Made by a program: the position numbers and the translations under genes
Notes under the pieces: generated by a model
What the model was told of the DNA's origin: nothing
Databases searched by the model: none
The model's input: the letters and a program-made list of their open reading frames with translations, nothing else
Shown: in pieces, positions 1-64,000 of the stretch
Position numbering within the stretch: the first letter of the stretch is position 1
Layout of the letters: every line of letters starts with the position of its first letter
NCBI GenBank assembly: GCA_018302785.1
Contig: JAGVZF010000013.1
Coordinates: 10,787-74,786, forward strand
Direction: 5' to 3'
Origin: Candidatus Woesearchaeota archaeon
Lineage (GTDB): Archaea; Nanobdellota; Nanobdellia; SCGC-AAA011-G17; JAGVZF01
Length of the DNA stretch: 64,000 nucleotides

Positions 1-1748
1 AATTTTCTATTTCCTAAAAGAATTACTTTACTCTTAAATTTAGCTTTAACTCCATGTCCTGGAATAGCTTTAAAATTAGTTATTTTTCCTAATTTTATTC
101 TTTTTTCTTTAGCTTTATTTACAATAGCATCTGCTAAAGGATGCTCAGAATTATTTTCAATCATTCCAGCAAACTTTAAAACTTCACTTTCTTTTGTAAA
201 ACTTATAATATCTGTAACTTCAGGCTTTCCTTTAGTTAAAGTTCCAGTCTTATCAAAGACTATTGTATTTAATTTATGGGCTGTTTCTAAAGCCTCTGCT
301 TTCTTAATTAAAATTCCATACTCTGCTCCTTTTCCAGTTCCAACCATAATAGCAGTGGGAGTTGCTAAACCTAAAGCACAAGGACAAGCAATAATTAAAA
401 CAGAAACAAAATTAACTAATGCAAATGTAAATGCAGGAGCAGGTCCAAAGAAATACCATATAACAAATGTTAAAATTGCAATAACAACTACAATAGGCAC
501 AAAAATTCCACTCACTTTATCAGCTAATCTTTGAATTGGAGCTTTACTGCTTTGGGCATCCTCAACTAATTTAATAATTTGAGCTAACATAGTATCTTTT
601 CCTACTTTAGTAGCTCTAAATCTAAAAACTCCGTTTTTATTTATTGTAGATCCAATTACAATATCATTTTTTTTCTTTTCAACAGGAATACTTTCTCCAG
701 TTATCATTGATTCATCAACACTAGAATTTCCTTCTATAATAATTCCATCAACCGGAATTTTTTCTCCTGGTTTAATTAAAACTATATCCCCAACAATAAC
801 TTCATTAATAGAGATAACAATTTCTTTTTTATTTCTAATTACTCTTGCAGTTTTAGCTTGTAAGCCAATTAATTTTCTTATAGCATCGCTTGTATGACTT
901 TTAGCAATAGCTTCTAAATATCTACCTAAAATTATTAAAGTTATAATTAATGCTGCAGTATCATAATAAACAGCTTTTTTAATACTCTCTCCTAATATGC
1001 TTGGAAAAAAAGTAACAACCATACTATAAATAAAAGCAGCACTAGTTCCTATTGCAATTAAAGAGCTCATATCAGCACTTTTATTCTTTAAAGCAGCCCA
1101 AAATCCCTTATAGAATTGACTTCCAACATAAAATTGAATAGGTAAAGTCAATAAAAATTGTACAATCCAATTACTTAAAAAAGTCTCTGGGATATTTGGA
1201 AAATAATCTCTTAGACTTCCAAATAGAACTAATAAACTTAAAATGGTTCCAACAATTAACTTTTGTCTTAATGTTTTTAGTTCCTTTAATCTAGCTTCCT
1301 TCTCAACATCCTTAGATTCACCAATTACAAAAGCCCCATAACCTGCATTTTCAATAACTTTTTTTAGTTGTTGTGCTGTAACTCTGCTTCCATCATATTC
1401 AACATAAGTCTTACCTTTTATAAAAGAAATATCTACCCTACTGACACCAATAGTTTTACTTAAACTTTTTTTAATTATGCCTTCACAATGAGGACTTTGC
1501 ATCCCTGTAACTCTAAATTCAACTTTAGCATTACTATCTGTTACAATGTATCCTACTTTTTTTACTGCTTCTTTGATATTATTTAAATTAGCCTTACTAT
1601 TATCATATTCAACAACAGCTTTTTCTGTTCCATAATTAACTTGGGCATTTATAATTCCATTAACTTTTTTTATACTTCTTTCTATTGTAACTGCGCAACT
1701 TGCGCAGTGCATTCCTCTAATCCCTAATATCTCCGTCTTAATGGCCAT
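1..1748 (-). CDS. copA: Copper-translocating P1B-type ATPase (CopA-like); the C-terminal part runs off the window edge
   Basis: Own minus-strand translation from the ATG at 1748: [20 protein letters not shown] (HMA, GMxCxxC), a second HMA-like domain ([11 protein letters not shown]), TM CPC motif ([13 protein letters not shown]), phosphorylation motif FDKTGTLT, and SEHPLA. It is absent from the ORF track because no stop lies inside the window. Confidence 0.93.
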
Positions 1749-2327
1749 TTACATTAAATCCTTTTTGAGTTTATCAAACTCCTTTTTGTTTATTTCCCCT
1801 TTTGCATATCTTCTTTTTAATATTTCTAATGAAGTTTCTTTCTTATTGTTCTTAGATAATTTTATAATGATCCACATTATTAATATTATTATTAATATCC
1901 AAAATAACATTATGAAAATATTTCCATAAAATCCAAAAAATGAACTATAATTACCCATCATTCCATAATTTTGCATATTTGTTCTCCCCATCATCATGTT
2001 CACCATACTTGGGGACATTGCATTCTGATCCCCACAATAAAAACTCTTACCCATATTAATATGAACATTTCTTAAAGCTAATGAACCTTCACCACCCATA
2101 ATATTATCCATTTTTTCATGCAACTCTCCAGGATGCATTTGTTCCATATAATAATCCCCTAGAACTTCTAATTGGTCTTCACTTAATTCGCTACAAGAAA
2201 TCCTATTATTAATAATTTTTTGTACTTCCTTAAAATCTTGACTACTTACAAAGCTGTTCATGCTAATTAAAATTAAAATTATTCCAAAAACCAAAAATTT
2301 TCCTAAAGTTCTCATTTCCATCACCAT
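1749..2327 (-). CDS. Met/His-rich secreted or membrane protein with a C-terminal SHOCT-like domain; candidate Cu-binding accessory protein of copA
   Basis: Signal-like N-terminus, Met-rich stretches (MEQMHPGELHEKMDNIMGG, MSPSMVNMMMGRTNMQNYGMMG), one TM, and a C-terminal LEILKRRYAKGEINKKEFDKLKKDL (SHOCT pattern). Its stop directly abuts the copA start. Confidence 0.55.
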   Translation of the reverse strand: MVMEMRTLGKFLVFGIILILISMNSFVSSQDFKEVQKIINNRISCSELSEDQLEVLGDYYMEQMHPGELHEKMDNIMGGEGSLALRNVHINMGKSFYCGDQNAMSPSMVNMMMGRTNMQNYGMMGNYSSFFGFYGNIFIMLFWILIIILIMWIIIKLSKNNKKETSLEILKRRYAKGEINKKEFDKLKKDLM

Positions 2328-2336
2328 ATATCTATA

Positions 2337-2352
2337 TTTAGATATATCTAAA
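2337..2352. promoter_or_regulatory. Perfect 16-bp palindrome TTTAGATATATCTAAA in the divergent copA-operon/regulator intergenic region; candidate operator
   Basis: Read directly from the sequence. It lies between the minus-strand Met-rich/copA unit (start 2327) and the plus-strand wHTH-TRASH regulator (start 2397). Confidence 0.5.
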
Positions 2353-2396
2353 TTTAGAAAAATATATAAACTTTTTGGTTATTATATTATATTTAT

Positions 2397-2973
2397 ATGG
2401 AAAATATAAAAATTAACAATTTAATAAAATTGTATACTATATTGCTTCTAAATAAAGGTAATGTCCATGGTTACGATATTCTTAAACAGTACAATAAGTG
2501 CATCTCAAGTTTATCCGTTTTTAAACGAATTAAAAAGAAAAAAACTAATTCAACTAATTCAAATAAAAAAAGAAGGACAAAGGGACAAAAAGGCATACAG
2601 CCTCACTCCAAACGGCAAGAGATTTATTTCAAACACATTAAAGAAATGGGATGAACTTCTAGAAATTGCTTTTGTAAATAAAATCACTAAATGTTATCAT
2701 TGTGGTTGCGAACTTTACAATAATAAATATAAAAAATTAATAAATAAAATAGAACTACCCTTCTGTTGTTCTCATTGCGCAGATTCTTATAGGGAGATGT
2801 TTAAAAATAACAAATTATATGCTTGTAAAATATGCAGTTTTTCTTATAAAAACAAAAAATTAAAAGATAAATGTCAAAATTGGTGTAAATTACATAAAAG
2901 TTGTAATTTGGAAATTATTAAATATGCAGTTAATCAAGGAGGCAATGATGATAAACAAGAAATTCAAAATTAA
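2397..2973 (+). pseudogene. PadR/ArsR-like wHTH regulator fused to a TRASH-type Cys domain, interrupted by a 1-nt frameshift near 2490-2500
   Basis: Frame of 2397 gives LYTILLLNKGNVHGYDILKQ (PadR helix). Frame of 2461 continues ISASQVYPFLNELKRKKLIQ...KKAYSLTPNGKRF (wing). Then CYHCGCEL...LPFCCSHCADSY (TRASH/YHS-like CxxC...FCSxxC), plus a second Cys cluster CKICSF...CQNWCKLHKSC. Confidence 0.6.
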
Positions 2974-3010
2974 GGGGATGCACTGTAACAGCTGCGAATT
3001 TTTAATTTAA
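2945..3010 (+). other. 21-codon stub encoding only the first strand and metal loop of an HMA domain (MMINKKFKIKGMHCNSCEFLI*)
   Basis: Own translation. It overlaps the end of the regulator ORF and sits 18 nt upstream of the next HMA motif. Confidence 0.4.
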
Positions 3011-3027
3011 AACTAAGAATATCAGGT

Positions 3028-3933
3028 ATGCATTGTGAATCTTGTGAAATTACATTAAAGAGAGCTTTTAAAAAACTAAATGATGTTAAAGATGTAAAAC
3101 TCTCTTATGATAATGAAATTGCAGAAATTATTTATAATCCGGATATAAACATAGACTCAGTAATTGAAACAATAAGGTCCGTAGGTTATGACGCAACAGT
3201 TTATGATGGAAAAAACATAGACATTGAAAAACCAAAATTTAGCCATTATGTTAATTCTTTATTAGACAAAAAAAATGAAGTTGAAGGAAGTTTAATCAAA
3301 ATAACTATTCTTACTTTTATTACTTTACTTGGTATTCAAGCAATTGCATATTATGGATTTTTTATGGATATCCCAGAATTTTGGTCAAGATTTGGCTATT
3401 ATATTATTTTTCTAATTATTAGTATTGTATTAAGTGCAGTTGCTGTGTGGCATGTAAAAGCTTATGGTAATAATTTTACTTGCACGACGGGGATGATGAT
3501 TGGAATGACTATAGGTATGGTATCAGGTTTTTTAATTGGATTAATGGTTGGAGCAACAAATGGTATGTTTATAGGCTCTGTTGCAGGAATTGTAATTGGA
3601 ATGGTTGTTGGTACTTGGACTGGAATGTGTTGTGGTGTTATGGGAACTATAGAAGGTATGATGGCTGGTCTAATGGGTGGTTTGATGGGGTCAATGACTT
3701 CATTAATGTTGTTAAATGATCACCTTAAATTAATCATCCCAATTTTAGTAGTTGCATCTTCAGTAATTTTAATAGGCCTTGATTATCTTATCTTCAAGGA
3801 AACTACTGGAACTCAAATTCGTAAAATTAATAAACAGAGCTTCTTACCTTTTTTAACAGTCTGTTTCATAACAATGATGCTATTAACATGGTTAATGGTA
3901 TATGGTCCAAAATCAGCTTTATTTAGATTTTAA
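3028..3933 (+). CDS. HMA-domain protein fused to a Gly/Met-rich polytopic membrane domain
   Basis: MHCESCEITLKRAFKKLNDVKDV...GYDATV (HMA), then TM helices including TGMMIGMTIGMVSGFLIGLMVGATNGMFIGSVAGIVIGMVVGTWTGMCCGVMG. The first HMA strand (LKLRISG) is encoded in-frame upstream of the ATG but has no start codon. Confidence 0.6.
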   Translation: MHCESCEITLKRAFKKLNDVKDVKLSYDNEIAEIIYNPDINIDSVIETIRSVGYDATVYDGKNIDIEKPKFSHYVNSLLDKKNEVEGSLIKITILTFITLLGIQAIAYYGFFMDIPEFWSRFGYYIIFLIISIVLSAVAVWHVKAYGNNFTCTTGMMIGMTIGMVSGFLIGLMVGATNGMFIGSVAGIVIGMVVGTWTGMCCGVMGTIEGMMAGLMGGLMGSMTSLMLLNDHLKLIIPILVVASSVILIGLDYLIFKETTGTQIRKINKQSFLPFLTVCFITMMLLTWLMVYGPKSALFRF

Positions 3934-3935
3934 AA

Positions 3936-4373
3936 ATGTCAGAAGAAATTAAGTTTAAGAAAAGTAATATTATAGGAATTTTAGGAATAGTAATTATAGT
4001 TGTATTTGTTCTAGTTGCAGTAAGAAATGCAATTTCAAAAGACAATAATATTGGTACTGATCTTGTTAAGGGAGGAGATTCTGGAGGAAATAAAGTTGTT
4101 ATAGATGGAGACACTCAAATAATTAACTTGGGCGTTGCAAATTACAATTATGATCCTTCGGAAATTAGTGTTAAATCCGGCAAGTCAGTTAAGATTATAG
4201 GTAATATGCAACAGCTTCAAGGGTGCTTAAGGGCCTTTACAATACCAAAAATGGGGATATCAAAGGTCTTTAGTAATAAAGATAATATACTTGAATTTAC
4301 ACCAACTCAAAAAGGAAGATTTGGCTTTAGTTGTTCAATGGGCATGGGAACAGGTACCTTAATTGTAGAATGA
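3936..4373 (+). CDS. Membrane-anchored cupredoxin-like domain protein (Cupredoxin_1 type)
   Basis: N-terminal TM, then YDPSEISVKSGKSVKI...C...FTIPKMGI...EFTPTQKGRFGFSCSMGMGTGTLIVE, the pattern of small cupredoxin-like proteins found in metal operons. Confidence 0.65.
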   Translation: MSEEIKFKKSNIIGILGIVIIVVFVLVAVRNAISKDNNIGTDLVKGGDSGGNKVVIDGDTQIINLGVANYNYDPSEISVKSGKSVKIIGNMQQLQGCLRAFTIPKMGISKVFSNKDNILEFTPTQKGRFGFSCSMGMGTGTLIVE

Positions 4374-4840
4374 TTAAGTCTGTTTTTAAGAGGCCATATA
4401 TTTATTTTTTCATTCTAATTTTCATTGTTTATCTAACACTTGATATTATTATAAGTCAATTTTATGTAACTATTAGATACATCCCAAAATATCTAAACAC
4501 AATAAATTGGTTTGAATTAGGATTATCTATTTTTCTTACATTGGTTATAGCCTTTCTAGTTTCCTTGACACTTTTACTTTCGTATTTAAAATACAAACAA
4601 AGACAGAACGTTAAAAAGGGACTTACAGTAGCAGCTTTGGGGACTACTGGTGGATTTGCAGCAGGAGTTTGTACTGCTTGCGTTGCAGGAATTTTTCCGT
4701 TTATTTTTTCTTTATTTGGCATTAGTTTCTCATGGCTTTCTCTTCCTTTTAAAGGACTTGAATTTCAAATTTTTGTTATAATTTTATTAATTATAAGTTT
4801 ATATTTATTAAATAAAAGCGATCATATAAAAATTCGATGA
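4370..4840 (+). CDS. Polytopic membrane protein with an intramembrane CxxC (GGFAAGVCTACVAGIFPF)
   Basis: The ATG at 4370 overlaps the upstream stop (ATGA). 4-5 hydrophobic segments. Function unknown. Confidence 0.5.
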   Translation: MIKSVFKRPYIYFFILIFIVYLTLDIIISQFYVTIRYIPKYLNTINWFELGLSIFLTLVIAFLVSLTLLLSYLKYKQRQNVKKGLTVAALGTTGGFAAGVCTACVAGIFPFIFSLFGISFSWLSLPFKGLEFQIFVIILLIISLYLLNKSDHIKIR

Positions 4841-4870
4841 ATTTTTATATCTAAAAGGAAGCAAAAAAAT

Positions 4871-5422
4871 ATGGAAATTTTAATTAAAAACAAAATTTTA
4901 GGATTAATATTAATCGGAATGGCAATAATATTCTTAATAGCAGTAGTTATATTTAAAATTCAAATAGATAATCTAACTAACTCTTTAATGGAAGAAAGTG
5001 GTGGCACATGCATAAGTGAAGGTAAATGCCTTCATGAACAAAGTGATTTACCAGTATATGTTGGCGTAGCCATAGTCTTCATCAATTTAGCGCTTGGAAT
5101 TTATTTACTTATATTTGAAAAAACAAAAGAAAAATCAGAAAAAATACAAAAAGAAATAATTTACACTTTAAAAGAAACTAGAAAGAAACAAGATTACGAT
5201 GAAAAATTTGATTTCTTATTAAAAGCATTAAATGATGATGAAAAAAATATCATGAAAGCCTTAAAGGAGCAAGATGGTATTGAACAAGCTACCTTAAGAA
5301 TAAGAACAAATATGAGTAAGACAAAATTAAGCATAGTCTTATCAGAATTAGAAAAAAAAGGACTAGTTAAAAAAGTTCCAGAAGGCAAAAAGAATAGAAT
5401 ATACCTAAAAAACGCTTTCTGA
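4871..5422 (+). CDS. Membrane-anchored winged-helix transcriptional regulator
   Basis: Two TM segments flank an extracytoplasmic loop with GGTCISEGKCLHE. The C-terminal part is MarR/TrmB-like: NIMKALKEQDGIEQATLRIRTNMSKTKLSIVLSELEKKGLVKKV. Confidence 0.55.
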   Translation: MEILIKNKILGLILIGMAIIFLIAVVIFKIQIDNLTNSLMEESGGTCISEGKCLHEQSDLPVYVGVAIVFINLALGIYLLIFEKTKEKSEKIQKEIIYTLKETRKKQDYDEKFDFLLKALNDDEKNIMKALKEQDGIEQATLRIRTNMSKTKLSIVLSELEKKGLVKKVPEGKKNRIYLKNAF

Positions 5423-5537
5423 ACGATTTTGAACATAAATTTGGCTATTCTGAACAATATTGACGTCTCAGTTTCATGGGTTAATTATATCATATAACTC
5501 CTCTACCCATTTTTAACAAAATTATTGGAGGTTAAAA

Positions 5538-6290
5538 ATGGAAGAAGAAATAAATTCAAAAAGTAAAAATTTATGGGAGAAGGCAATTATTGCAGTTTTA
5601 GTAATAGGTCTGTCCTTTGCTACATTTAACCAATTTCAAATTAGCTCAATAGGAACAGGTAAAGAAATTCCAACAGGAATGTCAACTGTACAAGCTGCGG
5701 TAATTCCAACAGGTATCCCAAAAATATATGGGTCTGAGCTTAATATTAAATACGATGACGTTAGTGTTAATGATGCAGCAAAAGCTGACCAAACAATAAA
5801 GCTTTTGGGAAATCTAGATAATACTATAACTTTAGAAGGTAGTAATTTAGATAGATATGTAGAAATTGCTTCCCAAATGAGTTGTGAGTATTGTTGCGGT
5901 GCTAAATCAATAATATTTACAAAAGAAGACATTACAAGCCTTGAATCTAAAATACAAGAGGCAATTGCAGCTGGAAAATTAACAGAAGATCAAGCCAAAA
6001 CATACAGAAGAAAAGCAGGAGAAGCAGCATGCGGTTGTGCACATAGTTTTGCTATGAGAGGAATTGCTAAGTATTTAATCAAGAATCATGGATCAGAGTT
6101 TACTAATGAAGAAATCTTAAATGAAATGGCTAAATGGAAAACTTTGTTCTTTCCAACTCAAATGACAGCAAAAGCAGAAGCACTAAAGAGCCAAGGAATT
6201 GAATTTAGTTATTCAAATTTAGGTAGCAATAAATACAGAGGCATTGAAAGTGGCTCATCCTCTAATGGAGGAATGGTAGGAGGTTGTTAA
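5538..6290 (+). CDS. Membrane-anchored Cys-rich protein of unknown function ending in MVGGC
   Basis: N-terminal TM plus FQISS motif, Cys clusters SCEYCCGA and AACGCAHSFAMRG, and C-terminus SSSNGGMVGGC. Confidence 0.5.
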   Translation: MEEEINSKSKNLWEKAIIAVLVIGLSFATFNQFQISSIGTGKEIPTGMSTVQAAVIPTGIPKIYGSELNIKYDDVSVNDAAKADQTIKLLGNLDNTITLEGSNLDRYVEIASQMSCEYCCGAKSIIFTKEDITSLESKIQEAIAAGKLTEDQAKTYRRKAGEAACGCAHSFAMRGIAKYLIKNHGSEFTNEEILNEMAKWKTLFFPTQMTAKAEALKSQGIEFSYSNLGSNKYRGIESGSSSNGGMVGGC

Positions 6291-6292
6291 AG

Positions 6293-6568
6293 ATGAAACT
6301 AAATGCAAAACATTTTATTTTCACAATGACAACTTTTGTTGCAGTAGTATATATTATATGTGCAATACTTATTTTAATGGCACCTGTGACATCAATAAAA
6401 ATAGCTAACTTACTATTTCATGGACTTGACCTAACAAAAATATCAAGAACAATAGGTTTTGTTGACATAGTTTATGGATTTATAGTTAGCACTATTGCAA
6501 CAGTAATATATTCAGCAATTTTCGTGACAATTTGGAATTATTTTTATGATAGAATGGAGGTAAAATAA
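6293..6568 (+). CDS. Small 3-TM membrane protein
   Basis: The ORF-track frame was trimmed to the first ATG (6293), just after the upstream stop. Hydrophobic throughout. Confidence 0.45.
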   Translation: MKLNAKHFIFTMTTFVAVVYIICAILILMAPVTSIKIANLLFHGLDLTKISRTIGFVDIVYGFIVSTIATVIYSAIFVTIWNYFYDRMEVK

Positions 6569-6570
6569 AG

Positions 6571-6801
6571 ATGAAAAGCTTAACCATAATGGGAGTGATT
6601 GCAGTAGCTCTTTTAGTTTTTGTAGCTATTCAATCATTCCAAATAAGTGCTTTAAAAAATAGCATTAGTGGAAATGTAGTAGAATCTAGCAGCGGCAGCT
6701 CTGGTGAAAGCTACAACGATATGATGGCTAGAATGCATCCGGATCAAGTTACAAAAAGCACTAGCCCATCAAGCCAGCCAACTATGGTAGGTGGTTGCTA
6801 A
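6571..6801 (+). CDS. Small membrane-anchored Ser/Met-rich protein ending in MVGGC
   Basis: TM plus IQSFQISALK, a Ser-rich linker, MMARMHPDQ, and C-terminus SSQPTMVGGC. Its stop abuts the start of the Trx-CcdA gene. Confidence 0.5.
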   Translation: MKSLTIMGVIAVALLVFVAIQSFQISALKNSISGNVVESSSGSSGESYNDMMARMHPDQVTKSTSPSSQPTMVGGC

Positions 6802-7983
6802 ATGAAAAAACTTTTTTTTATTTTTTTATTTTTTTTATTAGTAATTCCATTTGCTTTAGCAAGTAGCAAAGTAATAATATATCAAAATTCTGCATGTGGT
6901 CATTGCTCAGTTTACCTTAATACTTTTAAACAACTTCTTAATGAAAAATCTATCCAGTATGATGAAAAAAATATTATAGCTGACAAAGAAGCACTTCAAG
7001 AATTAAATGAATTTACTAAAAAGAGAAACATTCCATTTGAACTTCAAGGTCATATGGTTATTGTATTTAATGAAGTAGTATTAGAAGGCCATGTTCCATT
7101 TCCAGTTATAGAAGAATTATTTGAAAAATATCCTAATTATGACTTCCCTAAATTAGTTATATACCAAGATTCGATGGAGGATCTTGTTACAGATTATATC
7201 ATTTTAGATCAAGATGGAAATAAAAAAGAGTGTACTACTGCTAACTCAATAGAAGATTGTAAATTAACTAATAATAAAGAAAAAAATATTATAGATAAAT
7301 CCTTACCAATCTTAGTTATTGTTAATGGATTATTTGCAGGTATTCACCCTTGCACAATAAGTGTTTTACTATTCTTTATAGCATTTTTATTCACAATAAA
7401 AAAATCTAGATTAGGCATATTTAAAATAGGTCTAGCCTACATATTAGGGATATTTATAGCTTATTTAGCTATAGGTTTAGGAATACTAAAAGCTTTATCA
7501 TTTAGTAATAGCCCTCATTTGGCAGCAAAAATAAGTGCTGTATTAGTAATTACCTTAGGGATAATAAATTTAATAGGTTTCTTTTACAAAAAAAGAAAAA
7601 TATCCTTAGGACTTCCAAAGATACTAAAACCAAAAGTTGCAGAGTTACTTCAAAAATCTACAATTCCAGCAGTTTTTATTGTTGGATTAATTGTAGGTAT
7701 TTGCTCGTTTGGTTGTACAGCAGGTATTTATTTATCTATAACTAGTTTATTATTGGCAAATTCTACCTATATGCAAGGCTTAGGCTATTTATTATTGTAT
7801 AATATTATGTTTGTACTTCCTTTAGTTTTAATATTGGTATTTGCTTCAACAACTAAGATAGTAAATAAAGTAACTAAATGGGAAGAATCTGAAAAGAAAT
7901 ATATAAAATTAATAGCGGGAATAATAATGATATTATTAGGATTATTAATTTTGGGGATAACATACATGCCTAAAGGAGGTTAA
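6802..7983 (+). CDS. Thioredoxin-fold domain fused to a CcdA/DsbD-like transmembrane thiol-disulfide electron transporter
   Basis: Signal, NSACGHCSVY (CxxC), then a 6-TM region with the conserved Cys in GIHPCTISVLLFF and GICSFGCTAGIY. Confidence 0.7.
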   Translation: MKKLFFIFLFFLLVIPFALASSKVIIYQNSACGHCSVYLNTFKQLLNEKSIQYDEKNIIADKEALQELNEFTKKRNIPFELQGHMVIVFNEVVLEGHVPFPVIEELFEKYPNYDFPKLVIYQDSMEDLVTDYIILDQDGNKKECTTANSIEDCKLTNNKEKNIIDKSLPILVIVNGLFAGIHPCTISVLLFFIAFLFTIKKSRLGIFKIGLAYILGIFIAYLAIGLGILKALSFSNSPHLAAKISAVLVITLGIINLIGFFYKKRKISLGLPKILKPKVAELLQKSTIPAVFIVGLIVGICSFGCTAGIYLSITSLLLANSTYMQGLGYLLLYNIMFVLPLVLILVFASTTKIVNKVTKWEESEKKYIKLIAGIIMILLGLLILGITYMPKGG

Positions 7984-7984
7984 A

Positions 7985-8140
7985 ATGTTCGGTTTTAAGA
8001 AAAAAGATCCAATTTGTGGAATGAAACAAAGTGAAAATGGAATAGTAAAATATAGGCAATGGTTTTGCTCTAATAAATGTCTAGACATATATGAAAAAGG
8101 AATAAAAAAGATGAGTAAAAAACAAAGTTGCTGCAGCTAA
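7985..8140 (+). CDS. 51-aa YHS/TRASH-type metal-binding mini-protein
   Basis: Own translation: MFGFKKKDPICGMKQSENGIVKYRQWFCSNKCLDIYEKGIKKMSKKQSCCS. It has the DPxCGM...FCSxxC pattern and is tightly packed between its neighbours. Too short for the ORF track. Confidence 0.6.
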   Translation: MFGFKKKDPICGMKQSENGIVKYRQWFCSNKCLDIYEKGIKKMSKKQSCCS

Positions 8141-8141
8141 A

Positions 8142-8732
8142 ATGAAGAAAGTAATTGAAAGTAGGTTAAAAAAGAAATATTTAGTACAAAAACCAATATT
8201 TTTCGGATTAATTGGAAGCTTAATTTTACTTAGTCTATATTTCTTAGTCTTAATTTTGGCAAATTCACCACAGCATGCTATTCAAGAATTTGCAAGAATG
8301 TGGTATTGGATACTTTTTTTGGTTATTGGTTTTGGTATTCAAATTGGCTTATATACATATATAAGATCTTATATTAAATTAAAAAGTATTTTAGGTATAA
8401 AGGGAAATATTGCAGCTACCGGAAGTGTTTCAACAGCTTCTATGCTGGCTTGCTGCGCTCATCATTTGTCAGATATTTTACCAATTATTGGACTAAGCGC
8501 TGCAGCAATTTTCTTTAACAAATATCAAATATTATTTATTATAATAGGTCTTTTATCTAACATAATGGGGATAGTTTATATGTTGAGAATTATTCAAAAA
8601 CACAATTTGTATGAAGAAGATGGTCTCACAAAAAAGTTGATGACGGCTAATTTTCAAACTATATTTTATTACACTTTAAGTCTAAGTGTAATAATTTTTA
8701 TTATAGCTTTATTAATAATAAGGAGGAACTAA
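8142..8732 (+). CDS. Polytopic membrane protein with an intramembrane CC-HH motif (SMLACCAHHLSDILP)
   Basis: ORF track. 5-6 hydrophobic segments. Function unknown. Confidence 0.45.
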   Translation: MKKVIESRLKKKYLVQKPIFFGLIGSLILLSLYFLVLILANSPQHAIQEFARMWYWILFLVIGFGIQIGLYTYIRSYIKLKSILGIKGNIAATGSVSTASMLACCAHHLSDILPIIGLSAAAIFFNKYQILFIIIGLLSNIMGIVYMLRIIQKHNLYEEDGLTKKLMTANFQTIFYYTLSLSVIIFIIALLIIRRN

Positions 8733-8735
8733 AAT

Positions 8736-9134
8736 ATGTCAAATAAAATGTTGGCAATAATAATCTTAATTGTTTTAGTGGGCGGAGCATTATTTGCATC
8801 TTTTCAATTCAAAGGAAGCAAAAACAATGATTATAATGATTTATTTAGCTTTAATAGAATAGCTGATGGAGATGAAGTTACCATAACCCTACAACCACAA
8901 AGTTATAGCAACGGAAAATTTAATGTTGAATTCTCAATTAATACCCATAGTGTAGAACTATCTCAGTTTAACCTAAAAGAAATTGTAACTTTAGAATATG
9001 ATGGAAAATCATTTAAACCATTTTCTGCTCCTGAATTAAGTGGGCACCATAGCTCAGGAATTTTTACTTTTGAAGTTGACAAAAAACCATTAAACTATGA
9101 ATTTAAAGTAGAAGGATTTAAAATCTTGGTTTAG
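8736..9134 (+). CDS. Membrane-anchored extracytoplasmic protein of unknown function (His pair SGHHSSG)
   Basis: N-terminal TM followed by a beta-rich sequence. Context only. Confidence 0.4.
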   Translation: MSNKMLAIIILIVLVGGALFASFQFKGSKNNDYNDLFSFNRIADGDEVTITLQPQSYSNGKFNVEFSINTHSVELSQFNLKEIVTLEYDGKSFKPFSAPELSGHHSSGIFTFEVDKKPLNYEFKVEGFKILV

Positions 9135-9135
9135 A

Positions 9136-9462
9136 ATGATATTTTATGTAATTACTTCAATATTTGTACTGTTTTTTATATTTGCTTTAATTAAAGATTT
9201 TATTTATAAGGTAACAAAAATAAAAGTTTGTGCAATATGTGCTGCAGTAAGTTTAACTTGGATATTTTTAATTATACTAAGCTTAATTGGATACAATATT
9301 GATAAACTAATAATAGGAATTTTAATGGGTCAGTCGATTGTTGGTATTATGTACTATTTAGAAAAAAAACTAAAAAATAAGTTATTCCTATCATTATCAA
9401 AACTGTTTACTATTGTAATTGGCACATTAATTGTTTATTCAATATTAAGATGGCTACCATGA
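9136..9462 (+). CDS. Small membrane protein with an intramembrane CxxC (KVCAICAAVSLTW)
   Basis: ORF track; 3-4 TM. Confidence 0.4.
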   Translation: MIFYVITSIFVLFFIFALIKDFIYKVTKIKVCAICAAVSLTWIFLIILSLIGYNIDKLIIGILMGQSIVGIMYYLEKKLKNKLFLSLSKLFTIVIGTLIVYSILRWLP

Positions 9463-9539
9463 GGAAAAATATTATTAGAAAGTCAAGGAAAAAGAAGCTA
9501 ATGGATCGGTTAAAGAAAAAACTAGAAAACTGTTGTTAA
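9459..9539 (+). CDS. Possible 26-aa basic peptide ending in Cys-Cys (MRKNIIRKSRKKKLMDRLKKKLENCC)
   Basis: Own translation. Its ATG overlaps the upstream stop (ATGA). It may not be expressed. Confidence 0.25.
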   Translation: MRKNIIRKSRKKKLMDRLKKKLENCC

Positions 9540-9544
9540 CTATT

Positions 9545-10171
9545 ATGTTATCTAAAACTAAAGCTGTTGTACATAGGTATAATAGATTAGCAGCTAACTA
9601 CGATGAGCGGTGGCGAGGATATTTAGATTCGACCCTTTCTAAAGCTCTTGAGATTATTGGACCTTGTCTAGATGATATTATACTAGACGCGGGGGGAGGA
9701 ACTGGTTTGCTGCCTGACTTGATGTTAAGAAATAATTGCAGATTTAGGCAATATGTTATTGCAGATTTATCTCCAAAAATGTTACAAAGGGCTGTCAAAA
9801 CACACAAAGGTGACAATAATATTAGTTATACTCTATGTGATTCACACAAACTACCTTTTCTGTCTGGATCATTTACAACAGTTGTTTCTAACAGCTCACT
9901 GCATTATCATCAAAATCTTGAGCAATCATTGTCAGAATTTTATAGAGTTCTACAACCATCAGGAAAATTAATTATTGTTGACTGGTGTAATGATCCGCTT
10001 TATTTCAAACTAATAACCAGAACACTCAATTTAACAAGCATGCCCTACCTTAGGCCAATTTCAAGTAAAGACTTAAGTGCAGCCCTTAATGCAACCGGAT
10101 TTAAAGTTGAGCATCTTGAAAAATGGTATTTTGGTATCTTCCCTCTAATGATATTAAAAACTATTAAATAA
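9545..10171 (+). CDS. Class I SAM-dependent methyltransferase (Methyltransf_11-like)
   Basis: Motif I ILDAGGGTGLL, VVSNSSLHY, and LQPSGKLIIVD. Trimmed to the first ATG. Confidence 0.75.
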   Translation: MLSKTKAVVHRYNRLAANYDERWRGYLDSTLSKALEIIGPCLDDIILDAGGGTGLLPDLMLRNNCRFRQYVIADLSPKMLQRAVKTHKGDNNISYTLCDSHKLPFLSGSFTTVVSNSSLHYHQNLEQSLSEFYRVLQPSGKLIIVDWCNDPLYFKLITRTLNLTSMPYLRPISSKDLSAALNATGFKVEHLEKWYFGIFPLMILKTIK

Positions 10172-10230
10172 CCCGAAATAAGCATTATTGTATATAAATT
10201 AATTTAAATAAATTTCTTAGTGCCAATTGA

Positions 10231-10620
10231 ATGACTGAGTTAGTTTACTGTGCTACACCATCGAGATTGAGTAATCTTACTGAAACAATTGTTGACTACG
10301 TTGCTAAAGAAGGTTACGCTCCCCTCCATCCCTTTTTGGCTATGCCATATAAATATTTTGAAGGGGGTATAGTTGGTAGAAACAAAACAATAGAGTATTG
10401 TTTTAGATTAGTAGACATTTGCCCTCACTTTTGGTTATTTGGAATATCGGAAGGTACACTTGAGGAATTAAGTCGTGCACAATCAAGTGACAAGATATTT
10501 AGATTTCCATTTTTGCATTTTGACCCAGAATGGAATGAGTTTTATCAGAATCTTGCCTCAAAGTATGGTGATCCATTAGCGAATCTATTTCCGATTCAGA
10601 GATTAACTAAGCAGAACTAG
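10231..10620 (+). CDS. Hypothetical protein, possibly with a nucleoside 2-deoxyribosyltransferase-like (DUF4406-like) fold
   Basis: LVYCATPSR...AKEGYAPLHPF and DICPHFWLFGISEGTLEELSRA resemble the iYiAGP / cD.v..l.gw..S.G...E pattern. Weak, from memory. Confidence 0.3.
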   Translation: MTELVYCATPSRLSNLTETIVDYVAKEGYAPLHPFLAMPYKYFEGGIVGRNKTIEYCFRLVDICPHFWLFGISEGTLEELSRAQSSDKIFRFPFLHFDPEWNEFYQNLASKYGDPLANLFPIQRLTKQN

Positions 10621-13000
10621 CATCCTTAAAAAAATGAAATATATTTTCTCCACTTGTTCTTTTTGCTGCTAATCTGTCACAAATCATTCTATGTTCGGTA
10701 TAACATTTTTTGCAATTACCCTTTTCCTCTTGCATACTTTTGTATCTTATATAATAATTAGGATCTTCTTTAAGAACTTCTTTTTCTGTAGCTATTTTAC
10801 AAACCAATTGAGGCATTATCATATGCATAGGATCATCTGAATCAAATAAAGTAATAGGAGAAAATCTTTGTGGTCTATATATTGAATGTGGTATTGTAAT
10901 TACTCTTTTGGTGTAGAATGCATTCTTATTCAATACAGTATAAATATTGTGAATTTCTATGTTCAATTCACTTTCGACAATTTGTTTTAGAAGCCATCCA
11001 TAAAAAAATGTTTGTTGTAAATATTTGTGTTCAATATATGGTTTTACACTATTAGTTTTTGTATCAATTATTACAATATCATAATTACTGTCATCTCTCT
11101 TTAAAAATAGATACGCATCAGGATGCATAGAAACTGAAAAACTAACTCCATCAATATTTAAGCTCCAAGAGAAAGGTGTTTCTGTGTAAAGATTCGAAGG
11201 TTTTGGTTCTAAGCCTGCTCTAGTTAATGTATCATAATGAACTAATCCTTCTAAGGGTGAACTTGACAATCTATGTATAGCTGTTCCTCTGATTTGCGCA
11301 GAAGACTCTAAGGTAGTTTTATCAGCAAATCTGAACAACTCTTCTAAGGTTTCAGAAGATGCATATTGAATTTGTTCTCTTACCAAACTCTTTGCAACAC
11401 TTTCAGACAAACCGCTAATTAGTTTTTCTAATGTACATCCTACATCTAATACACCACTCTGTTGAAACCTTTCCAAAGATCTAGTATCAACTTTTCCTCC
11501 TGTTGGCAGTCCTAATTCAGAACCCCTAAAATCTGCTTTTTCTTCCTTGATAGCACGCATGTTAAAAAATCCAGAAATCATATCTGAAGTTACAATTCTC
11601 TTACCGTCTAATTCTACAAACCATCTTCTATTAGACTTATCTAACGCTCTTAAACCATGATAAATTGATGCATCAGTCTTTAATAACTCTACAATCCTTG
11701 GTTCAATTCTGCAAAAACCTATCCTATGCACATAAGAAAAATCTCTTAAAATAGAAATCTCTCTTTCAGATAAAATTTCATCAGCTAAGTCTTGCAAATT
11801 AGGATGTTTATCTCCCAAATTTTCTTCAACTAATAAGAATGGGTATTTCCCACTAGAATCATATCTAACTATTTCTTGAATTTTAGGTCTAGTTAAACTA
11901 ACAGTTCTTCTTGAGTATTGATTGCTCCAAGTCATATACATATTATCAAATAAACCTATTAACCTAGCCATGGCAGTCGGATGACAGATTCCTAAAAAAG
12001 GCATTCTCTCAGGAGTATTAGCCATTATACCATGGTCCCCACCAACAAAATGAAATCTTAGTGGTTTTCCACTATAATATGCTGAATCATTAACTATTCT
12101 AGCACTATCTGATGTTTTCTCCATATATAAGGGAATTCCATTTAAATCATAGTTTCTTAAGGTTTTTACCACAAAGGGAAATAGCTGATCTAAAACCCAT
12201 GCAAATTTTAAAGCCATAATTTGATTATTACAATGTATTTCATATCTTTTCAATTCCAATGACCTTTGAAAATCAAATATTCTATCGTGGTTATCCTCTG
12301 GCATTAATAATTCTGGAGAAGATTGAAGTGCACTTCTGAATCTTTCAAAAGAAAACATATTAGGATCAAATCTTGAATTACCTTGTTTGGGGGATGTATC
12401 TTCAAATTTAGCTAATGTACCAAAACCAATTCCATCTATTTCAGCATCAATTTCTCTCTCAATTCTTTCTCTTAATATATGTTCAAGTCCAAAATTTCCA
12501 CCCTGTTGCAAAATTCTTTGAATATAAGTAACAGGTTGAACATAAAATAACAAAAATTGATCTAAAAACTCTATTGGAAACCTTTCGTTTATCTGTTCAA
12601 TAAATAATGTTGAAAAAAGATGCAAATTAGAAAATGGATCAATTCCTTCTTTTCTTCCGTTAATAAGACTCGTAGCAGTTAAACCATTAATTAAAATCGG
12701 AAGTTTATCTCTAAATAAATTTTCATCAATGGACAATTCCCTAACAAGTAAATCTTCATGCATTAGATATTTTTTCATCCTTCCAGTTTTTCTTGGGTTA
12801 GCAGATTCACCAAAAGCATTGTCTAAAATATTAACTAAACTTAAACCTGTACCACTTGGGCCAAGAATAAAATTTCGTTTTTTAATTGCACTTGCTAATT
12901 TAACAGAATCATCTAATTCTTTTTTCGCCAAAAATGGTCTACATATTTCTATTAGACTATATAATCTTTTTATCGAAAAAATAGTATCTACTTCTGCCAT
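10607..13000 (-). CDS. 797-aa protein: unknown about-520-aa N-terminal region with a degenerate P-loop, plus a C-terminal Cas4/AddB-like PD-(D/E)xK nuclease with a 4-Cys cluster
   Basis: Residues 572-667: GTAIH, HPD(628)AY, IID(646)TK(648)T, and QQTFFY (QxxxY). Cys522 plus C763-x2-C766-x7-C774, as in Fe-S RecB-family nucleases. The N-terminal ILGPSGTGLS is Walker-A-like with Lys replaced by Leu. Confidence 0.6.
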   Translation of the reverse strand: MAEVDTIFSIKRLYSLIEICRPFLAKKELDDSVKLASAIKKRNFILGPSGTGLSLVNILDNAFGESANPRKTGRMKKYLMHEDLLVRELSIDENLFRDKLPILINGLTATSLINGRKEGIDPFSNLHLFSTLFIEQINERFPIEFLDQFLLFYVQPVTYIQRILQQGGNFGLEHILRERIEREIDAEIDGIGFGTLAKFEDTSPKQGNSRFDPNMFSFERFRSALQSSPELLMPEDNHDRIFDFQRSLELKRYEIHCNNQIMALKFAWVLDQLFPFVVKTLRNYDLNGIPLYMEKTSDSARIVNDSAYYSGKPLRFHFVGGDHGIMANTPERMPFLGICHPTAMARLIGLFDNMYMTWSNQYSRRTVSLTRPKIQEIVRYDSSGKYPFLLVEENLGDKHPNLQDLADEILSEREISILRDFSYVHRIGFCRIEPRIVELLKTDASIYHGLRALDKSNRRWFVELDGKRIVTSDMISGFFNMRAIKEEKADFRGSELGLPTGGKVDTRSLERFQQSGVLDVGCTLEKLISGLSESVAKSLVREQIQYASSETLEELFRFADKTTLESSAQIRGTAIHRLSSSPLEGLVHYDTLTRAGLEPKPSNLYTETPFSWSLNIDGVSFSVSMHPDAYLFLKRDDSNYDIVIIDTKTNSVKPYIEHKYLQQTFFYGWLLKQIVESELNIEIHNIYTVLNKNAFYTKRVITIPHSIYRPQRFSPITLFDSDDPMHMIMPQLVCKIATEKEVLKEDPNYYIRYKSMQEEKGNCKKCYTEHRMICDRLAAKRTSGENIFHFFKDASSA

Positions 13001-13053
13001 AAAGTAAGTCTAAGAAATAAGTTTAAAAATTTATTTCAATTACAATATTCATA
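13001..13053. promoter_or_regulatory. 53-bp divergent intergenic region shared by the nuclease gene and the PolB-like gene
   Basis: AT-rich, with the TATA-like element TTTAAAAATTTATTT. Position only. Confidence 0.35.
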
Positions 13054-15705
13054 ATGAAAACAGACTTTGTCACTTTATTTCAGCAACCATCATCAAAAAT
13101 TCAGAAACTTAAGGCAGGTATAGACGTAACAGTTTGGGAATATGATGAAACTACTGGAATTAGTAATCCACATGTTCGCAGATTAACTTTAGAACAAAGA
13201 GTTCCGACAAGTTTATCAAGAAATCCTGATTTACAAACTTTAACAGAATCTACTGAAAAATATAAAACTGCATTAATAGATATTTATAAAACTAAACTTG
13301 ATAGAATAAATGAACAAATCAAGTCTGCTCGACCTGGAACAAAGCTGAGAGCAAAACTTGACGAAGAAAAGATTATTATCGAAGAATTCTTATCCAACAT
13401 AAACAGATTAATAAGATTAGAAGGACCTTTTTCCAATGGAAATTATCAAGCTTTCCATTTAGTTTCACCATTTATTGAGCATCAGCTATCAGACATATTT
13501 TTATGTTCAGAGTTTGTAAAAAATAGATATTTAAATAATACACGTCAGACTGCCATCGCACTTAATTTTCCATTTGGCATTATTAATGAAAGTAATGAAC
13601 CTACAGGTGCAAGAATTTCATTAGAAACTTTATTAGAAGCAAAATCTCTGGCTATTGATTTCGAAACTCATAATTGGAGATCAATACAGATAAAAGATGA
13701 GCTTCGGAGAGAGCCTTTAGAATTATTAAGAAAAAGATTCTTAGAACTAGTTTCTCAACATAACATTTCCTTTGATTCAAGAAGATTAGAATGGATGGAT
13801 ATAGAAGACTATGTTAAAGAAATTTCAGATTTAATAAATTTAACTAAAGATGAAAGAATTACTGTTGCTGCACTTATTAACCTGAGAGACAATGAAAATT
13901 ATGTTGTTACAACTTTTAATCCAGATCATGATTCAATAATGGTCAGGATTCCTGGACGTATTGAGGACAGAGAAGTAAGAATTGTTAAGGCATCAAATCA
14001 GTTCTCTCTAATACAAAAAGTAAATAGATTAATTCAACAAATAAATCCCCTTTTTATGTATGGCCATAATCAGATGGGGTTTGATTACCAAACTGCAGAA
14101 AGACTTACGAGAAATTTTAGAGCCGGAGTTAATGAAAAAAAACCACTGCAAAAAGCACAAGCTGCAGCAGGATTTATCACTCAAAGAATTCTACCTGGTA
14201 GAATAGATATTGATCCTTCTTTATATGCATTAAATTACTTAGATTGTTATAATAATAGACTTGACACTGTTTTTGAGAATGTAATTGGAATAAAATCTGC
14301 CAAGTCTCTCACTCAAGAGCAATTAGAAATTAAAACCAGAAACGCAGAAGCTGGAAATCAACATGATATTGATGATGTATTGTCATATTCAGCTCAAGAT
14401 GCCATGAAGTCCTTTTTACTAGGAGAAAGATTAAAACTGGAACACCTAATTCTCAGCACAATTCACTATAGTTTACCAGCTAGAATTGATTCTACTGGTA
14501 GAAAAACAATAGGTGAGGATTATTGGGTGAACTGGTGGTATAAACATAAAAAAACATTTCCCTCAAGAGAAATAATTAAATCTGTTGCTACCATAACAAC
14601 TAATGGAGAAGATAGACAAGTAAGGTACGAAGAGTTTAGACCAATAGATATTTTACAAAGTGAACTTAAGAGAATACCTGTACAAAAAGGAATTCATGAA
14701 GGGAAGCTTATTGCAGTGTTTCCATTTGCAGATGCATTTAATCAATTACTCTCTAGAGATCCAAATGTTGATTCCTTATATAAAAGGTTACAAGAAACTA
14801 GTGACCCCAAAGAAAAAATTAGAATCTTGAAATCAATAGATTCTTTACTTGAATATCCATTATTTATGCTTCTTGATAAAGCTACATCTGAAACAAAATT
14901 TGCTGCTTCATTTATGCTTGGATTTTCAGGATTAGAAAAAGAGAAATACCTAAGAATTACAGATAAAAATCTAGAAATGATAATCCATTTAGCCCAACCA
15001 GCACAAATAATTAATAGTTGTAGAGAATATTTGGTGCTGCAACCATCAGTAGATTTACAAATTCTAAATCAACTAACACAAAGTAATATAGCAATATATT
15101 TAGGAGATGGAAGATTTTTGTCAGGGTCAAGAGGAAGATATGCAGGAATTATAAATGATGAATTTATAATGTTTGGTATAGCAGACTTCCATTCAAACAA
15201 GGGATTTAGATGTGACTTTGAACGAAATTTCTATGAGTATTTTTTAAGACAAACTCTAATTAGCGGTGATCCAAAATCTGCTTTACTTTACTTAGTAGGC
15301 AGAGCTAAACAACTATCTCAAGGAACTATAAGTCAAGATGAGTTAAAATTTGATAGAACTGCTAGAAGAGACCATACTGATTATTCGGCTCAGGCAAGAC
15401 AAAGTTACATTAGAGACATGGCAGAACAAAAAACCAAAAAAGGAGATATTGTAAGGCCAAGAAGGACAGTTCAAGAACTTCAATATAAATTCTTTGGTAT
15501 TACTCCTAAAGCAGAAGATCAATATGGTTTATTTGAGGATACTTCAACAATAACTGCAGAAACTACTAAAGTTGGGACCATTTCTGAAGTAGTAGAATGG
15601 TTATTTATACCTAAAACAATTAAGGAAGTAAGACCAATTTTGGAGAAATTATACCATGGCAAAGGTAGAGTAGAAGACGTTGATGCTATATTAAGCCACA
15701 CCTAG
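13054..15705 (+). CDS. Family-B DNA polymerase homolog with intact DEDDy 3'-5' exonuclease motifs but substituted polymerase catalytic motifs
   Basis: ExoI LAID(202)FE(204)T, ExoII GHN(339)QMGFD(344)Y, ExoIII Y(445)SAQD(449). The motif A position reads AVFPFADAFNQ (canonical lDFxSLYPS). Motif C reads IYLGDGRF (canonical YGDTDS). A downstream KGFRCDFERNFYEYFL resembles the PolB thumb-proximal region. Confidence 0.65.
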   Translation: MKTDFVTLFQQPSSKIQKLKAGIDVTVWEYDETTGISNPHVRRLTLEQRVPTSLSRNPDLQTLTESTEKYKTALIDIYKTKLDRINEQIKSARPGTKLRAKLDEEKIIIEEFLSNINRLIRLEGPFSNGNYQAFHLVSPFIEHQLSDIFLCSEFVKNRYLNNTRQTAIALNFPFGIINESNEPTGARISLETLLEAKSLAIDFETHNWRSIQIKDELRREPLELLRKRFLELVSQHNISFDSRRLEWMDIEDYVKEISDLINLTKDERITVAALINLRDNENYVVTTFNPDHDSIMVRIPGRIEDREVRIVKASNQFSLIQKVNRLIQQINPLFMYGHNQMGFDYQTAERLTRNFRAGVNEKKPLQKAQAAAGFITQRILPGRIDIDPSLYALNYLDCYNNRLDTVFENVIGIKSAKSLTQEQLEIKTRNAEAGNQHDIDDVLSYSAQDAMKSFLLGERLKLEHLILSTIHYSLPARIDSTGRKTIGEDYWVNWWYKHKKTFPSREIIKSVATITTNGEDRQVRYEEFRPIDILQSELKRIPVQKGIHEGKLIAVFPFADAFNQLLSRDPNVDSLYKRLQETSDPKEKIRILKSIDSLLEYPLFMLLDKATSETKFAASFMLGFSGLEKEKYLRITDKNLEMIIHLAQPAQIINSCREYLVLQPSVDLQILNQLTQSNIAIYLGDGRFLSGSRGRYAGIINDEFIMFGIADFHSNKGFRCDFERNFYEYFLRQTLISGDPKSALLYLVGRAKQLSQGTISQDELKFDRTARRDHTDYSAQARQSYIRDMAEQKTKKGDIVRPRRTVQELQYKFFGITPKAEDQYGLFEDTSTITAETTKVGTISEVVEWLFIPKTIKEVRPILEKLYHGKGRVEDVDAILSHT

Positions 15706-15780
15706 CCCAGCAATAATTTTATAATCTTTGCTGTAATCTAAATTGAATAGTAAATATAAAATGTATATACAAATACTAAA

Positions 15781-16788
15781 ATGACATCTATTCTAGGTAT
15801 TCAAACAGATGCGGAAGATGATGAAGTTGTTATGTTGGCCGCAGACACCCAAGTAACTCTATATTCGGGTCCTAATTATAGTGAAGAAAAAGATCCTTAC
15901 CCACAATCTAAGGTTAGGGAAGTAAATGAGTCTACAGTAATTGCAATGTGTGGCACTTACGACAGATATGTTGAAAATCTTTTCACTTATTTAAGGGATA
16001 AAGATTATAGAAAATTTCTGTCAACCTTACATGATAGAAAAACAATACCAGAATTGGATAATATCTCAAATCAACTAAGGTATTTGAAAAGAGACGTACG
16101 CAGGAGATTAAGAGAACTTCTAGAAAGTAGAAGTCAGCCTACATCAGAGTTGGAAGAATTTGTGATCCAATTAACAAAAGGTCAACCTGAAACTAAATCA
16201 GCACTAGATTTATTTATTACAGGCTTAATACAAAATATTCTAACACCCCCAGACCCTATACAAGAAGCACTTAGAAGCAGCGTATTCTATGAGGCTGCTG
16301 ATTTAAACAGACACTTCACAAGAAGAAATAGAGAAAAGGAAGAAGAAATTGGGTTAGATGACTATACAGAATTTGCAATCGCCACAAATTCTCCACTTGG
16401 GTTAAACACTGTAGATCTATTCGGTGGAATAAAGAAATTACAAATCGGATCTGGCGATATAGATTATATTAGTATGGGAAGTGGCTCTGAATTTTTGGAC
16501 CAATACTTAAGACAGGGTACTTATAGGGATGATCCAGAACTAAAAGAATATTCCCCAGAGTTTCACACAAATTTTAGAATTGATTCTATCTCATCTAGAT
16601 GCGCCTATGAACTTGCTTATGGAGCTATGATGTATGCAACAAAAAGAGATCAACATAGTGGTGGAGTTATTGAAATCGTGACACTTCGCCCAAATATTAT
16701 AATCCCCCATAAAGTTACGATCAAGAAAGCAATTCGTGAAGCAGAGAAGGCAGCTGTAAGATCTGAGGCGGCAAAATTGTCTTACTAA
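15781..16788 (+). CDS. Proteasome-beta/HslV-like Ntn-hydrolase without a propeptide and with an about-100-aa helical insertion
   Basis: MTSILGI..VVMLAADTQVT (Thr directly after Met, the aaDt motif), SKVREV..VIAMCGTYD (Lys33-like), YISMGSGSEFL (GSGS), and ATKRDQHSGGVIEIVTL. Confidence 0.6.
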   Translation: MTSILGIQTDAEDDEVVMLAADTQVTLYSGPNYSEEKDPYPQSKVREVNESTVIAMCGTYDRYVENLFTYLRDKDYRKFLSTLHDRKTIPELDNISNQLRYLKRDVRRRLRELLESRSQPTSELEEFVIQLTKGQPETKSALDLFITGLIQNILTPPDPIQEALRSSVFYEAADLNRHFTRRNREKEEEIGLDDYTEFAIATNSPLGLNTVDLFGGIKKLQIGSGDIDYISMGSGSEFLDQYLRQGTYRDDPELKEYSPEFHTNFRIDSISSRCAYELAYGAMMYATKRDQHSGGVIEIVTLRPNIIIPHKVTIKKAIREAEKAAVRSEAAKLSY

Positions 16789-16831
16789 AATCGACCACAA
16801 CCTTTTTAAATCTTAGTTATAGCTTAAAGTT

Positions 16832-17185
16832 ATGAAACCAAAGACTAGAAAGACAGATGAAGGGCTTTTAAGGCTAATTAGAGAGCTAAAAAAGACTTCA
16901 AATAAAGAAAATGTTAATATCTGGAAAGCAGTAGCTCAAAATCTAGAAAAACCTACTAGAAAAAGGGCTAACGTCAACCTTTATAAAATTGATAAATATG
17001 CTAAAGACAATGAATATATTATAGTTCCTGGAAAAGTCTTAGGAGTAGGAGAAATTAGTAAAAATATTAATATTGCTGCTTATAAATTCTCAGATTCAGC
17101 TAAATCAAAAGTAAAAAATAAAATGTCAATACAAGAATTATTAAGAAAAAACCCAAAAGGAAATAAAACAAGAATAATAATATGA
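16832..17185 (+). CDS. rpl18e: 50S ribosomal protein L18e
   Basis: Typical L18e sequence (NIWKAVAQNLEKPTRKRANVNLYKI...IIVPGKVLGVGE) and the conserved L18e-L13-S9 order. Confidence 0.88.
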   Translation: MKPKTRKTDEGLLRLIRELKKTSNKENVNIWKAVAQNLEKPTRKRANVNLYKIDKYAKDNEYIIVPGKVLGVGEISKNINIAAYKFSDSAKSKVKNKMSIQELLRKNPKGNKTRIII

Positions 17186-17601
17186 TAATTGACGGAGAAA
17201 ATTTAATTTTAGGAAGACTTGCAAGTTATGCTGCAAAAAAAGCATTACTTGGAGAAAAAGTAGATATTATTAATTGTGAAAAAATAGTTATAAGTGGAAG
17301 GAAAAAAGCAATTTTTCTTGATTTAAAAGAAAGATATGCAAGAGGCGAATTTATAAAAGGTCCTTTTCCAAGTAGAAGATGCGACAGATTTGTAAGAAGA
17401 ACAATAAGAGGTATGCTTCCATATAATCAATATAAAGGAAAAAGCGCATTTAAAAGAGTAATGTGTTATAGAGGAATTCCTGATAAATTCAAAAATGAAA
17501 AGCACGAAACTGTAGAAAAGCTTAATATTGTAAAAACAAAAAGCTTAAAATACATTAATTTAAAACTAGTAGAAAAATTCTTAGGATATGGCCAAAATTA
17601 G
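17182..17601 (+). CDS. rpl13: 50S ribosomal protein L13 (uL13)
   Basis: IIDGENLILGRLASYAAKKALLGEKVDIINCEKIVISG. Overlaps L18e by 4 nt. Confidence 0.9.
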   Translation: MIIDGENLILGRLASYAAKKALLGEKVDIINCEKIVISGRKKAIFLDLKERYARGEFIKGPFPSRRCDRFVRRTIRGMLPYNQYKGKSAFKRVMCYRGIPDKFKNEKHETVEKLNIVKTKSLKYINLKLVEKFLGYGQN

Positions 17602-17989
17602 TAATGCATCTGGAAGAAAGAAAAGAGCTATTGCTCGAGCAACAGTAACAGACGGATCTGGTTCTATTTTAATAAATTCAATTCCATTAGATGAATATAG
17701 AGATAATATCTCAAGAATGAAAATTATAGAACCATTAATATTAGCAGATTCTTTAAAAGATAAAGTAAATATTAAAGTAGATGTTCATGGCGGAGGTTAT
17801 TCTGCTCAAGCAGATGCTGTAAGACTTTCAATTGCAAAAGGTCTTGTTAAATACTCAAACGATAAAAAACTAAAAGAAACTTACTTAAATTATGATAGAA
17901 ATCTTCTTATAGCAGATGTAAGAGTGGCAGAAAGTTCAAAACCTAATGATTCTAAGCCAAGGGCAAAACGACAAAAAAGCTATCGCTGA
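17588..17989 (+). CDS. rps9: 30S ribosomal protein S9 (uS9)
   Basis: GRKKRAIARATV..., VHGGGYSAQADAVRLSIAKGL, and the C-terminal KRQKSYR. Confidence 0.9.
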   Translation: MAKISNASGRKKRAIARATVTDGSGSILINSIPLDEYRDNISRMKIIEPLILADSLKDKVNIKVDVHGGGYSAQADAVRLSIAKGLVKYSNDKKLKETYLNYDRNLLIADVRVAESSKPNDSKPRAKRQKSYR

Positions 17990-18084
17990 TAAGTAGTAAC
18001 ACATATAAAATTTTATTAATTAAACTTCATTTTTAATATATAAACATTATGTTAAACTAAAATATATTTTCTGTTCAATAGACA

Positions 18085-18117
18085 CGCGACATCCGCACGC
18101 GCGACATTTATAAATAG
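18085..18117 (+). promoter_or_regulatory. GC-rich direct repeat CGCGACAT (18085-18092 and 18100-18107) abutting a TATA-like TTTATAAATA, about 20 nt upstream of the ATG at 18137
   Basis: Read directly. An isolated GC-rich island in AT-rich intergenic DNA. Confidence 0.4.
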
Positions 18118-18136
18118 TTTAGTGCAATAAATTTAT

Positions 18137-19396
18137 ATGAACAACGACGACAAATACATAGATTTATTAGAATTTTTGCCACAAAATATTATATGTGGGA
18201 AATTAGAAAAACAATTCCCACTAAGTGTAAAATTAGATAATAAATATTTGTCTCTTTCATATATTACAAATTTGTCAAACCAAACTGGACAAGTTGGAGT
18301 TAAAGAATATTCTTTAACAATTCCAAGATTTCTTTTCAAAAATATTAGAACATTTGAAGTTATTGGATTGCTCCAAGCTGAAATGGGAAAAACTAACAAT
18401 GGAAATCTATCATTTGCAAATCATGAATACAAATTAATTAATTATGTTTTATATTGGTTTAAAAAAGAATTAGAATTTGATGTGAAAAATTGGAAATGGA
18501 GCATAAAACTAAATATGCAAGAACCTACTGACTTAAATTATAAACCCAAAATAGAGAACAAAGTAATAAAGCATTGGACGGAAAGAACTAAAATAACATT
18601 AGAACAATCTTATCCCAAAAAAGTAACTTATATCAGTAATACCAAAAATATCAAATTAAAAGATCATGATTATGGCACGCTGGTTTTAGAACATAAGAAT
18701 AATTTATTTAGTCAAATTATAAAGAATTTTGTAAAAATAATTACATATAGAGAAATAGTAAACTATGAAGCACAACTAATCCAGGGATATATGAAGGCTA
18801 TAATTGCTGGAGAAGGTTGTATAGAAATTTCAAAACAGGATAAAAAGTTTAGGGTACATATTTCGGCATCAAAAGAAGAAGAGAAAGAAATATTCTATCA
18901 ATGTCTAAGAAAGTTAGGGGTTGAAAGCATAAAATACAAGGGAGATAAATTAGTGATTTCAAAGCGTAAAAACAATGTCCAACTTCTTAAACAACGTTTA
19001 ATGACTTTATCTCCAGCAAAATACGCCAAATTTCTAAACATGATGCAACAATATCCAAACATCAAAGAAGAAACTGGCTACTTCAAAGAAAAAGGCAAAA
19101 ACGTTTGGAATAAAATTCCTCAAGAAATAATAGATAAAATTATTGAACTTTATAACTCTGGAATTACAAACACAAAAGAAATAGCAGAAAGATTAGGATT
19201 ACATATTCTAAAAGTTCAAAGAGTTCTCCAAATTAATAATTTAGGAAAAAGAATAACAACAATTCCAGAATCCAAAAGAATGGAAATTGCCAAATATGTT
19301 AAAGATCATCCCGAATTAAATCATGAACAAATTGCAAAACAATTTAATGTTAGTAAATCTGCAGTTAGTAGAGCTAACTTAAAGTATAATCTCTAA
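18137..19396 (+). CDS. Free-standing LAGLIDADG-like (double-motif) protein with two C-terminal HTH modules
   Basis: VIGLLQAEMGK and YMKAIIAGEGCIE (LAGLIDADG-type motifs with Glu). C-terminal ITNTKEIAERLGLHILKVQRVL and NHEQIAKQFNVSKSAVSRA. Confidence 0.6.
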   Translation: MNNDDKYIDLLEFLPQNIICGKLEKQFPLSVKLDNKYLSLSYITNLSNQTGQVGVKEYSLTIPRFLFKNIRTFEVIGLLQAEMGKTNNGNLSFANHEYKLINYVLYWFKKELEFDVKNWKWSIKLNMQEPTDLNYKPKIENKVIKHWTERTKITLEQSYPKKVTYISNTKNIKLKDHDYGTLVLEHKNNLFSQIIKNFVKIITYREIVNYEAQLIQGYMKAIIAGEGCIEISKQDKKFRVHISASKEEEKEIFYQCLRKLGVESIKYKGDKLVISKRKNNVQLLKQRLMTLSPAKYAKFLNMMQQYPNIKEETGYFKEKGKNVWNKIPQEIIDKIIELYNSGITNTKEIAERLGLHILKVQRVLQINNLGKRITTIPESKRMEIAKYVKDHPELNHEQIAKQFNVSKSAVSRANLKYNL

Positions 19397-19481
19397 AAAT
19401 TAATTCTACAATTATTTATTACTAACTTTAGAGTAGTAACAAATAGAAAGATTTATAAGCGTGAAAATTTCATGATAAAAC

Positions 19482-20045
19482 ATGGAAACTGAGCAAAATA
19501 AAGAATTTGAACTTGTATTACCCTTTTATAAAGATATAATTAATTATTTAATTATATTATTTTCAACTTTCATTCTTTTATTTATCTATTCAAAAAGTTG
19601 GATTTACTTACCAATAATTTTTGTTTTCATAATTCTTACTATAGTTGTAATGAAAAATAGATGCGTAAACTGCAAAAGAATTTTCTCTCAGACTTCTATT
19701 GGTAAAAAATATATTGAAACCAAGATTAGACCATATAAATATAGTATAGAGTCAAAGTATCTATATTCAGACGGTTCCTATAAAAATAGTAAATTCAGTG
19801 AACAAAAGGAAATGAATGAGAGAATAGAAATTTATCATGATACATTTAATTGTAAGGTCTGTAGTTTCGAGTGGTTCAAATTATGCGAGGTGAATTTGGA
19901 CAAGGAAAATAGACCATCCACTGAAAACATAATTACTACACATTTAAAGGCACCTAGGCGATGCGTGGACTGTGACGGAAGACTAGGAAAAGGAAGAATT
20001 AAATACTGCTCAAAATGTAGGCCTACATATAGTAGAACTGTATAA
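19482..20045 (+). CDS. Membrane protein with multiple zinc-ribbon CxxC pairs
   Basis: 2 TM, then CVNCKR, CKVCSF, CVDCDG and CSKCRP. Confidence 0.4.
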   Translation: METEQNKEFELVLPFYKDIINYLIILFSTFILLFIYSKSWIYLPIIFVFIILTIVVMKNRCVNCKRIFSQTSIGKKYIETKIRPYKYSIESKYLYSDGSYKNSKFSEQKEMNERIEIYHDTFNCKVCSFEWFKLCEVNLDKENRPSTENIITTHLKAPRRCVDCDGRLGKGRIKYCSKCRPTYSRTV

Positions 20046-20102
20046 AAATTGATCCTATATTTTCCCTAAAGACTTAAAAATACTGAGTTATAACAAAATA
20101 AT

Positions 20103-20402
20103 ATGAATCCATTATTACTTTTAATAAACTTCATCTTAGGAGTTTCCTCTTTAATTCTTGCATTTGTAGCAATAATTCTAATTATCATTGGGATTTTATT
20201 ATCTTTTACAGTAATAGGTCTAATTATAGGAATTCCTTTAATAATAATAGGAATTATAATTTTAATACTCTCAATCTTCATAAGAGGCGGAAAATTCCAC
20301 AGAATTAAAGTAAAAAAACCAAATTTTAGAATCTGCAAGAACTGCAAAAATAATAACACAATAAATTCAAAGTTTTGTTCTAAATGCGGAAAAGAATTAT
20401 AA
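20103..20402 (+). CDS. Small membrane protein with a C-terminal zinc ribbon
   Basis: 2 TM, then CKNCKNNNTINSKFCSKCGKEL. Confidence 0.45.
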   Translation: MNPLLLLINFILGVSSLILAFVAIILIIIGILLSFTVIGLIIGIPLIIIGIIILILSIFIRGGKFHRIKVKKPNFRICKNCKNNNTINSKFCSKCGKEL

Positions 20403-20470
20403 CTTTAATTTTTTTAAAGTATTGATTCTAAAATAAAAAGGTTTATATAGAAATAAGATTAGTCTTATTT

Positions 20471-20698
20471 ATGCAAATTGATACGACAAAAATGAGTTCT
20501 AGAGGGCAAGTAGTTATACCTTTAGAAATGAGAAAAGACATTAAAGAAGGAGATAAGTTAATTGTTATTAGAAAAGATGATGAAATAATTATTAAAAAGT
20601 CTATTCCTGAGTCAGCTCTTTTATCTGAAAAATCATTGGCTAAAGCATGGCTGTCAAAAGAGGATGAAGAGGCCTTTGCATATTTTCAAAAAAAATGA
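20471..20698 (+). CDS. AbrB/SpoVT/MazE-type antitoxin
   Basis: SSRGQVVIPLEMRKDIKEGDKLIV. Its stop overlaps the toxin start (ATGA). Confidence 0.75.
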   Translation: MQIDTTKMSSRGQVVIPLEMRKDIKEGDKLIVIRKDDEIIIKKSIPESALLSEKSLAKAWLSKEDEEAFAYFQKK

Positions 20699-21027
20699 AG
20701 TTTAAAAAGTATGATATTATTTTAGTTAATTTTCCTTTCTCAGATCTTAAGACAAGTAAAATCAGACCGGCAGTGGTTATTAAGTCATTGGAAGGGGAAA
20801 ATACTATTCTTTGTCAAATCACAACTAAAAAACGAAGTATATCTAAATACCAAGTAGTTTTAAAACGAAAATCTTGTGAAGGAGATATAAGATTTGACTC
20901 TAATATTTATATTGATATGATATTTACTCTACATGAAAGCCTTGTAATTGGTAAAATTGGCTATATAAGAGATGAAAGAATTAAAGAAGAAATTCAGAAT
21001 AAAATAAAAGAAATGTTTGATCTCTAA
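20695..21027 (+). CDS. MazF/PemK-family toxin (endoribonuclease-type)
   Basis: KYDIILVNFPFSDLKTSKIRPAVVI is typical of PemK/MazF. Paired with the upstream antitoxin. Confidence 0.75.
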   Translation: MKFKKYDIILVNFPFSDLKTSKIRPAVVIKSLEGENTILCQITTKKRSISKYQVVLKRKSCEGDIRFDSNIYIDMIFTLHESLVIGKIGYIRDERIKEEIQNKIKEMFDL

Positions 21028-21286
21028 GACCACTTATGCTATTGAATGCGGATTTATAATTATTTGCTTATCCTCAGAACTTTAATTAGCAAGTTATTTA
21101 AACATTCGAGAAATTTAATGAAATTTTAAATGAAATTCGCAATTTTCTAAAAAACTAAGACTTTCGCTTAACAACAATACTTATAGACTCGGGATTTATT
21201 TCTAGGAGTAATTTTATTATTAAAAGATAGTAACGATATATATATCTTTCTAATTAATTTAATTTTAAGTTAATAAAAGAGGTGAA

Positions 21287-21994
21287 ATGATGAAAAAAAT
21301 TTTAATTTTCTTAGCTTTAGTATTAATATTGCCTAATTTTGTTGCGGCAATTGAATCTGCAAGAATAGATGTAGATGGACTAAGCGATGTAATTCCAGAA
21401 GGTAGTGAACATACTGTAAATAACTTAACGGTTAAAGCTGTATGGATAACTGATTATCAAGGTATTGAATTTGATGTAGCAAATTTAAGAATCATTGAAG
21501 GCCCGCCTATAAATCAATGGCAGTTAAGGTCCGGCGATTCTATAACGGTTGAAGGTCATACTGTTTCTATGATTTGTGCTGCTCCAAATAATGCTGTAAG
21601 GATAGATGTAGATGGACTTACAGCAATTATAAGAGAAGGTCAAGAAATGAATATTAATGGATTATCAATTAAGGTTCTTAATATAGGTGATGATTCAGGT
21701 TGTGAGTTTGATTATGCTACATTTAGGATTATAGCAGGACCACCAGCTAATGAATATATAATGAGGGCCGGTGACTCAATAATAATTGCTGGTAGAACTT
21801 TAACTTTTGTTTCAGCTGCTGGAGGAAGTCAACCTGGTGGTACTAGTTCTCCGTCATTTATGAAAATTACGCCACCACAAGTTTTTGAATCACCCCAATC
21901 AAGTGTTCAATGGGTTGGAATAGTAATTAGCATAATTACATTAGCATTAGTTTTTCAACTTTATAGAAAACTTTCTAAGAAAAACAGAAAGTAA
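21287..21994 (+). CDS. Secreted surface protein with two about-95-aa internal repeats and a C-terminal SSPSFMK-TM-basic anchor module
   Basis: Signal peptide. Repeats ARIDVDGLSDVIPEGSEH...FDVANLRIIEGPP...RSGDSITVEGHTV and VRIDVDGLTAIIREGQEM...FDYATFRIIAGPP...RAGDSIIIAGRTL. C-terminus GGTSSPSFMKI...WVGIVISIITLALVFQLYRKLSKKNRK. Confidence 0.6.
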   Translation: MMKKILIFLALVLILPNFVAAIESARIDVDGLSDVIPEGSEHTVNNLTVKAVWITDYQGIEFDVANLRIIEGPPINQWQLRSGDSITVEGHTVSMICAAPNNAVRIDVDGLTAIIREGQEMNINGLSIKVLNIGDDSGCEFDYATFRIIAGPPANEYIMRAGDSIIIAGRTLTFVSAAGGSQPGGTSSPSFMKITPPQVFESPQSSVQWVGIVISIITLALVFQLYRKLSKKNRK

Positions 21995-22069
21995 ACTATT
22001 TTATTTTTTATTTGATTTCTAAAAATACGAAAAGCTATTAAATAAGGTATTATTTCTAATTATTCCATA

Positions 22070-23701
22070 TTGGAAAAATATATCTTTATTATAGGTGGAG
22101 TTATTTCAGGAGTCGGAAAAGGGGTTGCTACAGCGTCAATAGCAAAAATTCTAAAAGAATATGGTCTTAATATATCAGTAATTAAAATTGATCCATATAT
22201 TAATTGTGATGCAGGAACTTTAAGGCCAACAGAGCATGGAGAAGTCTGGGTCACAGAAGACGGCGGAGAAATAGACCAAGATCTAGGAACTTATGAAAGA
22301 TTCCTAGAAAAACCTTTATCAAAATCAAATAGTATAACAACAGGTCAAATATATAAAACTTTAATAGAAAAAGAAAGAAAAGGTGATTTTCTTGGAGAAA
22401 CTGTTCAATATATCCCACATGTTCCAGAAGAAATTAAATTAAGAATAAGGGAAATCGGAAAAAATCATGATATAGTTTTAATTGAAATAGGAGGAACTGT
22501 AGGAGACTATGAAAACATTCCATTTTTATTTGCAGCTAAGAGTTTAGAAAATGACATAGGAAAAGAAAATGTTTCATATATTCTAGTAAGTTATATGCCA
22601 ATTCCTTCTCACATTGATGAAATGAAAACAAAACCAACACAATTAGCAATTAAATTACTAAGAGAAAATGGCATTCAACCTGATTTTATTTTATGCAGAG
22701 GAAAAAAAGCCTTAGATAATGTAAGAAAAAAGAAGCTTGAAAAGTATTCTAATATAAATGCAGAATATATAATATCAGTTCCTGATGTAAGCTCAATTTA
22801 TATTATTCCATTACAACTAGAAAAAGAAAATCTTGGGGAAAAATTGCTTAAAACATTAAATCTTAAAAAGAAAAAAGAACCAAATTGGCAACCATGGATA
22901 AATGCCATAAGTAAATCGCAAAATCCTTCTAAAGAGATCAATATTGCTTTAGTTGGAAAATACCTAGATATAGGAGAATTTCAATTAAAAGATTCTTATC
23001 TTTCAGTAAATGAAGCAATTAATAATTCTGCTTCATTTAATAATATAAAAGTAAAAATAAATTGGCTTGATTCAAAAAATATTGAAAAAGGCCTTGTTGA
23101 TTTTAAAGGTTGTAATGGCATTATAATTCCTGGCGGTTTTGGGAATTCAGGAGTTGAAGGTAAAATTCAAGCAATTAAATATGCAAGAGAAAATAACATT
23201 CCATTTTTAGGCTTGTGTTTTGGTCTTCAATTAGCTGTAGTAGAATTTTCTAGAAATGTTTGTAAATTAAATGCACATTCTACAGAAATTGATCCTGAAG
23301 TAGAACATAATGTTATAGATATTCTTGATGAACAAAGAAACATTAAAGAAAAAGGTGCTACAATGAGATTAGGATCATATAAAGCAATTTTAAAAGATAA
23401 TACTAAAATTAAAGAAATCTATAATTCTAATGAAGTTTATGAAAGACATAGACATAGATATGAAGTTAATCCAAAATATCATTCAATTTTAGAAAAAAAT
23501 GGATTAATATTAAGTGGCTTAAGTCCAAATGGAAAACTTGTTGAATTTATTGAGCTAGAAAATCATCCATTTTTTATAGCCACACAAGCTCATCCAGAGT
23601 TTAAAAGTTCATTATTAAATCCATCTCCTTTATTTAATGCTTTTATTAAAGCATGTTTATTTAATCAAGAAATAGAAAAAGAGTTAATTAAAGAACTTTA
23701 G
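22070..23701 (+). CDS. pyrG: CTP synthase
   Basis: TTG start. GGVISGVGKG, the amidoligase region, and the glutaminase GLCFGLQ and HPEF motifs. Confidence 0.93.
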   Translation: MEKYIFIIGGVISGVGKGVATASIAKILKEYGLNISVIKIDPYINCDAGTLRPTEHGEVWVTEDGGEIDQDLGTYERFLEKPLSKSNSITTGQIYKTLIEKERKGDFLGETVQYIPHVPEEIKLRIREIGKNHDIVLIEIGGTVGDYENIPFLFAAKSLENDIGKENVSYILVSYMPIPSHIDEMKTKPTQLAIKLLRENGIQPDFILCRGKKALDNVRKKKLEKYSNINAEYIISVPDVSSIYIIPLQLEKENLGEKLLKTLNLKKKKEPNWQPWINAISKSQNPSKEINIALVGKYLDIGEFQLKDSYLSVNEAINNSASFNNIKVKINWLDSKNIEKGLVDFKGCNGIIIPGGFGNSGVEGKIQAIKYARENNIPFLGLCFGLQLAVVEFSRNVCKLNAHSTEIDPEVEHNVIDILDEQRNIKEKGATMRLGSYKAILKDNTKIKEIYNSNEVYERHRHRYEVNPKYHSILEKNGLILSGLSPNGKLVEFIELENHPFFIATQAHPEFKSSLLNPSPLFNAFIKACLFNQEIEKELIKEL

Positions 23702-23746
23702 TAAACTATATAAATTCTCTTGAAAACTTGGTAATTCTACAATTTA

Positions 23747-23819
23747 GGGCTCGTGGTCTAGCGGTTATGATAATTCCTTGACGTGGAATTGGTCCCAGGT
23801 TCAAATCCTGGCGGGCCCA
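23747..23819 (+). tRNA. tRNA-Val (anticodon GAC)
   Basis: 73 nt: GGGCTCG/CGGGCCC acceptor stem, anticodon stem ATTCC/GGAAT with loop TTGACGT, T arm CCAGG-TTCAAAT-CCTGG, discriminator A. No encoded CCA. Confidence 0.9.
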
Positions 23820-23846
23820 TTTTATACAAATTTTAGTGAAGGAATA

Positions 23847-24335
23847 TTAATTCTTAAATCTTTTAGTTTCAACAAAGTAATGATAAATTACAGTAAATAA
23901 ATAACCACTAACAGCAAACCATATTAAAATATTATCTCCTAAATAAAACATTCCAATAAAACCTAAAAAAGTCTGAATAAAGAAAAATATCATATGATAC
24001 CATCCACCAAAATTAAACTTTCCTAGTTTAGGTCTAGACCAATCATTTACTAAACTAATATTCTTTCTATGAATTCCCCAAAAAAATGACAATAAAACTG
24101 CAAAAACTAAGCAGAACCACAGATAACCGCTATTTTGTTTAATAAAATCAATAACATTATAATAAGCTAATAAAGCATTAAAAAAAGGAATAAACATACA
24201 ATCTCCTATAAAATCAATAACATCTACTGGATATTTAATAAGATTCTTATTTTTATAGAAATATCTACTTATAATAAAAAACATTATAGGCCCAAAAAGT
24301 AAAGTAACAAAAAATAAAAAAATAACATCTACCAT
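23847..24335 (-). CDS. Polytopic membrane protein, unknown function
   Basis: ORF track; 5 hydrophobic segments. Confidence 0.4.
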   Translation of the reverse strand: MVDVIFLFFVTLLFGPIMFFIISRYFYKNKNLIKYPVDVIDFIGDCMFIPFFNALLAYYNVIDFIKQNSGYLWFCLVFAVLLSFFWGIHRKNISLVNDWSRPKLGKFNFGGWYHMIFFFIQTFLGFIGMFYLGDNILIWFAVSGYLFTVIYHYFVETKRFKN

Positions 24336-24500
24336 AGACTAAAATTAATTGTTTAATTAATAATGTTTTATTGTAATTCAATAATTGCAAAAAGTTTAAT
24401 AAAAAAGATTTAAATACTACTAAAATTTCAATTATTTGGGGTGTTGAACTTATTAAAATTAATTTAAAATAGAAATATTTATATACTAAAAGTTAAACTC

Positions 24501-24570
24501 CTTAAAAGGTTTAAAAAGCTTAAAAGAGGTTAAAAAAGGCGTAAATAGCTTTTAAAAGGCTTTAAAAGTA
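24501..24570 (+). repeat. Seven tandem degenerate 10-mers of the TTAAAAGGNT type, ending at the start codon of the wHTH gene
   Basis: cttaaaaggt ttaaaaagct taaaagaggt taaaaaaggc gtaaatagct tttaaaaggc tttaaaagta, read directly. Confidence 0.6.
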
Positions 24571-24785
24571 TGATTCCAACAACAGAAGAGCTACTAGAGT
24601 TTATTAGTAAAAAAGAATTAGTAAATCTAACTATGATAGCTAAAAATTATGATATTAAAAATGCTACTGCTTCTGATATTGTTAATGATTTAGTCAAAAA
24701 AAAATTAGTGGAAATAAAACAGATTGGAGGATCAAAAATAGTTATTTTAAAAAAGAGGATTACCAATGAAAAGAGGTCAAATTAG
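24570..24785 (+). CDS. Small winged-helix (MarR/TrmB-like) DNA-binding protein
   Basis: LVNLTMIAKNYDIKNATASDIVNDLVKKKLVEIKQIGGSKIV. Confidence 0.5.
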   Translation: MIPTTEELLEFISKKELVNLTMIAKNYDIKNATASDIVNDLVKKKLVEIKQIGGSKIVILKKRITNEKRSN

Positions 24786-26760
24786 TATATTCATAATATT
24801 AGGAATTATTATAACAATTTTAATAGTAACAATAGTAATATTTAGAAATTCAATATTTAAAAATGAATTTGAAGTTCAATCAGAAAAATCTTTACAAGTT
24901 CCTGAGCAAATAAAACCAATTAAATCTTATATTGATTCATGTGTAGAATTAACAAGTAAAGAAGCAATAGATATTTTAGGATCACAAGGCGGTTATATTA
25001 ATATTCCAATAGACAGAGTTCCAAGAGGTCCATTTAATCAATTCTCTAATTCATTAGAAGTTGTTCCAAATAGCTTAGTTGCTTATTGGTTTTATGAAAC
25101 ATCTAATAATATTCAAAAAACTCAAATTCCATCATTACAATTTATGGAAAATGAAATAAGTAGATATGTAAATTTAAATTTAGATGAATGCCTAAAAGAA
25201 TTATTTTCATCAGAAGAATACACAAAGTATTCAATAAATTTTCAAGGAAGTCCTGAAACTCAAACTAGTATAAATACAAATTATGTAGAAGTAACTGTTA
25301 ATTATCCAGTAAATATTTATCTTAATGAAATAGGAAAATTAATAGAAACTCATTATGTAAAGTTAGACATTCCATTAGGAGAGTTATATGAAACTTCAAA
25401 TGAAATATTAAATAAAGAGTATAATGAAAATTTCTTTAGTAAAAAAACAATAGACATGCTTTCTGTTTATGAAGAAGTTCCATATTCTGGAATTTCTCTA
25501 GACTGTAATACTCCAACATGGTCAAAATCTCAAGTAATTAAAAATTTAAAAAACATAGTAAGCTTAAATATTGGAGCTACAAAATTAAAAGGATCTCAAT
25601 ATACTTTAAGTGATGAATCTCATAAATACTTTGAATTAGAAACTAGCACAAATAATAATCAAATAAATTCATTTTTCTTATATTCACAAAATTGGCCATT
25701 ATCTATAGAAATTTATCCATCAGAAAATGAAATATTATCAGCAGACCAAATTACAAGAGCAACTGGAAATAAAGCAACTGAAGTTCTTTCTAAGATTCTT
25801 TGTTTAAATACATATAATTTCATCTATGACATAAAATATCCAATTTTAATTTCACTTGAAAAAGATAATTACATATTTCAATATGGCTTACAAGTTATAA
25901 TAGATAATAATCAACCAAAAACAAATGAATTAGGAGATCTAGATCTTGATGAAGTTCCATTTGATATTTGTTCTAGAAAAGTTACTCCAATAACTGTAAA
26001 TGTTCTAGGGAAAAATGGAAATCAACTAAAACCAATAGAAGCAGAAGTATCATATCAATGCTTTGCAACATCTTGTTATATAGGTAAAACTCAGCTTGAT
26101 GAATTTAATGATTATAAATTAACAGCTTTATTTCCAGAATGCTTAAATGGTCAGGTAATAGCTGAAAATAAAGATTACTTTACAACAAAAGAAATTATAG
26201 ACTCTAATGAAGAAACTTCTGTTTCTGTAGTAATGAAGCAATATTATAATTTTAATTATGATATTAAAGTCATAGAAAAATCATCTGGATATATAAGAGA
26301 TCTAGCAGAAGATGAAGATGTAATGTTTGAATTTAAGAATTTAGATGAAGATTATACTTTATATTTATCAAAAGATGAAAATGATTTGAAATTAATAGAA
26401 GGAAACTATCAAATAAAATCATATTTATCTAAAAAAAGTGAAACTAAATTTAAAATAGATCAACAAGAAATTTCTAAATGCATAAAAATTCCTAGAGCAG
26501 GCATTCTAGGTTTATTCCTTAAAACAGAGAAATGTGCAACTTCAACAATAGAAGCAACAGAATTAGATGATGTAATTGTTGGAGGAATTGAAACAGAAAT
26601 TAAAATAGATCCATTAAAATCTAATAAAGATAAAGTATCATTATATACTGTATTTGATAAAATTCCAACTTCATATGATGATTTAAGCGAAATAGAAAAA
26701 AACATAGGAAGTAATTCACAAATTCCATCATATAAAAAGCCGGAGTTCCAAAATGAATAA
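24766..26760 (+). CDS. 664-aa extracellular protein with an archaeal class III (prepilin-type) signal peptide
   Basis: The N-terminus MKRGQISIFIILGIIITILIV fits the K/R-G|Q-x-S prepilin-peptidase pattern. The remainder has no recognisable domain. Confidence 0.5.
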   Translation: MKRGQISIFIILGIIITILIVTIVIFRNSIFKNEFEVQSEKSLQVPEQIKPIKSYIDSCVELTSKEAIDILGSQGGYINIPIDRVPRGPFNQFSNSLEVVPNSLVAYWFYETSNNIQKTQIPSLQFMENEISRYVNLNLDECLKELFSSEEYTKYSINFQGSPETQTSINTNYVEVTVNYPVNIYLNEIGKLIETHYVKLDIPLGELYETSNEILNKEYNENFFSKKTIDMLSVYEEVPYSGISLDCNTPTWSKSQVIKNLKNIVSLNIGATKLKGSQYTLSDESHKYFELETSTNNNQINSFFLYSQNWPLSIEIYPSENEILSADQITRATGNKATEVLSKILCLNTYNFIYDIKYPILISLEKDNYIFQYGLQVIIDNNQPKTNELGDLDLDEVPFDICSRKVTPITVNVLGKNGNQLKPIEAEVSYQCFATSCYIGKTQLDEFNDYKLTALFPECLNGQVIAENKDYFTTKEIIDSNEETSVSVVMKQYYNFNYDIKVIEKSSGYIRDLAEDEDVMFEFKNLDEDYTLYLSKDENDLKLIEGNYQIKSYLSKKSETKFKIDQQEISKCIKIPRAGILGLFLKTEKCATSTIEATELDDVIVGGIETEIKIDPLKSNKDKVSLYTVFDKIPTSYDDLSEIEKNIGSNSQIPSYKKPEFQNE

Positions 26761-27742
26761 ACAATTAATTTCATTACTAATGATTGTACTTTTTGTTAGT
26801 TTACCATTTGCTGTAGCTCAAGAAAGAGAAGATCTTGGGGAAGTAATTAATATTAATGTTAATACTTATCAACCAGCAGTAGTTCCATCTAATATTTTGG
26901 CAGAGCAAGATGTTCCAGTCTATGCATATCTAGAAGGAACTACATTAGGATCTTTACTTTTACAAAATAATGCTGTAAACATTCCTCCATTGTATAAACT
27001 ACCAAAAATATCAAAAATAAACATTGCAATAAAAGATCCTAGTAATTATGTAATTTCTGTTCAAGCTAAACCACCATATAAAAAAATTTATGCAAGAGAT
27101 AATAATTCAGTAGACTTAGGTTATTTAATTGTAAGACTAAGAAAAATAAAAAAAGAAAATGAAGTTCCAGATGTTATTAATGTAAATTTAACAGCAAAAA
27201 TAAACTTTGAATTAGATGAAGGTTTTAGTATATTTGGGACTCAAGATTTACTTTTAAGAGAATCAAATGATGAAAATAACTGGAAATCTACTAGAACTGA
27301 AGAATCTGCATTTTGGAATAAAAAAGGATATGTAAGAGCTTATAATATTAAAAGTGGAAAAGCAAGCTTTGAAGTTTATGATGGTTCATTTGATAGTTTA
27401 ACAACATTAAATGACAAAACATCTGATTTTGTTTCAAACTCAATTAGATTTAAAACAGGAGAGTTTGAAGATTCAAATTTACTAGATGATAGATTTAGAT
27501 TGAAAGTGCAAAGAATTTCAGTTCCAGAACCAAAAGCAAATTTAAGAATTATTGATTCCTCTGGAAAAATCTCTGATAAAACAGTAACAAAAGGGATGTC
27601 TATATTAGAAGGAAGTTCATATAGAGTAAAAGAAATAAGACCAAGAAGACCAACAGATAAAGGTCAACTAGAAGAAATTATAATTCAAAAAGGAAATGAT
27701 AAACAAATTTATCTAAGAACTTTATATCAATCCGGTAATTGA
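26753..27742 (+). CDS. Secreted protein (Sec signal, AVA-Q), unknown domain; probably the N-terminal part of a longer frameshifted gene
   Basis: MNKQLISLLMIVLFVSLPFAVAQE. The ORF end overlaps the open frame carrying the lytic-transglycosylase domain. Confidence 0.5.
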   Translation: MNKQLISLLMIVLFVSLPFAVAQEREDLGEVININVNTYQPAVVPSNILAEQDVPVYAYLEGTTLGSLLLQNNAVNIPPLYKLPKISKINIAIKDPSNYVISVQAKPPYKKIYARDNNSVDLGYLIVRLRKIKKENEVPDVINVNLTAKINFELDEGFSIFGTQDLLLRESNDENNWKSTRTEESAFWNKKGYVRAYNIKSGKASFEVYDGSFDSLTTLNDKTSDFVSNSIRFKTGEFEDSNLLDDRFRLKVQRISVPEPKANLRIIDSSGKISDKTVTKGMSILEGSSYRVKEIRPRRPTDKGQLEEIIIQKGNDKQIYLRTLYQSGN

Positions 27743-28175
27743 TGTAGAATCTGGAGGAGATTCTAAAGCAGTTTCATGCACAGGTCCAGCTGGTCTTATG
27801 CAACTAAGTATAGATGCTGCAAATGATGTTAGAACTTCATTAGGCTCAGAATCAGAATATCCAAAAATTCAACATTATCAATTAAATGGACAAGGAAATC
27901 CAATATGCAGCTGCAGTTATTCCAAAGATTGTAGAGATGAGTCTATCGACTGGAGATTTAATAAGGATAAAAATGTTAAAGCAGGAACTCAATATTTACT
28001 TAAATTAATCAACAAATATAATAAAGATTTAAGGCTTGCATTATTGGCATATAATGCTGGTCCTGGTTCAGTAGACCAAGTCTGTCAAACTCCACCTACA
28101 AATATTAAAGAAATAAATTTTGATTATGATTCCTGCAAAAATAACAATATGTGCAAAAAATCTTTAATAAATTAA
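27717..28175 (+). CDS. Lytic transglycosylase (SLT) domain segment in a shifted frame, with no start codon upstream of the catalytic Glu
   Basis: The open frame from 27717 reads ELYINPVIDVESGGDSKAVSCTGPAGLMQL...LLAYNAGPGSV (E-S, GLMQ and AYNAG motifs). The first ATG (27798) lies after the catalytic ES. Confidence 0.6.
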   Translation, partial: ELYINPVIDVESGGDSKAVSCTGPAGLMQLSIDAANDVRTSLGSESEYPKIQHYQLNGQGNPICSCSYSKDCRDESIDWRFNKDKNVKAGTQYLLKLINKYNKDLRLALLAYNAGPGSVDQVCQTPPTNIKEINFDYDSCKNNNMCKKSLIN

Positions 28176-31100
28176 AAGAGCAAACAGGAATAGAATTAGA
28201 TATTACAAAACCAGTATATTTAGATCAAACTACAGTTACAGTATCAACAGAAACGCAAGTAGGATCTCAAAATCCTTGCACTAACGCAAAAATACTTAGT
28301 GATAAAGAAATAGAAGAAACCTCAAGTTATATTGATTTATATTGTACTGCAATAAATGAATTAAAGTCTTTAATTGATAATTATCCAGAATCTCCATTAA
28401 TTTCTTCTTCATATGAATTAATAGCAGATATTTATTTTAATTATCTAAAAAACAAATTATTAGCAAGAGACAACTATGAACTCGCTTTGTTAACAGCTAA
28501 TAGCTTACAAAAAGACTCAATAGAAGTAAAATTAAAAGATTTAAATAAAGCTATTGGAGAAAGCATAGAATATGGTCATGCATTATTAGATGATGAAGCA
28601 CTTGAAGTTTCACTATTAAGAGTAATTCCTAAAGAAGATAATGCAGAAGCAACATTAAGAATTGATTCAACAACAACTAATAAGAAAGTAAATGACCCTT
28701 TATTTGATGGAATTGGAACAGATAATAAAGGAAATTATAGAGTACATCTTATAGAAATACAATCTGATTTTATAAGAATTATAAAAACATATAGTAAAGA
28801 AGATAATAATGGTAAAGAAAATTTACCAGATCCTCAGAGATATACAATAACATTAAACAATAGACTGGAATTAGTTGAAGACAAATCAATAAATAAATTT
28901 CGCTTAATAGAATTACTTGGAACAGATACAAAAGAAGAAGCAATAGTAACTATTTTGCCAGGATCTGGAAAAGAAACAAGTACATCTGATTTCTCTTTAC
29001 ATATTCCAATTGAAAAAAGAGCTATAAGATTTACCCCAGAAGAAATAGATAATAAAATTGCAAGAACTAAAAGATTAATAGACAAGCTTGATTCAGTAAT
29101 TTCTAAATTAGAAAAGACATTAAAAGTGTGGAAAGCAACTTGCCTAATAACAATGGCAGTTTTGACAGTTAAAAATTCATTCTTCAATCCAATTAAGAAC
29201 CTAGCAAGAAGAACAGTCATGAGAGGTCCTGATGGTCAAAGCGGTTGGAATCAAATTTGCAGTGATAGACTCAGAACTGAACTTGATCCAAAAACTGGTA
29301 GGCCACGATTTAGAACTATTGATGAATGTATTGAGGCTAATGCTGATGAAATTGAACAGGAGATTTCTAACACAGAAAATGTTATCAAAAGAACAGAAAC
29401 TCTTGTCAAAAGCCTTGGAAATATTAAAGAAACTTCATCACAAGCTAAGTTATCAGAATTAATAGGAAATGATTTATCACAAGAACAAATTCAAAGGCTT
29501 AATGAAATCGGTAGACTAGGAAATGATGAGGCAAGAAATCTAATTTTGTTAAAGAATTCCAATCTAGACTCACCTCAACAAGCAGAATATAATAAAAAAA
29601 TCGAAGAGTACAAAAAAGAAGCAGATTTAGAAATTGGAATTCAGCAGAAACTTCAAAGTACAACTTATGAAGGTGAGGATAAACTTAGACTAGAATTATC
29701 TTTAAGGAAATCATTACCAGCTACAATAAAAGCTAGGGAATTATATGAATCAACCTCAGATATAGTAAAAAATTACATTACTGAAAATAATTTGGAAGAT
29801 AAAGACTTTAAACCAATATTCTTAGTTTATCCAGAGGAAAATCAGCCAGGGAATCTTACACCACAAGAACAAAAATTCAGCACATTCTATGATGAAAAAA
29901 AAGAAACCAATCTTAAAAGACTCTTTATTGGAAATACTCAGGCAGCCTTAAACGGTCAAGAGATTTATATTCAAACAGACAATAGAGGAAATATTATTAA
30001 TTACTATGTTTCAAGTGGTGGAGTATCAGATGATTCAAGATGTCCAAAATCTTTAGTTTACAGTGGAAGTCCAAGTGTTATTTATGATGATAAAGGTAAG
30101 CCATTAATAATCCCAATACAAACCCCTCAACTAGATAGTAACTATGCAGATTATGTAATATTTGGTTATGATCTAGACACTAAATTGCCAAATCAATATA
30201 GTATATTTAATGTTGGTCTTGATCAAATTATTTCTGAATTAAATAGAAATACAAGTGATGATTGTGTTGTAGAAAATAAAGAAAGCTTTGATGATAAAAC
30301 TCAGACTTCAAAAATAGTATCTCAAGCTTATAATGAAGCATTAAAAGGTTATCAAACAGTTCAAGAAAAAGGAATTAGCTCAAAAGTAAAAATACTTGGA
30401 AAAGAATACTTTGTTAATTATGCATCAAATAGAGTTGATGAGTTACTAAATCCACAATGCACAGATGTATTTAGCATTTCAGATTGCCATATTATGTTTG
30501 GTATTTGTGATCCAGTAATTTGTCCTACTTCAAGATTTGACTTTGGTAATACATGGAAAGTTGACAATGTTGTTCAAACTGGAATCGTTGGAAGTGTTTT
30601 ACTAGGAATTAAAAATTTAGCTCCATATGAACCAGTTCCTGTATGTTTAACTGGAGTTTTAGCAGGCCTCCAGAATATAAAATCTATATTAGAAGGCTTA
30701 AATGAATGTCTTCAAACAGCAAAAGTCAAAGGAGAATATGTAGGAATTTGTGATGCAATAACATCTATTTATATTTGTGAAACTGTTTGGAGGGAAGGTC
30801 TTGCATTATATAGATTAAAAGGAAAAGTAATAAACTGGATGAGTAAAGATATATTACATCAAGATCCTGATGGTGGAGAATATCTTACATTTAAGAATTC
30901 CTTAAAAAATGTTGAAGATAGTGCAAAATTCCTTACAAAAGACTATGCGCAAAATACATTTAAGGATTATGCTGGAAAGAGTTTCGATGAAGTTGGTTCT
31001 GTAATTTGCAGACAAGCAATTTATTCAAGCACTCCAGGAGTAGGCAAATTCCTAGATCAAGTCCTTCAACCAGAAAGCCCTCCTCAATTTACTGCAATAT

Positions 31101-33223
31101 TAAATGTATATCCATGGGCAACACTTCCTGATGAAAAAGGAAGAGTAACTCAAGAGCAATCTAGGTATCAAATTTATTATCATGTATATGCTGGAAATAA
31201 TAAAGCAATTAGATATAGTGTAATATTAAAAGATCCATTAGGAAGACAAATTTATGTTACTGAAAATCCAGAGACTGTAAGAAGAATAAGAAATAGCTTA
31301 GAAGCAGGAGATTATAAAGATAAAACTATTGATTTTGTTGCTGCATCTGGTTATAATGAAGTTTGTATTGAAGTAGATGGTATTGAAAGATGCGGCTTTG
31401 GATCTGTAACAAGTGCATTTTCATTTAATTTCTTAAAAGATGAACTAGTAAAAAATGAATTAAGTAAACCTATTACAAATGAAGAAGAATGTACACTAAC
31501 AAATTCAGGTTTAAGTTCAAGCATTTTATCATTAACAAATACTCAAAGTAAATCAAGTTTTGGAGCAACTTATACAGGTATTATTAGAGAATGCCAATTA
31601 GATAACCCAGGAAAAGGAACTAATGCTCAAGACTGGAAAAAAATTCCAAATAGTGATTGTGGAAAAGATGAAAGAGGCAGAGATTTAGGTTATTGTTGGC
31701 TTTATGTAAATCCAGAAGTACTTAACCTAGATTATGTACAAGGCAATGAAAATTTAATTCTTAACCTAACTGGTTTAACAAAAGAACAAGTAATTACTTT
31801 AGATGATGAAGAAAAAACCAAAGAAAGAATTCAAACATTTAGTTTAGATGAAAGATTTAATGAATTAGCTAGTTTAACTTGTGATGATATAGAAAAAAAC
31901 AAAAAAGAAATAATTACAAAATCAAATGATTTTATTAGAGATTCAAGAGAAGTTATGTCAAAAAGCATGGCTACAAATATAGTTGACGAATTACAGTTTA
32001 ATATAGCAAAAGTATATATAAAATTAGGAGGTTGTGACTATCTAAAAGTACAAGAAACTGAAGCAGTAAAATACTCTGAATTAATAACTGGGATATCTAA
32101 AGTTGCATGTACAGAAGAAATGACTCTAGAATTAAAACAAGAAAAAGAGTTTAGAGATTATAAAATTAGAGTTGCAAGCATATATGCACCTGAAATTAAA
32201 GGAAATAAGGCTGATCCTCTTGATTTCGACGTTGAACCATTTAATCCTACTAGTGGAATTCCACAAGCATCAGAAGATAAAAAATATGATTACAGCAAAT
32301 GCAATGTAGAATTTGATATTATGAGAAATGGTAAACAAATAGATTGCGTTCCAATTAGTTCCTACCAGTTATTTAACTTATTTAGAAAAGCATTAAATGT
32401 TAAAGGAATAAATAAATATTCAGATTGTGAAAATTTACAAATTAAGTTGCTACAGTGTAATCAAGATAATGTTAAGTTAGAAATTAGAACTAATGAATTA
32501 TCAAACTCAGATAAAAATAGAATTGAGAAAGATATTCGAGACGCAATTGCATTAGAAAATCAAAATGGAGATAATATACAAATAAATAAAATAAGTTATG
32601 TGGAAGGTCAAAGCAAAATATTATTGGAGCTTTCTGGTTCAATTAGTCTTAGCTTAAGACAAAAGCTAGATGAAATAATTCAACCATGTCGTCAAACTCT
32701 AGAAATTAGCCAAGCTGCAACAGACTACGAAGGAGAGTTTCAAGACACTGTAGATACAATAAGAGCAGATATTAGAAGTATGTTAAGTGTATTTGACCTT
32801 AATGCCATTAAAATTACAATAAATCCGATAACAGCAAATGAAATTAGAGGATCAACATTACAATTACAAACAAACGAATTTTTATCAGAGCAGCTTGTTT
32901 TAGATATTCAAGAATATTTAAACCGATATGGTATCACATTAGAAATATTAAATGCCAATATTATTTGTTGGGAAATTAACAAACAAAATATTATTAGTGA
33001 AGAAGAATGTCATGGCGAAAATGATGAAAATGCATGTTTTATAAAGAAAGATAAAAAAATTTTCGGATTAGGCTTTATGAAGAAATCAAGTTGTTTGCCA
33101 TGCCAAGATTCAACAACAATGGAAGATCTAAATAATGATAAAGTAAGATGCAACGATAGATGTAAAGACATAGCCCCCTTCCACCTCTACTATTCAGATA
33201 GAGCAAAATTATGTGTAGTATAA
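28151..33223 (+). CDS. 1690-aa Cys-rich giant protein, unknown function; GTG start in the track, no signal peptide of its own
   Basis: ORF track. TPR-like N-terminal region, one internal TM (about residue 330, CLITMAVLTV), and many paired Cys (CTDVFSISDCHIMFGICDPVICP...). Confidence 0.5.
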   Translation: MQKIFNKLKEQTGIELDITKPVYLDQTTVTVSTETQVGSQNPCTNAKILSDKEIEETSSYIDLYCTAINELKSLIDNYPESPLISSSYELIADIYFNYLKNKLLARDNYELALLTANSLQKDSIEVKLKDLNKAIGESIEYGHALLDDEALEVSLLRVIPKEDNAEATLRIDSTTTNKKVNDPLFDGIGTDNKGNYRVHLIEIQSDFIRIIKTYSKEDNNGKENLPDPQRYTITLNNRLELVEDKSINKFRLIELLGTDTKEEAIVTILPGSGKETSTSDFSLHIPIEKRAIRFTPEEIDNKIARTKRLIDKLDSVISKLEKTLKVWKATCLITMAVLTVKNSFFNPIKNLARRTVMRGPDGQSGWNQICSDRLRTELDPKTGRPRFRTIDECIEANADEIEQEISNTENVIKRTETLVKSLGNIKETSSQAKLSELIGNDLSQEQIQRLNEIGRLGNDEARNLILLKNSNLDSPQQAEYNKKIEEYKKEADLEIGIQQKLQSTTYEGEDKLRLELSLRKSLPATIKARELYESTSDIVKNYITENNLEDKDFKPIFLVYPEENQPGNLTPQEQKFSTFYDEKKETNLKRLFIGNTQAALNGQEIYIQTDNRGNIINYYVSSGGVSDDSRCPKSLVYSGSPSVIYDDKGKPLIIPIQTPQLDSNYADYVIFGYDLDTKLPNQYSIFNVGLDQIISELNRNTSDDCVVENKESFDDKTQTSKIVSQAYNEALKGYQTVQEKGISSKVKILGKEYFVNYASNRVDELLNPQCTDVFSISDCHIMFGICDPVICPTSRFDFGNTWKVDNVVQTGIVGSVLLGIKNLAPYEPVPVCLTGVLAGLQNIKSILEGLNECLQTAKVKGEYVGICDAITSIYICETVWREGLALYRLKGKVINWMSKDILHQDPDGGEYLTFKNSLKNVEDSAKFLTKDYAQNTFKDYAGKSFDEVGSVICRQAIYSSTPGVGKFLDQVLQPESPPQFTAILNVYPWATLPDEKGRVTQEQSRYQIYYHVYAGNNKAIRYSVILKDPLGRQIYVTENPETVRRIRNSLEAGDYKDKTIDFVAASGYNEVCIEVDGIERCGFGSVTSAFSFNFLKDELVKNELSKPITNEEECTLTNSGLSSSILSLTNTQSKSSFGATYTGIIRECQLDNPGKGTNAQDWKKIPNSDCGKDERGRDLGYCWLYVNPEVLNLDYVQGNENLILNLTGLTKEQVITLDDEEKTKERIQTFSLDERFNELASLTCDDIEKNKKEIITKSNDFIRDSREVMSKSMATNIVDELQFNIAKVYIKLGGCDYLKVQETEAVKYSELITGISKVACTEEMTLELKQEKEFRDYKIRVASIYAPEIKGNKADPLDFDVEPFNPTSGIPQASEDKKYDYSKCNVEFDIMRNGKQIDCVPISSYQLFNLFRKALNVKGINKYSDCENLQIKLLQCNQDNVKLEIRTNELSNSDKNRIEKDIRDAIALENQNGDNIQINKISYVEGQSKILLELSGSISLSLRQKLDEIIQPCRQTLEISQAATDYEGEFQDTVDTIRADIRSMLSVFDLNAIKITINPITANEIRGSTLQLQTNEFLSEQLVLDIQEYLNRYGITLEILNANIICWEINKQNIISEEECHGENDENACFIKKDKKIFGLGFMKKSSCLPCQDSTTMEDLNNDKVRCNDRCKDIAPFHLYYSDRAKLCVV

Positions 33224-33224
33224 A

Positions 33225-33962
33225 ATGCAATACAAAAATATCTTTAAGATAGTAAAAATAACGTTTTTTGATATCTTATTTATATCAGTTATGATAGAAA
33301 TTTTAATATTCTCTAGAATAAGGTTAAAAAATTATATAGAAAAATTTAATGAAGTAATCCTAAATTTAAATATTCTCCAACCACAAATTCAAAATCAAGA
33401 TCTACAAGCAATAACACAAGTAGAACAAATTGTAAATAATATAAATAATCTCACAAATAAAGCTATCCTAGAATTAATTTTAATTTTTATATTTGTTTAC
33501 TTAATATATAGTATAATTTATTCTTTTAAATGGAAAATTATTATTAAGAAAATATCTTTTAAAACTGAATTTGTTAAAATTTTAATAGTTTCATTACCAA
33601 TTTTTATATTATTATTATTAACAATATTTCTATATATAATGAATCTTAATTTATTATTTTCTATAATTCCATTAATTATTATTTTATTTATTATTCTTAT
33701 TATTTATTCAACAAATAAATCTTTAAAAGAATCTTTAAAACATCTTAAACATATTATAAAAAATAAATTTAATCTACTAATCTCAAACTTTATGTTAATA
33801 TCAATGTTTATTATAATCTCAATATTTCTATTTTCACTAATATTTTCAAAAATTTATACTAAAATATATTCAGACATGTTAATTGATGTAATAATGTTGA
33901 TTTTTACATTATTTATTATAAATATATTAAAAATTTGGCTTTCTAAAATAACAAATGAATAA
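33225..33962 (+). CDS. Polytopic membrane protein, extremely Ile/Leu/Asn-rich
   Basis: ORF track. Starts 2 nt after the giant ORF's stop. Confidence 0.4.
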   Translation: MQYKNIFKIVKITFFDILFISVMIEILIFSRIRLKNYIEKFNEVILNLNILQPQIQNQDLQAITQVEQIVNNINNLTNKAILELILIFIFVYLIYSIIYSFKWKIIIKKISFKTEFVKILIVSLPIFILLLLTIFLYIMNLNLLFSIIPLIIILFIILIIYSTNKSLKESLKHLKHIIKNKFNLLISNFMLISMFIIISIFLFSLIFSKIYTKIYSDMLIDVIMLIFTLFIINILKIWLSKITNE

Positions 33963-34128
33963 TGCGGGAGACAGGGCTTTCGTTAACTTTTAGTTTTGCT
34001 TAAGCTTTTTACTAAAAGCTTAGTTCGAACCTGCGCAGGCACTAAGCCACTAGGTCCTAGGCCTAGCCCGTATAGTCGTACTTTACTACATTTATTTAAA
34101 GGTACATTGACCGCTCCGGCACTCCCGC
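33963..34128 (-). tRNA. Probable tRNA-Leu (anticodon UAG) carrying two non-canonical introns (D-loop and T-loop)
   Basis: Minus strand: GCGGGAG-TG-CCG-GAGCGGTCAA..[hairpin GTACCTTTAAATAAATGTAGTAAAGTAC]..CGG-G-CTAGG-CCTAGGA-CCTAG-TGGCTTAGTGCCTGC-GCAGG-TTCGAAC-[about 47 nt]-CCTGT-CTCCCGC-A. It has a 7-bp acceptor stem and a class II variable arm. C at position 33 is atypical. Confidence 0.55.
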
Positions 34129-34210
34129 ATAAAAAGAACTAAATTTTGAATATATAAATAACTTTTTATTTCATAGTTAAAGGATAATATATACCAAAAA
34201 TCTAGAATTA

Positions 34211-34399
34211 CTAATAATCTCTATTCCAAGGATGCGATTTCTTTTGCCAAGCATATTGCCTTAATTTTGTAGTAGCCCCAAAACCGCAATGACTACATCT
34301 ACTTTTCTGCTTATGATATGATGGTTGCCCACAACGTCTACATCTCAAATGAAGTCTAAATCGACTTCTTTTACCCATTGATGCAGTACCTTTTGTCAT
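34211..34399 (-). CDS. rpl37e: 50S ribosomal protein L37e
   Basis: MTKGTASMGKRSRFRLHLRCRRCGQPSYHKQKSRCSHCGFG (zinc ribbon). Confidence 0.9.
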   Translation of the reverse strand: MTKGTASMGKRSRFRLHLRCRRCGQPSYHKQKSRCSHCGFGATTKLRQYAWQKKSHPWNRDY

Positions 34400-34401
34400 T
34401 T

Positions 34402-34632
34402 TTACTCAGGTGATATTAATACTATAGTATCCCCTCTTATAAACACTGTTCCAACTTTTTTCTTTAATTGATTATCTTGCCATTCTTCACTTTCAGTAAG
34501 CACAGTATTAATATGAATATCAAAAGCTATTAATTTCCCTATATATTGTCTTCCATTCTTTAAATCTATAACAACTCTTTTATTTCTTGCTTCATTTAAA
34601 GCATCTAATGGTCTAGATGATGCATCGTTCAT
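34402..34632 (-). CDS. Sm-like archaeal protein (SmAP/LSm)
   Basis: PLDALNEARNKRVVIDLKNGRQYIGKLIAFDIHINTVL...VFIRGDTIVLISPE, with the conserved LSm-L37e gene pair. Confidence 0.88.
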   Translation of the reverse strand: MNDASSRPLDALNEARNKRVVIDLKNGRQYIGKLIAFDIHINTVLTESEEWQDNQLKKKVGTVFIRGDTIVLISPE

Positions 34633-34766
34633 TTTATTTTACCCCCAAATAAAAAAATAACATAGAATTAGCCTACTATTACTATTTAAAAACTTTACTA
34701 ATTATTAAACTTTTACTAAATTATATCAAAAATTATATAAACCATCATCTTCTATAAAATAGTAGC

Positions 34767-37700
34767 TTGAAATCTAAACTTAAAAAGAAGTTGGTATATA
34801 GTAAATTTTTTTATTTATTTTTATTTATTTTTATTTTATTTATCTTAATATTCACAATTAATAAAGTAACAAATTTACCTATTCAAAAATCTCCGTTAAC
34901 TTTGAATCCTCAAGGTACAATTGATACTTCAATAGGAACTCATTTATGGTTAATGGATGATTGTTCTCATAGAGATCCTCAGCGTGGTGCCCCACTTTAT
35001 CTCCCAGCTGATTTCAGTTACGACTTTATAGCTAATAATTTTGATGTTTTTGTGATTGGGGATTGGAGCAATGGTCTTGGTTATAGAGAGCCTATTGTTG
35101 AGGGATATATTAGTCAAATTAAACAAATAAAAAGTGATGCTAAGTTTGTATATTATTCTGATTTCCAGCAGTTTCTTTGGGAAGAAACAACATTAAATGA
35201 GATGGAAGATTCTTTTTTACATAGTACAGATCCAGCAGCCTTGAATCTTATTGCTAATGGAAATAACGTTATTATTGATTGGAATGATGATACAAGAGAA
35301 AAGTATAGGGGAGAAGGTGAACCTATTTTTAGAGTTAGTAGTTACAATATTTATAGAAATAATAATCCCATACCTATACAAAATAGACCATATGGGGCAA
35401 CACAAATTACTGATAATCCAGGAATAGGATTGCATGAATATGAAATAAAAACTAAAAGAGATAGTGGTCAAGAATATAGTTATTCATGGAAAAAATCAGT
35501 AAATGTGGATAATACCATGCCTAGTTTTTATTTAACAGATGGTTATGTTGAAGTAACTGAGAATTCCCCAAATTATAACTTAGTTTTCCATTTAAAGCCA
35601 AATATACCAGATACTTCTGGATTAGATGGTGTTTTGTATATAGATTTAGACCCACAAAACTATGCCTTAGACTTTGGTAATATTCCAAATGAAATTAATC
35701 AGATGACTTGGAATGGGAATGAATATGTATTAACTTTAAATAATATTCCAATGAATCCAAGAAGTCCTGGTAGTTCTGGTAAATTTGGTTATGTTTTCTA
35801 TTTTGAATTAAAGAATAATAATATTGCTGTAGCTAGATTACCTAAAGCAAACAATGAATATTATACAACTAATGTTAATAATAGAATTAAGGCTATAGCA
35901 TATGGTACTTACCAACAGAATATAGCTAGCTTAAGTTGGAGAAACTTTTATGTTCAACATGCCATAGATATTCTAAATAATCTTCAACCTTATTTGGATG
36001 GAGTATATGTAGATGAACCCACTTCAGACCTAAATACAAGAGGAGAAACAATTCCAAAAGACCCAAATGTTAATGTTGCAACTTACAATAGTAATAATAT
36101 TCAGTTTATGCAACAATTAAGAAATACAATTGGTCCTAATAAATTGATTTTTCATAATACTCTAACAGAAGTAAATTTGCAGCCAGATGCAGATGGAGGA
36201 CTTATAGAAGGTTATGTTTATGATACTAATATGCCTGGTGGTTATCTTCTCTTACAAACTTGGATATTCCACATGAACAAAATGTTAGAAGCTGAAAATG
36301 GGGGATTAAGCTTTGCATTACCTGAGGGATTTCAAAATAATTGGCAACTTAGGATGTATATGTTAGCTTCGTATTTACTAACTAAGAAAGATGGAAGTTA
36401 CTTAAATATATATGAATGGGGTTGTCCTAGTCCTTCAACACATATATTCCCAGAGTGGGATAATACTAAAGTTGGTTTAGGGCAAGCTATTGATAATCCA
36501 AATCTAATTTCTGAATTAAATTATGGTAGTACTGACTTATACATTAGAAGATATCAAAATGGATTAGTTGTTGTTAATCCAACAAATTCTACTAAATCCT
36601 TAAATTTAGGGGGTTTGTATAAAGAAGTAGTATTAAATGGTGCTGGAAATGATATTATTTTAGTTGATGTTGCATGGCCTTTAACAATGCAGGGAAATTC
36701 AGGAAAGATTTTAATTGCACAAGTTTGTAGTGATGGAACTCCATATGGTTATTGTAGTGTAAATCAACCATTATTCTGTAACACTAATGGTCAATTAATT
36801 AATAATTGCCAACAATGTAGATGTTCATCTCAACAAAACTGCCAACCTGATGGGAGCTGTCAAGCTATTAATTTACCTCCTACAGCAACTATAACTCAAC
36901 CAACTCAAACAATATTTACTGTAAATACACCAATAAATTATGCAGGAACAGGAACAGATCCTGAAGATGGAAATTTACTAGCTTCTAGTTTATGTTGGAG
37001 TTATGATATTATTGGAGATACACAAGGTTATTTTGATTTAAGTTGTACAAGTAGTGGGACATTTACTCCTTCAATTTTAATAAATAATCAGCCAACAATA
37101 TACACACTTAAGTTAACCGTAATCGACAGTGGACTTCTTACAGATGAAGATACAAAAGATTTAACTATAACTCCATCATGTAGTGATATAGATGGAGATG
37201 GTTATGGAAACCCAGGATCTATACAATGCCCCAATGGATCTCAAATAGATTGTAACGATAATAACATTAATATTAATCCATCAGTAATTGAGAATAATTC
37301 TATAAGATGCTCAGACAATATTGATAATGATTGCGATAATTTGATAGACTTAAATGACCCAGATTGTGTAAATCAATGTATTGATAATGATAGAGATAAT
37401 TATGGAAGTGGACTATTATGTCTTGGACCAGATTGTGATGATAATAATATAAATGTACATAGTAATATAACTTGTAATTACAATGGAAATAGTTGTGGGA
37501 ACTATCAATTATGTTTATTAACCTGTCCTGTCCCTCCAAATGAAATTTGTGGAAATAATATAGATGATAATTGTAATGGTCCAATAGATGAAGGTTGTAC
37601 TCAACAATTGCAATTAAGTTTACAACAAGGCTATAACTTTATTTCTGTTCCATTTGAATTAACTAATAATAATATAAATGATGTATTTGTTGGGATACTT

Positions 37701-38081
37701 AATGATTTAAGTAGAATCTATAGCTTTGATTCCAACTGGTTTGTATATAGAGTTAATCCTAATCCTCCAAGCACTCTAAATTCAGTAGAATCATTAAAGG
37801 GATATATCATAATATTAAATAATCCCACATCTGTAACAATTAGTGGAACTATAGATATAAATAAACAAAGAAACTTAAATCAAGGATGGAACTTAATAAG
37901 TATAAATAGCTTAACTCAGATTCAAATAAATACTGCTTTACAAGGTCTAGATTATACAAGTATATGGAAATTCGATAATAATTTACAAGATTATATACAA
38001 TTAAATCCTTCTATAGATTCATTAGAACCAGGAAAAGCTTACTGGATCTATTTAAATAACCCAGGAATATTTAATCCATAA
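34767..38081 (+). CDS. 1104-aa secreted surface protein: possible TIM-barrel glycosidase-like region, PKD/Ig-like segment, and MopE-type Cys/Asp repeats
   Basis: TTG start, then a TM/signal. YLDGVYVDEPTS (GH114-like, weak). PTATITQPTQ..GTGTDPEDGNL. Repeats CSDIDGDGYGNPG..DCNDNNININP, CSDNIDNDCDNLIDLNDPDC, CIDNDRDNYG..DCDDNNINV, and CGNNIDDNCNGPIDEGC. Confidence 0.5.
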   Translation: MKSKLKKKLVYSKFFYLFLFIFILFILIFTINKVTNLPIQKSPLTLNPQGTIDTSIGTHLWLMDDCSHRDPQRGAPLYLPADFSYDFIANNFDVFVIGDWSNGLGYREPIVEGYISQIKQIKSDAKFVYYSDFQQFLWEETTLNEMEDSFLHSTDPAALNLIANGNNVIIDWNDDTREKYRGEGEPIFRVSSYNIYRNNNPIPIQNRPYGATQITDNPGIGLHEYEIKTKRDSGQEYSYSWKKSVNVDNTMPSFYLTDGYVEVTENSPNYNLVFHLKPNIPDTSGLDGVLYIDLDPQNYALDFGNIPNEINQMTWNGNEYVLTLNNIPMNPRSPGSSGKFGYVFYFELKNNNIAVARLPKANNEYYTTNVNNRIKAIAYGTYQQNIASLSWRNFYVQHAIDILNNLQPYLDGVYVDEPTSDLNTRGETIPKDPNVNVATYNSNNIQFMQQLRNTIGPNKLIFHNTLTEVNLQPDADGGLIEGYVYDTNMPGGYLLLQTWIFHMNKMLEAENGGLSFALPEGFQNNWQLRMYMLASYLLTKKDGSYLNIYEWGCPSPSTHIFPEWDNTKVGLGQAIDNPNLISELNYGSTDLYIRRYQNGLVVVNPTNSTKSLNLGGLYKEVVLNGAGNDIILVDVAWPLTMQGNSGKILIAQVCSDGTPYGYCSVNQPLFCNTNGQLINNCQQCRCSSQQNCQPDGSCQAINLPPTATITQPTQTIFTVNTPINYAGTGTDPEDGNLLASSLCWSYDIIGDTQGYFDLSCTSSGTFTPSILINNQPTIYTLKLTVIDSGLLTDEDTKDLTITPSCSDIDGDGYGNPGSIQCPNGSQIDCNDNNININPSVIENNSIRCSDNIDNDCDNLIDLNDPDCVNQCIDNDRDNYGSGLLCLGPDCDDNNINVHSNITCNYNGNSCGNYQLCLLTCPVPPNEICGNNIDDNCNGPIDEGCTQQLQLSLQQGYNFISVPFELTNNNINDVFVGILNDLSRIYSFDSNWFVYRVNPNPPSTLNSVESLKGYIIILNNPTSVTISGTIDINKQRNLNQGWNLISINSLTQIQINTALQGLDYTSIWKFDNNLQDYIQLNPSIDSLEPGKAYWIYLNNPGIFNP

Positions 38082-38140
38082 TGTTATTATTATTAAGTAA
38101 ACAACAAAGTTTTTAATATAAATTTAAGAATAAAATTTTA

Positions 38141-38614
38141 ATGGTTAGTTCATTAATTGGAATTCATGCAGCTTCCGGAGAAATTGGTAGCATTCTATTT
38201 TTATGGGTTTTTATTGAACTATTAAATTCAAATGAACAAAGAATAAATAGGGCAAAAAAAGTAGCTTTATTCGGCTTTTTATCTTTTATACTTTCTTGGA
38301 TTATTGGAGGCTATTATTATTTAACAACTTATGCTAATATTATAAAACCATTAATTAAAGAAAGCACTAATTCCTATGCCCATTTAATTGTAATGGAAAC
38401 AAAAGAACATGCATTTCTTTTATTGCCTATTTTATCTTGTATAATATTTTGTATTCTTAAAAATGATTCAAAAGAAATTTTAAAAAATAATAAATACAGA
38501 AAATCTCTATTATTCTTATCTTTACTAACTTTCTTAATAGGAATGTCTATGGCATTTATGGGCTACTTAATTTCAGCAGCAGCTAGATTTGCATTAGAGG
38601 TCAAATTATTATGA
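38141..38614 (+). CDS. Membrane protein, unknown function
   Basis: ORF track; 4 TM. Confidence 0.4.
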   Translation: MVSSLIGIHAASGEIGSILFLWVFIELLNSNEQRINRAKKVALFGFLSFILSWIIGGYYYLTTYANIIKPLIKESTNSYAHLIVMETKEHAFLLLPILSCIIFCILKNDSKEILKNNKYRKSLLFLSLLTFLIGMSMAFMGYLISAAARFALEVKLL

Positions 38615-38922
38615 AAATTAATACTTCTTCATTGTCTATCTCAGCTATAATTAGTTTTATTTTTCTAGTATTTACTGTAATTTATTCTGAATTAAATGAA
38701 TCATTTAAGAAAATTCTAACTAATTTAACATCTCATCATTGGATTTCTAAAAGTATCTTAATAATAATTGTTTATCTTATTTCTTATTTTATTACACAAT
38801 TTTTCGTAAAAAATAAAAGTTCATCAAAACATAAACTTATTTATGCATTAATTTTCTTCACAATATTAAGTTATTTAGTTATTTTAGGCTTTTTTATATA
38901 TGAATTTGTAAATAAAACTTAA
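38611..38922 (+). CDS. Membrane protein, unknown function
   Basis: ORF track; 3 TM; overlaps the upstream gene by 4 nt. Confidence 0.4.
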   Translation: MKINTSSLSISAIISFIFLVFTVIYSELNESFKKILTNLTSHHWISKSILIIIVYLISYFITQFFVKNKSSSKHKLIYALIFFTILSYLVILGFFIYEFVNKT

Positions 38923-39028
38923 AAATATTTTATTAAATTTCATCTCTTTAGCACAATAAAATTTATATATAACATACTACTCTAAAACAGACACACATAC
39001 AACCCGTTGGATATTTTGGGCTTGGGGG

Positions 39029-39044
39029 GTACAATATATTGTAC
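39029..39044. promoter_or_regulatory. NrdR-box-like 16-bp palindrome GTACAATATATTGTAC, 10 nt upstream of nrdR
   Basis: The core CAATATATTG matches the published NrdR-box consensus acaCwAtATaTwGtgt. Read directly. Confidence 0.6.
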
Positions 39045-39053
39045 ATTTAAAAT

Positions 39054-39491
39054 ATGCAGTGTTCTTACTGTGATTCATTAGAAAACAAAGTAACCAATAA
39101 AAGAATGTCGCCTCAAGGCATTAGAAGAAGACGAGAGTGCCTTAAATGTAAAAAAAGATTTACAACTTATGAAAAAATTGAGATAAGCTCCCTTTATGTT
39201 ATAAAAAAAGATGGAAGAAGAGAAAAATTTAGTAGAGAAAAACTAGAAATAGGTGTTGAAAAAGCCTTTGAGAAAAGACCTGTTTCAAAAGAAATAATAA
39301 ACAAAATGGTAAATGAAGTTGAAGAATATCTAAGAAAAAGAGGAAAAGAAGTGAAAAGTTCTTTAATTGGACAAGTAGTAATGAAGAAACTAGAAAAAAT
39401 TGATAAGGTAGCTTATGTAAGATTTGCTTCTGTGTATAAACAATTTAAAGACATATCTGATTTTAAAAAAGAGTTTAAGGAGCTAAAATAA
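39054..39491 (+). CDS. nrdR: Transcriptional repressor NrdR (zinc ribbon plus ATP-cone)
   Basis: MQCSYCDSLENKVTNKR...RRRRECLKCKKRFTTYEKIE, then an ATP-cone (VIKKDGRREKFSREKLEIGVEKA...YVRFASVYKQF). Confidence 0.88.
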   Translation: MQCSYCDSLENKVTNKRMSPQGIRRRRECLKCKKRFTTYEKIEISSLYVIKKDGRREKFSREKLEIGVEKAFEKRPVSKEIINKMVNEVEEYLRKRGKEVKSSLIGQVVMKKLEKIDKVAYVRFASVYKQFKDISDFKKEFKELK

Positions 39492-39493
39492 AA

Positions 39494-42400
39494 ATGGTAG
39501 AATATAATCATTTAACTGAAGGTCCAGCATATGTAGAACCAATTAAATCATCAAGAAAAAATGGGTTAGAGCAAAGAATAGAATGGTACAAAGATAGATC
39601 AGAAATAGAAGGTCTTAAAGAAAATCAAATAAAAATAATTAAAAAAATCTATCTCAAAGATGACACAAAATATTCTGCATGGCTTGGCAGAGTTGCAAGA
39701 AACGTAGCATTAGGAGAATTAATTTATGTTCCTGAATTTCATCAAAGAATTTTTGAAGGAGTAGATTATAAAACAGAAACTAAAACAACTGTTGATGGTC
39801 AAACAACTGATGCATATCTTTTACACGATAATAAAGGTGTAGGGCATTCTGCACAAAGAGACCCTAATTTTAATATGTTTAGGGCAAACCTCTATATGCT
39901 TAGACAAGAAAACCAAGAAGCACAGTCACTTGTAGACAAAGTAGAAGAAGAATTTTACAGCATGCTTTCTCAATTCAGGTTTATTCCTAATAGCCCAACA
40001 TTAATGAATGCAGGACGTGATCTCCAACAACTTAGTGCATGCTATGTTTTACCTATAGATGACACTATTGAATCATGGGGATTAACTACACTAAATACAA
40101 TGCTCATTCACAAAAGCGGAGGAGGTACTGGTTTTTCAGGAAATCGTGTAAGACCAAGAGGTGATACTGTTAAGGGATCGTATGGAACAGCATCCGGACC
40201 TATATCAGTTTTCGAAATTATTGATAAAGCAACTCAAGAAGTAAAACAAGGTGGTACAAGAAGAGGTGCAAATATGGGCATACTTCCATATAATCATCCT
40301 GACATAAGAGAATTTATTGAATACAAAAAGAAAAATCCAGGACATTTAGAAAATTTTAATGTCTCTGTAGGAATAACTCAAGAATTTGTAAACGCAGTAG
40401 AAAAGGGAGAAACATATCTTCTAATAAATCCAAGAACAGGAAAAGTTCAAGTAGACCAAAATGGCAATAAAGTATCGGAAAATGCTTCAGAAATTTGGAA
40501 TTTAATCATTCAAAGTGCTTGGGAAACAGGTGATCCAGGATATGTAGTAATAGATAGAATTAACAATTCTACTTCAAATCCAACTCCTGCAATTGGTAAT
40601 ATTGAAGCAACAAATCCTTGTGTGGCTGAAGGCACACTAGTTAACACTCCAAATGGTTTTGTCCCAGTTGAAAATATTAAAGTCGGAGATCTTGTAAGCA
40701 CAGTTTTTGGATATGGACCAGTAAAAACTATAGAAATACATGAAAATACTCCAGTTTTCAAAGTTAAATTTTCAGATGGAGGAGAACAAATAGTTACAGC
40801 AGCACATAGGTATTTTGCAATTAAGAAAGGTAGTCAAAGCAAAAAACTTTCCGATATTAGGTTAGATCAATTACAACCTGGAGATTATGTAAGGGTAAAA
40901 TCAACATTACTGCAAAACTATTCTCCTGAAGATTATTTTAAAGGATTAAAAACTGGAATTCTTCTTGGAGATTGGTGTTATGCAAAAAAAATGCTTTCAA
41001 AAGGCACGGTCAAAATAGCTTCCAATCAAGAGGACATAGAATACAATAAAAACATTAAAATGCTTTTTGGAAATTTATCATTTCAAAAAGATGATACTAG
41101 CTCAATTAGTAAATCAGTTAATATGATTCTTTCTAATGGTCAACAACTTCTGCAAGAAGTTCAGCTTAATAGCGCCTATTCATTTGAGAAAAGTTTTGAC
41201 ATCACTAATATTAGAACTAAAGACATGGTATTAGGAATTTTAGACGGCCTTCTTGCAACAGACGGAGACATTAATTTAAAGTCTAACCATCCTCAAATTA
41301 GATTTGTAACATCTTCTGAAGCTTTAGCACAAAACATTAGAAGACTTCTACTAATGATAGGATGTCATGGTAGAATTTCAAAGAGTTTCTATGATGACGG
41401 AGGCAAGATAAATGGAAGAAAAATAATTAGAAAACATGACAAATTCTCAATTTGCTTATCTGGTGAAAGTGCTAGAACCTTTGCCAAATATTCATTACTG
41501 AAGAACATCAATCCTAAAAAAGGAAATCAATTGCAAAATTTAAGAAAACAATGGATGGCTACAGGAAACACATGGAAAGCAAGAATTATTTCAATTGAAC
41601 CTATGGGAAATGCTAAAGTATTTGATTTATATAATGAAGCTAGTGATACATGGATAACTGATGGATATGTACAACGAGGTTGTGGTGAACAGCCTTTATT
41701 GCCTAATGAACCATGCAATTTAGGAAGTATTAATCTCTTTGCTCATATGAGAAGAGATGATGGAAGAGCACTTCTAGAAATAGGAACTGGGGAAGATATT
41801 ACTGAATTTAATAGAGCTACTGTAAATGGTTCAGCTTACTTAGACATGCAAGCTTTAGAGAGAACAGTCAAATCAGCAGTTAGATTCCTAGATAATGTAA
41901 TTGACGTAAATAATTATCCCTTACCAGAAATAGAAGTAATTGCTAAAAGTAATAGAAGAATAGGTCTTGGTATTATGGGATTAGCTGAAACATTTTCAAT
42001 ACTTGGCATAGCCTATGATTCTGAAGAAGCAGTTGCAAAAACAAGAGGAGTAATGAAATTTATAAATGAAAAAGCTCATGATGAATCCAAAAAACTTGCC
42101 CAAGAAAGAGGTATATTCCCAAACTTTAAGAATAGTATATTTGATGAAAACGGAAGTCATTTTAGACCAAATCAAACTAGTCCAGAATATTATCCAAGGA
42201 ATTGTGCAGTAACCACAATTGCTCCAACAGGAACTATAGCATTAGCAGCAGGATTAGATGGTCAAGGCATTGAACCATTTTTTGCTATTGCCTTAGAAAG
42301 ATACACAGCAGATGGATTGGACGCAAAAAGACATGGAGAACAACCTAAAGACAGAGACATATTAAAGATAATGAATACTTTATTTGAAGAAGTAGCACAG

Positions 42401-43417
42401 GAAAATAATTATTTTGGTTTAACCAGAGATGAATTATGGCAAAGAATAAAGAATAGTAATGGTTCAGTTAGACATCTAGAAGAAATTCCCGAAGAAATTA
42501 GAAGAGCATTTCCATCAGCTCATGACATTGACTTAACATATCATGTTGGACATCAGGCCGCAACTCAAGAACATACTGATAATGCTGTTAGTAAAACAAT
42601 AAATTTCCCAAAACAAGCTACTGTTGAAGATGTAAATGCAGCTTATTGGCTAGCATACAAATCAGGTTGTAAAGGAATTACTATATACAGAGATGGAAGT
42701 AAAAAAGATCAAGTTCTTAACTTAGAAGGAAAACTAGCACAAGAGCCTTCACTAATACAAGTAGAAGTTCAAGATACACATGCAAGACTTGAGGTAAGTG
42801 CCAATGCTGGACATTATCGAATAACAAGGCCAGAAAAAAATAAAGACAAGTTACATGTAATTTTAGCAGACGATCTTTATGTAGATAGTAGTGGAAATGC
42901 TTTCCTTTTACCAAGAAGAGATTTCCAAGTAAGAGCTCCTCCTGGTCAAGAAACATCTGTTGATTTTGGAATGGAAGGACTATTGTTGACAGAAATCCTT
43001 AAAGGAGAAGATCCTAATTATGCAAAAATAGTTACATGGCTAAAGTCACCTCGATCAAATGAAGAAGAGGGAATAGGTCCTACTATACTTTGGACTAAAC
43101 ATCACGCAGTAGGAATTGCTTTGGAATATCATCTTTTAAAGAATGGAATTATAGCATATAATACAGATAATAATACTTTAGAAAATAAAGTAAGAAAAAG
43201 AGATTTAAGAAAAGTAGAAGACGAAGAAGAAAAGAATACAATACTACAAAGATCTAGAAAAACTAATGGATCAATAAATCAAATTACTGCAGGTAATACT
43301 ATAGGTAATAAGCTGTTTGAATGTCAACAATGTGGCTCGAATGAATTTACATACCATGCAGGCTGTCATGATCCTGTATGTGTTCCATGTGGTTGGAGCA
43401 GCGGCTTATGTGGCTAA
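39494..43417 (+). CDS. nrdJ: Ribonucleotide reductase, class II (adenosylcobalamin-type, NrdJ-like) with one intein
   Basis: FIPNSPTLMNAG. Radical-Cys motif ATNP/CGEQPLLPNEPCNLGSINL, split by the intein. TIAPTGT, and a C-terminal Cys-rich tail CQQCGSNEF..CHDPVCVPCGWSSGLCG. The class is assigned from the NPCGEQ motif only. Confidence 0.8.
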   Translation: MVEYNHLTEGPAYVEPIKSSRKNGLEQRIEWYKDRSEIEGLKENQIKIIKKIYLKDDTKYSAWLGRVARNVALGELIYVPEFHQRIFEGVDYKTETKTTVDGQTTDAYLLHDNKGVGHSAQRDPNFNMFRANLYMLRQENQEAQSLVDKVEEEFYSMLSQFRFIPNSPTLMNAGRDLQQLSACYVLPIDDTIESWGLTTLNTMLIHKSGGGTGFSGNRVRPRGDTVKGSYGTASGPISVFEIIDKATQEVKQGGTRRGANMGILPYNHPDIREFIEYKKKNPGHLENFNVSVGITQEFVNAVEKGETYLLINPRTGKVQVDQNGNKVSENASEIWNLIIQSAWETGDPGYVVIDRINNSTSNPTPAIGNIEATNPCVAEGTLVNTPNGFVPVENIKVGDLVSTVFGYGPVKTIEIHENTPVFKVKFSDGGEQIVTAAHRYFAIKKGSQSKKLSDIRLDQLQPGDYVRVKSTLLQNYSPEDYFKGLKTGILLGDWCYAKKMLSKGTVKIASNQEDIEYNKNIKMLFGNLSFQKDDTSSISKSVNMILSNGQQLLQEVQLNSAYSFEKSFDITNIRTKDMVLGILDGLLATDGDINLKSNHPQIRFVTSSEALAQNIRRLLLMIGCHGRISKSFYDDGGKINGRKIIRKHDKFSICLSGESARTFAKYSLLKNINPKKGNQLQNLRKQWMATGNTWKARIISIEPMGNAKVFDLYNEASDTWITDGYVQRGCGEQPLLPNEPCNLGSINLFAHMRRDDGRALLEIGTGEDITEFNRATVNGSAYLDMQALERTVKSAVRFLDNVIDVNNYPLPEIEVIAKSNRRIGLGIMGLAETFSILGIAYDSEEAVAKTRGVMKFINEKAHDESKKLAQERGIFPNFKNSIFDENGSHFRPNQTSPEYYPRNCAVTTIAPTGTIALAAGLDGQGIEPFFAIALERYTADGLDAKRHGEQPKDRDILKIMNTLFEEVAQENNYFGLTRDELWQRIKNSNGSVRHLEEIPEEIRRAFPSAHDIDLTYHVGHQAATQEHTDNAVSKTINFPKQATVEDVNAAYWLAYKSGCKGITIYRDGSKKDQVLNLEGKLAQEPSLIQVEVQDTHARLEVSANAGHYRITRPEKNKDKLHVILADDLYVDSSGNAFLLPRRDFQVRAPPGQETSVDFGMEGLLLTEILKGEDPNYAKIVTWLKSPRSNEEEGIGPTILWTKHHAVGIALEYHLLKNGIIAYNTDNNTLENKVRKRDLRKVEDEEEKNTILQRSRKTNGSINQITAGNTIGNKLFECQQCGSNEFTYHAGCHDPVCVPCGWSSGLCG
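40619..41680 (+). mobile_element. 354-aa intein with a LAGLIDADG homing-endonuclease domain, inserted immediately before the RNR radical Cys
   Basis: Block A CVAEGTLVNTPNGFVPVENI, block B IVTAAHRYF, LAGLIDADG motifs GILLGDWC and ILDGLLATDGD, block F KVFDLYNEASDTWITDG. It ends in VQRG and is followed by CGEQPL. Confidence 0.75.
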
Positions 43418-43464
43418 ATTTATAAATCAAAACATTTTTAAACTATTCATTTTCTCTTTTAACT

Positions 43465-43842
43465 ATGGCAAGATCAGCAGCAAGATCAAAAAGAAAAATA
43501 AGTGGAGGCCTTTACAAAAACTTTAGAAAAAAAAGGCTAACTGATTTAGCTAGAGACTCAACTTTAACAAAAATAGCAAACTTAAAGAGAAAAAAATTAA
43601 GAATGCAAGGTGGTCATGAAAAAACAATGCTTCTTTCATCAAATGAAGCCAATATATATGATCCTAAATCAAAATCTTATAAAAAAGCCAAAATTAAAAT
43701 GGTTGTTGAAAATAAAGCCAATAAAGACTTTGTTAGAATGAATATACTTACAAAAGGAGCTATTATAGAAACAGATCTAGGAAAAGCAAAAATAACAAGT
43801 AGACCAGGCCAATCAGGCTCAATAAATGCAATTCTTATCTAA
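43465..43842 (+). CDS. rps8e: 30S ribosomal protein S8e
   Basis: ARSKRKISGGLYKNFRKKR...VENKANKDFVRMNILTKGAIIETDLGKAKITSRPGQSGSINAIL. Confidence 0.88.
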   Translation: MARSAARSKRKISGGLYKNFRKKRLTDLARDSTLTKIANLKRKKLRMQGGHEKTMLLSSNEANIYDPKSKSYKKAKIKMVVENKANKDFVRMNILTKGAIIETDLGKAKITSRPGQSGSINAILI

Positions 43843-44070
43843 AACACAATAAAAACAAGCAAAATTCTATATATTATCATATTTTCTACCCTTTAGTTAA
43901 TAAATAAAATTTTAATATCTAAAATATTATAAAAAATAAGTCTTAAAACCTTTATAAAACTACTCCTTTTAAATGAAACAAAAGTTTTATATATAAGTAA
44001 CCATACATTAGCTTTATAAAGGTTATCATGACCTTATTATCAAGTAATAAACTCAGGTTCGGGGGTTGCA

Positions 44071-44991
44071 ATGGTAGATTATGTTAAAAAATGCCCGGAA
44101 TGTGGTGGCATTAACTTAATTCTAAATAAAGACAAAGGAGAAGTTATTTGTAGAGATTGTGGTCTTGTTATAGAAGAAAAAATGATTGATTTTGGTCATG
44201 AATGGAGAGAATTTGACCATGAACAAGCTGCCAAAAGAAGAAGAGCAGGAGCTCCAATGACCTATACAAAATATGATAGAGGTTTAGGAACTTCTGTAGG
44301 CCAAAAATCAGATGTTTATCAATTAGGAAGCAAAGAAAGAAATAAATTCTTTAGATTAAGAAAATGGCAATATAGAATAAGTACAGCTATTGAAAGAAAC
44401 TTAAAATTAGCTTTAGCAGAATTAAAAAGAGTAAGTTCATATTTAAAACTTCCAAAATCAGTAGAAGAAGAATCAGCTAGAATCTATACTATGGCAGTTC
44501 AACATAACTTAGTGAGAGGAAGATCAATGGAATCTGTTGTAGCAGGAGCTTTATATGCTGCTTGTAGACGTCATGAAGTTCCAAGAACCTTAGATGAGTT
44601 AAGCGAAGCTTCTGGTATAGATAAAAAAGAAATTGGAAGAACATATAGATTTATTACTAGAGAGCTGGGAATTAGAATACTCCCAAGCAATCCAGTAGAT
44701 TATATTCCAAGATTTGCTTCAGCATTAAAATTAAGTGCAGAAACTCAGTCAGAAGCAGTAGAAATTCTAGAAAAAGCTCAAAAAGCAGAACTTACAAGTG
44801 GAAGAGGTCCAACTGGAATAGCAGCAGCTTCCTTATATGTTGCAGCCTTAGCAAATAATGAAAAAAGAACACAAAGAGAAGTAGCTGATATAGCAGGAGT
44901 AACAGAAGTTACTATAAGAAATAGATATAAAGAATTACTAAAAGAACTTAATTTGAAAGATACAGTTAAAAAAAAGCTTAAAAACGAGTAA
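44071..44991 (+). CDS. tfb: Transcription initiation factor TFB (TFIIB homolog)
   Basis: Zn ribbon CPECGG..ICRDCGLVIEE, B-reader/linker, and two cyclin-fold repeats (RGRSMESVVAGALYAACR, TGIAAASLYVAAL). Confidence 0.93.
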   Translation: MVDYVKKCPECGGINLILNKDKGEVICRDCGLVIEEKMIDFGHEWREFDHEQAAKRRRAGAPMTYTKYDRGLGTSVGQKSDVYQLGSKERNKFFRLRKWQYRISTAIERNLKLALAELKRVSSYLKLPKSVEEESARIYTMAVQHNLVRGRSMESVVAGALYAACRRHEVPRTLDELSEASGIDKKEIGRTYRFITRELGIRILPSNPVDYIPRFASALKLSAETQSEAVEILEKAQKAELTSGRGPTGIAAASLYVAALANNEKRTQREVADIAGVTEVTIRNRYKELLKELNLKDTVKKKLKNE

Positions 44992-45000
44992 AGGAATAAA

Positions 45001-45381
45001 ATGAGAAATATAGAACCATATAAAAGTAAAGAATTTCAATTTCTAGAATTTATGGAACAAGAAGCACAAAAAGAAGGCTTAAAATATTATTATACTCATG
45101 ACCATAGAGCACTTCGTTTTGCACAAGTATCTACAGGATCATTTTCATTATACCAAATGTGGGGTGTCCGCGCTTTTGGTACTGGAGTTTTCTTAAAAAG
45201 ACCTATTGCAGTTGTCGATGATACAGATAGTTCCATCCAGTTAGAACCTCATGGATTTTCTGTAGTGCCAAATAAACTTGAAATAACTTTGATAGATCCA
45301 AAATTTGAAGGTGCTGTTGTTAGAATTTGCAAAGCCTTTGAACAAGAATTTGACAAAAAAGCAGTTATTATTAGACCATAA
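45001..45381 (+). CDS. Hypothetical protein
   Basis: ORF track only; no motif recognised. Confidence 0.35.
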   Translation: MRNIEPYKSKEFQFLEFMEQEAQKEGLKYYYTHDHRALRFAQVSTGSFSLYQMWGVRAFGTGVFLKRPIAVVDDTDSSIQLEPHGFSVVPNKLEITLIDPKFEGAVVRICKAFEQEFDKKAVIIRP

Positions 45382-45392
45382 AAAATTCTATA

Positions 45393-45689
45393 ATGGTAAA
45401 AATGGAAGATATTGCAAAAGAATTTAACATTTATGATCCTATTGAAGTAGTTATTAGAAATAATGCTAATGTTCAAACTATTCAAGGACTATTTTATGCC
45501 CCAAGTTATAAATGTAGTGCTTTTACATCAAAGTTAACTTTAGATGCATTTACAATGTTTACTGAACCATCAGAAGATGGATTAGGTAAAATTGCACATG
45601 GTGAAACTCTAAGAATTATTCATTTTTCAGATCTAGTTTCGCATAAAAGATTACCTAATCTAGACAAATCAAAATATTTATGCCAATAA
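45393..45689 (+). CDS. Hypothetical protein
   Basis: ORF track only. Confidence 0.3.
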   Translation: MVKMEDIAKEFNIYDPIEVVIRNNANVQTIQGLFYAPSYKCSAFTSKLTLDAFTMFTEPSEDGLGKIAHGETLRIIHFSDLVSHKRLPNLDKSKYLCQ

Positions 45690-45690
45690 T

Positions 45691-46002
45691 TCAAATTTTA
45701 CCTTCTTTTCTTTCTACTTTAATATCTCTAAAGTAACCAGTACCCTCATTTTCCAGCTCATCTGCTATTTTTTGGACTATTGCGGTAAGAGTCTTACTAT
45801 CCGCACTTTTATACGAACCTGGACTTGCTTTTCTTAACATATTTACTCTGAAAGTTGGAACAAATAAAAATCTACTATATTCATTTCCATTTAATATGTA
45901 GTTTTTAATAACTTCAACAATATCTCTTGATAAAATATCAGCTTCTGTTAAATAAACTTCAATGCATCTTTCTAAGAATTCTCTACTTAAAGAAACTTCC
46001 AT
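45691..46002 (-). CDS. Hypothetical protein
   Basis: ORF track only. Confidence 0.3.
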   Translation of the reverse strand: MEVSLSREFLERCIEVYLTEADILSRDIVEVIKNYILNGNEYSRFLFVPTFRVNMLRKASPGSYKSADSKTLTAIVQKIADELENEGTGYFRDIKVERKEGKI

Positions 46003-46050
46003 TAAAAAATGTCTAAAATTGCCTTTCTATTTAAATTTTATTATAACCTA

Positions 46051-46114
46051 TTAATGTATATTTAAATATACAAATCAAAATCTTTTTAAATTAGTTTAAT
46101 TATTTATTACCATG
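46051..46114 (+). repeat. Copy 1 of an about-62-bp duplicated promoter/5' segment (the partner is at 46547-46608)
   Basis: ttaatgtata..aatatacaaatcaaaatctttttaaattagtttaattatttattaccatg versus ttaatgtataaaaatatacaaatcaaaatctttttatattagtaaaattatttattcttatg. Confidence 0.7.
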
Positions 46115-46155
46115 CAAAAAAAGCATAAAAACAAGTAAAAAGGTGTCAATTCTAA

Positions 46156-46557
46156 ATGTCTTGCTATGGTGAATTTTATTCAAACTATATTAATTGGCAA
46201 ATTCATAATATTAGATATTCTCAAGGCTATACTGAAATATCAATAGGAACTGGTTCCATTAGTAATGATATGATAGTATTACTTTGGGTATATTTTAATC
46301 ATGATCGTGCAATTTCTACTTATGAGCTCCATAGTATAACAGACAAAGGTAAAATCAAAAGATTTATTCACCAAGGGACTTATACTCAATCAGAGTTAGA
46401 ACAACTTTTAAAGAAATATAGCATAAAAAGTACTCCTAAGACAGACTTAAAAACATTAATTGAAAACAATTTTATTAATACTAGTAGAAGAAATCCAAAT
46501 AATCAAGATGTTAATGAGTCAGATCAGAAAGTTACTACTAATATTGTTAATGTATAA
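46156..46557 (+). CDS. Hypothetical protein
   Basis: ORF track only. Confidence 0.3.
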   Translation: MSCYGEFYSNYINWQIHNIRYSQGYTEISIGTGSISNDMIVLLWVYFNHDRAISTYELHSITDKGKIKRFIHQGTYTQSELEQLLKKYSIKSTPKTDLKTLIENNFINTSRRNPNNQDVNESDQKVTTNIVNV

Positions 46558-46608
46558 AAATATACAAATCAAAATCTTTTTATATTAGTAAAATTATTTA
46601 TTCTTATG
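46547..46608 (+). repeat. Copy 2 of the duplicated segment, leading into the ORF at 46606
   Basis: See copy 1. Confidence 0.7.
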
Positions 46609-46938
46609 GAAAAAAGGGGAAATCAAGAAGTTCTAGTTAAACACTTAATTGAAAATAATGTAAGTCTTCAAAAAGCTTCATTAAATTTAATGGATTCAAT
46701 GAATACTTTAACTAAAAGAATAGATAAATTAGTTTCAATTTTTGAAGAAGCTTCTAAACATATTACAGATGTGGAGTTAAGTGATGAAAGACTAAAAAAT
46801 CTAGCTTCTAAACTAGAAGGATTACTAGATCAAAATAAAGAAATTGCAAGAGGCTTAATATTACTAGAGCAATATATAAGATCAAAATCTGATGTAAAAC
46901 AATTCTCTGAACGTCCGGTTGCAGAATTTAAGCTTTAA
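46606..46938 (+). CDS. Hypothetical coiled-coil protein
   Basis: ORF track; heptad-like Leu/Glu/Lys pattern. Confidence 0.35.
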   Translation: MEKRGNQEVLVKHLIENNVSLQKASLNLMDSMNTLTKRIDKLVSIFEEASKHITDVELSDERLKNLASKLEGLLDQNKEIARGLILLEQYIRSKSDVKQFSERPVAEFKL

Positions 46939-46939
46939 T

Positions 46940-48103
46940 ATGGAACCATTCTTTCTTTATGATGAAGAATTTGATACTAGAGAAAAAGAATTAAATAAAA
47001 TAATAGATTTTTCTTTAAAAAAAAATTATAACAACAAAAACACATTATTTTTAAAGAAATTAATATACTCTGCAATACTACATAATAAACCTAAAATTAA
47101 TATTAAAACCAAACAAGTAAAAACAAATATTCTTAAAAATCCGCAAATATCAAATTTAATTAAAAATCATCTACAAGATAGAAAAAATATGTTTATGCAG
47201 TTCCATAATAAACCAATTCATTTAAATAATAGACAAGAAGTAAAAAAATTTCCTATCCAAACAAATAAACCTATAGAAAATACACAAAGACCTAATATAT
47301 ATAAACCAAATTTGAATATACTAAGCATTCCAATAGCTCATGATAAACCTGAAATTGAAATTCCAAGACCATCTTTTGCAAAGCAGAACATTACAGTACC
47401 AAAACCAGAAATTATAAGAAAAGAAATTCCTACAACTAGATCTGAAATTAAACCTAATTTAATTAAGCAAGAAATTGAAATTCCTAAATTTGAGGACGTT
47501 ATACAAGAAGATTTAAATCCAGTTCCTCCAAGAATTGAAGAACCTTCTTTATTAGATCATAATATAACTAAGAATCCAGACAATTCTTTAATTTATATAA
47601 TAAAAGAATTAACTATAGACCCAAAAACTTATAGGGTCTTTTATGCCTTACAAAATAAATTATTTTCAATTATTGAAAAAGCTCCAAATTTAATAGACGA
47701 CATAGATTTCTTCTCAAAAAATCTCAAAGAAACCTTAAAACTTTTAAATATGAATATTCAAGATATAGACACTGAAAACTTAAAATTATATTTAAAGAAC
47801 TATATACTTGGCTTTCATAAACTACAGCAATTAATTCTTGATGGGAGTATAAAAACAATTTATTGCTATGGGGCTAATCAACCAATAATAATAGACCATA
47901 CCAAATATGGGAAGATTCAAACTAATCTTAATTTTAATAGCAACACAGAGCTAGACGACTTTATTAAATATATGGCAAAAAAAGCAGGTAAAGTTATTTC
48001 TTCAATGTCCCCAATAATAAATGTTTCATTTCCAAATGGAATTAAATTTGAAGCAACTATAGGTGGAGATTTTGCAAGCTCTAAATTTATATTAATTAAG
48101 TGA
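46940..48103 (+). pseudogene. Truncated type II/IV secretion (FlaI/VirB11/PilB-like) ATPase: only the low-complexity N-terminus and the N-terminal domain are present, with no P-loop domain
   Basis: The C-terminal 90 aa (IKTIYCYGANQPIIIDHTKYGKIQTNLNF.S..ELDDFIKYMAKKAGKVISSMSPIINVSFPNGIKFEATIGGDFASSKFILIK*) match the T2SSE N-domain up to the FxIRK position. The ORF then stops. Confidence 0.5.
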
Positions 48104-48145
48104 TTTTAAACATAAATTTAAATATTTTATGTATAGTTTAGTATT

Positions 48146-48448
48146 ATGAAAAATTATAAAAATATTAGAGAAGTGCCAAAAGATCAATTAAAGCTAATTA
48201 GAATTGATTTAGTTGAAAGACTATGTTCTCTAGAAAAAGAAGTTGATAGTTTGCAAGTTTCAAATCATAGAATTGCAGAATTAAGAAGGCAACAAGATAG
48301 CTATGCAACAGCTTTTAATATAACTCTTAGACTTGAAAGAAATGAATCAGATGATCATATTAGAAAAAAAGAAGCTCTAGGCTTTGATGGCTTAAATATA
48401 TTTTATAAAACTCTCTTAGAAACATATAATTCCTTACAATCTACCTAA
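48146..48448 (+). CDS. Hypothetical coiled-coil protein
   Basis: ORF track only. Confidence 0.3.
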   Translation: MKNYKNIREVPKDQLKLIRIDLVERLCSLEKEVDSLQVSNHRIAELRRQQDSYATAFNITLRLERNESDDHIRKKEALGFDGLNIFYKTLLETYNSLQST

Positions 48449-49363
48449 TAATTTTAACATAATTGTTTTTTGCATATGTAATCTATTTTCAGCTTGCGTC
48501 CAGACAATAGAATTTTTACCATCAATAACTTCTTTTGTAACTTCCTGCCCTCTTAATGCAGGCAAACAATGCATAAATAACGCATTTTTATCAGCATATT
48601 TCATTAATTTTTCATTAACCTGATAAGGTCTTAGTATTTTTGTTCGTCTTGCCTCTTGATTTTTGGGAATTCGATATGACATCCAACTGTCGGTATAGAT
48701 AACATTTACTTGCTTTGCCGCTTTTAATGGATCATTAAATATTTTTATTAAATTTTTATTATTACTTAATTTTATAGCATTTTTAAGTACATCATCCCTA
48801 ACATTAAATTCTTTTTGTGAAGGACATCCTATATTTAATTTGATGTTTAGAATTGAGCAAGCATAAATCAAAGAATTTGTAACATTATTATTAGAATCAC
48901 CCAAATAGCAAATAGAAATATCATTAAGTTTTTTCTTTTTTTCAAATATTGTGAAAAGATCCCCAATTATTTGAAATGGGTGCTCCTCATTTGTCATCAT
49001 GTTAACCACAGGAATTCTAGAACTATATGCAAATTTCAACAAATCTTCATGAGAATAAATTCTTAATGCGGCAATATCACAATATCTAGAAATTACTTTA
49101 GCAGTATCTTCTATAGTTTCCTTTCCTTTTCCTAAAGGGCTAGTAGATATATCATAATAAATAGCACTTCCTCCTAATTGATTCATTCCTGCTTCAAATG
49201 AAACCCTAGTTCTTAAAGAAGGGGCTTCAAAAAACAATAGCAGAGTCTTATTTTTTAACTTATCTTGATATTTTCTAGGTTTTTTTTTAATATCTATAGT
49301 TTTCTTTATTAAGTCAAGTATTTCATTTCTTGTTAATTTTTTTATTTCTAAAAAATTTTTCAT
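48434..49363 (-). CDS. Ornithine-carbamoyltransferase-family enzyme with atypical substrate-loop residues
   Basis: FFEAPSLRTRVSFE (canonical STRTR), HPFQ, GDSNNNV, HCLPALRGQEVT, and AENRLHMQK. The SMG-loop position reads YTDSWMSY. Confidence 0.75.
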   Translation of the reverse strand: MKNFLEIKKLTRNEILDLIKKTIDIKKKPRKYQDKLKNKTLLLFFEAPSLRTRVSFEAGMNQLGGSAIYYDISTSPLGKGKETIEDTAKVISRYCDIAALRIYSHEDLLKFAYSSRIPVVNMMTNEEHPFQIIGDLFTIFEKKKKLNDISICYLGDSNNNVTNSLIYACSILNIKLNIGCPSQKEFNVRDDVLKNAIKLSNNKNLIKIFNDPLKAAKQVNVIYTDSWMSYRIPKNQEARRTKILRPYQVNEKLMKYADKNALFMHCLPALRGQEVTKEVIDGKNSIVWTQAENRLHMQKTIMLKLLGRL

Positions 49364-50676
49364 ATTAATTTATACTTTCTCAAAACTTTCTCTAGATTTA
49401 TTTTACCTAATTCCTTTAATTCATAATCTACATCAATAATTGGTTTATTTACTTTAATTACTCTATTTAAATTAGTGGGAGTTCCATCCACAACATAGTC
49501 ACAATCAGCTTTATTTATAGTATCTTCTAATTCTTTTATTTGTTCTTTACTATAACCCATTGCAGGCAAAACTCCATCTAAATGAGGATATTTCTTAAAG
49601 ACTTCTTTAATTGAACCTACAGCATGTTTTCTAGCATCAATAATTCTTGCATTATTTTTCTTAGCAACAATATAACCAGCTCCATATTTCATTCCGCCAT
49701 GAGTTAAAGTAGGTCCATCTTCCACGACAATAACTTTTTTATTTCTAATTAATTTAGCTTGATGACATATTAATTCAGAATTTGCTTTAATAACAATTGC
49801 CTTATTATTTGCAATTTTAATATTATTTAGAATTTCTTTAACTCCACTTTTTGGAGCTGTATTTACTTTATTTATGATAATAACATCAGCCATCCTAAAA
49901 TTGGTTTCTCCAGGATAATAAAGTAATTCATGTCCAGGTCTAAAAGGATCTGCAACAGTAATTAATAAATCTGGCTTAAAAAAAGAAAAATCATTATTTC
50001 CTCCGTCCCATACTATAATATCAGCTTCTTTCTCCGCCCTTCTTAATATTTCTTTATAATCAACCCCAGCATAAACAACAACTTTTCTTGAAATCCATGC
50101 ATCATATTCTTCATGTTCTTCGATAGTACATTTTTGTTTAATCAAATCATCATAAGTTTCAAATCTCTGCCATTTTTGCTTAATTAAATTTCCATAAGGC
50201 ATTGGATGTCTAACTACAACAACTTTCTTCTTATATTTTCTTAAAATATCAACTATTCTTCTAGAAGTTTGAGATTTTCCTGCTCCGGTTCTAACTGCAC
50301 ATACTGCAATTATTGACTTTTTAGATTCAAGCATAGTGTCCTTAGGCCCTAGTAAAACAAAATTTGCACCATTTGCTAATACCACAGAAGCTTTGTGCAT
50401 AACATCTAAATGACTTAAATCAGAATAAGATAAAACTACGTCATTAATTTCATATTTTTTAATTAATTCTGGCAGAATATCTTCACTAAAAATAGGAATA
50501 TCTTTTTTATACAATCTTCCTGCCAATTCTTTTGGGAATTTTCTTTTTTCAATATTAGGTATTTGGGCCGCTGTAAAGCATTTAACATCATAATAAGGAT
50601 TATCCCTATATTTCATAATAAAATTTTGAAATTCTCTCCCGCCAGCTCCGCACAGAATTACATTCCTCTTTTTCAT
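49360..50676 (-). CDS. P-loop protein resembling the COG2403 / cyclic-2,3-diphosphoglycerate-synthetase-like predicted GTPase family
   Basis: 438 aa. VILCGAGGREF, and the P-loop-like AVRTGAGKSQTS. The family assignment is from memory and unverified. Overlaps the carbamoyltransferase gene by 4 nt. Confidence 0.4.
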   Translation of the reverse strand: MKKRNVILCGAGGREFQNFIMKYRDNPYYDVKCFTAAQIPNIEKRKFPKELAGRLYKKDIPIFSEDILPELIKKYEINDVVLSYSDLSHLDVMHKASVVLANGANFVLLGPKDTMLESKKSIIAVCAVRTGAGKSQTSRRIVDILRKYKKKVVVVRHPMPYGNLIKQKWQRFETYDDLIKQKCTIEEHEEYDAWISRKVVVYAGVDYKEILRRAEKEADIIVWDGGNNDFSFFKPDLLITVADPFRPGHELLYYPGETNFRMADVIIINKVNTAPKSGVKEILNNIKIANNKAIVIKANSELICHQAKLIRNKKVIVVEDGPTLTHGGMKYGAGYIVAKKNNARIIDARKHAVGSIKEVFKKYPHLDGVLPAMGYSKEQIKELEDTINKADCDYVVDGTPTNLNRVIKVNKPIIDVDYELKELGKINLEKVLRKYKLI

Positions 50677-50827
50677 TATAATTTAATTCATCTTTTTACT
50701 TTTTAAGCCTTTCGCATTATCTTATCAAGAATTCTCAACAAACATTTACAAACTTAATAATTAATCAACAATTAAGAAACACAACCTTTAAATATTACAT
50801 GTACTTACTGTATATACGGGTGTTACA

Positions 50828-51028
50828 TTGCCAATCAAATATAGTAAACATGCCAGAGAACAAATGATTGAGAGAGGAATTTCAGAAAAAGAAGTTGAAG
50901 AAGCCATACAAAGAGGTTCAAAATCACTACAATATCCAAACAAGATCCTGGCAGCTTATAGGTATTTTATTGTTGTTTACAAAAAAATTGGAAATGATGA
51001 ATATATCATTACAGTTAAACCAAGGTGA
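50828..51028 (+). CDS. DUF4258-like small toxin candidate
   Basis: TTG start. IKYSKHAREQMIERGISEKEVEEAIQRG is the typical pattern. Confidence 0.5.
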   Translation: MPIKYSKHAREQMIERGISEKEVEEAIQRGSKSLQYPNKILAAYRYFIVVYKKIGNDEYIITVKPR

Positions 51029-51034
51029 GAAAAA

Positions 51035-51361
51035 ATGAAATGTCCAATATGTAATAAAGGAATATTAAAAAAAGGAAATATCAAAGAATCTATGTTTGGT
51101 ATATACTTAGGCGAGTTTCCTGCTGAAATATGTACTAATTGTGGGGAATCTTTCACTAACCAAGAAACAACAAGATTAATAGAAGAAGCAGCTAAGAAAA
51201 GAGGTATATGGGGCCTTGGTAAGAAAATCAAAATAACAAAAACTGGGAATTCATTAGCTGTTAGAATACCAAAAGAGATTGCTCAGTATCTTAAGTTAAA
51301 AGAGGGAACTGATGCATATATTCACCCAGAGAAGGATAAGTTGGTTATAGAATCAGATTGA
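51035..51361 (+). CDS. Antitoxin candidate: YgiT/MqsA-type zinc ribbon fused to an AbrB/SpoVT domain
   Basis: CPICNKG...CTNCGESF, then ITKTGNSLAVRIPKEIAQYLKLKEG. Confidence 0.6.
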   Translation: MKCPICNKGILKKGNIKESMFGIYLGEFPAEICTNCGESFTNQETTRLIEEAAKKRGIWGLGKKIKITKTGNSLAVRIPKEIAQYLKLKEGTDAYIHPEKDKLVIESD

Positions 51362-51421
51362 ATATAGTTATCAGATCTTTTCAGCGAACATTTTGGGGTA
51401 TCATTTATGTCCTTATTTTTT

Positions 51422-52330
51422 TTATCTTTCAATAATGGTTCCTGCTCTTCCCTTTAAAGCTTTTTCTATATTATTTATATTAGTAATAATAACCTTTTTA
51501 CCTTTATTATTTAAGAAATTTATTGCAGCTTCAATTTTTGGGCCCATACTTCCCGCTGGAAAATGCCCTTCTTTATAATACCTTTTTAGTTCACTTAATT
51601 TCACTCCATTTAATTCCTGTTGATTTTTCTTTTTGAAATTCAAGTAAACTTTATCAACATCAGTTATCATAATAAAAGTATCTGCCTTAATCCCATTAGC
51701 TAAGCAAGCAGAAGCTAAATCTTTATCAATTACTGCTTCAACACCCTTTAATTTATTATTTTCGTAATTAACTGGAATTCCTCCACCACCTACTGCTATA
51801 ACAACAATATTCTTGTTTAATAAATCTCTAATTACATCAGCTTCAATAATAATTAAAGGCTTAGGAGAAGCTACAACTCTTCTATATCCTCTTCCTATAT
51901 CTTCTTTTATTATAAAACCTTTTTTCTTTAATAACTCTGATTGTTTTTTATTATAAAATGGTCCAATGAATTTACTTGGATTTTTAAATGCATTATCTTT
52001 TTTATTTATTAAGACCTGAGTTAAAATGCTTACAACATTTCTTTTAATTTTATTTTCTCTAAATAAATTGTAAATACATTGTTGTATTAAATATCCTAAT
52101 TGTCCCTCTGTTTCAGCATCTAAAACATCTAAAGGCATATTAGGGTCTTGTAAGAGGAGTTGCCCTACCTGCGGCCCGGAACCATGCGTAATTACTATAG
52201 AATTATTTTTAATAATTGTAATTAAAGGTTTTAAAGCTTTTTGAGTATTTTCAAATTGCTTTGCTATAGATGAATCTTCACCCTTTTTTAGAATGGCATT
52301 TCCACCAAGAGCTATCACAACTTTTTCCAT
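51422..52330 (-). CDS. arcC: Carbamate kinase
   Basis: VVIALGGNAIL, THGSGPQVG, AVGGGGIPV, and the overall length. Confidence 0.88.
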   Translation of the reverse strand: MEKVVIALGGNAILKKGEDSSIAKQFENTQKALKPLITIIKNNSIVITHGSGPQVGQLLLQDPNMPLDVLDAETEGQLGYLIQQCIYNLFRENKIKRNVVSILTQVLINKKDNAFKNPSKFIGPFYNKKQSELLKKKGFIIKEDIGRGYRRVVASPKPLIIIEADVIRDLLNKNIVVIAVGGGGIPVNYENNKLKGVEAVIDKDLASACLANGIKADTFIMITDVDKVYLNFKKKNQQELNGVKLSELKRYYKEGHFPAGSMGPKIEAAINFLNNKGKKVIITNINNIEKALKGRAGTIIER

Positions 52331-52363
52331 AATAAAATAAAAAAGAATTGTTTGTTTTTAAAT

Positions 52364-54094
52364 CTATCTTCTTCTTTTATTGTTTATCCTATTTCTATTA
52401 ATTCTATAAGCACTAAAGTTTCTATAGATTACAAATATTAAAATCATCGCAATAGCTGCTATAACTATAACTGTCCAATCATTACCTTTTGGAGATAGTC
52501 CTATAGTTTCTTGTCTAGTAGGTTTTAAGAATAATGGAGAACTACCTCCACCTCCACCTCCACAAGGTACTATTACTGCATTTTGCCAATTTCCTGCTCC
52601 AGCAATTTGTCCAGTTTGGAATCTACCCTCAACATAACCGCCGTTCACATAAATATTATTATTATCATTGTTGCAAACTCTATAACCTTCTAGAAGTCTA
52701 GCTCCAGTATCTACATATACACCATTTTCATTAGTATCACTTAATATATTTGAAGCTACAGAAAAGCCTTGTAATTGAATGCCATAATCACCTTGAGCTT
52801 CTCCATTGTATCTTGCAATTGAATTTGTTAACTGTGTAGAGTCAAATAATTTGTATCCATGAAAATGATTAGATAATGCTATGCTTTGATTTACAGAGGC
52901 GTTATTATACATTTCAAAACCATTATTATGGTTAATTGCTATACCATTCGTAAGTTGACTATTACCGGAAATATGAAATCCAGCACGTCCATTATTTCTT
53001 GCTGTAACCCCACTAGCCCTGGAATTATGTTGTAAGACGAATCCTATCATATTAATGTTACCGTCGCCACCATTGTTTGTCGCAATACTATCTTCAACAC
53101 TAGACCAACCTTGCTGCCAAAATCCCCAATAATCATTATTATTAGAAGTTGAACCACTTACTGAAGCATTATCATATAAAATAAACCCATCCTCTTCATT
53201 ACGAACTGCAGAGCTATCTTCAACCTTGGAATCGGTAAACATTTTAAAACCCCAGTCGTAGTTAGAGAGCGCTAGTGACGAAAAGACTTTTGCACTATCC
53301 TCTAAGTAAAATCCATTGTCTATATTTCCCCATGATTCACACTCTATACATTGGCTAGTATCCCACATAAAAAACCCGTTTGCTCCATTTTCATATGAAT
53401 GACTATTTAATACCCTTCCATTTTCCTGCACAACAAATCCAGAAACTCCATTGTTATTAGAAAAGCTTGATTCAACAAAGGATCCTTCACGAACATTAAA
53501 TCCCTCGTATCTATTATCTTGTGCTCTGCTCCCAAAAATATAAGTTGAATATGGTCCTTGAGCTGTATAGAAACCTTGGGAGTTATTTTCAGCAATACTA
53601 TCTAAAACTGTTGTATTATCATATAGCATGAAACCTATTCCTGCATTTACTACTTTGCAATTTTTTACAGTAGCTTCATCAAAGAGTCTTATCGCAAAGT
53701 TGCCATGATTTCCTCTTATTTTATGATTATTACATGTGAAATAAAATCCATCGCTTCCATCAGCTACATTAATGGAATAAGGAAAATAAATATCTTCTGT
53801 CAGCTCTACACACCCGCTTGCATATATGAAGGAAACACCACCTGTCTGTCCGTTAAAAAAAGCCTGATTTAGCTCGATACAACCTTCTCTTGGCATTGCC
53901 TGTTTTAACTTAAAGCCGCTAGGACTTTCTCTAGCAATTTGTAGATTAGGTTTAGTTAGTCTTTGTTCACTCATTTCAATATTCTTTAATCTATTAGTTG
54001 TTAAATCATCAATATTACTAGTAGCCAATACGACTGGAATAGAAATGCTTACTGAAATCAATACTAAGATTAATAATAGACTTCTCAAACTCAT
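52364..54094 (-). CDS. Secreted right-handed parallel beta-helix repeat protein with a C-terminal SSPLFLK-TM-basic anchor module
   Basis: Signal peptide. Repetitive NNxGxGFxxxxxS segments about 22 aa long. C-terminus GGGGGGSSPLFLKPTRQETIGLSPKGNDWTVIVIAAIAMILIFVIYRNF...KRRR. Confidence 0.6.
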   Translation of the reverse strand: MSLRSLLLILVLISVSISIPVVLATSNIDDLTTNRLKNIEMSEQRLTKPNLQIARESPSGFKLKQAMPREGCIELNQAFFNGQTGGVSFIYASGCVELTEDIYFPYSINVADGSDGFYFTCNNHKIRGNHGNFAIRLFDEATVKNCKVVNAGIGFMLYDNTTVLDSIAENNSQGFYTAQGPYSTYIFGSRAQDNRYEGFNVREGSFVESSFSNNNGVSGFVVQENGRVLNSHSYENGANGFFMWDTSQCIECESWGNIDNGFYLEDSAKVFSSLALSNYDWGFKMFTDSKVEDSSAVRNEEDGFILYDNASVSGSTSNNNDYWGFWQQGWSSVEDSIATNNGGDGNINMIGFVLQHNSRASGVTARNNGRAGFHISGNSQLTNGIAINHNNGFEMYNNASVNQSIALSNHFHGYKLFDSTQLTNSIARYNGEAQGDYGIQLQGFSVASNILSDTNENGVYVDTGARLLEGYRVCNNDNNNIYVNGGYVEGRFQTGQIAGAGNWQNAVIVPCGGGGGGSSPLFLKPTRQETIGLSPKGNDWTVIVIAAIAMILIFVIYRNFSAYRINRNRINNKRRR

Positions 54095-54192
54095 TTCACC
54101 TCTTTTAATATTACATCAAAAATTAACTCGAAGAATATATATATATATATCGTTATTCTCATTAAGTAGTTATTTAGTGAAAAAGAATTTAT

Positions 54193-54888
54193 CTAATTAT
54201 TATTTCTGTCATCAATAGGTTCTGCATCTTTAACTAACATATAAACATAATCATAATCAATTCCATCTTCATTGACAATATCATACACTTCAATTTCTAA
54301 ATCATTTAATTCTTTACTATTATCCAAAACAAAAGTTGCTTTTTTTCCGTTGACATCTAGAACTGCTCTGTCAGTTCCTCTTAAATCAACAGTAATTATT
54401 TTACCATCAAAATTTATTTTATCTTTGACATTAAAAACATATCTATATTTTTTTCCAACAGTTTGGGATTTCTTAAATTCTAAAACAAAATTATTTTCAT
54501 CAATTATCTTAATTATCCTTAAGTCAACATCAACACCTCTAATAGTTCTTAATTCATGCAAAGGTAATCTTATATTTTCACCATCAATTTCTAAAACTAC
54601 ATTATTATCATTTATTTCTTTAGCAAATATAATTCTACCATCAATATTTCTTCCTTCCCCATTTTCAAGTAAATATTCAAATTTATTTAAATTAACAATA
54701 ATTCTTTCATCTTGAATAGTATTATCTTCTTCATTTACTGGTTTTTCTTCAACCTTATCATCATCCTTATTTGTATCAATAACACTCCCACCAGTAACAG
54801 AATCATTTTCATTACTAATTTTATTGCATCCAGAAATAACTAACAATAAAACTAATACAATTCCTAGATATTTTATTTGAAATTTCAT
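54193..54888 (-). CDS. Lipoprotein-like secreted protein, unknown function
   Basis: Lipobox-like LLLVISGC; acidic linker. Confidence 0.45.
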   Translation of the reverse strand: MKFQIKYLGIVLVLLLVISGCNKISNENDSVTGGSVIDTNKDDDKVEEKPVNEEDNTIQDERIIVNLNKFEYLLENGEGRNIDGRIIFAKEINDNNVVLEIDGENIRLPLHELRTIRGVDVDLRIIKIIDENNFVLEFKKSQTVGKKYRYVFNVKDKINFDGKIITVDLRGTDRAVLDVNGKKATFVLDNSKELNDLEIEVYDIVNEDGIDYDYVYMLVKDAEPIDDRNNN

Positions 54889-55105
54889 ATAATTAATCTA
54901 TATTCTTTAGTATATAATATTTTTCATTTTACAAAATTATTGTTAAAGTCGACCAAAATAGAAACATTTATATAGTAGTATATGTTACTATTATTCAGTT
55001 ATATTATTAAGAAACATTGATAAGTTTTCTTTTTACAATTACAAAATTGTTCTTTAAGAGAAAGCTATATTAAGAGTTTCTTTGAAAACGGGGGGAAATC
55101 CTAAA

Positions 55106-55198
55106 ATGGTTAAACAAAAAACCAAAGTGTCTAGAAAGAAGTCAAGAGCTGTTAAAGCTAAAACTTCAAGAAAGACATCAAGAAAAAAGAAAAGGTAA
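55106..55198 (+). CDS. Possible 30-aa highly basic peptide (MVKQKTKVSRKKSRAVKAKTSRKTSRKKKR)
   Basis: Own translation. Preceded by a GGGGG purine-rich element 8 nt upstream. May be spurious. Confidence 0.25.
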   Translation: MVKQKTKVSRKKSRAVKAKTSRKTSRKKKR

Positions 55199-55224
55199 GC
55201 ATTTAGCTTACTTTTTTTCTTTTT

Positions 55225-56181
55225 TCATATTAATATTTTTCCATTATTAATTATAATTTTATTATCTAATTTTACTGTTACATTTTTAATTATTATGTCA
55301 AGATGTATTGTAGAATCAATAGTTCCACCTTCATAACTTGTATTATCACCAAAAGCAAAATGACATGTTCCTAAGACCTTTTCATCTTCTAGTGTACAAC
55401 CACTAATTTTTGCATATGGATTAGTTCCAATTCCAAATTCAGCTAAATTATAAGCATTTTTTGAGTTATCTACTCTATTAACTTCATCTAATAATTTTTT
55501 CAATTTAATTCCATCATTATTTTCTTGTATGTTTTTAATAAAACCATTTTCAATTTGAATTTTAGTTGGAATTTTAATTACATCACCACAGTAATCAGCA
55601 ACAATAATTCCACTTGCAGTTCTCTCGACAGGAGCAACAGAAGTTTCTCCAGCAGGTAAATTAGAAAAGCTTCCATAATCCTTTAGAGTTCCTGTATCTG
55701 CAGAAGCTTTATTTCCTAGTTTAAATGTAATATTAGTTCCATTATTGCTTGTAATTGTTGCAGTTTTAGTCTTGTCTAAGAATTTAGTTAATAACTCAGT
55801 AGTGTATTTAATTGAGCTATAATCAAATTGCATTGTCCTTAAAAAAACTTCTTCAGTAATCCCTGGCATAGTAGCTATTCTTGCTCCATTCTTAGTTGCA
55901 TTTCTTCTAGCATTAGTATGGGTTATACTCTTAGTTGTTGGGGCAATAATAACATCAGAAAATAACATTGCATGAGCAACAGCTCTGGGAGGTTCTTCAC
56001 CATCAAATCGTCTAGGCACCATTTCCATTATTATTGGATCTAATCCTATATCTAATGCTTCTTTATAAATTGCTAAAGCAATATTCTTCTTATTAACATC
56101 AGTAATTATTAAAATATCTTCACCTTTTTTTGTTTTAAAACAATTTAAAGTATTTTTTGCACTCAATTGCAAATTTCCCAT
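55225..56181 (-). CDS. M29-family (aminopeptidase T/PepS-like) metallopeptidase
   Basis: LPAGETSVAP, AEFGIGTNP, LEDEKVLGTCHFAFGDN, and DSTIHLDIII. Confidence 0.65.
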   Translation of the reverse strand: MGNLQLSAKNTLNCFKTKKGEDILIITDVNKKNIALAIYKEALDIGLDPIIMEMVPRRFDGEEPPRAVAHAMLFSDVIIAPTTKSITHTNARRNATKNGARIATMPGITEEVFLRTMQFDYSSIKYTTELLTKFLDKTKTATITSNNGTNITFKLGNKASADTGTLKDYGSFSNLPAGETSVAPVERTASGIIVADYCGDVIKIPTKIQIENGFIKNIQENNDGIKLKKLLDEVNRVDNSKNAYNLAEFGIGTNPYAKISGCTLEDEKVLGTCHFAFGDNTSYEGGTIDSTIHLDIIIKNVTVKLDNKIIINNGKILI

Positions 56182-56418
56182 AAGAATTTAAGTAAATCTC
56201 GAATTTATAAATCTTTTTTAAAATTAGGCTTTGCATAAAATCTAGACCTCTTTCTGTGCAAGATAAAGTTCTGCACAATTTTTAAAATCAATCTCAATAC
56301 CGAGCTCAAAGCTTTCATGGACTAAAACACAAATATTATGGGCAAGGCATTTGCACAATAACTCCAATTTTGCACAAAAAGCTAATAATTTGGTTAGTTT
56401 TTATTCTCTAAAGACTAT

Positions 56419-57189
56419 TTATCTATAAAGAGATTTGATTTTACCCCAACTAGTTTGATCTATTGTGGCTGGATCGCACGGTTGTATATCCCTAACAATA
56501 TTGCTTATTCTAATCTCGTCAATTACGCCAGGGAATGGAAGAGGTCTCCAATAACATCTTCCCATGTAAAGGATTTCTGAATGGTCCAATGGACTTATTT
56601 CGTCGGGGTCAGTAATTGCTCCATCAAGCACCCCATTTATAAAGAGCTGTGTAGTTCTTCCATCACAAGTCGCCGCCAAGTAGTACCATCGTTCTAGTTC
56701 TAAGTTAGTATTACTCCTTAATGACCCAGAAGACTCAAGTCCTGAAGGTACAAAAACTTTGATTTTATCTCCTTCAACATGGAAGTGAAAAGTACGACCC
56801 CCAATTATCTCTCTTACTGTATTGTAGGAGTGCAATTTTACCCAAGCCTCTACAGTCACTTCATATTCAAGATTCAACCTATCTCTTACATCTATGCTGA
56901 CATAAGATCTTTCATCATCAAATGTTAAAGCGTGACCATCAAATGAATCTGACAACCAATGTGGATTAAAAATTATTCCATTATTGCCCAAGTTTGAACT
57001 ATCATAAATAGAATCTCCGCTACCTTCATCAAGATGCCATAGACCTACTGTAGCTGAATCTGCTTCAAAAGGTCTGCATTGTGCACTTGAATATTTATTA
57101 AAACCAAGAATTCCTATACCGACCCCTAATGAAACTAAAGATCCTTTAACTAATTTTTCAAGTGATTTCTTAACCATTATAACTCTCAA
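56419..57189 (-). CDS. Secreted LamG/concanavalin-A-like lectin domain protein
   Basis: Signal. LWHLDEGSGDSIYDSSNLGNNG, HALTFDD..SYVSI, VEAWVKL, LFINGVLDG, and IDEIRISN. Visibly higher GC than its neighbours. Confidence 0.65.
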   Translation of the reverse strand: MRVIMVKKSLEKLVKGSLVSLGVGIGILGFNKYSSAQCRPFEADSATVGLWHLDEGSGDSIYDSSNLGNNGIIFNPHWLSDSFDGHALTFDDERSYVSIDVRDRLNLEYEVTVEAWVKLHSYNTVREIIGGRTFHFHVEGDKIKVFVPSGLESSGSLRSNTNLELERWYYLAATCDGRTTQLFINGVLDGAITDPDEISPLDHSEILYMGRCYWRPLPFPGVIDEIRISNIVRDIQPCDPATIDQTSWGKIKSLYR

Positions 57190-57341
57190 TTAATGTATAT
57201 ACTGCAGTATATAGGTTGTTTATAAAGCTTGCTTTCTTAATTACTAACAGTAATGTCAGACTCAAAATAAATATATAATATACAAAACAATTAATTGGTA
57301 TGAGAAACACAATTTTGACTATTTGATGTGCAAACCATAAA

Positions 57342-57578
57342 TTACTTAATGTCTAATGCTTTTTTTAATGCTGGTTTATCAAATCCAATAATAATTTGGC
57401 TATCAATATCAATTACAGGCACTCCTAGTTGTCCAGACTTCTCAACCATTTCATGCGCTGCTTTTTCATCTTCTTCAACATTAATTTCTTTATATTTAAC
57501 ATTATTCTCTTTAAAAAATTCCTTAGTGGCTTTACACCAGACGCAATGGCTTGTGGTAAATATAGTAACATTATGCAT
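57342..57578 (-). CDS. Glutaredoxin/NrdH-like small redoxin
   Basis: VTIFTTSHCVWCKATKEFF...GVPVIDI..IIGFD. Confidence 0.8.
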   Translation of the reverse strand: MHNVTIFTTSHCVWCKATKEFFKENNVKYKEINVEEDEKAAHEMVEKSGQLGVPVIDIDSQIIIGFDKPALKKALDIK

Positions 57579-57590
57579 AGATTATTCCTC

Positions 57591-58409
57591 CTAATCTTTA
57601 ATATAGGAATCTAGAACTTCTTTAAGTATTTTTTGTTTTCTCTTTATTGAAAAATTAATTAAATTATGATATCTAACTAAATTTTCTTTACCATAAATAT
57701 AAACTTCATACTGCATTTTAGTACTTCCAAACCCAGAATGAATCCTACTTTTGATTTTATGATTTATTCTAAGATCACTCAAAAATTTACATAATAAATT
57801 AACAGTATCTTTATTAGAATTAGAAAATGAAATCCACCTGCAAGCTCTGCGTCTATTGGATAAATTGTAACCAGCTACTGAACCTTCTGAATCAAAAAGG
57901 CCTTTCAAAAAGTATATTTTGTGGTTTTTATTGGGAAAAGAGTTTTCATTAAATGCAAATTGTCTTATGAATTTAGCTACCTCAACAGAGCTTAAACGTA
58001 CATGATATAAATTATTATAGCCTAAACCAAAACTTACTGGTAGCTTAGCCCACCTTTCCAACTTTTCTTTAAAGTAAATAGCGAAATCTTTATCTTTAAC
58101 ACGAAGAATTAATCCTGCTGAAGTTCCATGTGAAGATTTACTGTAAAAACAATGACCATCACCACGCTCTACTCCTAATATGTATGCTAGTTCTTTGGAG
58201 GATCTGAAGGCAGATTTTGGAAGTCTATGGTGTTTTATATCATTTATTTTCAATCCAGCTGCCTTTTTAGATCTGTTGAATCCTCCAAAATATCTTAAGC
58301 AAGCTTGATATAGTATTGCAGGAATTTCTCGAGCACTTGGAGAATGTTTTAATTCTTTGCTTCTAGCCTTTAGTTCAGCAACAATCTTTTTCTTAGACCA
58401 CTTTTTCAT
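57591..58409 (-). CDS. Free-standing double-motif LAGLIDADG homing-endonuclease-like protein
   Basis: LAYILGVERGDGH and IYFLKGLFDSEGSV. N-terminal repeat RSKELKHSPSAREI...YFGGFNRSKKAAGL. Confidence 0.7.
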   Translation of the reverse strand: MKKWSKKKIVAELKARSKELKHSPSAREIPAILYQACLRYFGGFNRSKKAAGLKINDIKHHRLPKSAFRSSKELAYILGVERGDGHCFYSKSSHGTSAGLILRVKDKDFAIYFKEKLERWAKLPVSFGLGYNNLYHVRLSSVEVAKFIRQFAFNENSFPNKNHKIYFLKGLFDSEGSVAGYNLSNRRRACRWISFSNSNKDTVNLLCKFLSDLRINHKIKSRIHSGFGSTKMQYEVYIYGKENLVRYHNLINFSIKRKQKILKEVLDSYIKD

Positions 58410-58518
58410 TAAATACTAATCAACCTTCTCTAATAAAAGTATTTGTTCAAAGCAAAAACAGTATTGGAAAATGTACAAAGAAAACTAGATTTAAATACTA
58501 ATTTAATTCATAAAAAAT

Positions 58519-59229
58519 ATGCAGCAAAATAGATTTTGGGAAATAGATTTCTTTAGAGGACTTGCTGTTTTCTTAATGATTATTTATCACTTTATATTTG
58601 ATCTAAATTATTTTAACTTTATTTCAATTAATATGTATTCCGGATTTCTAGGAATATTACAAAAATTTATTGCAATAACTTTCATTTCATTAGTTGGAAT
58701 ATCATTAAGTTTAAGTAGTAAAGCAAAAAGCAAAAAGCAAAATTTCAAAAGAGGTCTTTTAATATTTTCACTAGGATTAATCTTAACTTTATTAAGCTAT
58801 ATATTTGTTAAAGAGTCTGTAATTTACTTTGGAATTCTCCATCTAATAGGAATTTCAATAATTATATCAATACCATTTTTAAAATATTTTAAGCTTAATC
58901 TTTTTCTTGGGATATTAGTTTTAATCTTTAATAAGTTTATTTCTTCCATCTCTGTAAATTATAAATGGTTAATACCTATTGGAATTAGATATCCTAACTT
59001 TAAAACCCTAGATTATTTTCCATTAATACCTTGGTTTGCATTAGTATTATTTGGAATCTTTATTGGAAAAATATTATATGATGAAAATAGAAAGTTTAAA
59101 TTCATTAATGAACCAAAAATATTTATTATTAATATATTTAAATTTCTTAGTAAAAATTCATTAACCATATATTTATTACATCAACCAATTATGATAGCAA
59201 TTTTATATTTAATTAAATCAATAAAATAA
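58519..59229 (+). CDS. DUF1624/heparan-alpha-glucosaminide N-acetyltransferase-like membrane protein
   Basis: RFWEIDFFRGLAVFLMIIYHF, and multiple TM. Confidence 0.55.
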   Translation: MQQNRFWEIDFFRGLAVFLMIIYHFIFDLNYFNFISINMYSGFLGILQKFIAITFISLVGISLSLSSKAKSKKQNFKRGLLIFSLGLILTLLSYIFVKESVIYFGILHLIGISIIISIPFLKYFKLNLFLGILVLIFNKFISSISVNYKWLIPIGIRYPNFKTLDYFPLIPWFALVLFGIFIGKILYDENRKFKFINEPKIFIINIFKFLSKNSLTIYLLHQPIMIAILYLIKSIK

Positions 59230-59799
59230 TTATCTTCTTCTTTTATGTTTATTTTGCTTAATAGAATCAAAATTATTATAAATTAAATATAACATTACTA
59301 ATGCAACTATTATATAAATTAAGAATAACCAGTCTGTGCTTTCAGTAGGGGACTTATCAATATTTTGAACTATAGCAATTTTCATAAAAGAAGGAGAACT
59401 AGTCCCACTACCACTTACTGTGATATTTATAGAAGCAGTATTATTAAAGTAAAAAGGATCTAAAGCGCCATCTGTTGGATAAGAAAAAACTCTAAATCCA
59501 TGCAAACCAGCAACACTAGGAATAAAATTAAATGACCTTGGTATTCTCTGACCAGGATTAATCAAAACACAACAACCACTACCCCCAGTTCCTCCCCTTG
59601 GAGTACTAATTTCATTACCAAAAGATACTCTTACAGTATCAGGTCCACTATTTGCTATCACATAATTTACTGTAATTAATTCTCCAATTCTTGGATTAGT
59701 TGGATTTACAATAAATGATTCAATTCCAATATCAGCACTTGCTGCAAATACAAAACTACTAAGAATCACAAAAGTCAACAAGTAAATTAATTCTTTCAA
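59230..59799 (-). CDS. Secreted CARDB-like domain protein with a C-terminal SSPSFMK-TM-basic anchor module
   Basis: Signal. IESFIVNPTNPRIGELITVNYVIANSGPDTV. C-terminus GSGTSSPSFMKIAIVQNIDKSPTESTDWLFLIYIIVALVMLYLIYNNF...KHKRRR. Confidence 0.6.
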   Translation of the reverse strand: MKELIYLLTFVILSSFVFAASADIGIESFIVNPTNPRIGELITVNYVIANSGPDTVRVSFGNEISTPRGGTGGSGCCVLINPGQRIPRSFNFIPSVAGLHGFRVFSYPTDGALDPFYFNNTASINITVSGSGTSSPSFMKIAIVQNIDKSPTESTDWLFLIYIIVALVMLYLIYNNFDSIKQNKHKRRR

Positions 59800-59888
59800 A
59801 TTTAAACACCTTTTATTTAAACTAAAATATTTACTTATAAATTATTTGGTGCCACTATTTAATGTCAATTAAAAATAAAAAAGAAATT

Positions 59889-60311
59889 TTATTCAACAAT
59901 TAGTTTTCCTTGCATATCACTATGTCCTGATCCACAGAGAACGCTGCAAAAGAATGTAAATTCTCCTTTCTTATCAGCAGTAAACTCAATAGTTTCTGTT
60001 TTTCCAGATTCTAATTTCTTATTAATATTATAGTCACTTATAGCAAATCCATGTGCCACATCTTCACTAGTTATTATTAATTTCACTTTGTCTCCTTGCT
60101 TCACTTTAATAATAGATGGTTCAAATTCAAATTTTCTAGCTTTCATATTAATTACTACTTGATTTGCAGTAGTACCAGTATTCATATTATTATTTTCATT
60201 CACTTGATTATTACTATTATTATCTTGGTTATTAGAAGTATTAGTTTGTTGTTGACATCCAGAAACTACTAAAGTCATTGCTAATAATACTATTAAAAGA
60301 TATTTTAACAT
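59889..60311 (-). CDS. Lipoprotein-type cupredoxin with a canonical CuA-site spacing (COX2/NosZ-like domain)
   Basis: Lipobox LVVSGC. H-x34-C-x3-C-x3-H-x2-M counted directly (VAHGF...FFCSVLCGSGHSDM). Confidence 0.7.
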   Translation of the reverse strand: MLKYLLIVLLAMTLVVSGCQQQTNTSNNQDNNSNNQVNENNNMNTGTTANQVVINMKARKFEFEPSIIKVKQGDKVKLIITSEDVAHGFAISDYNINKKLESGKTETIEFTADKKGEFTFFCSVLCGSGHSDMQGKLIVE

Positions 60312-60323
60312 TTTAAATCCTCC

Positions 60324-61169
60324 TTAAACTTTTATTATTTTATTTGTTTTTAAATCTTTATATGTACCCATAGTTTCTACGTTTCTAAAAACTAGTGTTC
60401 CATCATCAGCTGTATCTCCCACACTACTCCAAATAAAATCAAATTGTGGATAATCCATAGCCTCTTTTGACAATAAAATTGTAGGAATCTTAGTTATTTT
60501 ATACTTTTGTATTAATTCTTTTCCTTCTTTAGAATTTATATCAATTTTCTCTTCATTTTTTATATACATTTTAATTTTTGCAATAGCTAATTTATGCTTT
60601 GTTACATCATAGCATTCTTTGCAATTTTCATCATATAACATAATTAAATTTACTATTCCTTTAATTTCATTAGTTTTTAAATCTAAATAAGGTGGATTTA
60701 TATTTCTTAATACAAAATAACCATCATTTTCTACAGTTCCAACTTTATCCCAAATATCAGTAATTACTTTATATTTAGATGCTTCTGGACTTAATATTAA
60801 TGCAGGAATTTTTTCGATTTTATATTTATTTATTAATTTATCTGCTTCAGCAAAACTATATTTTTTTTCATCATTGAATTTTATATTTAAATTTTTAAAT
60901 TCACTAACTGCTATACTCATATCAATACATTCTTTACAATTTTCATTTTCTATAATTACTAGGTTAATAGAAGGCAAACTTTGATTGCTTAAACCTCTAA
61001 TTTTATTTACCTCATCATTAGTATATTTCTCCAGCTGATAAATTTGTACAAAATTATAAGAAATTAATAATATGATTATAAGAAAGATAGAATATAAAAA
61101 ATGTTTATTATTAACAATTTTTAAGTTAATATGATAATTCTCCCTTTTTTTATTACTATTAATGTCCAT
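60324..61169 (-). CDS. Membrane-anchored protein with two tandem thioredoxin-like repeats, each with CKEC
   Basis: ENENCKECIDMS...KIPALILS...DGYFVLRNI..YLDLKTNEI, and YDENCKECYDVT...KIPTILLS...DGTLVFRNV..YKDLKTNKI. Confidence 0.6.
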   Translation of the reverse strand: MDINSNKKRENYHINLKIVNNKHFLYSIFLIIILLISYNFVQIYQLEKYTNDEVNKIRGLSNQSLPSINLVIIENENCKECIDMSIAVSEFKNLNIKFNDEKKYSFAEADKLINKYKIEKIPALILSPEASKYKVITDIWDKVGTVENDGYFVLRNINPPYLDLKTNEIKGIVNLIMLYDENCKECYDVTKHKLAIAKIKMYIKNEEKIDINSKEGKELIQKYKITKIPTILLSKEAMDYPQFDFIWSSVGDTADDGTLVFRNVETMGTYKDLKTNKIIKV

Positions 61170-61171
61170 AT

Positions 61172-61642
61172 CTAATTACTTAAGGTACATTCTGTTATAG
61201 AACTTAATCTCGATAAGGATTGAACTCCCACATATTTTTCTGCATTATAAATCCATGTTGGATATCCTTCAACTTGAGCATTAGCACAAGCTTCTTTTTC
61301 TTTAGTACATTCTACATAATTTACATATTTAAATGACTTTCCAAACATCTTTTTTTGAGCTTTACAATTAGGACACCAATCTGCCCCATACATTTTAATT
61401 CCTTTTTCACTTAAACATTTAGCAAAATCATCATATTGTCCAGGCTTACTATAATAAGAAACTGAGGCATAAACGATAGAAGCTAAAATTATGATGATTA
61501 TAGAATAAATTATGATTTTTTTACTATGTTTTTTCTTTTCGTGTTTTACTGGCTCTTCTTCCTTTTCTTGATGTGCCATTAATCTTCTTTTATGTTTACT
61601 TAAGTATTTATCTTCCATATTATGAAAAACATCCTTGGACAC
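61172..61642 (-). CDS. Membrane-anchored thioredoxin-like protein (WCPNC) of the kind fused to VKOR in other lineages
   Basis: MYGADWCPNCKAQKKMFG..YVECTKEKEACANAQVEGYPTWIY. The true start may be the internal Met. Confidence 0.65.
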   Translation of the reverse strand: MSKDVFHNMEDKYLSKHKRRLMAHQEKEEEPVKHEKKKHSKKIIIYSIIIIILASIVYASVSYYSKPGQYDDFAKCLSEKGIKMYGADWCPNCKAQKKMFGKSFKYVNYVECTKEKEACANAQVEGYPTWIYNAEKYVGVQSLSRLSSITECTLSN

Positions 61643-61847
61643 TAGAAGGAACTTCTCTTAAAGACTCTGGAACTTCATTTGAGTTCTGAGTATCTTTTAC
61701 TATTTGATTACTCTCAAGATTTAAGTCCTTACTAATTTCCTTAATATCATTAAAATTCTTTTTTAAATTATAAATTTGAATAGTTTGAATTACTGTAAAA
61801 ATTATTAAAAATACAAGTACTCCAAAAATAATAAAGTTTTTCCTCAT
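61620..61847 (-). CDS. Small membrane-anchored protein ending in SSVQGCFS (architecture like the MVGGC proteins)
   Basis: Trimmed to Met14 (MRKNFIIFGVLVFLIIFTVIQTIQIYNLKK...). Polar linker, and a C-terminal Cys. Confidence 0.4.
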   Translation of the reverse strand: MRKNFIIFGVLVFLIIFTVIQTIQIYNLKKNFNDIKEISKDLNLESNQIVKDTQNSNEVPESLREVPSSVQGCFS

Positions 61848-61869
61848 TTTTAATAAAAAAATAAAAAAT

Positions 61870-62709
61870 TTAAAGCTGTGCGTCAATCACTGCTTTAAAT
61901 GTCTCAAAAGGATATGCTCCAGCAATTCTAAACTGAACATATTTTCCATCTTCACTTTCAGTATACACTAAAGATTGTCCGTTATCCATTCCTTTTAATG
62001 CATCTACGTCAACACTACCTTTCTCTGCAATTACATAAAATCCTGGAGTTCCTGAAATTCCTGCATTAGATCCTTCACTTAAGTCATTATCAATTTCTGC
62101 TGTAGTTCCTTTATCTAAACAACTATCAAATTTCTTAGAATCTAACTTTAAGTCTTTAGCAATTTGTTTAAACATGTCAATTGCCTTATCATTACCACTC
62201 CATTCTGGATTTTTCTTAAATAATTCATCATGATACTCCCAATACTTATTTTGCTCTAAAGCACAATTTGCAGCTTCAGCAGCTTTTTGAGCTTGTGGAT
62301 GAATTTGTCTTAATGGATAATCCTTATAAACTAATTTTACCTTTCCAGTTTTAATATATTGTTCTTCTAATTGTGGTAATGTTCCTGTATAAAATCTCTC
62401 ACAGAAAGGACATTGATAATCGCTATATTCTATAATTGTAATCTTAGCATTTTTATCTCCCCTTACAGGATCATCTCCAATAGATAAAGAAACCTTTGAA
62501 GGATTTGTATTCCCTTGTGTTGGTCCAGCAGCAGTTGGATTATTATTGCCTGAGTTGTCTACAACAGCAGCTCCTGTTCCATCATTATTAAATCTAAAAC
62601 CACTTGTAAATATAGAAATTATTAAAAGTAAGCCTAAAACAGCGCTTAAACCTTGCCATATTGTTACTTTTTTAATTTTAAAAGATTCTTTTTCTGTATT
62701 TTCTTCCAT
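61870..62709 (-). CDS. DsbA/BdbD-like extracytoplasmic thiol-disulfide oxidoreductase
   Basis: N-terminal TM. AKITIIEYSDYQCPFCERFY. Confidence 0.8.
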   Translation of the reverse strand: MEENTEKESFKIKKVTIWQGLSAVLGLLLIISIFTSGFRFNNDGTGAAVVDNSGNNNPTAAGPTQGNTNPSKVSLSIGDDPVRGDKNAKITIIEYSDYQCPFCERFYTGTLPQLEEQYIKTGKVKLVYKDYPLRQIHPQAQKAAEAANCALEQNKYWEYHDELFKKNPEWSGNDKAIDMFKQIAKDLKLDSKKFDSCLDKGTTAEIDNDLSEGSNAGISGTPGFYVIAEKGSVDVDALKGMDNGQSLVYTESEDGKYVQFRIAGAYPFETFKAVIDAQL

Positions 62710-62783
62710 CTTAAAATCCCCCTAAAAATTATAAATCAATAACAATTTAACTATTATTTAAAGCTTATGGTAAATAAATTCTA

Positions 62784-63158
62784 CTAAAGTTTAGGAACTT
62801 TTATAATTACCAATCTAGCTGTTTTACTTGAATTATGTTGGTGTGGTTCTTTAGTTGGTATAAATAACCAATCTCATTCCTTAACTAAATAGATAATTCC
62901 ATTAACAATTTCATTATTTACTATTTCTCTACCACAAATAAACTCAACTTCTCCTTCTAAACAATACCATAAATCAGCTTCATTTTCATGAATTTCCGGT
63001 AAATTATTCAAAACTTCAGAATATTCTATAATACTTAATGGGATATTATTTTCTTTAGAAAAACTTTTTATAGGCTCTAAATGCTTAGTTTCTTTTGTTA
63101 CTTTACTCTTTAAACTTTCTTCTATAGTTTCTTTTTTAATTAAAACTGATTTTGGCAT
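62784..63158 (-). pseudogene. Cupin-fold gene interrupted by an in-frame TGA (62874-62876)
   Basis: Upstream: IHENEADLWYCLEGEVEF. After the TGA, the same frame continues DWLFIPTKEPHQHNSSKTARLVIIKVPKL* (cupin motif 2, P-x-x-x-PH-x-x-N). Confidence 0.6.
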
Positions 63159-63280
63159 AGTCTATTATTATTAAGTGTGTGTATAAATAATACCATAATA
63201 TATTTTACTACCAATAGTTAAACATAAAATTTATAAGCAAGTTCTATATAGAAGCAGTCTTATAAGGTGATTTATTTAAG

Positions 63281-63691
63281 GTGACTTGGCATTGGCAATA
63301 TTTTAATGGTAAAACTCTTGAAGAAAAAGTAGTTTTATCTGATTCTGAAACTAATGCTATAGTAATTTCTATAAATTTTGAAAGATATCCAGAATTGCCA
63401 GAAAGTAAAGATAAAGCTCTTGAGCAAATAAGACCTAAAAGAGATCCTTCTCAAATAAATCCTTATTCTATACAAGGAACTTGGAACGGTTTACAATTAT
63501 CTCCTAAAGAGTCAATAGACGGCTTAGTCTATTTTAAATATGAAGGCTTAAAAGTTGAAGATATAAATTACTTTAAAAACATCTGGAACCTTTTACAATT
63601 TGAAACTAATCCCCAACCAAATGGAACAATTACTTTTTCTTATAAATCAACAAGAAGAATTTGTGATTTTGTCCCCAAACTAAAAAAATAA
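63281..63691 (+). CDS. Hypothetical protein (GTG start)
   Basis: ORF track only. Confidence 0.3.
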   Translation: MTWHWQYFNGKTLEEKVVLSDSETNAIVISINFERYPELPESKDKALEQIRPKRDPSQINPYSIQGTWNGLQLSPKESIDGLVYFKYEGLKVEDINYFKNIWNLLQFETNPQPNGTITFSYKSTRRICDFVPKLKK

Positions 63692-63731
63692 ATCCAAAAC
63701 TTTTATAAACAGAAATTTTTAAAATAGTATA

Positions 63732-64000
63732 ATGAAAAAGAGGTATTTTATTTTAGTAGTTTATCTAATAATTTCTATAATATTCTCAATAAATAGTAAT
63801 GCTTCATCCCATATTCCATCAAAATATGATTCTTGGAAATACTCAATTTCAAGTGTCTCATTAATTAGTATTATTTCTTTGATAGGTGTTATAACTCTAT
63901 CAATAAAATCAACAAATTTAAAGAAGATTATACTTTATTTAGTTAGCTTTTCAGCAGGAGCATTATTAGGAGATGTATTTATTCATTTACTTCCAGAAGT
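63732..64000 (+). CDS. ZIP-family metal transporter, N-terminal part (runs off the window)
   Basis: Own translation: MKKRYFILVVYL...SFSAGALLGDVFIHLLPE (ZIP TM motif). Confidence 0.6.
   Translation, partial: MKKRYFILVVYLIISIIFSINSNASSHIPSKYDSWKYSISSVSLISIISLIGVITLSIKSTNLKKIILYLVSFSAGALLGDVFIHLLPE

Follow-up and report, generated by a model that had tools for sequence, protein, structure and literature searches.

The window analysed here is a stretch of 64,000 nucleotides from Candidatus Woesearchaeota archaeon (contig JAGVZF010000013.1). It carries two gene clusters of interest, the first on the plus strand and the second on the minus strand (Table 1). In the first cluster, two membrane-anchored proteins of very different size, one of 250 amino acids and the other of 76, end in the same five residues, MVGGC. 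In the second, a protein of 75 amino acids ends in a similar, non-identical tail. The copper-type genes at the head of the first cluster (3028–4840) occur in the same order in locus L004. The DUF7343 regulator that follows them is conserved directly upstream of the gene for the large protein, and its family (family 2) is present in 67 of 84 loci. The DUF5676 gene between the two tail genes is an accessory: its family (family 9) occurs in 23 loci, about a quarter of those related.

Table 1. Genes and features of the two clusters, in window coordinates
Feature	Coordinates	Strand	Remarks
HMA domain fused to Gly/Met-rich membrane protein	3028-3933	+	Pfam HMA 1.8e-11
Cupredoxin	3936-4373	+	Pfam Cupredoxin_1 1.2e-11
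Membrane protein with GVCTACVAG	4331-4840	+	Upstream copper-type gene set
Membrane-bound winged-helix regulator, DUF7343	4871-5422	+	Pfam PF24034 E 9e-11; extracytoplasmic loop GGTCISEGKCLHE
Large MVGGC protein, 250 aa	5538-6290	+	C-terminus ...GSSSNGGMVGGC; no Pfam/NCBIfam match
MVGGC codons of large protein	6273-6287	+	Stop codon 6288-6290
DUF5676 two-TM protein, between the two tail genes	6284-6568	+	Pfam PF18926 E 4.7e-12
Small MVGGC protein, 76 aa	6571-6801	+	Ends ...SSQPTMVGGC
MVGGC codons of small protein	6784-6798	+	Stop codon 6799-6801; next gene from 6802
Signal peptide, CopG/DUF411-like thioredoxin fold and CcdA/DsbD-like six-TM region	6802-7983	+	CGHC, GHM, EGHVP; HPC..., FGC...
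YHS/TRASH-like cysteine protein, 51 aa, ends SCCS	7985-8140	+	Weak Pfam YHS, DUF2116 matches
Membrane protein with CCAHH	8142-8732	+	Conserved uncharacterised cluster gene
Extracytoplasmic protein with SGHH	8736-9134	+	Conserved uncharacterised cluster gene
Membrane protein with CAICA	9136-9462	+	Conserved uncharacterised cluster gene
Cupredoxin, CuA-type C-x3-C-x3-H-x2-M (CSVLCGSGHSDM)	59889-60311	-	Pfam Cupredoxin_1 3.4e-16, COX2 1.6e-10; last gene of second cluster
Membrane-anchored tandem thioredoxin-like protein, two CKEC repeats	60324-61169	-	Pfam Thioredoxin_2; tblastn E 1.7e-45 to family 15
Membrane-anchored thioredoxin, WCPNC	61172-61642	-	Pfam Thioredoxin 3.1e-5; directly downstream of third small gene
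Third small tail protein, 75 aa	61620-61847	-	Helix with IQTIQI, polar linker, C-terminus PESLREVPSSVQGCFS; no Pfam/NCBIfam match
DsbA-like thioredoxin-fold protein	61870-62709	-	Pfam Thioredoxin_4 3.8e-31; upstream of third small gene, synteny conserved

In the six-frame translation of the window the string MVGGC appears twice only, at the ends of the 5538-6290 and 6571-6801 proteins. By a chance estimate, some 0.0035 pairs of open reading frames (ORFs) would be expected to share their last five residues, window-wide, and the conservation of MVGGC in homologues settles the question. The shared ending, to which an earlier note on this DNA had drawn attention, is real and far from chance; translations and homologues both bear it out. 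In the large family it closes 118 of the 120 nearest homologues, and all 24 matches of the small protein terminate in it. Altogether, 170 MVGGC-terminated ORFs occur in 83 related DPANN loci (1.08 Mb). The five codons vary synonymously, and the stop codon, which follows the Cys immediately in all 172 MVGGC-ending ORFs examined, can be TAA (the dominant one), TGA or TAG. Selection therefore acts at the level of the protein. A DNA-level repeat as the source of the tail is rejected on account of the synonymous variation, and read-through, or decoding as selenocysteine or pyrrolysine, because all three stop codons follow MVGGC.

When the whole superfamily was clustered at 50% identity, 129 of the 149 representatives retained a terminal or near-terminal Cys in the form [MQ]-V-G-[GSAD]-C, even where the Cys motifs of the core had drifted. 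A Leu-Pro upstream of MVGGC is also conserved across phyla. Gln replaces Met at position -5 in about 25% of divergent relatives, and so a Met-Cys site for Cu(I) cannot be the general function of the tail. This weakens the ‘Met plus Cys’ site of the earlier note. In two variant tails, GGGCG[RI] and VQGCFS, the Cys is not the last residue, from which it follows that the Cys need not in every case bear a free carboxylate. MVGGC is carried by the large protein and by at least five unrelated classes of small proteins (44–143 amino acids). It is thus a portable, modular tag on several unrelated membrane-anchored proteins of DPANN archaea, to which the operon is restricted (about 390 species-level genomes). 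None of the three tail proteins of the window (5538-6290, 6571-6801 and 61620-61847) matched a family in Pfam or NCBIfam. Searches of full-text literature for the string MVGGC retrieved unrelated papers only, and searches on DPANN, copper and C-terminal cysteine nothing relevant. The earlier note could name no described family, and we likewise found no Pfam or NCBIfam family, PDB relative or published description of the tail system.

Both proteins of the first cluster begin, as had been noticed, with one transmembrane (TM) helix followed by Q-x-F-Q-I-S (FNQFQISS in the large protein, IQSFQISA in the small). In the AlphaFold2 (AF2) model of the large protein, which is all-helical (pLDDT 90.4), the N-terminal helix spans residues 2–36. 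An extracytoplasmic helical domain follows, with invariant SCEYCCG and CGCAHS..MRG motifs (five Cys and a His), and is joined by a Ser/Gly linker to the C-terminal MVGGC, bringing the cysteines to five plus that of the tail. A Foldseek search of the PDB with this confident model gave a best E of 1.4 and no known fold, and a PDB profile search gave no match. Judging from the model, the five-Cys domain would be a new cysteine-rich fold. In AF2 models confidence falls along the floppy linker and recovers in the tail, from a pLDDT of 50 to 72 in P0096; in the window protein the tail reaches 79. A paralogue of the large protein (FTCDYCCG..CGCAHS) has no tail. As a rule a small MVGGC protein, separately encoded, comes next and then a multi-thioredoxin protein; the small MVGGC protein is next in 39 cases, about two-thirds of those with a downstream ORF. 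In one sub-branch, the tail is present both in cis and in trans. The likeness of CGC..H..RG to the PCYCGC family (PF13798) invited comparison of the large-family alignment with PCYCGC proteins of the same islands, but the hhalign probability was 8%, over the TM segment only, and there is no Pfam PCYCGC match either; this relationship is rejected.

The small protein consists of the membrane helix (QSFQIS), a Met/His motif (ESYNDMMARMHPDQ), a polar linker and MVGGC, and the tail Cys is its sole cysteine. This property is general. In 94 of 94 small proteins (those with a detectable N-terminal hydrophobic helix, out of 95), the tail Cys is the only one after that helix. The sequences of 42 of the 95 contain Met/His motifs of the kind that binds Cu(I)/Ag(I). 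Small proteins also have a site of the V-Q-A type (V-Q-[AS]) after the hydrophobic segment; the N-terminal segment could be a signal peptide whose cleavage would leave the mature peptide untethered. The third small protein ends ...VPSSVQGCFS, a C-terminus conserved in five family members, and its tail, SLREVPSxVQGCFS, runs parallel to SL.NLPSMVGGC. In other genomes the island that holds the tail genes also holds its thioredoxin neighbours. To link it with the MVGGC class across the window was justified on both grounds, and it is a diverged member of the [SN]L..LP.MVGGC class. It is indeed followed by a WCPNC thioredoxin, a homologue of family 16, which elsewhere is preceded by small proteins ending GGGCG[RI]. 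The next gene product (60324-61169) is homologous to the multi-thioredoxin protein found behind the small MVGGC genes of the second subfamily.

The tail genes had been described as lying just upstream of thioredoxin-fold genes. This holds for the 76-aa gene, which ends at 6801 where its neighbour starts at 6802; the 250-aa gene does not adjoin the thioredoxin-fold gene but lies two genes upstream of it, in the same operon. The neighbour had been called a thioredoxin, and the fold is right (Pfam Glutaredoxin, E 3.4e-7), but more specifically the domain is CopG/DUF411-like. It scores below the cut-off of 27 against DUF411 itself (PF04214; E 0.0018, 18.4 bits). By BLAST it matches, at E 5e-12, a bona fide DUF411 protein which in turn matches PF04214 at 1.4e-24 and PDB 6WIS at 1.8e-18, and on this link we regard it as a diverged homologue. 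Where CopG has CGCC and CHT the window protein has CGHC and GHM, and CxCC, the motif of the tetranuclear copper cluster, is absent. The C-terminal half resembles NCBIfam DsbD (E 1.3e-5) and ArsG (E 7.9e-7) and Pfam SfLAP (E 1.8e-6), all below curated cut-offs, and has membrane cysteines in ...IHPCT... and ...SFGCT.... With CGHC in place of CxCC and a CcdA-like domain fused to it, the CopG-like domain may work as a disulfide oxidoreductase instead of holding a Cu4 cluster. The fusion occurs in 10 loci, always with CGHC; most of the 31 separate versions have CGCC. CcdA is a lineage-specific fusion partner and not a constant of the system. In most loci the downstream neighbour is a true CopG homologue with CxCC, SCHT, EGHVP and a Met-rich extension (6WIS, E 1.8e-18).

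Across related loci the operon runs in the order membrane winged-helix regulator, large protein, one or two small proteins, CopG/DUF411-type thioredoxin-fold protein and, last, either a membrane protein with CxxC or a CcdA-like domain. In 59 of 66 loci the next 1.5 kb downstream contain one or two small tail genes. Of 44 complete loci, 35 have a thioredoxin-fold gene, DUF411/CopG-like or other, in the 4 kb downstream, and 38 have a CPLC membrane protein or a CcdA fusion. As the immediate downstream neighbour of the small gene, however, DUF411 is found in only 31 of the 59 clusters of the first type. In the second subfamily, a multi-thioredoxin gene comes straight after the small one in 38 of about 45 loci. 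The earlier note had allowed that the tail might prove unconserved and its thioredoxin neighbourhood a coincidence; neither is so, the motif being almost invariant and the association recurring in these 35 of 44 and 38 of about 45 loci. Copper genes surround the operon (HMA, P-type ATPase, cupredoxins, multicopper oxidase and PCYCGC). Against this, neither an ATPase nor a cupredoxin lies near the compact operon of Aenigmarchaeota.

We propose that MVGGC is a portable C-terminal ‘cysteine arm’ borne by outward-facing, membrane-anchored proteins of a copper/thiol homeostasis operon, and that it docks with thioredoxin-like partners. We give this reading an even chance of being right. The N-terminal helix would serve as anchor, and a flexible tether rich in Ser, Gly and Ala would present the tail to the exterior of the cell; an extracytoplasmic location is predicted because the proteins have positively charged N-terminal extensions and the partners have signal peptides. 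The small Gly-Gly pair would let the last residues thread into a narrow pocket of the partner, placing the terminal thiol beside the partner's reactive cysteines. Docking of this kind is suggested by the block means of pLDDT in the models and by gene order. The candidate partners are the five-Cys helical domain, in cis or in trans, and the downstream thioredoxin-fold proteins: the CopG/DUF411-like protein, the multi-thioredoxin protein and the WCPNC thioredoxin. We infer both the cargo and the direction of its transfer. Most likely, the arm sulfur would carry Cu(I), which the small proteins would first bind at their Met/His motifs and which would then pass to the CopG-type centre; the possible alternatives are sulfane sulfur and a mixed disulfide. 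A lone thiolate is a weak site for Cu(I) unless two arms, or the partner, contribute. The thioredoxin-fold partner would keep the arm, or reset it, as a free thiol, with either the CPLC membrane protein or the fused CcdA-like domain supplying it with reducing power.

The same single cysteine invites a simpler reading, which we think unlikely, in which the small proteins are a membrane-anchored surrogate for small-molecule thiols, glutathione for example. They would have no specific cargo, and would guard surface thiols from copper-catalysed oxidation, their extracellular arm-arm or arm-protein disulfides being recycled by glutaredoxin- or thioredoxin-fold neighbours fed by CcdA-like proteins. 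The single extracytoplasmic Cys of every assessable small protein (94/94) agrees with this, as do the one or two, and sometimes more, copies per cluster, the DsbA-like and multi-thioredoxin proteins in the same islands, and the window partner domain, which scores as a glutaredoxin and has a PDI-type CGHC. A cell without an outer membrane could not, moreover, retain a soluble thiol. Such a buffer leaves unexplained the near-invariance across phyla of five residues and the upstream Leu-Pro, as it does the tail on a 250-aa protein that has five cysteines already and the Met/His motifs. The partner in most loci, furthermore, belongs with the copper-cluster proteins, being a canonical CopG with CxCC, and not with the CxxC oxidoreductases.

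The odd number of cysteines in the large domain raises another idea, that the terminal Cys bonds permanently with the fifth, within or between molecules, as a disulfide or a shared metal ligand, and so staples the domain and the small subunits into one complex. The count of five plus one, the pairing of the tail-less paralogue with a separately encoded tail protein and the regained AF2 confidence of the tail would all fit. We consider it very unlikely. Tails outnumber domains in the clusters, in that the large protein has its own and one or two more follow; the GGGCG[RI] proteins and the third protein of the window adjoin a thioredoxin with no large-family gene beside them; and a static staple has no need of a flexible linker of 10–30 residues.

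It is highly improbable, finally, that the tail is a processing or anchoring signal, whose Cys an enzyme encoded elsewhere lipidates, cleaves or cross-links, for instance to anchor the protein to the membrane or S-layer once an N-terminal signal peptide has been removed. Strict placement at the extreme C-terminus with an upstream Leu-Pro does resemble an enzyme recognition motif, the residues of MVGGC fit the lipobox pattern of PROSITE, and signal peptidase could cut the V-Q-[AS] site of the small proteins. In known C-terminal sorting signals, however, the motif must be followed by a TM helix, and CaaX calls for a Cys at -4; neither holds here. No transferase, peptidase or sortase-like candidate is conserved in the cluster among more than 160 loci, and the coupling to thioredoxin-fold and copper genes would lack an explanation. 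Of the options offered in the earlier note, then, the carrier or arm is the one we retain; lipidation or processing we set aside, as no modifying enzyme is conserved in the cluster.

Several established C-terminal or cysteine signals were rejected outright. A lipobox lipoprotein has its Cys at mature +1, whereas here the Cys is the last residue, 30–220 residues past the hydrophobic segment. PGF-CTERM/archaeosortase, GlyGly-CTERM/rhombosortase and LPXTG/sortase signals require a hydrophobic helix and basic tail, and none follows the Cys. CaaX or Rab prenylation is discounted by the single Cys at -1 after Gly-Gly, with no Cys at -4 and no CC or CXC, and by the predicted extracytoplasmic location. 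A ubiquitin-like, ThiS, MoaD or SAMP GG(+X) ending fails because the fold is helical or unstructured and no ThiF/E1 or JAMM gene is among the recurrent families. A RiPP precursor fails on defining features, no modifying enzyme being conserved.

The closest analogue of the proposed cysteine arm is the swinging, flexible Cys arm of SoxY, a sulfur carrier of bacteria from which the design has been known until now. The SoxY arm is a carboxy-terminal GGCGG whose Cys holds the substrate (PMC6067878, PMC5336275). Like the tail proteins SoxY is extracytoplasmic, with a reactive Cys in a Gly-flanked motif at the extreme C-terminus (VTIGGCGG, compared with MVGGC, QVGGC and GGGCG[RI]), and its flexible arm is serviced by a periplasmic thiol-disulfide oxidoreductase (SoxS/SoxW, with the CcdA-like SoxV; PMC6067878, PMC11237559). 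To go by reference 11 of PMC10451225, the CcdA orthologue SoxV reduces the periplasmic thioredoxin SoxW. V-G-G-C is common to the SoxY comparison and MVGGC as a resemblance of motif only, the Cys being terminal in MVGGC, though GGGCG[RI] variants exist. SoxY is an Ig-like beta-sandwich (PF13501) paired with SoxZ, whereas the DPANN carriers have a helical five-Cys domain or are nearly domain-less peptides, unrelated in sequence or fold. The PF13501 and NCBIfam SoxY models match none of the three tail proteins, and the AF2 model of the large protein has helices throughout. No SoxZ, SoxXA or SoxB was found in loci with Pfam-annotated genes or among the recurrent families. The Sox context, finally, is sulfur oxidation in bacteria; that of the tail proteins is copper in DPANN archaea, and their Cys is usually the very last residue.

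Two further systems share parts of the arrangement. Proteobacterial CopG/CutG is encoded with CutF, a small secreted Cys-motif protein with a conserved extreme C-terminal motif that is needed for cuproenzyme maturation (PMC8456105, PMC7558416). The likeness to cutFOG lies in the genuine CopG homologue just downstream of the small tail gene in most related loci. CutF-like proteins (DUF2946), unlike tail proteins, have CxxxC and a C-terminal Pro-Pro, lack a terminal Cys and are not membrane-anchored, and the CopG-like domain of the window has CGHC in place of CxCC and a CcdA-like fusion. In systems of the TlpA-Sco and ScsB/C type, membrane thioredoxins fed by CcdA/DsbD keep the cysteines of copper chaperones reduced. 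These too combine an extracytoplasmic thioredoxin fold and a DsbD/CcdA conduit with membrane-anchored Cys copper proteins and a CuA-type cupredoxin. Sco and Scs proteins, however, are themselves thioredoxin folds with CxxxC or CxxC, and the DPANN client would offer one Cys only, in a tail without structure. Homologues of Sco, PCuAC or Scs were not detected.

Most of the abundant DPANN archaea have never been cultivated, and their genomes are rich in small genes without annotation. The present finding accounts for a whole operon of such genes, and defines a searchable five-residue tag and, from the model, a candidate new cysteine-rich fold. It also suggests a testable idea, that single-membrane cells without a periplasm hold copper-binding or redox-active thiols against diffusion by tethering them. 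More tentatively, at clearly less than an even chance, DPANN archaea may have independently invented a membrane-tethered ‘substrate-carrier thiol’: an MVGGC module that can be grafted onto any exported protein and that, between a putative new five-Cys metallodomain and enzymes of the CopG/thioredoxin type, shuttles Cu(I) or itself serves as a redox cofactor in the manner of glutathione. The principle of SoxY would thereby reach beyond sulfur oxidation, to the homeostasis of metals and thiols on the outside of periplasm-less cells. If the arm carries Cu(I) into the CopG-type centre, CopG would gain a defined partner for the physiological delivery of its substrate, and swinging-arm carriers outside cytoplasmic multienzyme complexes would have a second, independent example.

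Some lesser features of the clusters may be added. Domain fusions in long relatives comprise one with FKBP and nothing informative. The 4331-4840 protein has only a weak direct similarity (E 7) to the N-terminal membrane module of the 412-aa paralogue, which leaves a ‘Rosetta stone’ connection of these two as a weak lead. The three genes at 8142-9462 have no Pfam or PDB relatives, and profile searches of PDB and Pfam with the SGHH family were empty; synteny of two of their families, 4 and 8, extends to 51 and 24 loci, respectively. The YHS/TRASH-like gene recurs in related loci (e.g. L074), and its product is probably a cytoplasmic metal-binding protein.

The pentapeptide MVGGC occurs just twice in the six-frame translation of the window (64 kb, G+C 28.6%), each time as a C-terminus: that of the large protein and that of the small tail protein (see table). 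Both translations bear out what the earlier note had read from the sequence, namely that the two proteins share this end and that both begin with a hydrophobic helix followed by Q-x-F-Q-I-S (FNQFQISS in the large, IQSFQISA in the small). From composition, ~0.0035 ORF pairs with identical last five residues would be expected in the window. The motif is also kept in homologues. The large protein has 2,626 relatives in a large protein collection, and 118 of the best 120 end in exactly MVGGC, the remaining two being truncated sequences. All 24 matches to the 76-aa protein end likewise and have GE[ST]Y[DE][EQ]MMARMHPDQ in common; they also share the membrane helix and Q-x-F-Q-I, two records aside (one chimeric, the other cut short at the N-terminus).

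When one genome was scanned for each species, the large family turned up in 390. Of 80 loci kept, 73 bear a DPANN label (Woese-, Nano-, Pace-, Aenigm- or Micrarchaeota) or plain ‘archaeon’, and the other seven have different labels, probably owing to mis-binned contigs. These 80 loci and three others (83 loci, 1.08 Mb) hold 170 ORFs with the end MVGGC and four with QVGGC. The five MVGGC codons show synonymous variation and the stops are of three types (TAA 115, TGA 32, TAG 25), so selection is on the peptide and the proteins truly terminate after the cysteine. Exhaustive profile searching of 1.84 billion representatives yielded just 301 clusters at 50% identity, so the superfamily is compact and lineage-restricted. 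Among 149 representatives of those clusters, the end is MVGGC in 69, [QI]VGGC in 28 and a near variant in 32 (MVGAC, MVGSC, MVGDC, WVGEC, MAGGC, QQGGC and others); the tail is absent from 20, the majority of them fragments. Judged from the sequences, the consensus is [MQ]-V-G-[GSAD]-C-COOH, often with L-P at -8/-7.

Features discussed in the text (window positions unless a related locus, L, is given)
Feature	Location	Strand	Length (aa)	Remarks
Family 7 protein	1749-2327	-		secreted, Met/His-rich; YYMEQMHPGELHEKM...MVNMMMGR..., C-terminal TM and SHOCT domain; recurs in related loci
PadR-like regulator (family 10)	2461-2973	+		C-terminal Cys-rich region CYHCGC...CCSHC...CKIC...CQNWC
HMA-fusion protein	3028-3933	+		HMA metal-binding domain fused to a polytopic, extremely Gly/Met-rich membrane domain, GMMIGMTIGMVSGF...
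DUF7343 regulator	4871-5422	+		two TM helices enclosing loop GGTCISEGKCLHE, then cytoplasmic winged helix
Large protein	5538-6290	+	250	C-terminus ...GSSSNGGMVGGC
[NQ]-x-[FIV]-Q-[IL]	5598-5640, 6619-6660			N-terminal helices of the tail proteins; polar motif at the outer end of the helix
Small tail protein	6571-6801	+	76	C-terminus ...SSQPTMVGGC
Protein with Cys-Cys end	7985-8140	+
Proteins with Cys-Cys end	L074 9916-10074; L008 12270-12719; L074 10623-11123
SAM methyltransferase	9533-10171	+		class I; last gene of operon
Like methyltransferases	L002 3277-3819; L084 1168-1779
Long ORF	28151-33223	+	1690
Long ORF	34767-38081	+	1104
Long ORF	39494-43417	+	1307
Cupredoxin	59889-60311	-		CuA-type, CSVLCGSGHSDM (C-x3-C-x3-H-x2-M); lipobox-like signal LVVSGCQQ
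Similar cupredoxin	L033 8371-8763
WCPNC thioredoxin	61172-61642	-		next after third protein
Third protein	61620-61847	-	75	ends ...VPSSVQGCFS
Diverged large-domain paralogue	L042 5769-6317; L047 10960-11490			Aenigmarchaeota; NCQCGHH..., IDRWKEIFYPGG

The tail is borne on different scaffolds. Invariant in the large family are SCEYCCG, CGCAHS..MRG and KWK.L.FP, and its members have five domain cysteines plus the one in the tail. The small tail proteins (~95 in the 83 loci, 44-143 aa) form at least five classes, marked by MMARMHPDQ, by GWTE.EKMNYE[MH]HGT[IL]PAR, by ..TRYS.., by a plain helix and linker, or by the end [SN]L..LP[SG]MVGGC; in all 94 with a detectable helix, the tail cysteine is the sole one beyond it. 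A cytoplasmic N-terminal CC motif is present additionally in 13 small and 8 large proteins. A second large-domain subfamily, from metagenomes (FTCDYCCG...CGCAHS...AQGMAKW), shares 29% identity with the window protein (E 4e-20). Most of its members have no tail; the next gene in 39 cases, about two-thirds of those with a downstream ORF, encodes a small [SN]L..LP[SG]MVGGC protein. One sub-branch (loci L161-L168) has its own tail, yet a small protein of this type also comes next. Since the tail occurs either on a separate small gene or on the domain itself, it serves this domain in cis or in trans; by sequence, it is a portable module. [NQ]-x-[FIV]-Q-[IL] is found in 68 of the 95 small proteins and in 37 of the 63 large proteins (79 in total) with a scan-detected TM; V-Q-[AS] preceding it in small proteins could be a signal-peptidase site.

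All-against-all ORF clustering of 84 loci gives a recurrent gene order: a DUF7343 membrane winged-helix regulator; the large tail protein; DUF5676, in some loci only; one or two small tail proteins; a DUF411/CopG-like protein; a membrane protein, either of ~178 aa and starting HCPLC or, as in the window, a CcdA-like domain fused to a DUF411-like one; a protein ending ..DCCKE, or a CAICA...ECCKKW membrane protein; and two further uncharacterised proteins. Where the sequence runs on for 1.5 kb or more past the large gene (66 loci), 59 have one or two small tail genes in that stretch. Where at least 4 kb follows (44 loci), a thioredoxin-fold gene is present in 35, a DUF411-like gene in 30, and the CPLC membrane protein or CcdA fusion in 38; in the second subfamily, a membrane-anchored multi-thioredoxin protein follows the small tail gene in 38 of ~45 cases. 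The association with thioredoxin-fold genes thus holds well beyond the window, where the 76-aa gene does immediately precede the fusion (stop codon ending at 6801, next start at 6802). The neighbour described earlier as a thioredoxin has that fold, and is more exactly a CopG-like domain. The DUF411 proteins of the loci (PF04214, E 1.4e-24; PDB 6WIS, E 1.8e-18) keep CGCC, SCHT, EGHVP and PGMPxGSPGM and, on this sequence evidence, are true CopG homologues. The window domain is homologous (E 5e-12), but PDI-like CGHC and GHM replace the CopG motifs; the CcdA/DsbD-like domain fused to it has no kinship with the CPLC protein. Copper genes flank the core: those for HMA proteins, P-type ATPases, cupredoxins, multicopper oxidase, PCYCGC, TRASH/YHS-like and Met/His-rich proteins. 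Aenigmarchaeota have only housekeeping genes around the core operon.

The earlier note had also tied to these genes a third protein of the same build, ~55 kb away and followed by a thioredoxin. Its family has five members (57-100% identity), all ending PESLREVPS.VQGCFS, in a kept order: DsbA-like, small protein, thioredoxin, tandem thioredoxin, cupredoxin. The tail parallels the [SN]L..LP.MVGGC class, and the thioredoxins beside it are homologous to families 16 and 15, ORF clusters that elsewhere lie inside the MVGGC island; this justifies joining the two distant regions. Proteins of 47-58 aa ending GGGCG[RI] precede family 16 in those other genomes. The cysteine, to judge by these ends, need not be the last residue in every tail variant. 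The cupredoxin (Pfam COX2, E 1.6e-10) comes from an organism whose group reportedly has no respiratory chains. In other loci, too, a CuA-type cupredoxin like it is the last gene of the multi-thioredoxin cluster.

The AlphaFold2 model of the large protein (40-sequence alignment, pLDDT 90.4) is confident and all-helical, and short bridges draw its CxxCC and CxC motifs together. Foldseek found no fold relative of the domain in the PDB (best E 1.4), a PDB profile search gave no match, and no Pfam or NCBIfam model matched the protein. Kinship with PCYCGC proteins, which share the islands and an apparent likeness, is unsupported by hhalign. By sequence and predicted structure, the domain is new. A second model, of a relative whose linker has 25 residues, averages pLDDT 50 across the linker and 72 over the final seven residues, GSMVGGC; the last ten residues of the window protein average 79. 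This recovery in mean pLDDT suggests that the predictor folds the tail back to dock on the domain.

The features of tail and operon match one known design, the SoxY carrier, in which substrates are borne on the cysteine of a carboxy-terminal GGCGG (VTIGGC...) swinging arm (PMC6067878, PMC5336275, PMC11237559). Six features are established here: the terminal motif is strictly conserved, it contains two adjacent glycines, the tether is long and of low complexity, the reactive cysteine is single, tail proteins occur several to an operon, and thioredoxin-fold and membrane CxxC/CcdA-type proteins are their obligatory company. In the Sox system, according to the title of one cited paper, SoxW, a periplasmic thioredoxin, is reduced by SoxV, an orthologue of CcdA. 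The tail proteins are not SoxY homologues, however: they have no PF13501 match, the fold of their domain differs, and their genes have no SoxZ, SoxXA or SoxB nearby. By analogy, the MVGGC proteins probably work in SoxY-like mode, and the cysteine arm would insert into partner sites. Neither the tail nor the five-Cys domain nor the operon is described in any family model, structure or paper that we found. The principle by which thioredoxin and CcdA-type proteins service a carrier arm is known; the lineage and scaffolds are new, and the cargo is probably new as well.

Gene context favours Cu(I) as that cargo because of the CopG neighbour, the Met/His motifs (in 42 of the 95 small tail proteins) and the surrounding copper genes. 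CopG is known to bind a Cys-bridged Cu4 cluster, and a part in Cu(I)/Cu(II) interconversion has been proposed for it (PMC7558416). The replacement of Met by Gln at -5 shows that Met is not an obligatory ligand, and argues that the five residues are chiefly a docking element. The arm might carry a disulfide or sulfane sulfur instead, and a glutathione-like buffering role is possible too. Of the functions suggested earlier, a redox carrier or metal-chaperone arm is plausible; a lipidation or processing signal is less likely, lipidation being unsupported. A static assembly staple, a further reading, is less likely as well.

By its sequence, the DUF7343 protein resembles a one-component sensor that sits in the membrane and reads metal or redox state outside the cell; its C-x(4-7)-C-x-H loop is kept in only 22 of 76 family members. 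A second terminal motif, two adjacent cysteines (..QSCCS, ..SGCCH, ..ECCKKW, ..DCCKE), recurs in the same operons on proteins that face the cytoplasm, and some tail proteins have a cytoplasmic CC/His-rich N-terminal extension; the Cys-Cys ends may be the cytoplasmic counterpart of the outside arm. The diverged Aenigmarchaeota paralogue, whose gene is flanked by those of the small tail protein and the membrane protein, ends ..AGSCSA or ..AGSCNV, a further near-terminal Cys variant. M-x-M-H-P-[GD] appears in three unrelated island families (MMARMHPDQ, MEQMHPGE, EHMSHHPD), and the PadR-like regulator recurs in 22 loci of the same islands. The HMA-fusion protein, which is no P-type ATPase, could be a metal permease of a novel type. 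Methyltransferases like the one that closes the operon recur in the related islands; some of them score as TehB/TPMT, and they may have a link to thiols or metalloids. Finally, the three long ORFs in a row may encode large surface proteins, which are typical of DPANN genomes.

What the first reader, a model, noticed from the sequence alone, without database searches (positions are those of the whole stretch)
10607..16788. Divergent module: Cas4/AddB-like Fe-S nuclease giant, polymerase-dead but exonuclease-intact PolB, and a propeptide-less proteasome-like peptidase
Three large ORFs are organised around one 53-bp divergent promoter region (13001-13053).

(1) On the minus strand, a 797-aa protein has a C-terminal 230 aa that carries every RecB-family PD-(D/E)xK motif plus a 1+3 Cys pattern, as in Fe-S nucleases. 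Its N-terminal 520 aa has only a Lys-less P-loop remnant.

(2) On the plus strand, an 883-aa family-B polymerase homolog keeps all three DEDDy exonuclease motifs. The polymerase motif A and C acidic residues are replaced.

(3) Seventy-five nt downstream is a 335-aa Ntn hydrolase of the proteasome-beta/HslV type, which starts Met-Thr.

I know of no described defence, repair or mobile-element system that combines these three activities. The pairing of a dsDNA-end nuclease with a 3'-5' exonuclease scaffold and a threonine peptidase suggests either a nucleic-acid surveillance/degradation machine with proteolytic output or a domesticated element remnant. The block also looks compositionally distinct from the flanking metal cluster: Arg-rich rather than Lys-rich proteins and higher GC by eye.
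Basis: partly seen in the sequence, partly recalled or inferred. Interest (0 to 1): 0.88.

Follow-up and report, generated by a model that had tools for sequence, protein, structure and literature searches.

The report
Paired exonuclease-only PolB and Cas4-like nuclease
A group of tiny archaea (Woesearchaeota) always keeps two genes back-to-back on one shared promoter, a DNA polymerase relative that can only trim DNA and a large iron-sulfur nuclease, which looks like an undescribed DNA-end processing enzyme; the third gene in the finding, a peptidase, is only a neighbour.

Summary
The three ORFs and nearly all motif observations are real. Only two of the genes form a conserved unit.

**The conserved pair.** The 797-aa protein has an orphan N-terminal region of about 515 aa and a C-terminal Cas4/RecB-type PD-(D/E)XK nuclease with four invariant Cys. 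The 883-aa protein has a full-length family-B polymerase fold. Its DEDDy exonuclease site is invariant and a KxY-like motif is retained, but no polymerase carboxylates are conserved. The two genes lie head-to-head in every related locus with upstream DNA: 17 full-length pairs, down to about 26% identity, including a variant with a split nuclease gene. Most spacers are 51-55 bp, with a usually palindromic TATA box about 26 nt from each ATG. This is the known geometry of archaeal shared-TATA bidirectional promoters. Flanking genes are housekeeping and differ between loci. I found no relatives in viral contigs or defence-system models.

**The peptidase.** The Met-Thr Ntn peptidase belongs to a separate, highly divergent proteasome-beta/HslV-like family. 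It is adjacent only in the closest lineage. Elsewhere it occurs without the pair, once next to an HslU/ClpX-type ATPase.

**Best reading (inferred).** The pair is a housekeeping two-nuclease DNA-end or flap processor with no motor domain. It is a new variant built from known domains, and I found no published description.

The parts
10607..13000 (-). Gene for the 797-aa nuclease-family protein, partner 1 of the conserved pair.
   Evidence: ORF. The family has 121 representatives at E<=1e-3 among 1.84 billion proteins. It lies head-to-head with the PolB-like gene in every locus that has upstream DNA.
11456..13000 (-). Orphan N-terminal region, aa 1-515. Invariant residues include N105, G106, D121, K198, E294, E392, R431, E433, R451 and R492. 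In some relatives it is encoded as a separate N-half ORF of about 320 aa.
   Evidence: The AF2 model is confident, but Foldseek finds no match for this part in PDB or BFVD. No Pfam hit in any of 26 family members scanned. Split variant seen in L033.
10610..11455 (-). C-terminal Cas4/RecB-type PD-(D/E)XK nuclease domain, aa 516-797. It carries the GTxxH helix, D628, D646-x-K648, Q663-x3-Y667, and four Cys (C522, C763, C766, C774) that probably hold an Fe-S cluster.
   Evidence: Invariant columns. Foldseek matches to RecE, SSO0001 Cas4, type I-C Cas4, ACE1 and MGME1 at probability 0.97-1.0. Matches to viral Cas4-like exonucleases. Pfam PDDEXK_1 is sub-threshold in 7 of 16 members.
10628..10651 (-). 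Peptide GENIFHFF (aa 784-791), 6 residues from the C-terminus. It fits a pattern Gxx(I/L)xx(F/L)(F/L) and is a possible PCNA-interaction box. This is inference only.
   Evidence: By my reading of the printed C-termini, similar peptides recur in roughly a third of the full-length family members.
13001..13053 (.). 53-bp divergent intergenic region. I read it as a single bidirectional archaeal promoter that gives leaderless mRNAs in both directions.
   Evidence: In 10 loci the spacer is 51-55 bp. In 6 of these a palindromic ATTTATAAAT-type box is centred 26.5 nt from the nuclease ATG and 26.5-29.5 nt from the PolB-like ATG. TATA-like motifs peak at -30 to -22 from the ATG across the window's genes. 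Shared-TATA promoters with 49-52 bp between start sites are documented in Thermococcales.
13022..13033 (.). Central TATA-like element TTTAAAAATTTA, about 26-27 nt from each start codon.
   Evidence: Read directly from the sequence. It is less perfectly palindromic here than in L007, L010 and L025.
13054..15705 (+). Gene for the 883-aa PolB-like protein, partner 2 of the conserved pair.
   Evidence: ORF. AF2 pLDDT 86.5. Foldseek matches Thermococcales family-B polymerases over the full length, E about 5e-21, TM up to 0.60. The family profile matches KOD/9N/Tgo polymerases at E=5e-7.
13636..14463 (+). DEDDy 3'-5' exonuclease domain, about aa 195-470. ExoI is D202-x-E204 (13657-13665), ExoII is N339-x3-F343-D344 (14068-14085), ExoIII is Y445-x3-D449 (14386-14400).
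   Evidence: Invariant in 14 family members and in the distant L031 and L033 homologues. Supported by HMM and hhalign alignments to KOD polymerase and E. coli Pol II.
14464..15498 (+). Palm, fingers and thumb region, aa 471-815, without polymerase catalytic carboxylates. The motif A strand ends in FPF (aa 546-562, nt 14689-14739). The motif C position has no conserved Asp pair. The KxY-like motif SGSRGRYAG (aa 690-698, nt 15121-15147) is retained.
   Evidence: Acidic-column census. Motif columns. A collinear but statistically weak hhalign alignment to E. coli Pol II pairs GSRGRYAG with GSKKRYAG and puts the motif A Asp in a gap. No Pfam DNA_pol_B hit.
15520..15543 (+). QYGLFEDT (aa 823-830) in a predicted disordered linker. 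It resembles the QLxLF clamp-binding motif. This is inference only.
   Evidence: pLDDT is below 50 for aa 820-837. A Q(L/Y/M/S)xLF motif occurs at the matching place in 7 of 14 family members.
15781..16788 (+). Neighbouring gene that is not part of the conserved pair. It encodes a 335-aa Met-Thr Ntn hydrolase of a divergent proteasome-beta/HslV-like family, with a helical insertion of about 130 aa (roughly aa 60-195).
   Evidence: Pfam Proteasome E=6e-4, TIGR03634 E=4e-5, PHROG HslV family E=3e-5. The family profile matches proteasome beta chains in PDB at E=2e-4. Adjacent to the pair only in the window and L008/L034. Own TATA-like box at 15751-15762.

Best explanation
**What the unit is.** The functional unit is a two-gene, head-to-head module that is inherited vertically in Woesearchaeota/Nanobdellota.

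- **Gene 1** encodes a family-B polymerase paralogue. It keeps a complete DEDDy 3'-5' exonuclease site and the KxY/thumb elements that hold a primer-template duplex. It has lost the two-metal polymerase carboxylates, so it is an exonuclease on a polymerase scaffold.
- **Gene 2** encodes a large protein. Its C-terminal third is a Cas4/RecB-type PD-(D/E)XK nuclease with a 4-Cys (Fe-S) staple. Characterised enzymes of this class act on 5' ends, single-stranded DNA or flaps. It is preceded by an orphan region of about 515 aa.
- **Promoter.** Both genes are read from one symmetric TATA box that lies about 26 nt from each ATG, so they are co-expressed as leaderless mRNAs.

**Proposed mechanism (inferred).** The two proteins work together as a DNA-end or flap processing enzyme without a motor domain. 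The PolB-like subunit docks on a duplex end or primer terminus and trims the 3' strand. The Cas4-like subunit cuts the 5' strand. Both may be tethered to PCNA. The role would be chromosomal replication or repair, such as end resection, stalled-fork processing or Okazaki flap processing.

**What is shown and what is inferred.** Shown: the domain folds, the active-site conservation and losses, the strict synteny, the promoter geometry and the housekeeping context. Inferred: physical complex formation, nuclease polarities, Fe-S binding, PCNA binding and the cellular pathway.

**The third gene.** The Ntn peptidase downstream is an independent HslV-like protease gene.
For: **Synteny.**
- The nuclease gene lies immediately upstream and divergent in every related locus that has upstream DNA. 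This covers 17 distinct full-length pairs plus partial ones.
- The arrangement persists in a far branch (L031, profile scores of only 178-199 bits, 52-bp spacer) and in a variant with a split nuclease gene (L033, 51-bp spacer).
- Pairwise distances of the two proteins track each other: r=0.96, Mantel p about 5e-4, mean distances 0.68 and 0.67.

**Folds and active sites.** The KxY motif GSRGRYAG aligns with GSKKRYAG of E. coli Pol II.

**Promoter.**
- 51-55 bp spacers with a central palindromic TATA box.
- A genome-wide TATA peak at about -26 from the ATG.
- Published 52-bp and 49-bp shared-TATA bidirectional promoters in T. kodakarensis and P. furiosus (bioRxiv 10.1101/2020.01.31.928960; PMC6640164).

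**Housekeeping context.**
- Neighbours vary between loci. They include ribosomal proteins, TopA, aminoacyl-tRNA synthetases, aIF5B, eIF2-gamma, S6e and MutL.
- No cas1, and no integrase Pfam annotation, among the called genes. The L016-L029 flanks were not annotated.
- No PADLOC hit.
- No relatives in viral contigs.

**Established knowledge (from my own memory, not re-read here).**
- Cas4 SSO0001, AddB, RecE, Exo5 and Dna2 are 5'-directed or single-strand nucleases.
- PolB exonuclease domains work 3'-5'.
Against: - There is no direct evidence that the two proteins bind each other. A mirror-tree correlation is expected for any two vertically co-inherited genes.
- I detected no ATPase or helicase, so processive resection would need an unknown motor.
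- The 515-aa N-terminal region has several invariant charged residues and no recognisable fold. It may carry the key activity and change the picture.
- The putative PCNA motifs occur in only about a third to a half of members.
- I could not survey whole genomes. I do not know whether these organisms lack Mre11-Rad50, HerA-NurA, Fen1 or Dna2, or which active polymerases they carry.
- The polymerase motif C mapping is ambiguous between two placements (hairpin aa 652-662, or TSE at aa 611-613). Neither gives a conserved Asp pair.
- In the window itself the central TATA element is only weakly palindromic.
Confidence: 0.5

Rival explanations
1. The PolB-like protein is mainly a non-catalytic replisome scaffold, as proposed for archaeal PolB2 or the C-terminal half of Pol epsilon. 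The nuclease-family protein is its accessory subunit. The pair would then be part of the replication fork machinery and not a nuclease machine.
For: Inactivated PolB paralogues with proposed structural roles are documented (PMC2527604; PMC7544198). Context is housekeeping. Clamp-binding-like peptides are possible.
Against: All seven DEDDy residues are invariant out to about 26% identity, and so are all nuclease catalytic residues and the four Cys. That argues that catalysis is under selection. PolB2 and the Pol epsilon C-terminal half have lost their exonuclease motifs.
Confidence: 0.15
2. This is a DNA-degrading pair for nucleotide salvage. DPANN archaea with poor nucleotide biosynthesis would degrade acquired or host DNA from both strand ends to feed salvage pathways.
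For: The two predicted nucleases have complementary polarity. The family is restricted to small-genome DPANN lineages.
Against: I did not test for secretion signals or membrane anchors. Neighbouring genes are not salvage enzymes. A retained primer-duplex-binding KxY/thumb and possible PCNA motifs fit work on the organism's own replication or repair intermediates better. Unregulated cytoplasmic DNA degradation would be hazardous.
Confidence: 0.1
3. One reading: a three-component nucleic-acid surveillance or defence machine in which nuclease sensing is coupled to a threonine-peptidase output.
For: The three genes are adjacent in the window and in L008/L034. A MazE/PemK pair lies about 4 kb downstream in the window. 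A small PD-(D/E)XK gene follows Ntn relatives in L037/L038.
Against: The Ntn gene is missing from the neighbourhood of the pair in every other lineage. It occurs without the pair elsewhere and has its own promoter-like box. There are no PADLOC hits. The pair sits among core genes and diverges in step with its host, unlike patchy defence islands.
Confidence: 0.05
4. The pair is a domesticated or decaying remnant of a self-replicating mobile element, such as a casposon or a virus with PolB plus a Cas4-like nuclease.
For: PolB and Cas4-like genes co-occur in casposons and archaeal viruses (literature). BFVD holds viral Cas4-like exonucleases similar to the C-terminal domain. The block has slightly higher GC and Arg content.
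Against: No cas1 and no integrase Pfam annotation among the called genes around the pair; terminal repeats were not searched for, and the L016-L029 flanks were not annotated. No relatives in 2.9 million viral contigs. One copy per locus. Polymerase loss is ancestral to the whole family, while the nuclease sites are under strong constraint. If there was a mobile origin, it is ancient and the genes are now cellular.
Confidence: 0.1
5. The PolB-like protein is still an active polymerase with a non-canonical active site, as primer-independent PolBs and PolB2 manage with a reduced motif C.
For: The B2 group was once called inactive yet keeps one Asp, and piPolBs lack the first Asp but still polymerise (PMC7544198). 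Semi-conserved acidic residues exist at E613 (82%) and at position 658 (9 of the 13 family members that cover it).
Against: No acidic residue is conserved at the motif A position. It is either a hydrophobic residue or a deletion. No position in the motif C region is invariant-acidic. Motif B (KxxxNSxYG) is unrecognisable and the fingers are about 40 residues shorter. There is no Pfam DNA_pol_B hit in any member.
Confidence: 0.05

Closest known systems
Archaeal 'inactivated' PolB2 family (Rogozin et al. 2008, PMC2527604) and the inactivated C-terminal PolB module of Pol epsilon (PMC2669801)
   Same: A family-B polymerase paralogue that is conserved although its polymerase metal-binding motifs are disrupted. 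It is found in cellular chromosomes.
   Different: PolB2 and the Pol epsilon C-terminal half have also lost the exonuclease motifs, and PolB2 keeps the distal Asp of YGDTD. Here the exonuclease site is fully invariant, no motif C Asp is conserved, and the gene is locked to a nuclease partner. The family is confined to Woesearchaeota-type DPANN.
AddAB / AdnAB / RecBCD helicase-nuclease end-resection complexes
   Same: Two-subunit logic with nucleases for the two strand polarities. Like this protein, AddB has a large N-terminal body followed by a C-terminal RecB-type nuclease with a 1+3 Cys Fe-S staple.
   Different: I detected no helicase or ATPase fold. The TM-score to AddB/AdnA is 0.12-0.14, and the 'P-loop' is not conserved. 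The 3'-5' activity would come from a DEDDy exonuclease on a PolB scaffold, not from a second RecB nuclease. The Cys spacing is CX2CX7C here; as I recall it, the usual spacing is CX2CX5C.
Solo-Cas4 nucleases of DPANN archaea (Hudaiberdiev et al. 2017, PMC5704561)
   Same: Cas4-like PD-(D/E)XK Fe-S nuclease domain encoded outside CRISPR loci in small-genome archaea.
   Different: As I recall, solo-Cas4 proteins are about 200 aa and stand alone. Here the domain is the C-terminal third of a 700-950-aa protein with an orphan N-terminal region and an obligate PolB-like neighbour. The sequence is too divergent to reach the Pfam PDDEXK_1 threshold.
MGME1 plus the Pol gamma exonuclease in degradation and processing of linear mitochondrial DNA; also Dna2/Exo5 with Pol delta in flap processing (recalled from my own knowledge)
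   Same: A Cas4-fold nuclease cooperates with the 3'-5' exonuclease of a replicative-type polymerase on DNA ends or flaps. MGME1 is among the structural matches.
   Different: In those systems the polymerase is active and the genes are unlinked. This is a functional analogy only.
HslV / proteasome beta Ntn hydrolases (for the third gene)
   Same: Met-Thr start, so Thr1 is exposed after Met removal, as in HslV. Equivalents of Asp17, Lys33, Gly47 and the GSGS motif are conserved. In one relative (L039) an AAA_2 (ClpX/HslU-type) ATPase gene follows.
   Different: Scores are far below family thresholds: 19.9 against 22.4 bits for Pfam, and 23 against 224 bits for TIGR03634. Most members carry a helical insertion of about 130 aa. 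No ATPase partner lies next to it in the window.

Membership tests
Family B DNA polymerase (fold and superfamily) | Full-length PolB architecture: N-terminal domain, exonuclease, palm, fingers, thumb. | tested here: met
   Foldseek matches the AF2 model to Thermococcales PolB structures at E about 5e-21 over about 900 aligned columns, TM up to 0.60. The family profile hits the exonuclease and thumb of KOD polymerase collinearly, E=5e-7.
Family B DNA polymerase (fold and superfamily) | DEDDy exonuclease motifs ExoI (DxE), ExoII (Nx3FD) and ExoIII (Yx3D). | tested here: met
   D202, E204, N339, F343, D344, Y445 and D449 are invariant. Alignments to Pol II and KOD polymerase agree.
Family B DNA polymerase (active enzyme) | Polymerase carboxylates: motif A DxxSLYPS and motif C (Y)xDTD. 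| tested here: not met
   The motif A position is hydrophobic or deleted (FPF). No conserved Asp pair appears in either candidate motif C placement. No PF00136 hit. The mapping rests on model secondary structure and a statistically weak hhalign alignment.
Family B DNA polymerase (active enzyme) | KxY motif that contacts the primer strand. | tested here: met
   SGxKGRFAG is conserved, and GSRGRYAG aligns with GSKKRYAG of E. coli Pol II.
Cas4 / RecB-family PD-(D/E)XK nuclease with Fe-S staple | Catalytic motifs D...(D/E)xK plus QxxxY and the N-terminal GxxxH helix. | tested here: met
   H576, D628, D646, K648, Q663 and Y667 are invariant in 16 sequences. D, DxK and Q are kept in distant L031.
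Cas4 / RecB-family PD-(D/E)XK nuclease with Fe-S staple | Four Cys in a 1+3 arrangement. | tested here: met
   C522, C763, C766 and C774 are invariant. The spacing is CX2CX7C. Actual cluster binding cannot be tested here.
Cas4 / RecB-family PD-(D/E)XK nuclease with Fe-S staple | Structural similarity to solved Cas4/RecB-type nucleases. | tested here: met
   RecE, SSO0001, type I-C Cas4, ACE1 and MGME1 match at probability 0.97-1.0, E from 9e-4 to 2e-2, through the C-terminal domain only. Viral Cas4-like exonucleases also match.
Cas4 / RecB-family PD-(D/E)XK nuclease with Fe-S staple | Curated sequence-model threshold (Pfam PDDEXK_1 / Cas_Cas4). | tested here: not met
   13.9 bits against a cut-off of 22. 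The best family member reaches E=0.0018.
CRISPR-associated Cas4 proper | Adjacency to cas1/cas2 or a CRISPR array. | tested here: not met
   No cas genes among the called genes around the pair. I did not run a repeat search for CRISPR arrays, and the L016-L029 flanks were not annotated.
AddB / AdnA-type helicase-nuclease | N-terminal (possibly inactivated) SF1 helicase/RecA-like domains with a P-loop. | tested here: not met
   Long Foldseek alignments to AddB/AdnA have TM 0.12-0.14 and probability 0.07-0.23. The GPSGTGLS string is not conserved. No ATPase Pfam hit.
Proteasome beta / HslV Ntn hydrolase (third gene) | N-terminal Thr nucleophile plus equivalents of Asp17, Lys33, Gly47 and Ser129. 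| tested here: met
   M1-T2, D22, K44, G58 and G233/G235 are invariant in 7 sequences. GSGS is present in 5 of 7.
Proteasome beta / HslV Ntn hydrolase (third gene) | Curated model thresholds, or a solved or predicted fold match. | tested here: inconclusive
   Pfam 19.9 against 22.4 bits. TIGR03634 23 against 224 bits. PHROG HslV E=3e-5. PDB profile E=2e-4, with collinear N- and C-terminal stretches.
   The pair is present in all loci. The Ntn gene is present only in the window lineage and L008/L034. Ntn relatives L035-L040 lack the pair.
Archaeal shared-TATA bidirectional promoter | About 50 bp between divergent start sites with one central symmetric TATA box. | tested here: met
   ATG-to-ATG spacers of 51-55 bp in 10 loci, with a central ATTTATAAAT-type palindrome in 6. 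The geometry matches T. kodakarensis (52 bp) and P. furiosus (49 bp). Actual start sites cannot be tested here.

The most novel reading that the evidence does not exclude
The pair is a previously unrecognised class of two-subunit DNA-end or flap processing enzyme that has no motor domain and is tethered to PCNA. A polymerase-dead PolB acts as a dedicated 3'-5' exonuclease and DNA-end clamp. An Fe-S Cas4-like nuclease carries a new-fold catalytic or regulatory N-terminal domain of about 515 aa. Together they replace or complement canonical archaeal resection or flap machinery (Mre11-Rad50/HerA-NurA, Fen1/Dna2) in Woesearchaeota.
Probability: 0.25. Interest if true: 0.75.

Novelty: new variant of a known kind. 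Interest (0 to 1): 0.6.

Why it matters
**Polymerase evolution.** Known 'dead' family-B polymerases (PolB2, the Pol epsilon C-terminal half, poxvirus F12) have lost both activities and are thought to be scaffolds. This family shows the opposite split. The polymerase is lost, while the exonuclease and the DNA-holding elements are strictly kept. It would be a polymerase converted into a dedicated nuclease, locked to a second nuclease of probably opposite polarity.

**DPANN biology.** If the pair is a repair or replication enzyme, it adds a lineage-specific component to the poorly understood DNA maintenance of DPANN archaea.

**A testable promoter example.** The pair is a compact natural case of two functional genes sharing one TATA box.

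**An orphan domain.** The well-modelled 515-aa N-terminal region is a candidate new domain.

**What lowers the interest.** The claim of a nuclease-protease machine falls away, which removes the most exotic part of the original finding.

Tried and rejected
- **Single-sequence PDB searches.** No hits for the two large proteins. Only family profiles and structure models gave answers.
- **N-terminal 515 aa of the nuclease protein.** It has no match in PDB or BFVD by Foldseek. Pfam found nothing across 26 family members. There is no homology to the PolB-like partner. The region stays unassigned.
- **AddB-like inactivated helicase or P-loop remnant.** Rejected, because the string is not conserved and there is no fold match.
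- **Defence system.** No PADLOC hits.
- **Phage or virus origin.** PHROG hits were generic only. Two scans of viral contigs found no relatives.
- **Ntn gene as a third module member.** Rejected by HMM and jackhmmer scans of all loci and by a metagenome scan.
- **Sigma-70 promoter scan.** Irrelevant for an archaeon and not enriched.
- **RNA genes.** Rfam and tRNA scans found nothing in the region.
- **Residue-level alignment of the palm to E. coli Pol II.**
  - hhalign on the full profile aligned only ExoII.
  - A permissive local alignment of the C-terminal halves was collinear but statistically weak (probability 1.8%). It left two possible motif C placements.
  - A forced global alignment failed.
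- **Reference PolBs from the phage collection.** Too few useful sequences came back.
- **Composition as a sign of horizontal transfer.** The shift is real but small, and other genes in the window, including TFB, share it.

Full report
**1. Observation.**
The window comes from a Woesearchaeota (Nanobdellota, DPANN) metagenome-assembled genome. Identical proteins are deposited as hypothetical proteins J4455_02110 and J4455_02115. The three ORFs sit exactly as described: 10607-13000(-) 797 aa, 13054-15705(+) 883 aa and 15781-16788(+) 335 aa. The divergent spacer is 53 bp and the second gap is 75 nt. Curated libraries gave only sub-threshold hits:
- PDDEXK_1, E=0.054.
- DNA_pol_B_exo1, E=9e-4.
- Proteasome, E=6e-4.
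- TIGR03634, E=4e-5.

**2. The PolB-like protein.**
Only 14 relatives were found by word-indexed search, and those that carry a source name are labelled Woesearchaeota or Nanobdellota.

*Fold.* The family profile hits Thermococcales family-B polymerases in PDB at E=5e-7, with collinear exonuclease and thumb stretches. The AF2 model (pLDDT 86.5, pTM 0.84) matches the same enzymes over the full length, with E about 5e-21 and TM up to 0.60.

*Exonuclease site.*
- ExoI (D202, E204), ExoII (N339, F343, D344) and ExoIII (Y445, D449) are invariant.
- They are also kept in two very distant homologues, L031 and L033.
- ExoII aligns with the E. coli Pol II motif.
- ExoIII aligns with KOD Y311/D315 (the residue numbers are from my own knowledge).

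*Polymerase half.*
- No acidic residue is conserved at the motif A position. The strand ends in FPF, and in a permissive hhalign alignment the Pol II 'DYKS' falls in a gap.
- Motif C can be placed in two ways. One is the predicted beta-hairpin at aa 652-662. The other is 'TSE' at aa 611-613.
- Neither placement gives a conserved Asp pair. The best columns are E613 at 82% and position 658 at 9 of 13 members.
- The KxY motif survives: GSRGRYAG against GSKKRYAG of Pol II.

I conclude that polymerase catalysis is lost across the whole family, while the exonuclease and the grip on duplex DNA are retained. The residue-level palm mapping is the weakest step. It rests on secondary-structure order and spacing plus a statistically weak alignment.

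**3. The nuclease-family protein.**
Sixteen aligned relatives show invariant H576, D628, D646-x-K648, Q663/Y667, and C522 plus C763/C766/C774. A far relative keeps the same residues apart from Y667.

The AF2 model (pLDDT 87.8) matches RecE, Cas4 SSO0001, type I-C Cas4, Argonaute-associated ACE1 and MGME1, but only through its C-terminal domain. BFVD gives only viral PD-(D/E)XK and Cas4-like nucleases.

The N-terminal region of about 515 aa is confidently modelled and has many invariant charged residues, yet it has no match:
- No structural match in PDB or BFVD.
- No Pfam hit in any of 26 family members scanned.
- No similarity to its partner protein.

The 'P-loop remnant' lies in a variable, gapped segment, and alignments to AddB/AdnA have random-level TM scores. 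The AddB-like reading is therefore rejected.

An exhaustive HMMER search of 1.84 billion representative proteins found only 121 hits. These include full-length distant members and separate N-half (about 320 aa) and C-half (about 350 aa) proteins. So the family is rare.

**4. Synteny.**
The nuclease gene lies immediately upstream and divergent wherever DNA upstream of a PolB-like gene was available. This holds for:
- Contigs that carry the homologues.
- 14 GTDB species representatives.
- The distant L031, with profile scores of only 178-199 bits and a 52-bp spacer.
- L033, where the nuclease gene is split into two ORFs, with a 51-bp spacer.

Seventeen distinct full-length pairs give a distance correlation of r=0.96 (Mantel p about 5e-4), with equal mean divergence of 0.68 and 0.67. 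This shows co-inheritance. It does not prove a physical interaction.

The flanking genes differ between loci and are core genes: ribosomal proteins L18e/L13/S9, TopA, aminoacyl-tRNA synthetases, aIF5B, eIF2-gamma, S6e, ParA/MinD and MutL. I found:
- No cas1, and no integrase Pfam annotation, among the called genes. The flanks of L016-L029 were not annotated.
- No PADLOC match.
- No relatives in IMG/VR viral contigs.

**5. Shared promoter.**
In 10 loci the ATG-to-ATG spacer is 51-55 bp. In six of them the longest palindrome is an ATTTATAAAT-type TATA box, centred 26.5 nt from the nuclease ATG and 26.5-29.5 nt from the PolB-like ATG. The window's own version, TTTAAAAATTTA at 13022-13033, is central but less symmetric.

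Across the window's genes, TATA-like motifs peak at -30 to -22 from the ATG (13 of 53 genes). Leaderless transcription therefore seems to be the norm in this genome.

This geometry equals that of documented archaeal bidirectional promoters:
- T. kodakarensis: divergent start sites 52 bp apart around a shared TTATAAA (10.1101/2020.01.31.928960).
- P. furiosus: 49 bp, BRE-TATA-BRE, verified in vitro (PMC6640164).

A few loci have longer spacers of 94-185 bp.

**6. The Ntn peptidase.**
It belongs to a small, very divergent proteasome-beta/HslV-like family of 7 sequences.
- All start MT(T/S)ILGI.
- The equivalents of Asp17 (D22), Lys33 (K44) and Gly47 (G58) are invariant. The GSGS motif is present in 5 of 7.
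- The profile against PDB gives E=2e-4 to proteasome beta chains.
- The PHROG HslV family hit has E=3e-5.

It is adjacent to the pair only in the window and its closest relative L008/L034. Five other relatives lie in unrelated contexts:
- One is followed by an AAA_2 (ClpX/HslU-type) ATPase.
- Two are followed by a small PD-(D/E)XK protein and an integrase.

It also has its own TATA-like box about 25 nt upstream of its ATG. It is therefore a neighbour of the pair and not a component.

**7. Composition.**
The block is 31.7% GC against 28.6% for the window, and it is Arg-rich. The shift is about 2 SD, and TFB and other genes share it, so it does not indicate foreign origin.

**8. Mechanism (inferred).**
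The pair combines two parts:
- A DEDDy 3'-5' exonuclease on a DNA-gripping polymerase scaffold.
- A Cas4/RecB-type Fe-S nuclease, a class whose characterised members act on 5' ends, single strands or flaps.

Both are co-expressed from one TATA box and inherited with the core genome. This is best explained as a housekeeping two-nuclease DNA-end or flap processor without a motor domain.

Recurrent short peptides hint at PCNA tethering, but each occurs in only part of the family:
- Q(L/Y)xLF, in a disordered linker of the PolB-like protein.
- Gxx(I/L)xx(F/L)(F/L), at or near the nuclease C-terminus.

Rivals considered were a pure scaffold, nucleotide salvage, a defence machine, a mobile-element remnant and a cryptic polymerase. 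They are weighed in the rival section.

**9. Comparison and novelty.**
Inactivated PolBs (PolB2, the Pol epsilon C-terminal half) and solo-Cas4 proteins of DPANN are known. I found no description of this pair. What appears new:
- An exonuclease-only PolB.
- The large Cas4-like protein with an orphan N-terminal region.
- Their obligate head-to-head pairing.

It is a new variant built from known domains and not a new kind of system. Interest is moderate to high for archaeal replication and repair specialists.

Noticed in passing
L039:3582-5605 (also L040): A shorter (257-258 aa) member of the Met-Thr Ntn family lacks most of the helical insertion. In L039 it is followed directly by a 391-aa AAA_2 (ClpX/HslU-type) ATPase gene, which suggests an archaeal HslVU-like pair.
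   Followed up: partly
L038:8007-10035 and L037:2373-4401: In two metagenome loci the Ntn homologue is followed by a small (217 aa) PDDEXK_1-like protein, a 197-aa ORF and a XerC/D-type integrase.
   Followed up: no
window 39494-43417 (+): The large-subunit gene of ribonucleotide reductase carries an intein with a LAGLIDADG homing endonuclease (Hint and Intein_splicing hits).
   Followed up: no
window 18137-19396 (+) and 57591-58409 (-): Two free-standing LAGLIDADG-type ORFs. The first (419 aa, with several HTH motifs) sits just after the L18e-L13-S9 ribosomal protein genes. The second also has an HNH_repeat.
   Followed up: no
window about 20471-21027 (+): A MazE/PemK toxin-antitoxin pair lies about 4 kb downstream of the block. 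Coordinates are transferred from L001 17418-17974.
   Followed up: no
window 28151-33223 (+); also 24766-27742 (+): A giant 1690-aa ORF has no significant Pfam domain. The two preceding ORFs (664 and 329 aa) also have no hits.
   Followed up: no
window 10231-10620 (+): A 129-aa ORF with a sub-threshold DUF7768 hit overlaps the 3' end of the nuclease gene by 14 nt in convergent orientation. The gene lists of the related loci L007-L015 show no 129-aa gene at the corresponding place.
   Followed up: partly
window 13233-13410 (aa 60-119 of the PolB-like protein): The AF2 model shows a long two-helix (coiled-coil-like) insertion in the N-terminal domain, which as far as I recall canonical archaeal PolBs lack. 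It could be a docking arm for the partner protein.
   Followed up: no
L010:5090-5641 (-): In one lineage an RNase T/DEDDh exonuclease gene lies directly downstream of the nuclease-family gene. TopA lies next to the pair in L007, and a same-sized gene without Pfam hits is at the matching place in L012; MutL lies about 6 kb downstream in L010. These are scattered DNA-metabolism neighbours and not a conserved pattern.
   Followed up: no
window-wide: TATA-like TTTAWAW motifs cluster 22-30 nt upstream of start codons (13 of 53 genes). This suggests that this Woesearchaeote mostly uses leaderless mRNAs.
   Followed up: partly

What the first reader, a model, noticed from the sequence alone, without database searches (positions are those of the whole stretch)
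13054..15705. PolB homolog with selectively inactivated polymerase centre and preserved proofreading centre
The exonuclease motifs read directly from the sequence are canonical: ExoI D202-x-E204 (13657-13665), ExoII N339-x3-F-D344 (14068-14085), ExoIII Y445-x3-D449 (14386-14400). At the position expected for motif A (DxxSLYPS) the sequence is GKLIAVFPFADAFNQLL (14701-14751), with Pro where the catalytic Asp sits. At motif C (YGDTDS) it is IAIYLGDGRFL (15091-15120), so DTD becomes DGR. Motif B is only vaguely present (KSIDSLLEYP). Inactivated PolB paralogs are known in archaea and in eukaryotic Pol epsilon. One that appears to retain a functional exonuclease, sitting beside a nuclease and a peptidase, would act as a dedicated 3'-5' exonuclease or DNA-end sensor rather than a polymerase.
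Basis: partly seen in the sequence, partly recalled or inferred. Interest (0 to 1): 0.75.

Follow-up and report, generated by a model that had tools for sequence, protein, structure and literature searches.

The report
Polymerase-dead PolB exonuclease with Cas4-like partner
This archaeal gene encodes a protein with the fold of a family B DNA polymerase that has lost its DNA-synthesis residues but kept a complete proofreading exonuclease site, and it always sits next to a Cas4-type nuclease gene, which suggests an undescribed two-part DNA-trimming machine in DPANN archaea.

Summary
ORF 13054-15705 (+, 883 aa) folds as a full-length family B DNA polymerase (AF2 pLDDT 86.5; Foldseek to KOD/9°N/Tgo/P. 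abyssi PolB, E 5e-21). It aligns colinearly with E. coli Pol II by HHalign.

In 130 full-length representatives of its family, the DEDDy exonuclease residues are 98-100% conserved. No acidic residue is conserved at motif A or motif C.

- Pro557 matches the Pro of SLYPS, not the catalytic Asp.
- The true motif C equivalent is I652-INSCR-657, not LGD685GR. That later stretch directly precedes a preserved KxY primer-binding motif (SGSRGRYAG).

The main new point is a partner gene. A 705-946 aa protein is adjacent in every locus with flanking DNA, including distant relatives. It has a Cas4/RecB-type Fe-S PD-(D/E)XK nuclease domain and an N-terminal ~520 aa with no known fold. The two genes usually diverge from a ~53-bp spacer with a central TATA-like palindrome. 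The proteasome-like neighbour is not conserved.

All named members are Woesearchaeota, Nanoarchaeota or DPANN, annotated as hypothetical. I found no description in the literature searched.

Most likely function: a two-subunit nuclease that processes DNA ends or primer termini. This is inferred, not shown.

The parts
13054..15705 (+). PolB-like ORF, 883 aa: full family B polymerase fold with an intact exonuclease site and a dead polymerase site
   Evidence: ORF list. AF2 model pLDDT 86.5, pTM 0.84. Foldseek to archaeal PolB structures, E 5e-21, ~900 aligned columns. Profile against PDB, E 5e-7. HHalign to E. coli Pol II, probability 95.7%, 655 colinear columns.
13231..13410 (+). Long helical hairpin (aa ~60-119) inserted in the N-terminal domain; a possible interaction arm
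   Evidence: DSSP of the AF2 model shows helices 60-91, 97-114 and 116-119. F112 and L113 are nearly invariant. The role is inferred.
13657..13665 (+). ExoI motif D202-F-E204
   Evidence: Translation. D202 129/130 and E204 130/130. Aligned with D156-I-E158 of E. coli Pol II.
14068..14085 (+). ExoII motif N339-QMG-F343-D344
   Evidence: Translation. N339 118/130, F/Y343 128/130, D344 128/130. Aligned with the NGDNFD motif of KOD polymerase.
14386..14400 (+). ExoIII motif Y445-SAQ-D449
   Evidence: Translation. Y445 130/130 and D449 129/130. Aligned with Y-SME-D of KOD polymerase.
14704..14724 (+). Remnant of polymerase motif A (K551-LIAVF-P557). The Pro of SLYPS is kept and the catalytic Asp is lost.
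   Evidence: HHalign. P557 109/130, and no conserved acid at 550-556.
15007..15024 (+). Remnant of polymerase motif C (I652-I-N654-S-C-R657). DTD is replaced by S-C-R.
   Evidence: HHalign. N654 118/130. Position 657 is variable: K26, D24, G20, N19, R15. The beta-hairpin 652-662 appears in the model.
15121..15147 (+). KxY-like primer-binding motif S690-GSRGRYA-G698, retained
   Evidence: Aligned with (G)SKKRYAG of E. coli Pol II and the 4-sequence PolB profile. S690 109/130, G694 104/130, R/K695 80/130, F/Y696 86/130.
15214..15702 (+). Thumb domain (aa 721-883)
   Evidence: Profile positions 742-801 align with KOD thumb residues 619-678. Colinear in HHalign.
13001..13053 (.). 53-bp divergent intergenic spacer with a central TATA-like palindrome (TTTAAAAAT); probable shared bidirectional promoter
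   Evidence: Sequence. Aligned with the 52-57-bp spacers of L001, L002, L004 and L008, which show a central conserved TTTATAAAT. Promoter function is inferred.
10607..13000 (-). Conserved partner gene, 797 aa
   Evidence: Adjacent to the PolB-like gene in every locus with flanking DNA. AF2 model pLDDT 87.8.
11324..13000 (-). Partner N-terminal region (aa 1-~559): conserved, confidently folded, no recognisable homolog
   Evidence: Invariant residues include N105, G106, D121, E294, E392, R431, E433 and F491-R-G-S494. No PDB or BFVD structural match beyond the nuclease domain. No Pfam, NCBIfam, PADLOC or PHROG hit.
10610..11323 (-). Partner C-terminal Cas4/RecB-family PD-(D/E)XK nuclease domain. 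Catalytic D628 (11117-11119), D646-T-K648 (11057-11065), Q663-TFF-Y667 (11000-11014). Four invariant Cys: C522 (11435-11437, just upstream of this span) and C763-x2-C766-x7-C774 (10679-10714).
   Evidence: Invariant columns and translation. Foldseek hits to RecE, Cas4 SSO0001, ACE1, type I-C Cas4, MGME1 and the AddB/AdnAB nuclease domains. Hits to viral Cas4-like exonucleases. Weak PDDEXK_1 match in 7 of 16 members.

Best explanation
The gene encodes a pseudo-polymerase derived from a family B DNA polymerase. It keeps the whole PolB architecture: N-terminal domain, exonuclease, palm, fingers and thumb. It also keeps the KxY primer-contact motif.

It has lost the motif A and motif C carboxylates and motif B, so it cannot add nucleotides by the canonical two-metal mechanism. 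Its DEDDy 3'-5' exonuclease site is complete and under very strong purifying selection.

It works as one half of a two-gene module. The other half is the adjacent, usually divergently transcribed protein, which carries a Cas4/RecB-type Fe-S PD-(D/E)XK nuclease domain. Enzymes of that family typically act on 5' single strands.

Proposed mechanism, which is inferred:
- The PolB shell clamps a duplex end or primer-template junction and feeds the 3' strand into its exonuclease site.
- The Cas4-like subunit cuts or degrades the complementary 5' strand or flap.
- Together they give a helicase-independent machine that trims DNA ends or termini in Woesearchaeota/Nanoarchaeota (DPANN). It could serve repair or recombination end processing, removal of linear DNA, or nucleotide salvage.
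For: Shown:
- PolB fold over the full length, with colinear profile alignments.
- Exonuclease catalytic residues are 98-100% conserved in 130 representatives. The best-conserved acid in the palm region reaches only 66-78% and maps to non-catalytic positions.
- No canonical polymerase motif in any of 157 relatives.
- The KxY motif is retained.
- The C-terminal half is still conserved: 31-35% mean identity against 47% for the exonuclease domain. It is confidently folded.
- The partner gene is adjacent in all 21 close loci that have upstream DNA and in the distant loci L025/L026, L028 and L029. It persists despite inversion of orientation (L028) and gene fission (L029).
- The partner's catalytic D/D-x-K/Q-x3-Y residues and 4 Cys are invariant, and its fold matches Cas4, RecE, MGME1 and AddB.
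- The spacer is ~53 bp with a conserved central TATA-like palindrome.
- The context is housekeeping (ribosomal proteins, IF-2, topoisomerase, PCNA, RFC), with no mobile-element or defence signatures.

Analogy from the literature: POLG 3'-5' exonuclease and the PD-(D/E)XK nuclease MGME1 cooperate to degrade linear mtDNA and make ligatable ends (PMC5928156, PMC11002302).
Against: - No biochemical data exist. Physical interaction of the two proteins is inferred only from synteny.
- The partner's N-terminal ~520 aa are of unknown function and could change the picture.
- The strand polarity of the Cas4-like domain is not predictable from sequence.
- I could not inspect model coordinates to verify the geometry of the exonuclease site or the palm.
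- The biological process (repair, replication or salvage) is not discriminated by any result here.
- PCNA and RFC genes near the pair in two distant loci hint instead at a replisome role.
Confidence: 0.6

Rival explanations
1. Replisome accessory. The protein acts as a trans-acting proofreader at primer termini, taking mismatched 3' ends from a polymerase. The Cas4-like partner removes 5' flaps, like Dna2 or MGME1, during Okazaki-fragment maturation.
For: The primer-template binding scaffold and KxY motif are retained. PCNA lies next to the pair in L025 and an RFC subunit lies nearby in L028. The genes are chromosomal and apparently inherited vertically.
Against: No PIP box was identified at the variable C-terminus (alignment). 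PCNA/RFC proximity appears in only 2 of about 25 loci. The replicative polymerases known in these lineages have their own proofreading according to the literature (PolB group B7 in PMC7544198; the PolD DP1 subunit in PMC4104785). This was not checked for these genomes here.
Confidence: 0.2
2. Anti-virus or anti-plasmid defence module that degrades foreign linear DNA, in the manner of RecBCD/AddAB or a Cas4-associated system.
For: Cas4-family nucleases and DEDD exonucleases recur in defence systems (general knowledge). Foldseek hits include Argonaute-associated Cas4 (ACE1) and CRISPR Cas4.
Against: No PADLOC hit. No cas, Argonaute or other defence genes appear in any neighbourhood listed. Flanks are housekeeping genes. 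Synteny with the closest relative is preserved on both sides. GC content matches the surroundings.
Confidence: 0.07
3. Purely structural pseudo-enzyme, like the C-terminal half of Pol epsilon or archaeal PolB2, with no catalytic activity. The exonuclease motifs would be retained only for folding or DNA binding.
For: Precedents exist for inactivated PolBs with scaffold roles (PMC2669801, PMC4104785).
Against: In those precedents the exonuclease residues are also degraded. Here all five DEDDy residues are 98-100% conserved across sequences that are otherwise only about 26-40% identical. That is the signature of a working active site.
Confidence: 0.05
4. A still-active, non-canonical polymerase that uses relocated carboxylates (for example D711, E723 or D798) or residues donated by the partner protein.
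For: Some PolBs tolerate loss of one motif C Asp, for example the primer-independent PolBs (PMC7544198). The partner's N-terminal region has conserved acidic and basic residues of unknown role.
Against: The motif A Asp, both motif C Asp residues and motif B are all missing. D711, E723 and D798 are only 66-81% conserved and align to the non-catalytic GLE/RxDW/thumb region of Pol II. No AEP, PolX or PolY signature was found in the partner.
Confidence: 0.03

Closest known systems
Archaeal replicative/repair family B DNA polymerases (Thermococcales PolB: KOD, 9°N, Tgo, P. abyssi; also E. coli Pol II)
   Same: Same overall five-domain fold and domain order. Same ExoI/II/III DEDDy site, the GRxxxD exonuclease-domain motif, the SLYPS proline, the KxY motif and the thumb.
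   Different: No motif A Asp, no motif C DTD and no motif B. About 12% identity. An extra helical hairpin sits in the N-terminal domain. No PF00136 hit, and PF03104 scores below its gathering threshold.
Inactivated archaeal PolB2/B2 group (Rogozin 2008; Makarova 2014; Kazlauskas 2020)
   Same: An archaeal PolB paralog with a disrupted polymerase centre, encoded in a conserved small gene module.
   Different: [quoted passage not shown] Its partners are arCOG07300 and an inactivated RadA. Here the exonuclease site is intact and the partner is a Cas4-like nuclease.
C-terminal inactivated PolB module of eukaryotic Pol epsilon; the inactivated pDNAP domain fused to Tlr1-like SF1 helicases
   Same: PolB-derived pseudo-polymerases kept for non-synthetic roles.
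   Different: In those, the exonuclease is inactivated (Pol epsilon C-terminal module) or lost (Tlr1-like helicases). They are scaffolds, not nucleases.
POLG 3'-5' exonuclease plus MGME1 (mitochondrial linear-DNA degradation and end processing)
   Same: A functional analogy: a polymerase-borne DEDD 3'-5' exonuclease cooperating with a Cas4-fold PD-(D/E)XK nuclease. MGME1 is among the structural hits of the partner (PMC5928156, PMC11002302).
   Different: POLG is a family A polymerase that is still active. MGME1 lacks the Fe-S cluster and the large N-terminal region. There is no evolutionary relationship of the systems as such.
Cas4 / AddB / RecB-family Fe-S nucleases (for the partner protein)
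   Same: D...D-x-K...Q-x3-Y catalytic motifs, four cluster cysteines (one N-terminal, three C-terminal) and the same fold.
   Different: No CRISPR-cas or helicase context. It is fused to an uncharacterised ~520-aa N-terminal region and paired with a PolB-like protein.

Membership tests
Family B DNA polymerase (structural/evolutionary superfamily) | N-terminal, exonuclease, palm, fingers and thumb architecture | tested here: met
   AF2 model. Foldseek E 5e-21 with ~900 aligned columns to KOD, 9°N, Tgo and P. abyssi PolB. HHalign colinear over residues 4-856 against Pol II 6-770.
Family B DNA polymerase (structural/evolutionary superfamily) | ExoI (DxE), ExoII (Nx3[F/Y]D) and ExoIII (Yx3D) motifs | tested here: met
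   D202, E204, N339, D344, Y445 and D449 are 91-100% conserved in 130 representatives and align to the PolB motifs.
Family B DNA polymerase (as an active enzyme) | Motif A DxxSLYPS with the catalytic Asp | tested here: not met
   Only P557 is retained. The Asp position is A554 or K551, and no acid is conserved at 550-556.
Family B DNA polymerase (as an active enzyme) | Motif C YGDTDS catalytic Asp residues | tested here: not met
   The equivalent is I-N654-S-C-R. Family columns 655-657 are variable, and no relative has DTD at this place.
Family B DNA polymerase (as an active enzyme) | Motif B KxxxNSxYG (dNTP binding, fingers) | tested here: not met
   The pattern is absent in all 157 relatives except one off-position match. 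The finger helices are present in the model, but the aligned Lys column is D596 in a low-confidence alignment.
Family B DNA polymerase (as an active enzyme) | Pfam PF00136 (DNA_pol_B) and PF03104 (exonuclease domain) above the gathering score | tested here: not met
   PF00136 gave no hit. PF03104 scored 19.2 bits against a cut-off of 23.
Inactivated archaeal PolB2/B2 group | Both exonuclease and polymerase centres disrupted (ExoI not conserved, ExoIII missing) | tested here: not met
   The exonuclease motifs are intact here. The B2 description comes from PMC7544198 and PMC4104785.
Inactivated archaeal PolB2/B2 group | Operon with arCOG07300 and an inactivated RadA | tested here: not met
   No RadA-like or ~90-aa partner appears in the listed neighbourhoods. 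The partner is instead a 705-946-aa Cas4-like protein.
DEDDy (DnaQ-like) 3'-5' exonuclease superfamily | Four acidic residues plus Tyr in three motifs on an RNase H-like fold | tested here: met
   D202, E204, D344, Y445 and D449. The fold is part of the PolB exonuclease-domain match. One cluster is annotated by NCBI as 'ribonuclease H-like domain-containing protein'. Catalysis itself cannot be tested here.
Cas4/RecB-family PD-(D/E)XK nuclease (partner protein) | D, D/E-x-K and Q-x3-Y catalytic motifs on a PD-(D/E)XK fold | tested here: met
   D628, D646, K648, Q663 and Y667 are invariant. Foldseek hits to Cas4 SSO0001, RecE, ACE1, MGME1 and AddB.
Cas4/RecB-family PD-(D/E)XK nuclease (partner protein) | Four-Cys Fe-S cluster (C...CxxC...C) | tested here: met
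   C522, C763, C766 and C774 are invariant in 16 sequences. They are lost in one lineage (L002). Metal content cannot be tested here.
CRISPR-associated Cas4 (partner protein) | Genomic association with cas1/cas2 or a CRISPR array | tested here: not met
   No Cas domains appear in any neighbourhood listed. No PADLOC Cas4 hit.

The most novel reading that the evidence does not exclude
The PolB-like exonuclease and its Cas4-like partner form a stable heterodimeric nuclease. The complex would be a core, lineage-wide component of DNA metabolism in Nanoarchaeota/Woesearchaeota. It would be a previously unrecognised class of helicase-independent DNA-end resection or degradation machine, built by converting a replicative polymerase into a DNA-end clamp. 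The partner's 520-aa N-terminal region would be a new fold mediating the coupling. Such a machine could stand in for end-resection or flap-processing systems, or supply nucleotides in these reduced-genome symbionts.
Probability: 0.3. Interest if true: 0.8.

Novelty: new variant of a known kind. Interest (0 to 1): 0.62.

Why it matters
Known inactivated PolB derivatives (archaeal PolB2, the Pol epsilon C-terminal half, Tlr1-type fusions) have lost or degraded the exonuclease as well. They are viewed as scaffolds.

This family shows the opposite pattern. The synthetic centre is erased and the proofreading centre is frozen. The family has at least 213 clusters at 50% identity, all so far from DPANN archaea. 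It is locked to a Cas4-type nuclease through inversion and gene fission.

That gives a clear, testable case of a polymerase repurposed as a nuclease subunit. It assigns a lead function to two sizeable 'hypothetical protein' families. It may also fill a gap in how reduced-genome DPANN archaea process DNA ends or salvage DNA.

Tried and rejected
- **Single-sequence searches.** Searches against PDB, PADLOC, NCBIfam and PHROGs gave nothing or only weak PolB-exonuclease hints.
- **First partner HMM.** An HMM built from 7 locus-derived sequences (A2) missed the distant partner in L025. A 16-sequence HMM with filters off found it, along with the L028 and L029 partners.
- **Partner profile against PDB.** The A2 profile gave only spurious propionyl-CoA carboxylase hits.
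- **Partner N-terminal region.** Foldseek of the partner against PDB and BFVD matched only the nuclease domain. The N-terminal ~520 aa remain unassigned.
- **Last large protein search.** I built a small diverse PolB profile instead from E. coli Pol II, halovirus HVTV-1, cyanophage S-RIM44 and RB7 gp43.
- **Proteasome/HslV-like neighbour.** I considered it as a third component and rejected it, because it occurs only in the window and L004.
- **PIP box.** I considered one at the conserved 'QxKFFG' (residues ~810-816). It sits inside a predicted thumb helix and lacks the canonical spacing, so I make no claim.
- **Relocated carboxylates.** D711, E723 and D798 are too weakly conserved and align to non-catalytic Pol II positions.
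- **Model geometry.** Model coordinates are not exposed, so I could not measure active-site geometry.
- **Literature.** Searches found no description of this family. The library is incomplete, so prior description cannot be excluded.
Full report
**1. The observation**

ORF 13054-15705 (+) encodes 883 aa. It is identical to an NCBI 'hypothetical protein' from a Candidatus Woesearchaeota MAG. The window has about 29% GC and an archaeal ribosomal-protein cluster directly downstream.

The 'motif C' coordinates are one codon short of the quoted string.

**2. Is it a PolB?**

On its own the sequence is barely recognisable:
- Pfam gives only PF03104 at 19.2 bits, below the cut-off of 23. PF00136 gives no hit.
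- There is no PDB hit by sequence.

A first homology search gave 14 relatives (alignment A1). A profile of these matched Thermococcales PolB structures at E 5e-7. The match came in two colinear stretches, the exonuclease domain and the thumb.

An AlphaFold2 model built on A1 is confident (pLDDT 86.5, pTM 0.84). Foldseek aligned about 900 columns to KOD, 9°N, Tgo and P. abyssi PolB at E about 5e-21 and TM 0.5-0.6.

HHalign of a 130-sequence family alignment was colinear from the N-terminus to the thumb against two targets:
- E. coli Pol II alone: probability 95.7%, 655 columns.
- A four-sequence PolB profile (Pol II, halovirus HVTV-1, cyanophage S-RIM44, T4-like RB7 gp43): probability 92.9%.

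The fold and the homology are therefore PolB.

**3. Which centres are alive?**

An exhaustive profile search of 1.84 billion representatives found 213 family members at E ≤ 1e-3 and 77 at E ≤ 1e-30. In 130 full-length representatives the exonuclease residues are almost invariant:

| Residue | Conserved in |
|---|---|
| D202 | 129/130 |
| E204 | 130/130 |
| N339 | 118/130 |
| D344 | 128/130 |
| Y445 | 130/130 |
| D449 | 129/130 |

Between residues 470 and 720 no acidic column exceeds 66%. The best-conserved acids just beyond are E723 (78%, or 81% counting D/E) and D798 (74%).

None of the 157 retrieved sequences has DTD, SLYP or KxxxNSxYG where a polymerase would have it.

Both HHalign runs agree on the residue mapping:
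- The SLYPS proline is P557 (109/130). The motif A Asp falls on A554 or K551.
- YGDTDS corresponds to I653-N654-S655-C656-R657. N654 (118/130) lies on the Gly, and DTD is replaced by S-C-R.
- KKRYA corresponds to R693-G-R-Y-A697, within the conserved S690-G-x-[KR]-G-[RK]-[FY] motif.

However, its 'DGR' motif C is really the strand just before the KxY motif, and the 'Pro in place of Asp' is the SLYPS proline.

The contrast inside the same proteins is the strongest argument for selective inactivation. The exonuclease residues are 98-100% conserved, while no acid is conserved in the palm.

The dead half is not decaying:
- Palm/fingers show 35% and thumb 31% mean pairwise identity, against 47% for the exonuclease domain.
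- The dead half has high pLDDT.
- The primer-contact KxY motif is retained.

This argues that DNA binding by the polymerase shell is still used.

**4. The surroundings**

The gene upstream on the opposite strand (10607-13000, 797 aa) is the key finding.
- Six homolog contigs all had a 705-946-aa gene in the same head-to-head position.
- A scan of GTDB species genomes added 14 loci, all Woesearchaeota or Nanobdellota MAGs. Some carry a generic 'uncultured Methanosarcinales' label.
- An HMM of the partner found it immediately upstream and divergent in all 21 loci that include upstream DNA.

For distant family members the partner is still there:
- Divergent in L025/L026, at E 1e-18 with a better HMM.
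- Co-directional and upstream in L028.
- Split into two adjacent genes at the domain boundary in L029.

Linkage that survives inversion and fission across such divergence indicates an obligatory functional coupling.

The spacer is 52-57 bp in five loci and has a conserved central TTTATAAAT-like palindrome. That fits a shared bidirectional archaeal promoter with leaderless transcripts. The promoter function is inferred.

The downstream HslV/proteasome-beta-like ORF (15781-16788) occurs only in the window and its closest relative, so it is not part of the module.

**5. The partner protein**

Sixteen homologs share invariant D628, D646-x-K648 and Q663-x3-Y667. They also share four invariant cysteines: C522 and C763-x2-C766-x7-C774.

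The AF2 model is confident (pLDDT 87.8). Its C-terminal domain matches RecE, Cas4 SSO0001, Argonaute-associated Cas4 (ACE1), type I-C Cas4, MGME1 and the AddB/AdnAB nuclease domains. It also matches viral Cas4-like exonucleases.

The N-terminal ~520 residues are conserved and well folded. They match nothing in PDB, BFVD, Pfam, NCBIfam, PADLOC or PHROGs.

**6. Distribution and annotation**

Every named member is from Woesearchaeota, Nanoarchaeota, Nanoarchaeia or 'DPANN group'. They are annotated as 'hypothetical protein' or, once, as 'ribonuclease H-like domain-containing protein'.

Neighbourhoods are housekeeping genes: ribosomal proteins, IF-2, eIF2-gamma, topoisomerase I, tRNA synthetases, and PCNA or RFC in two cases. 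No integrases, cas genes or defence genes are listed.

The closest relative shares synteny on both sides.

**7. Mechanism**

Shown here:
- A PolB fold with an intact DEDDy site.
- No polymerase carboxylates, and no motif B.
- A retained thumb and KxY motif.
- An obligately linked Cas4-type Fe-S nuclease.

Inferred:
- The two proteins act together, probably as a complex, on DNA ends or primer-template junctions.
- The PolB shell holds the duplex and removes the 3' strand.
- The Cas4-like subunit handles the 5' strand or flap.

A functional precedent is the cooperation of the POLG 3'-5' exonuclease with the PD-(D/E)XK nuclease MGME1. Together they degrade linear mtDNA and create ligatable ends (PMC5928156, PMC11002302).

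The evidence does not discriminate which cellular process is served. Candidates are break or end processing, replication-intermediate trimming, and DNA salvage in these nucleotide-auxotrophic symbionts. I rank generic end processing first, a replisome-linked proofreader/flap role second, and defence, a pure scaffold role and cryptic polymerase activity as unlikely.

**8. Comparison with what is known**

Known inactivated PolBs have lost or degraded the exonuclease as well:
- The Pol epsilon C-terminal module.
- The Tlr1-type helicase fusions, where the exonuclease domain is missing (PMC5499653).

Kazlauskas et al. assign the bona fide PolB of Woesearchaeota and Pacearchaeota to group B7 and do not describe this family. 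Four literature searches found no description. The library is partial, so this is absence of evidence only.

I classify the finding as a new variant of a known kind. It is a PolB-derived pseudo-polymerase, but with the reverse inactivation pattern and a new dedicated partner.

**9. Verdict**

- The finding is extended to a two-gene module.
- Confidence that the protein is a polymerase-dead, exonuclease-competent PolB homolog is about 0.9.
- Confidence that it functions with the Cas4-like neighbour is about 0.8.
- Confidence in the specific end-processing mechanism is about 0.4-0.6.
- Interest is 0.62.

Noticed in passing
window 15781-16788 (+): 335-aa ORF starting MTS... with weak proteasome-beta/HslV matches at both ends (Pfam PF00227, NCBIfam arc_protsome_B, PHROG 'peptidase HslV family') and a ~130-aa central insertion. 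It is found only here and in the closest relative, L004.
   Followed up: partly
window 13001-13053: 53-bp divergent spacer between the two genes, with an inverted repeat GAAATAA...TTATTTC around a central TTTAAAAAT. An equivalent central TTTATAAAT is conserved in four other loci. It is a likely shared bidirectional TATA box.
   Followed up: partly
window 39494-43417 (+): Ribonucleotide reductase large subunit (1307 aa) interrupted by an intein with a LAGLIDADG homing-endonuclease domain.
   Followed up: no
window 18137-19396 (+): Free-standing 419-aa protein with a LAGLIDADG_3 domain plus several C-terminal HTH motifs, directly after the rpL18e/L13/S9 genes.
   Followed up: no
window 28151-33223 (+): 1690-aa ORF with no significant Pfam match. 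ORFs 24766-26760 (664 aa) and 52364-54094 (576 aa, minus strand) also have none.
   Followed up: no
L029 3872-5948 (-); L028 131-2824 (+): The partner gene is split into two adjacent genes (333 aa N-terminal part and 365 aa nuclease part) in L029. In L028 it is co-directional with the PolB-like gene rather than divergent.
   Followed up: yes
L025 3630-4367 (-); L028 8742-9710 (+): A PCNA gene lies directly beyond the partner gene in a distant Woesearchaeota locus. An RFC small-subunit-like gene lies about 2.6 kb downstream of the pair in another.
   Followed up: no
L030 (Halovirus HVTV-1) 1-3585: An active viral PolB is preceded by RecB-family nuclease and HNH endonuclease genes (RecB - HNH - PolB). 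This is another adjacency of a RecB-type nuclease and a PolB.
   Followed up: no
L002 5694-7946 (-): In this lineage the partner protein has lost the four Fe-S cysteines (G, A, A and W at the aligned positions) while keeping the nuclease catalytic residues.
   Followed up: no
window 10231-10620 (+): 129-aa ORF with a weak DUF7768 match. Its 3' end overlaps the 3' end of the convergent partner gene by 14 nt.
   Followed up: no
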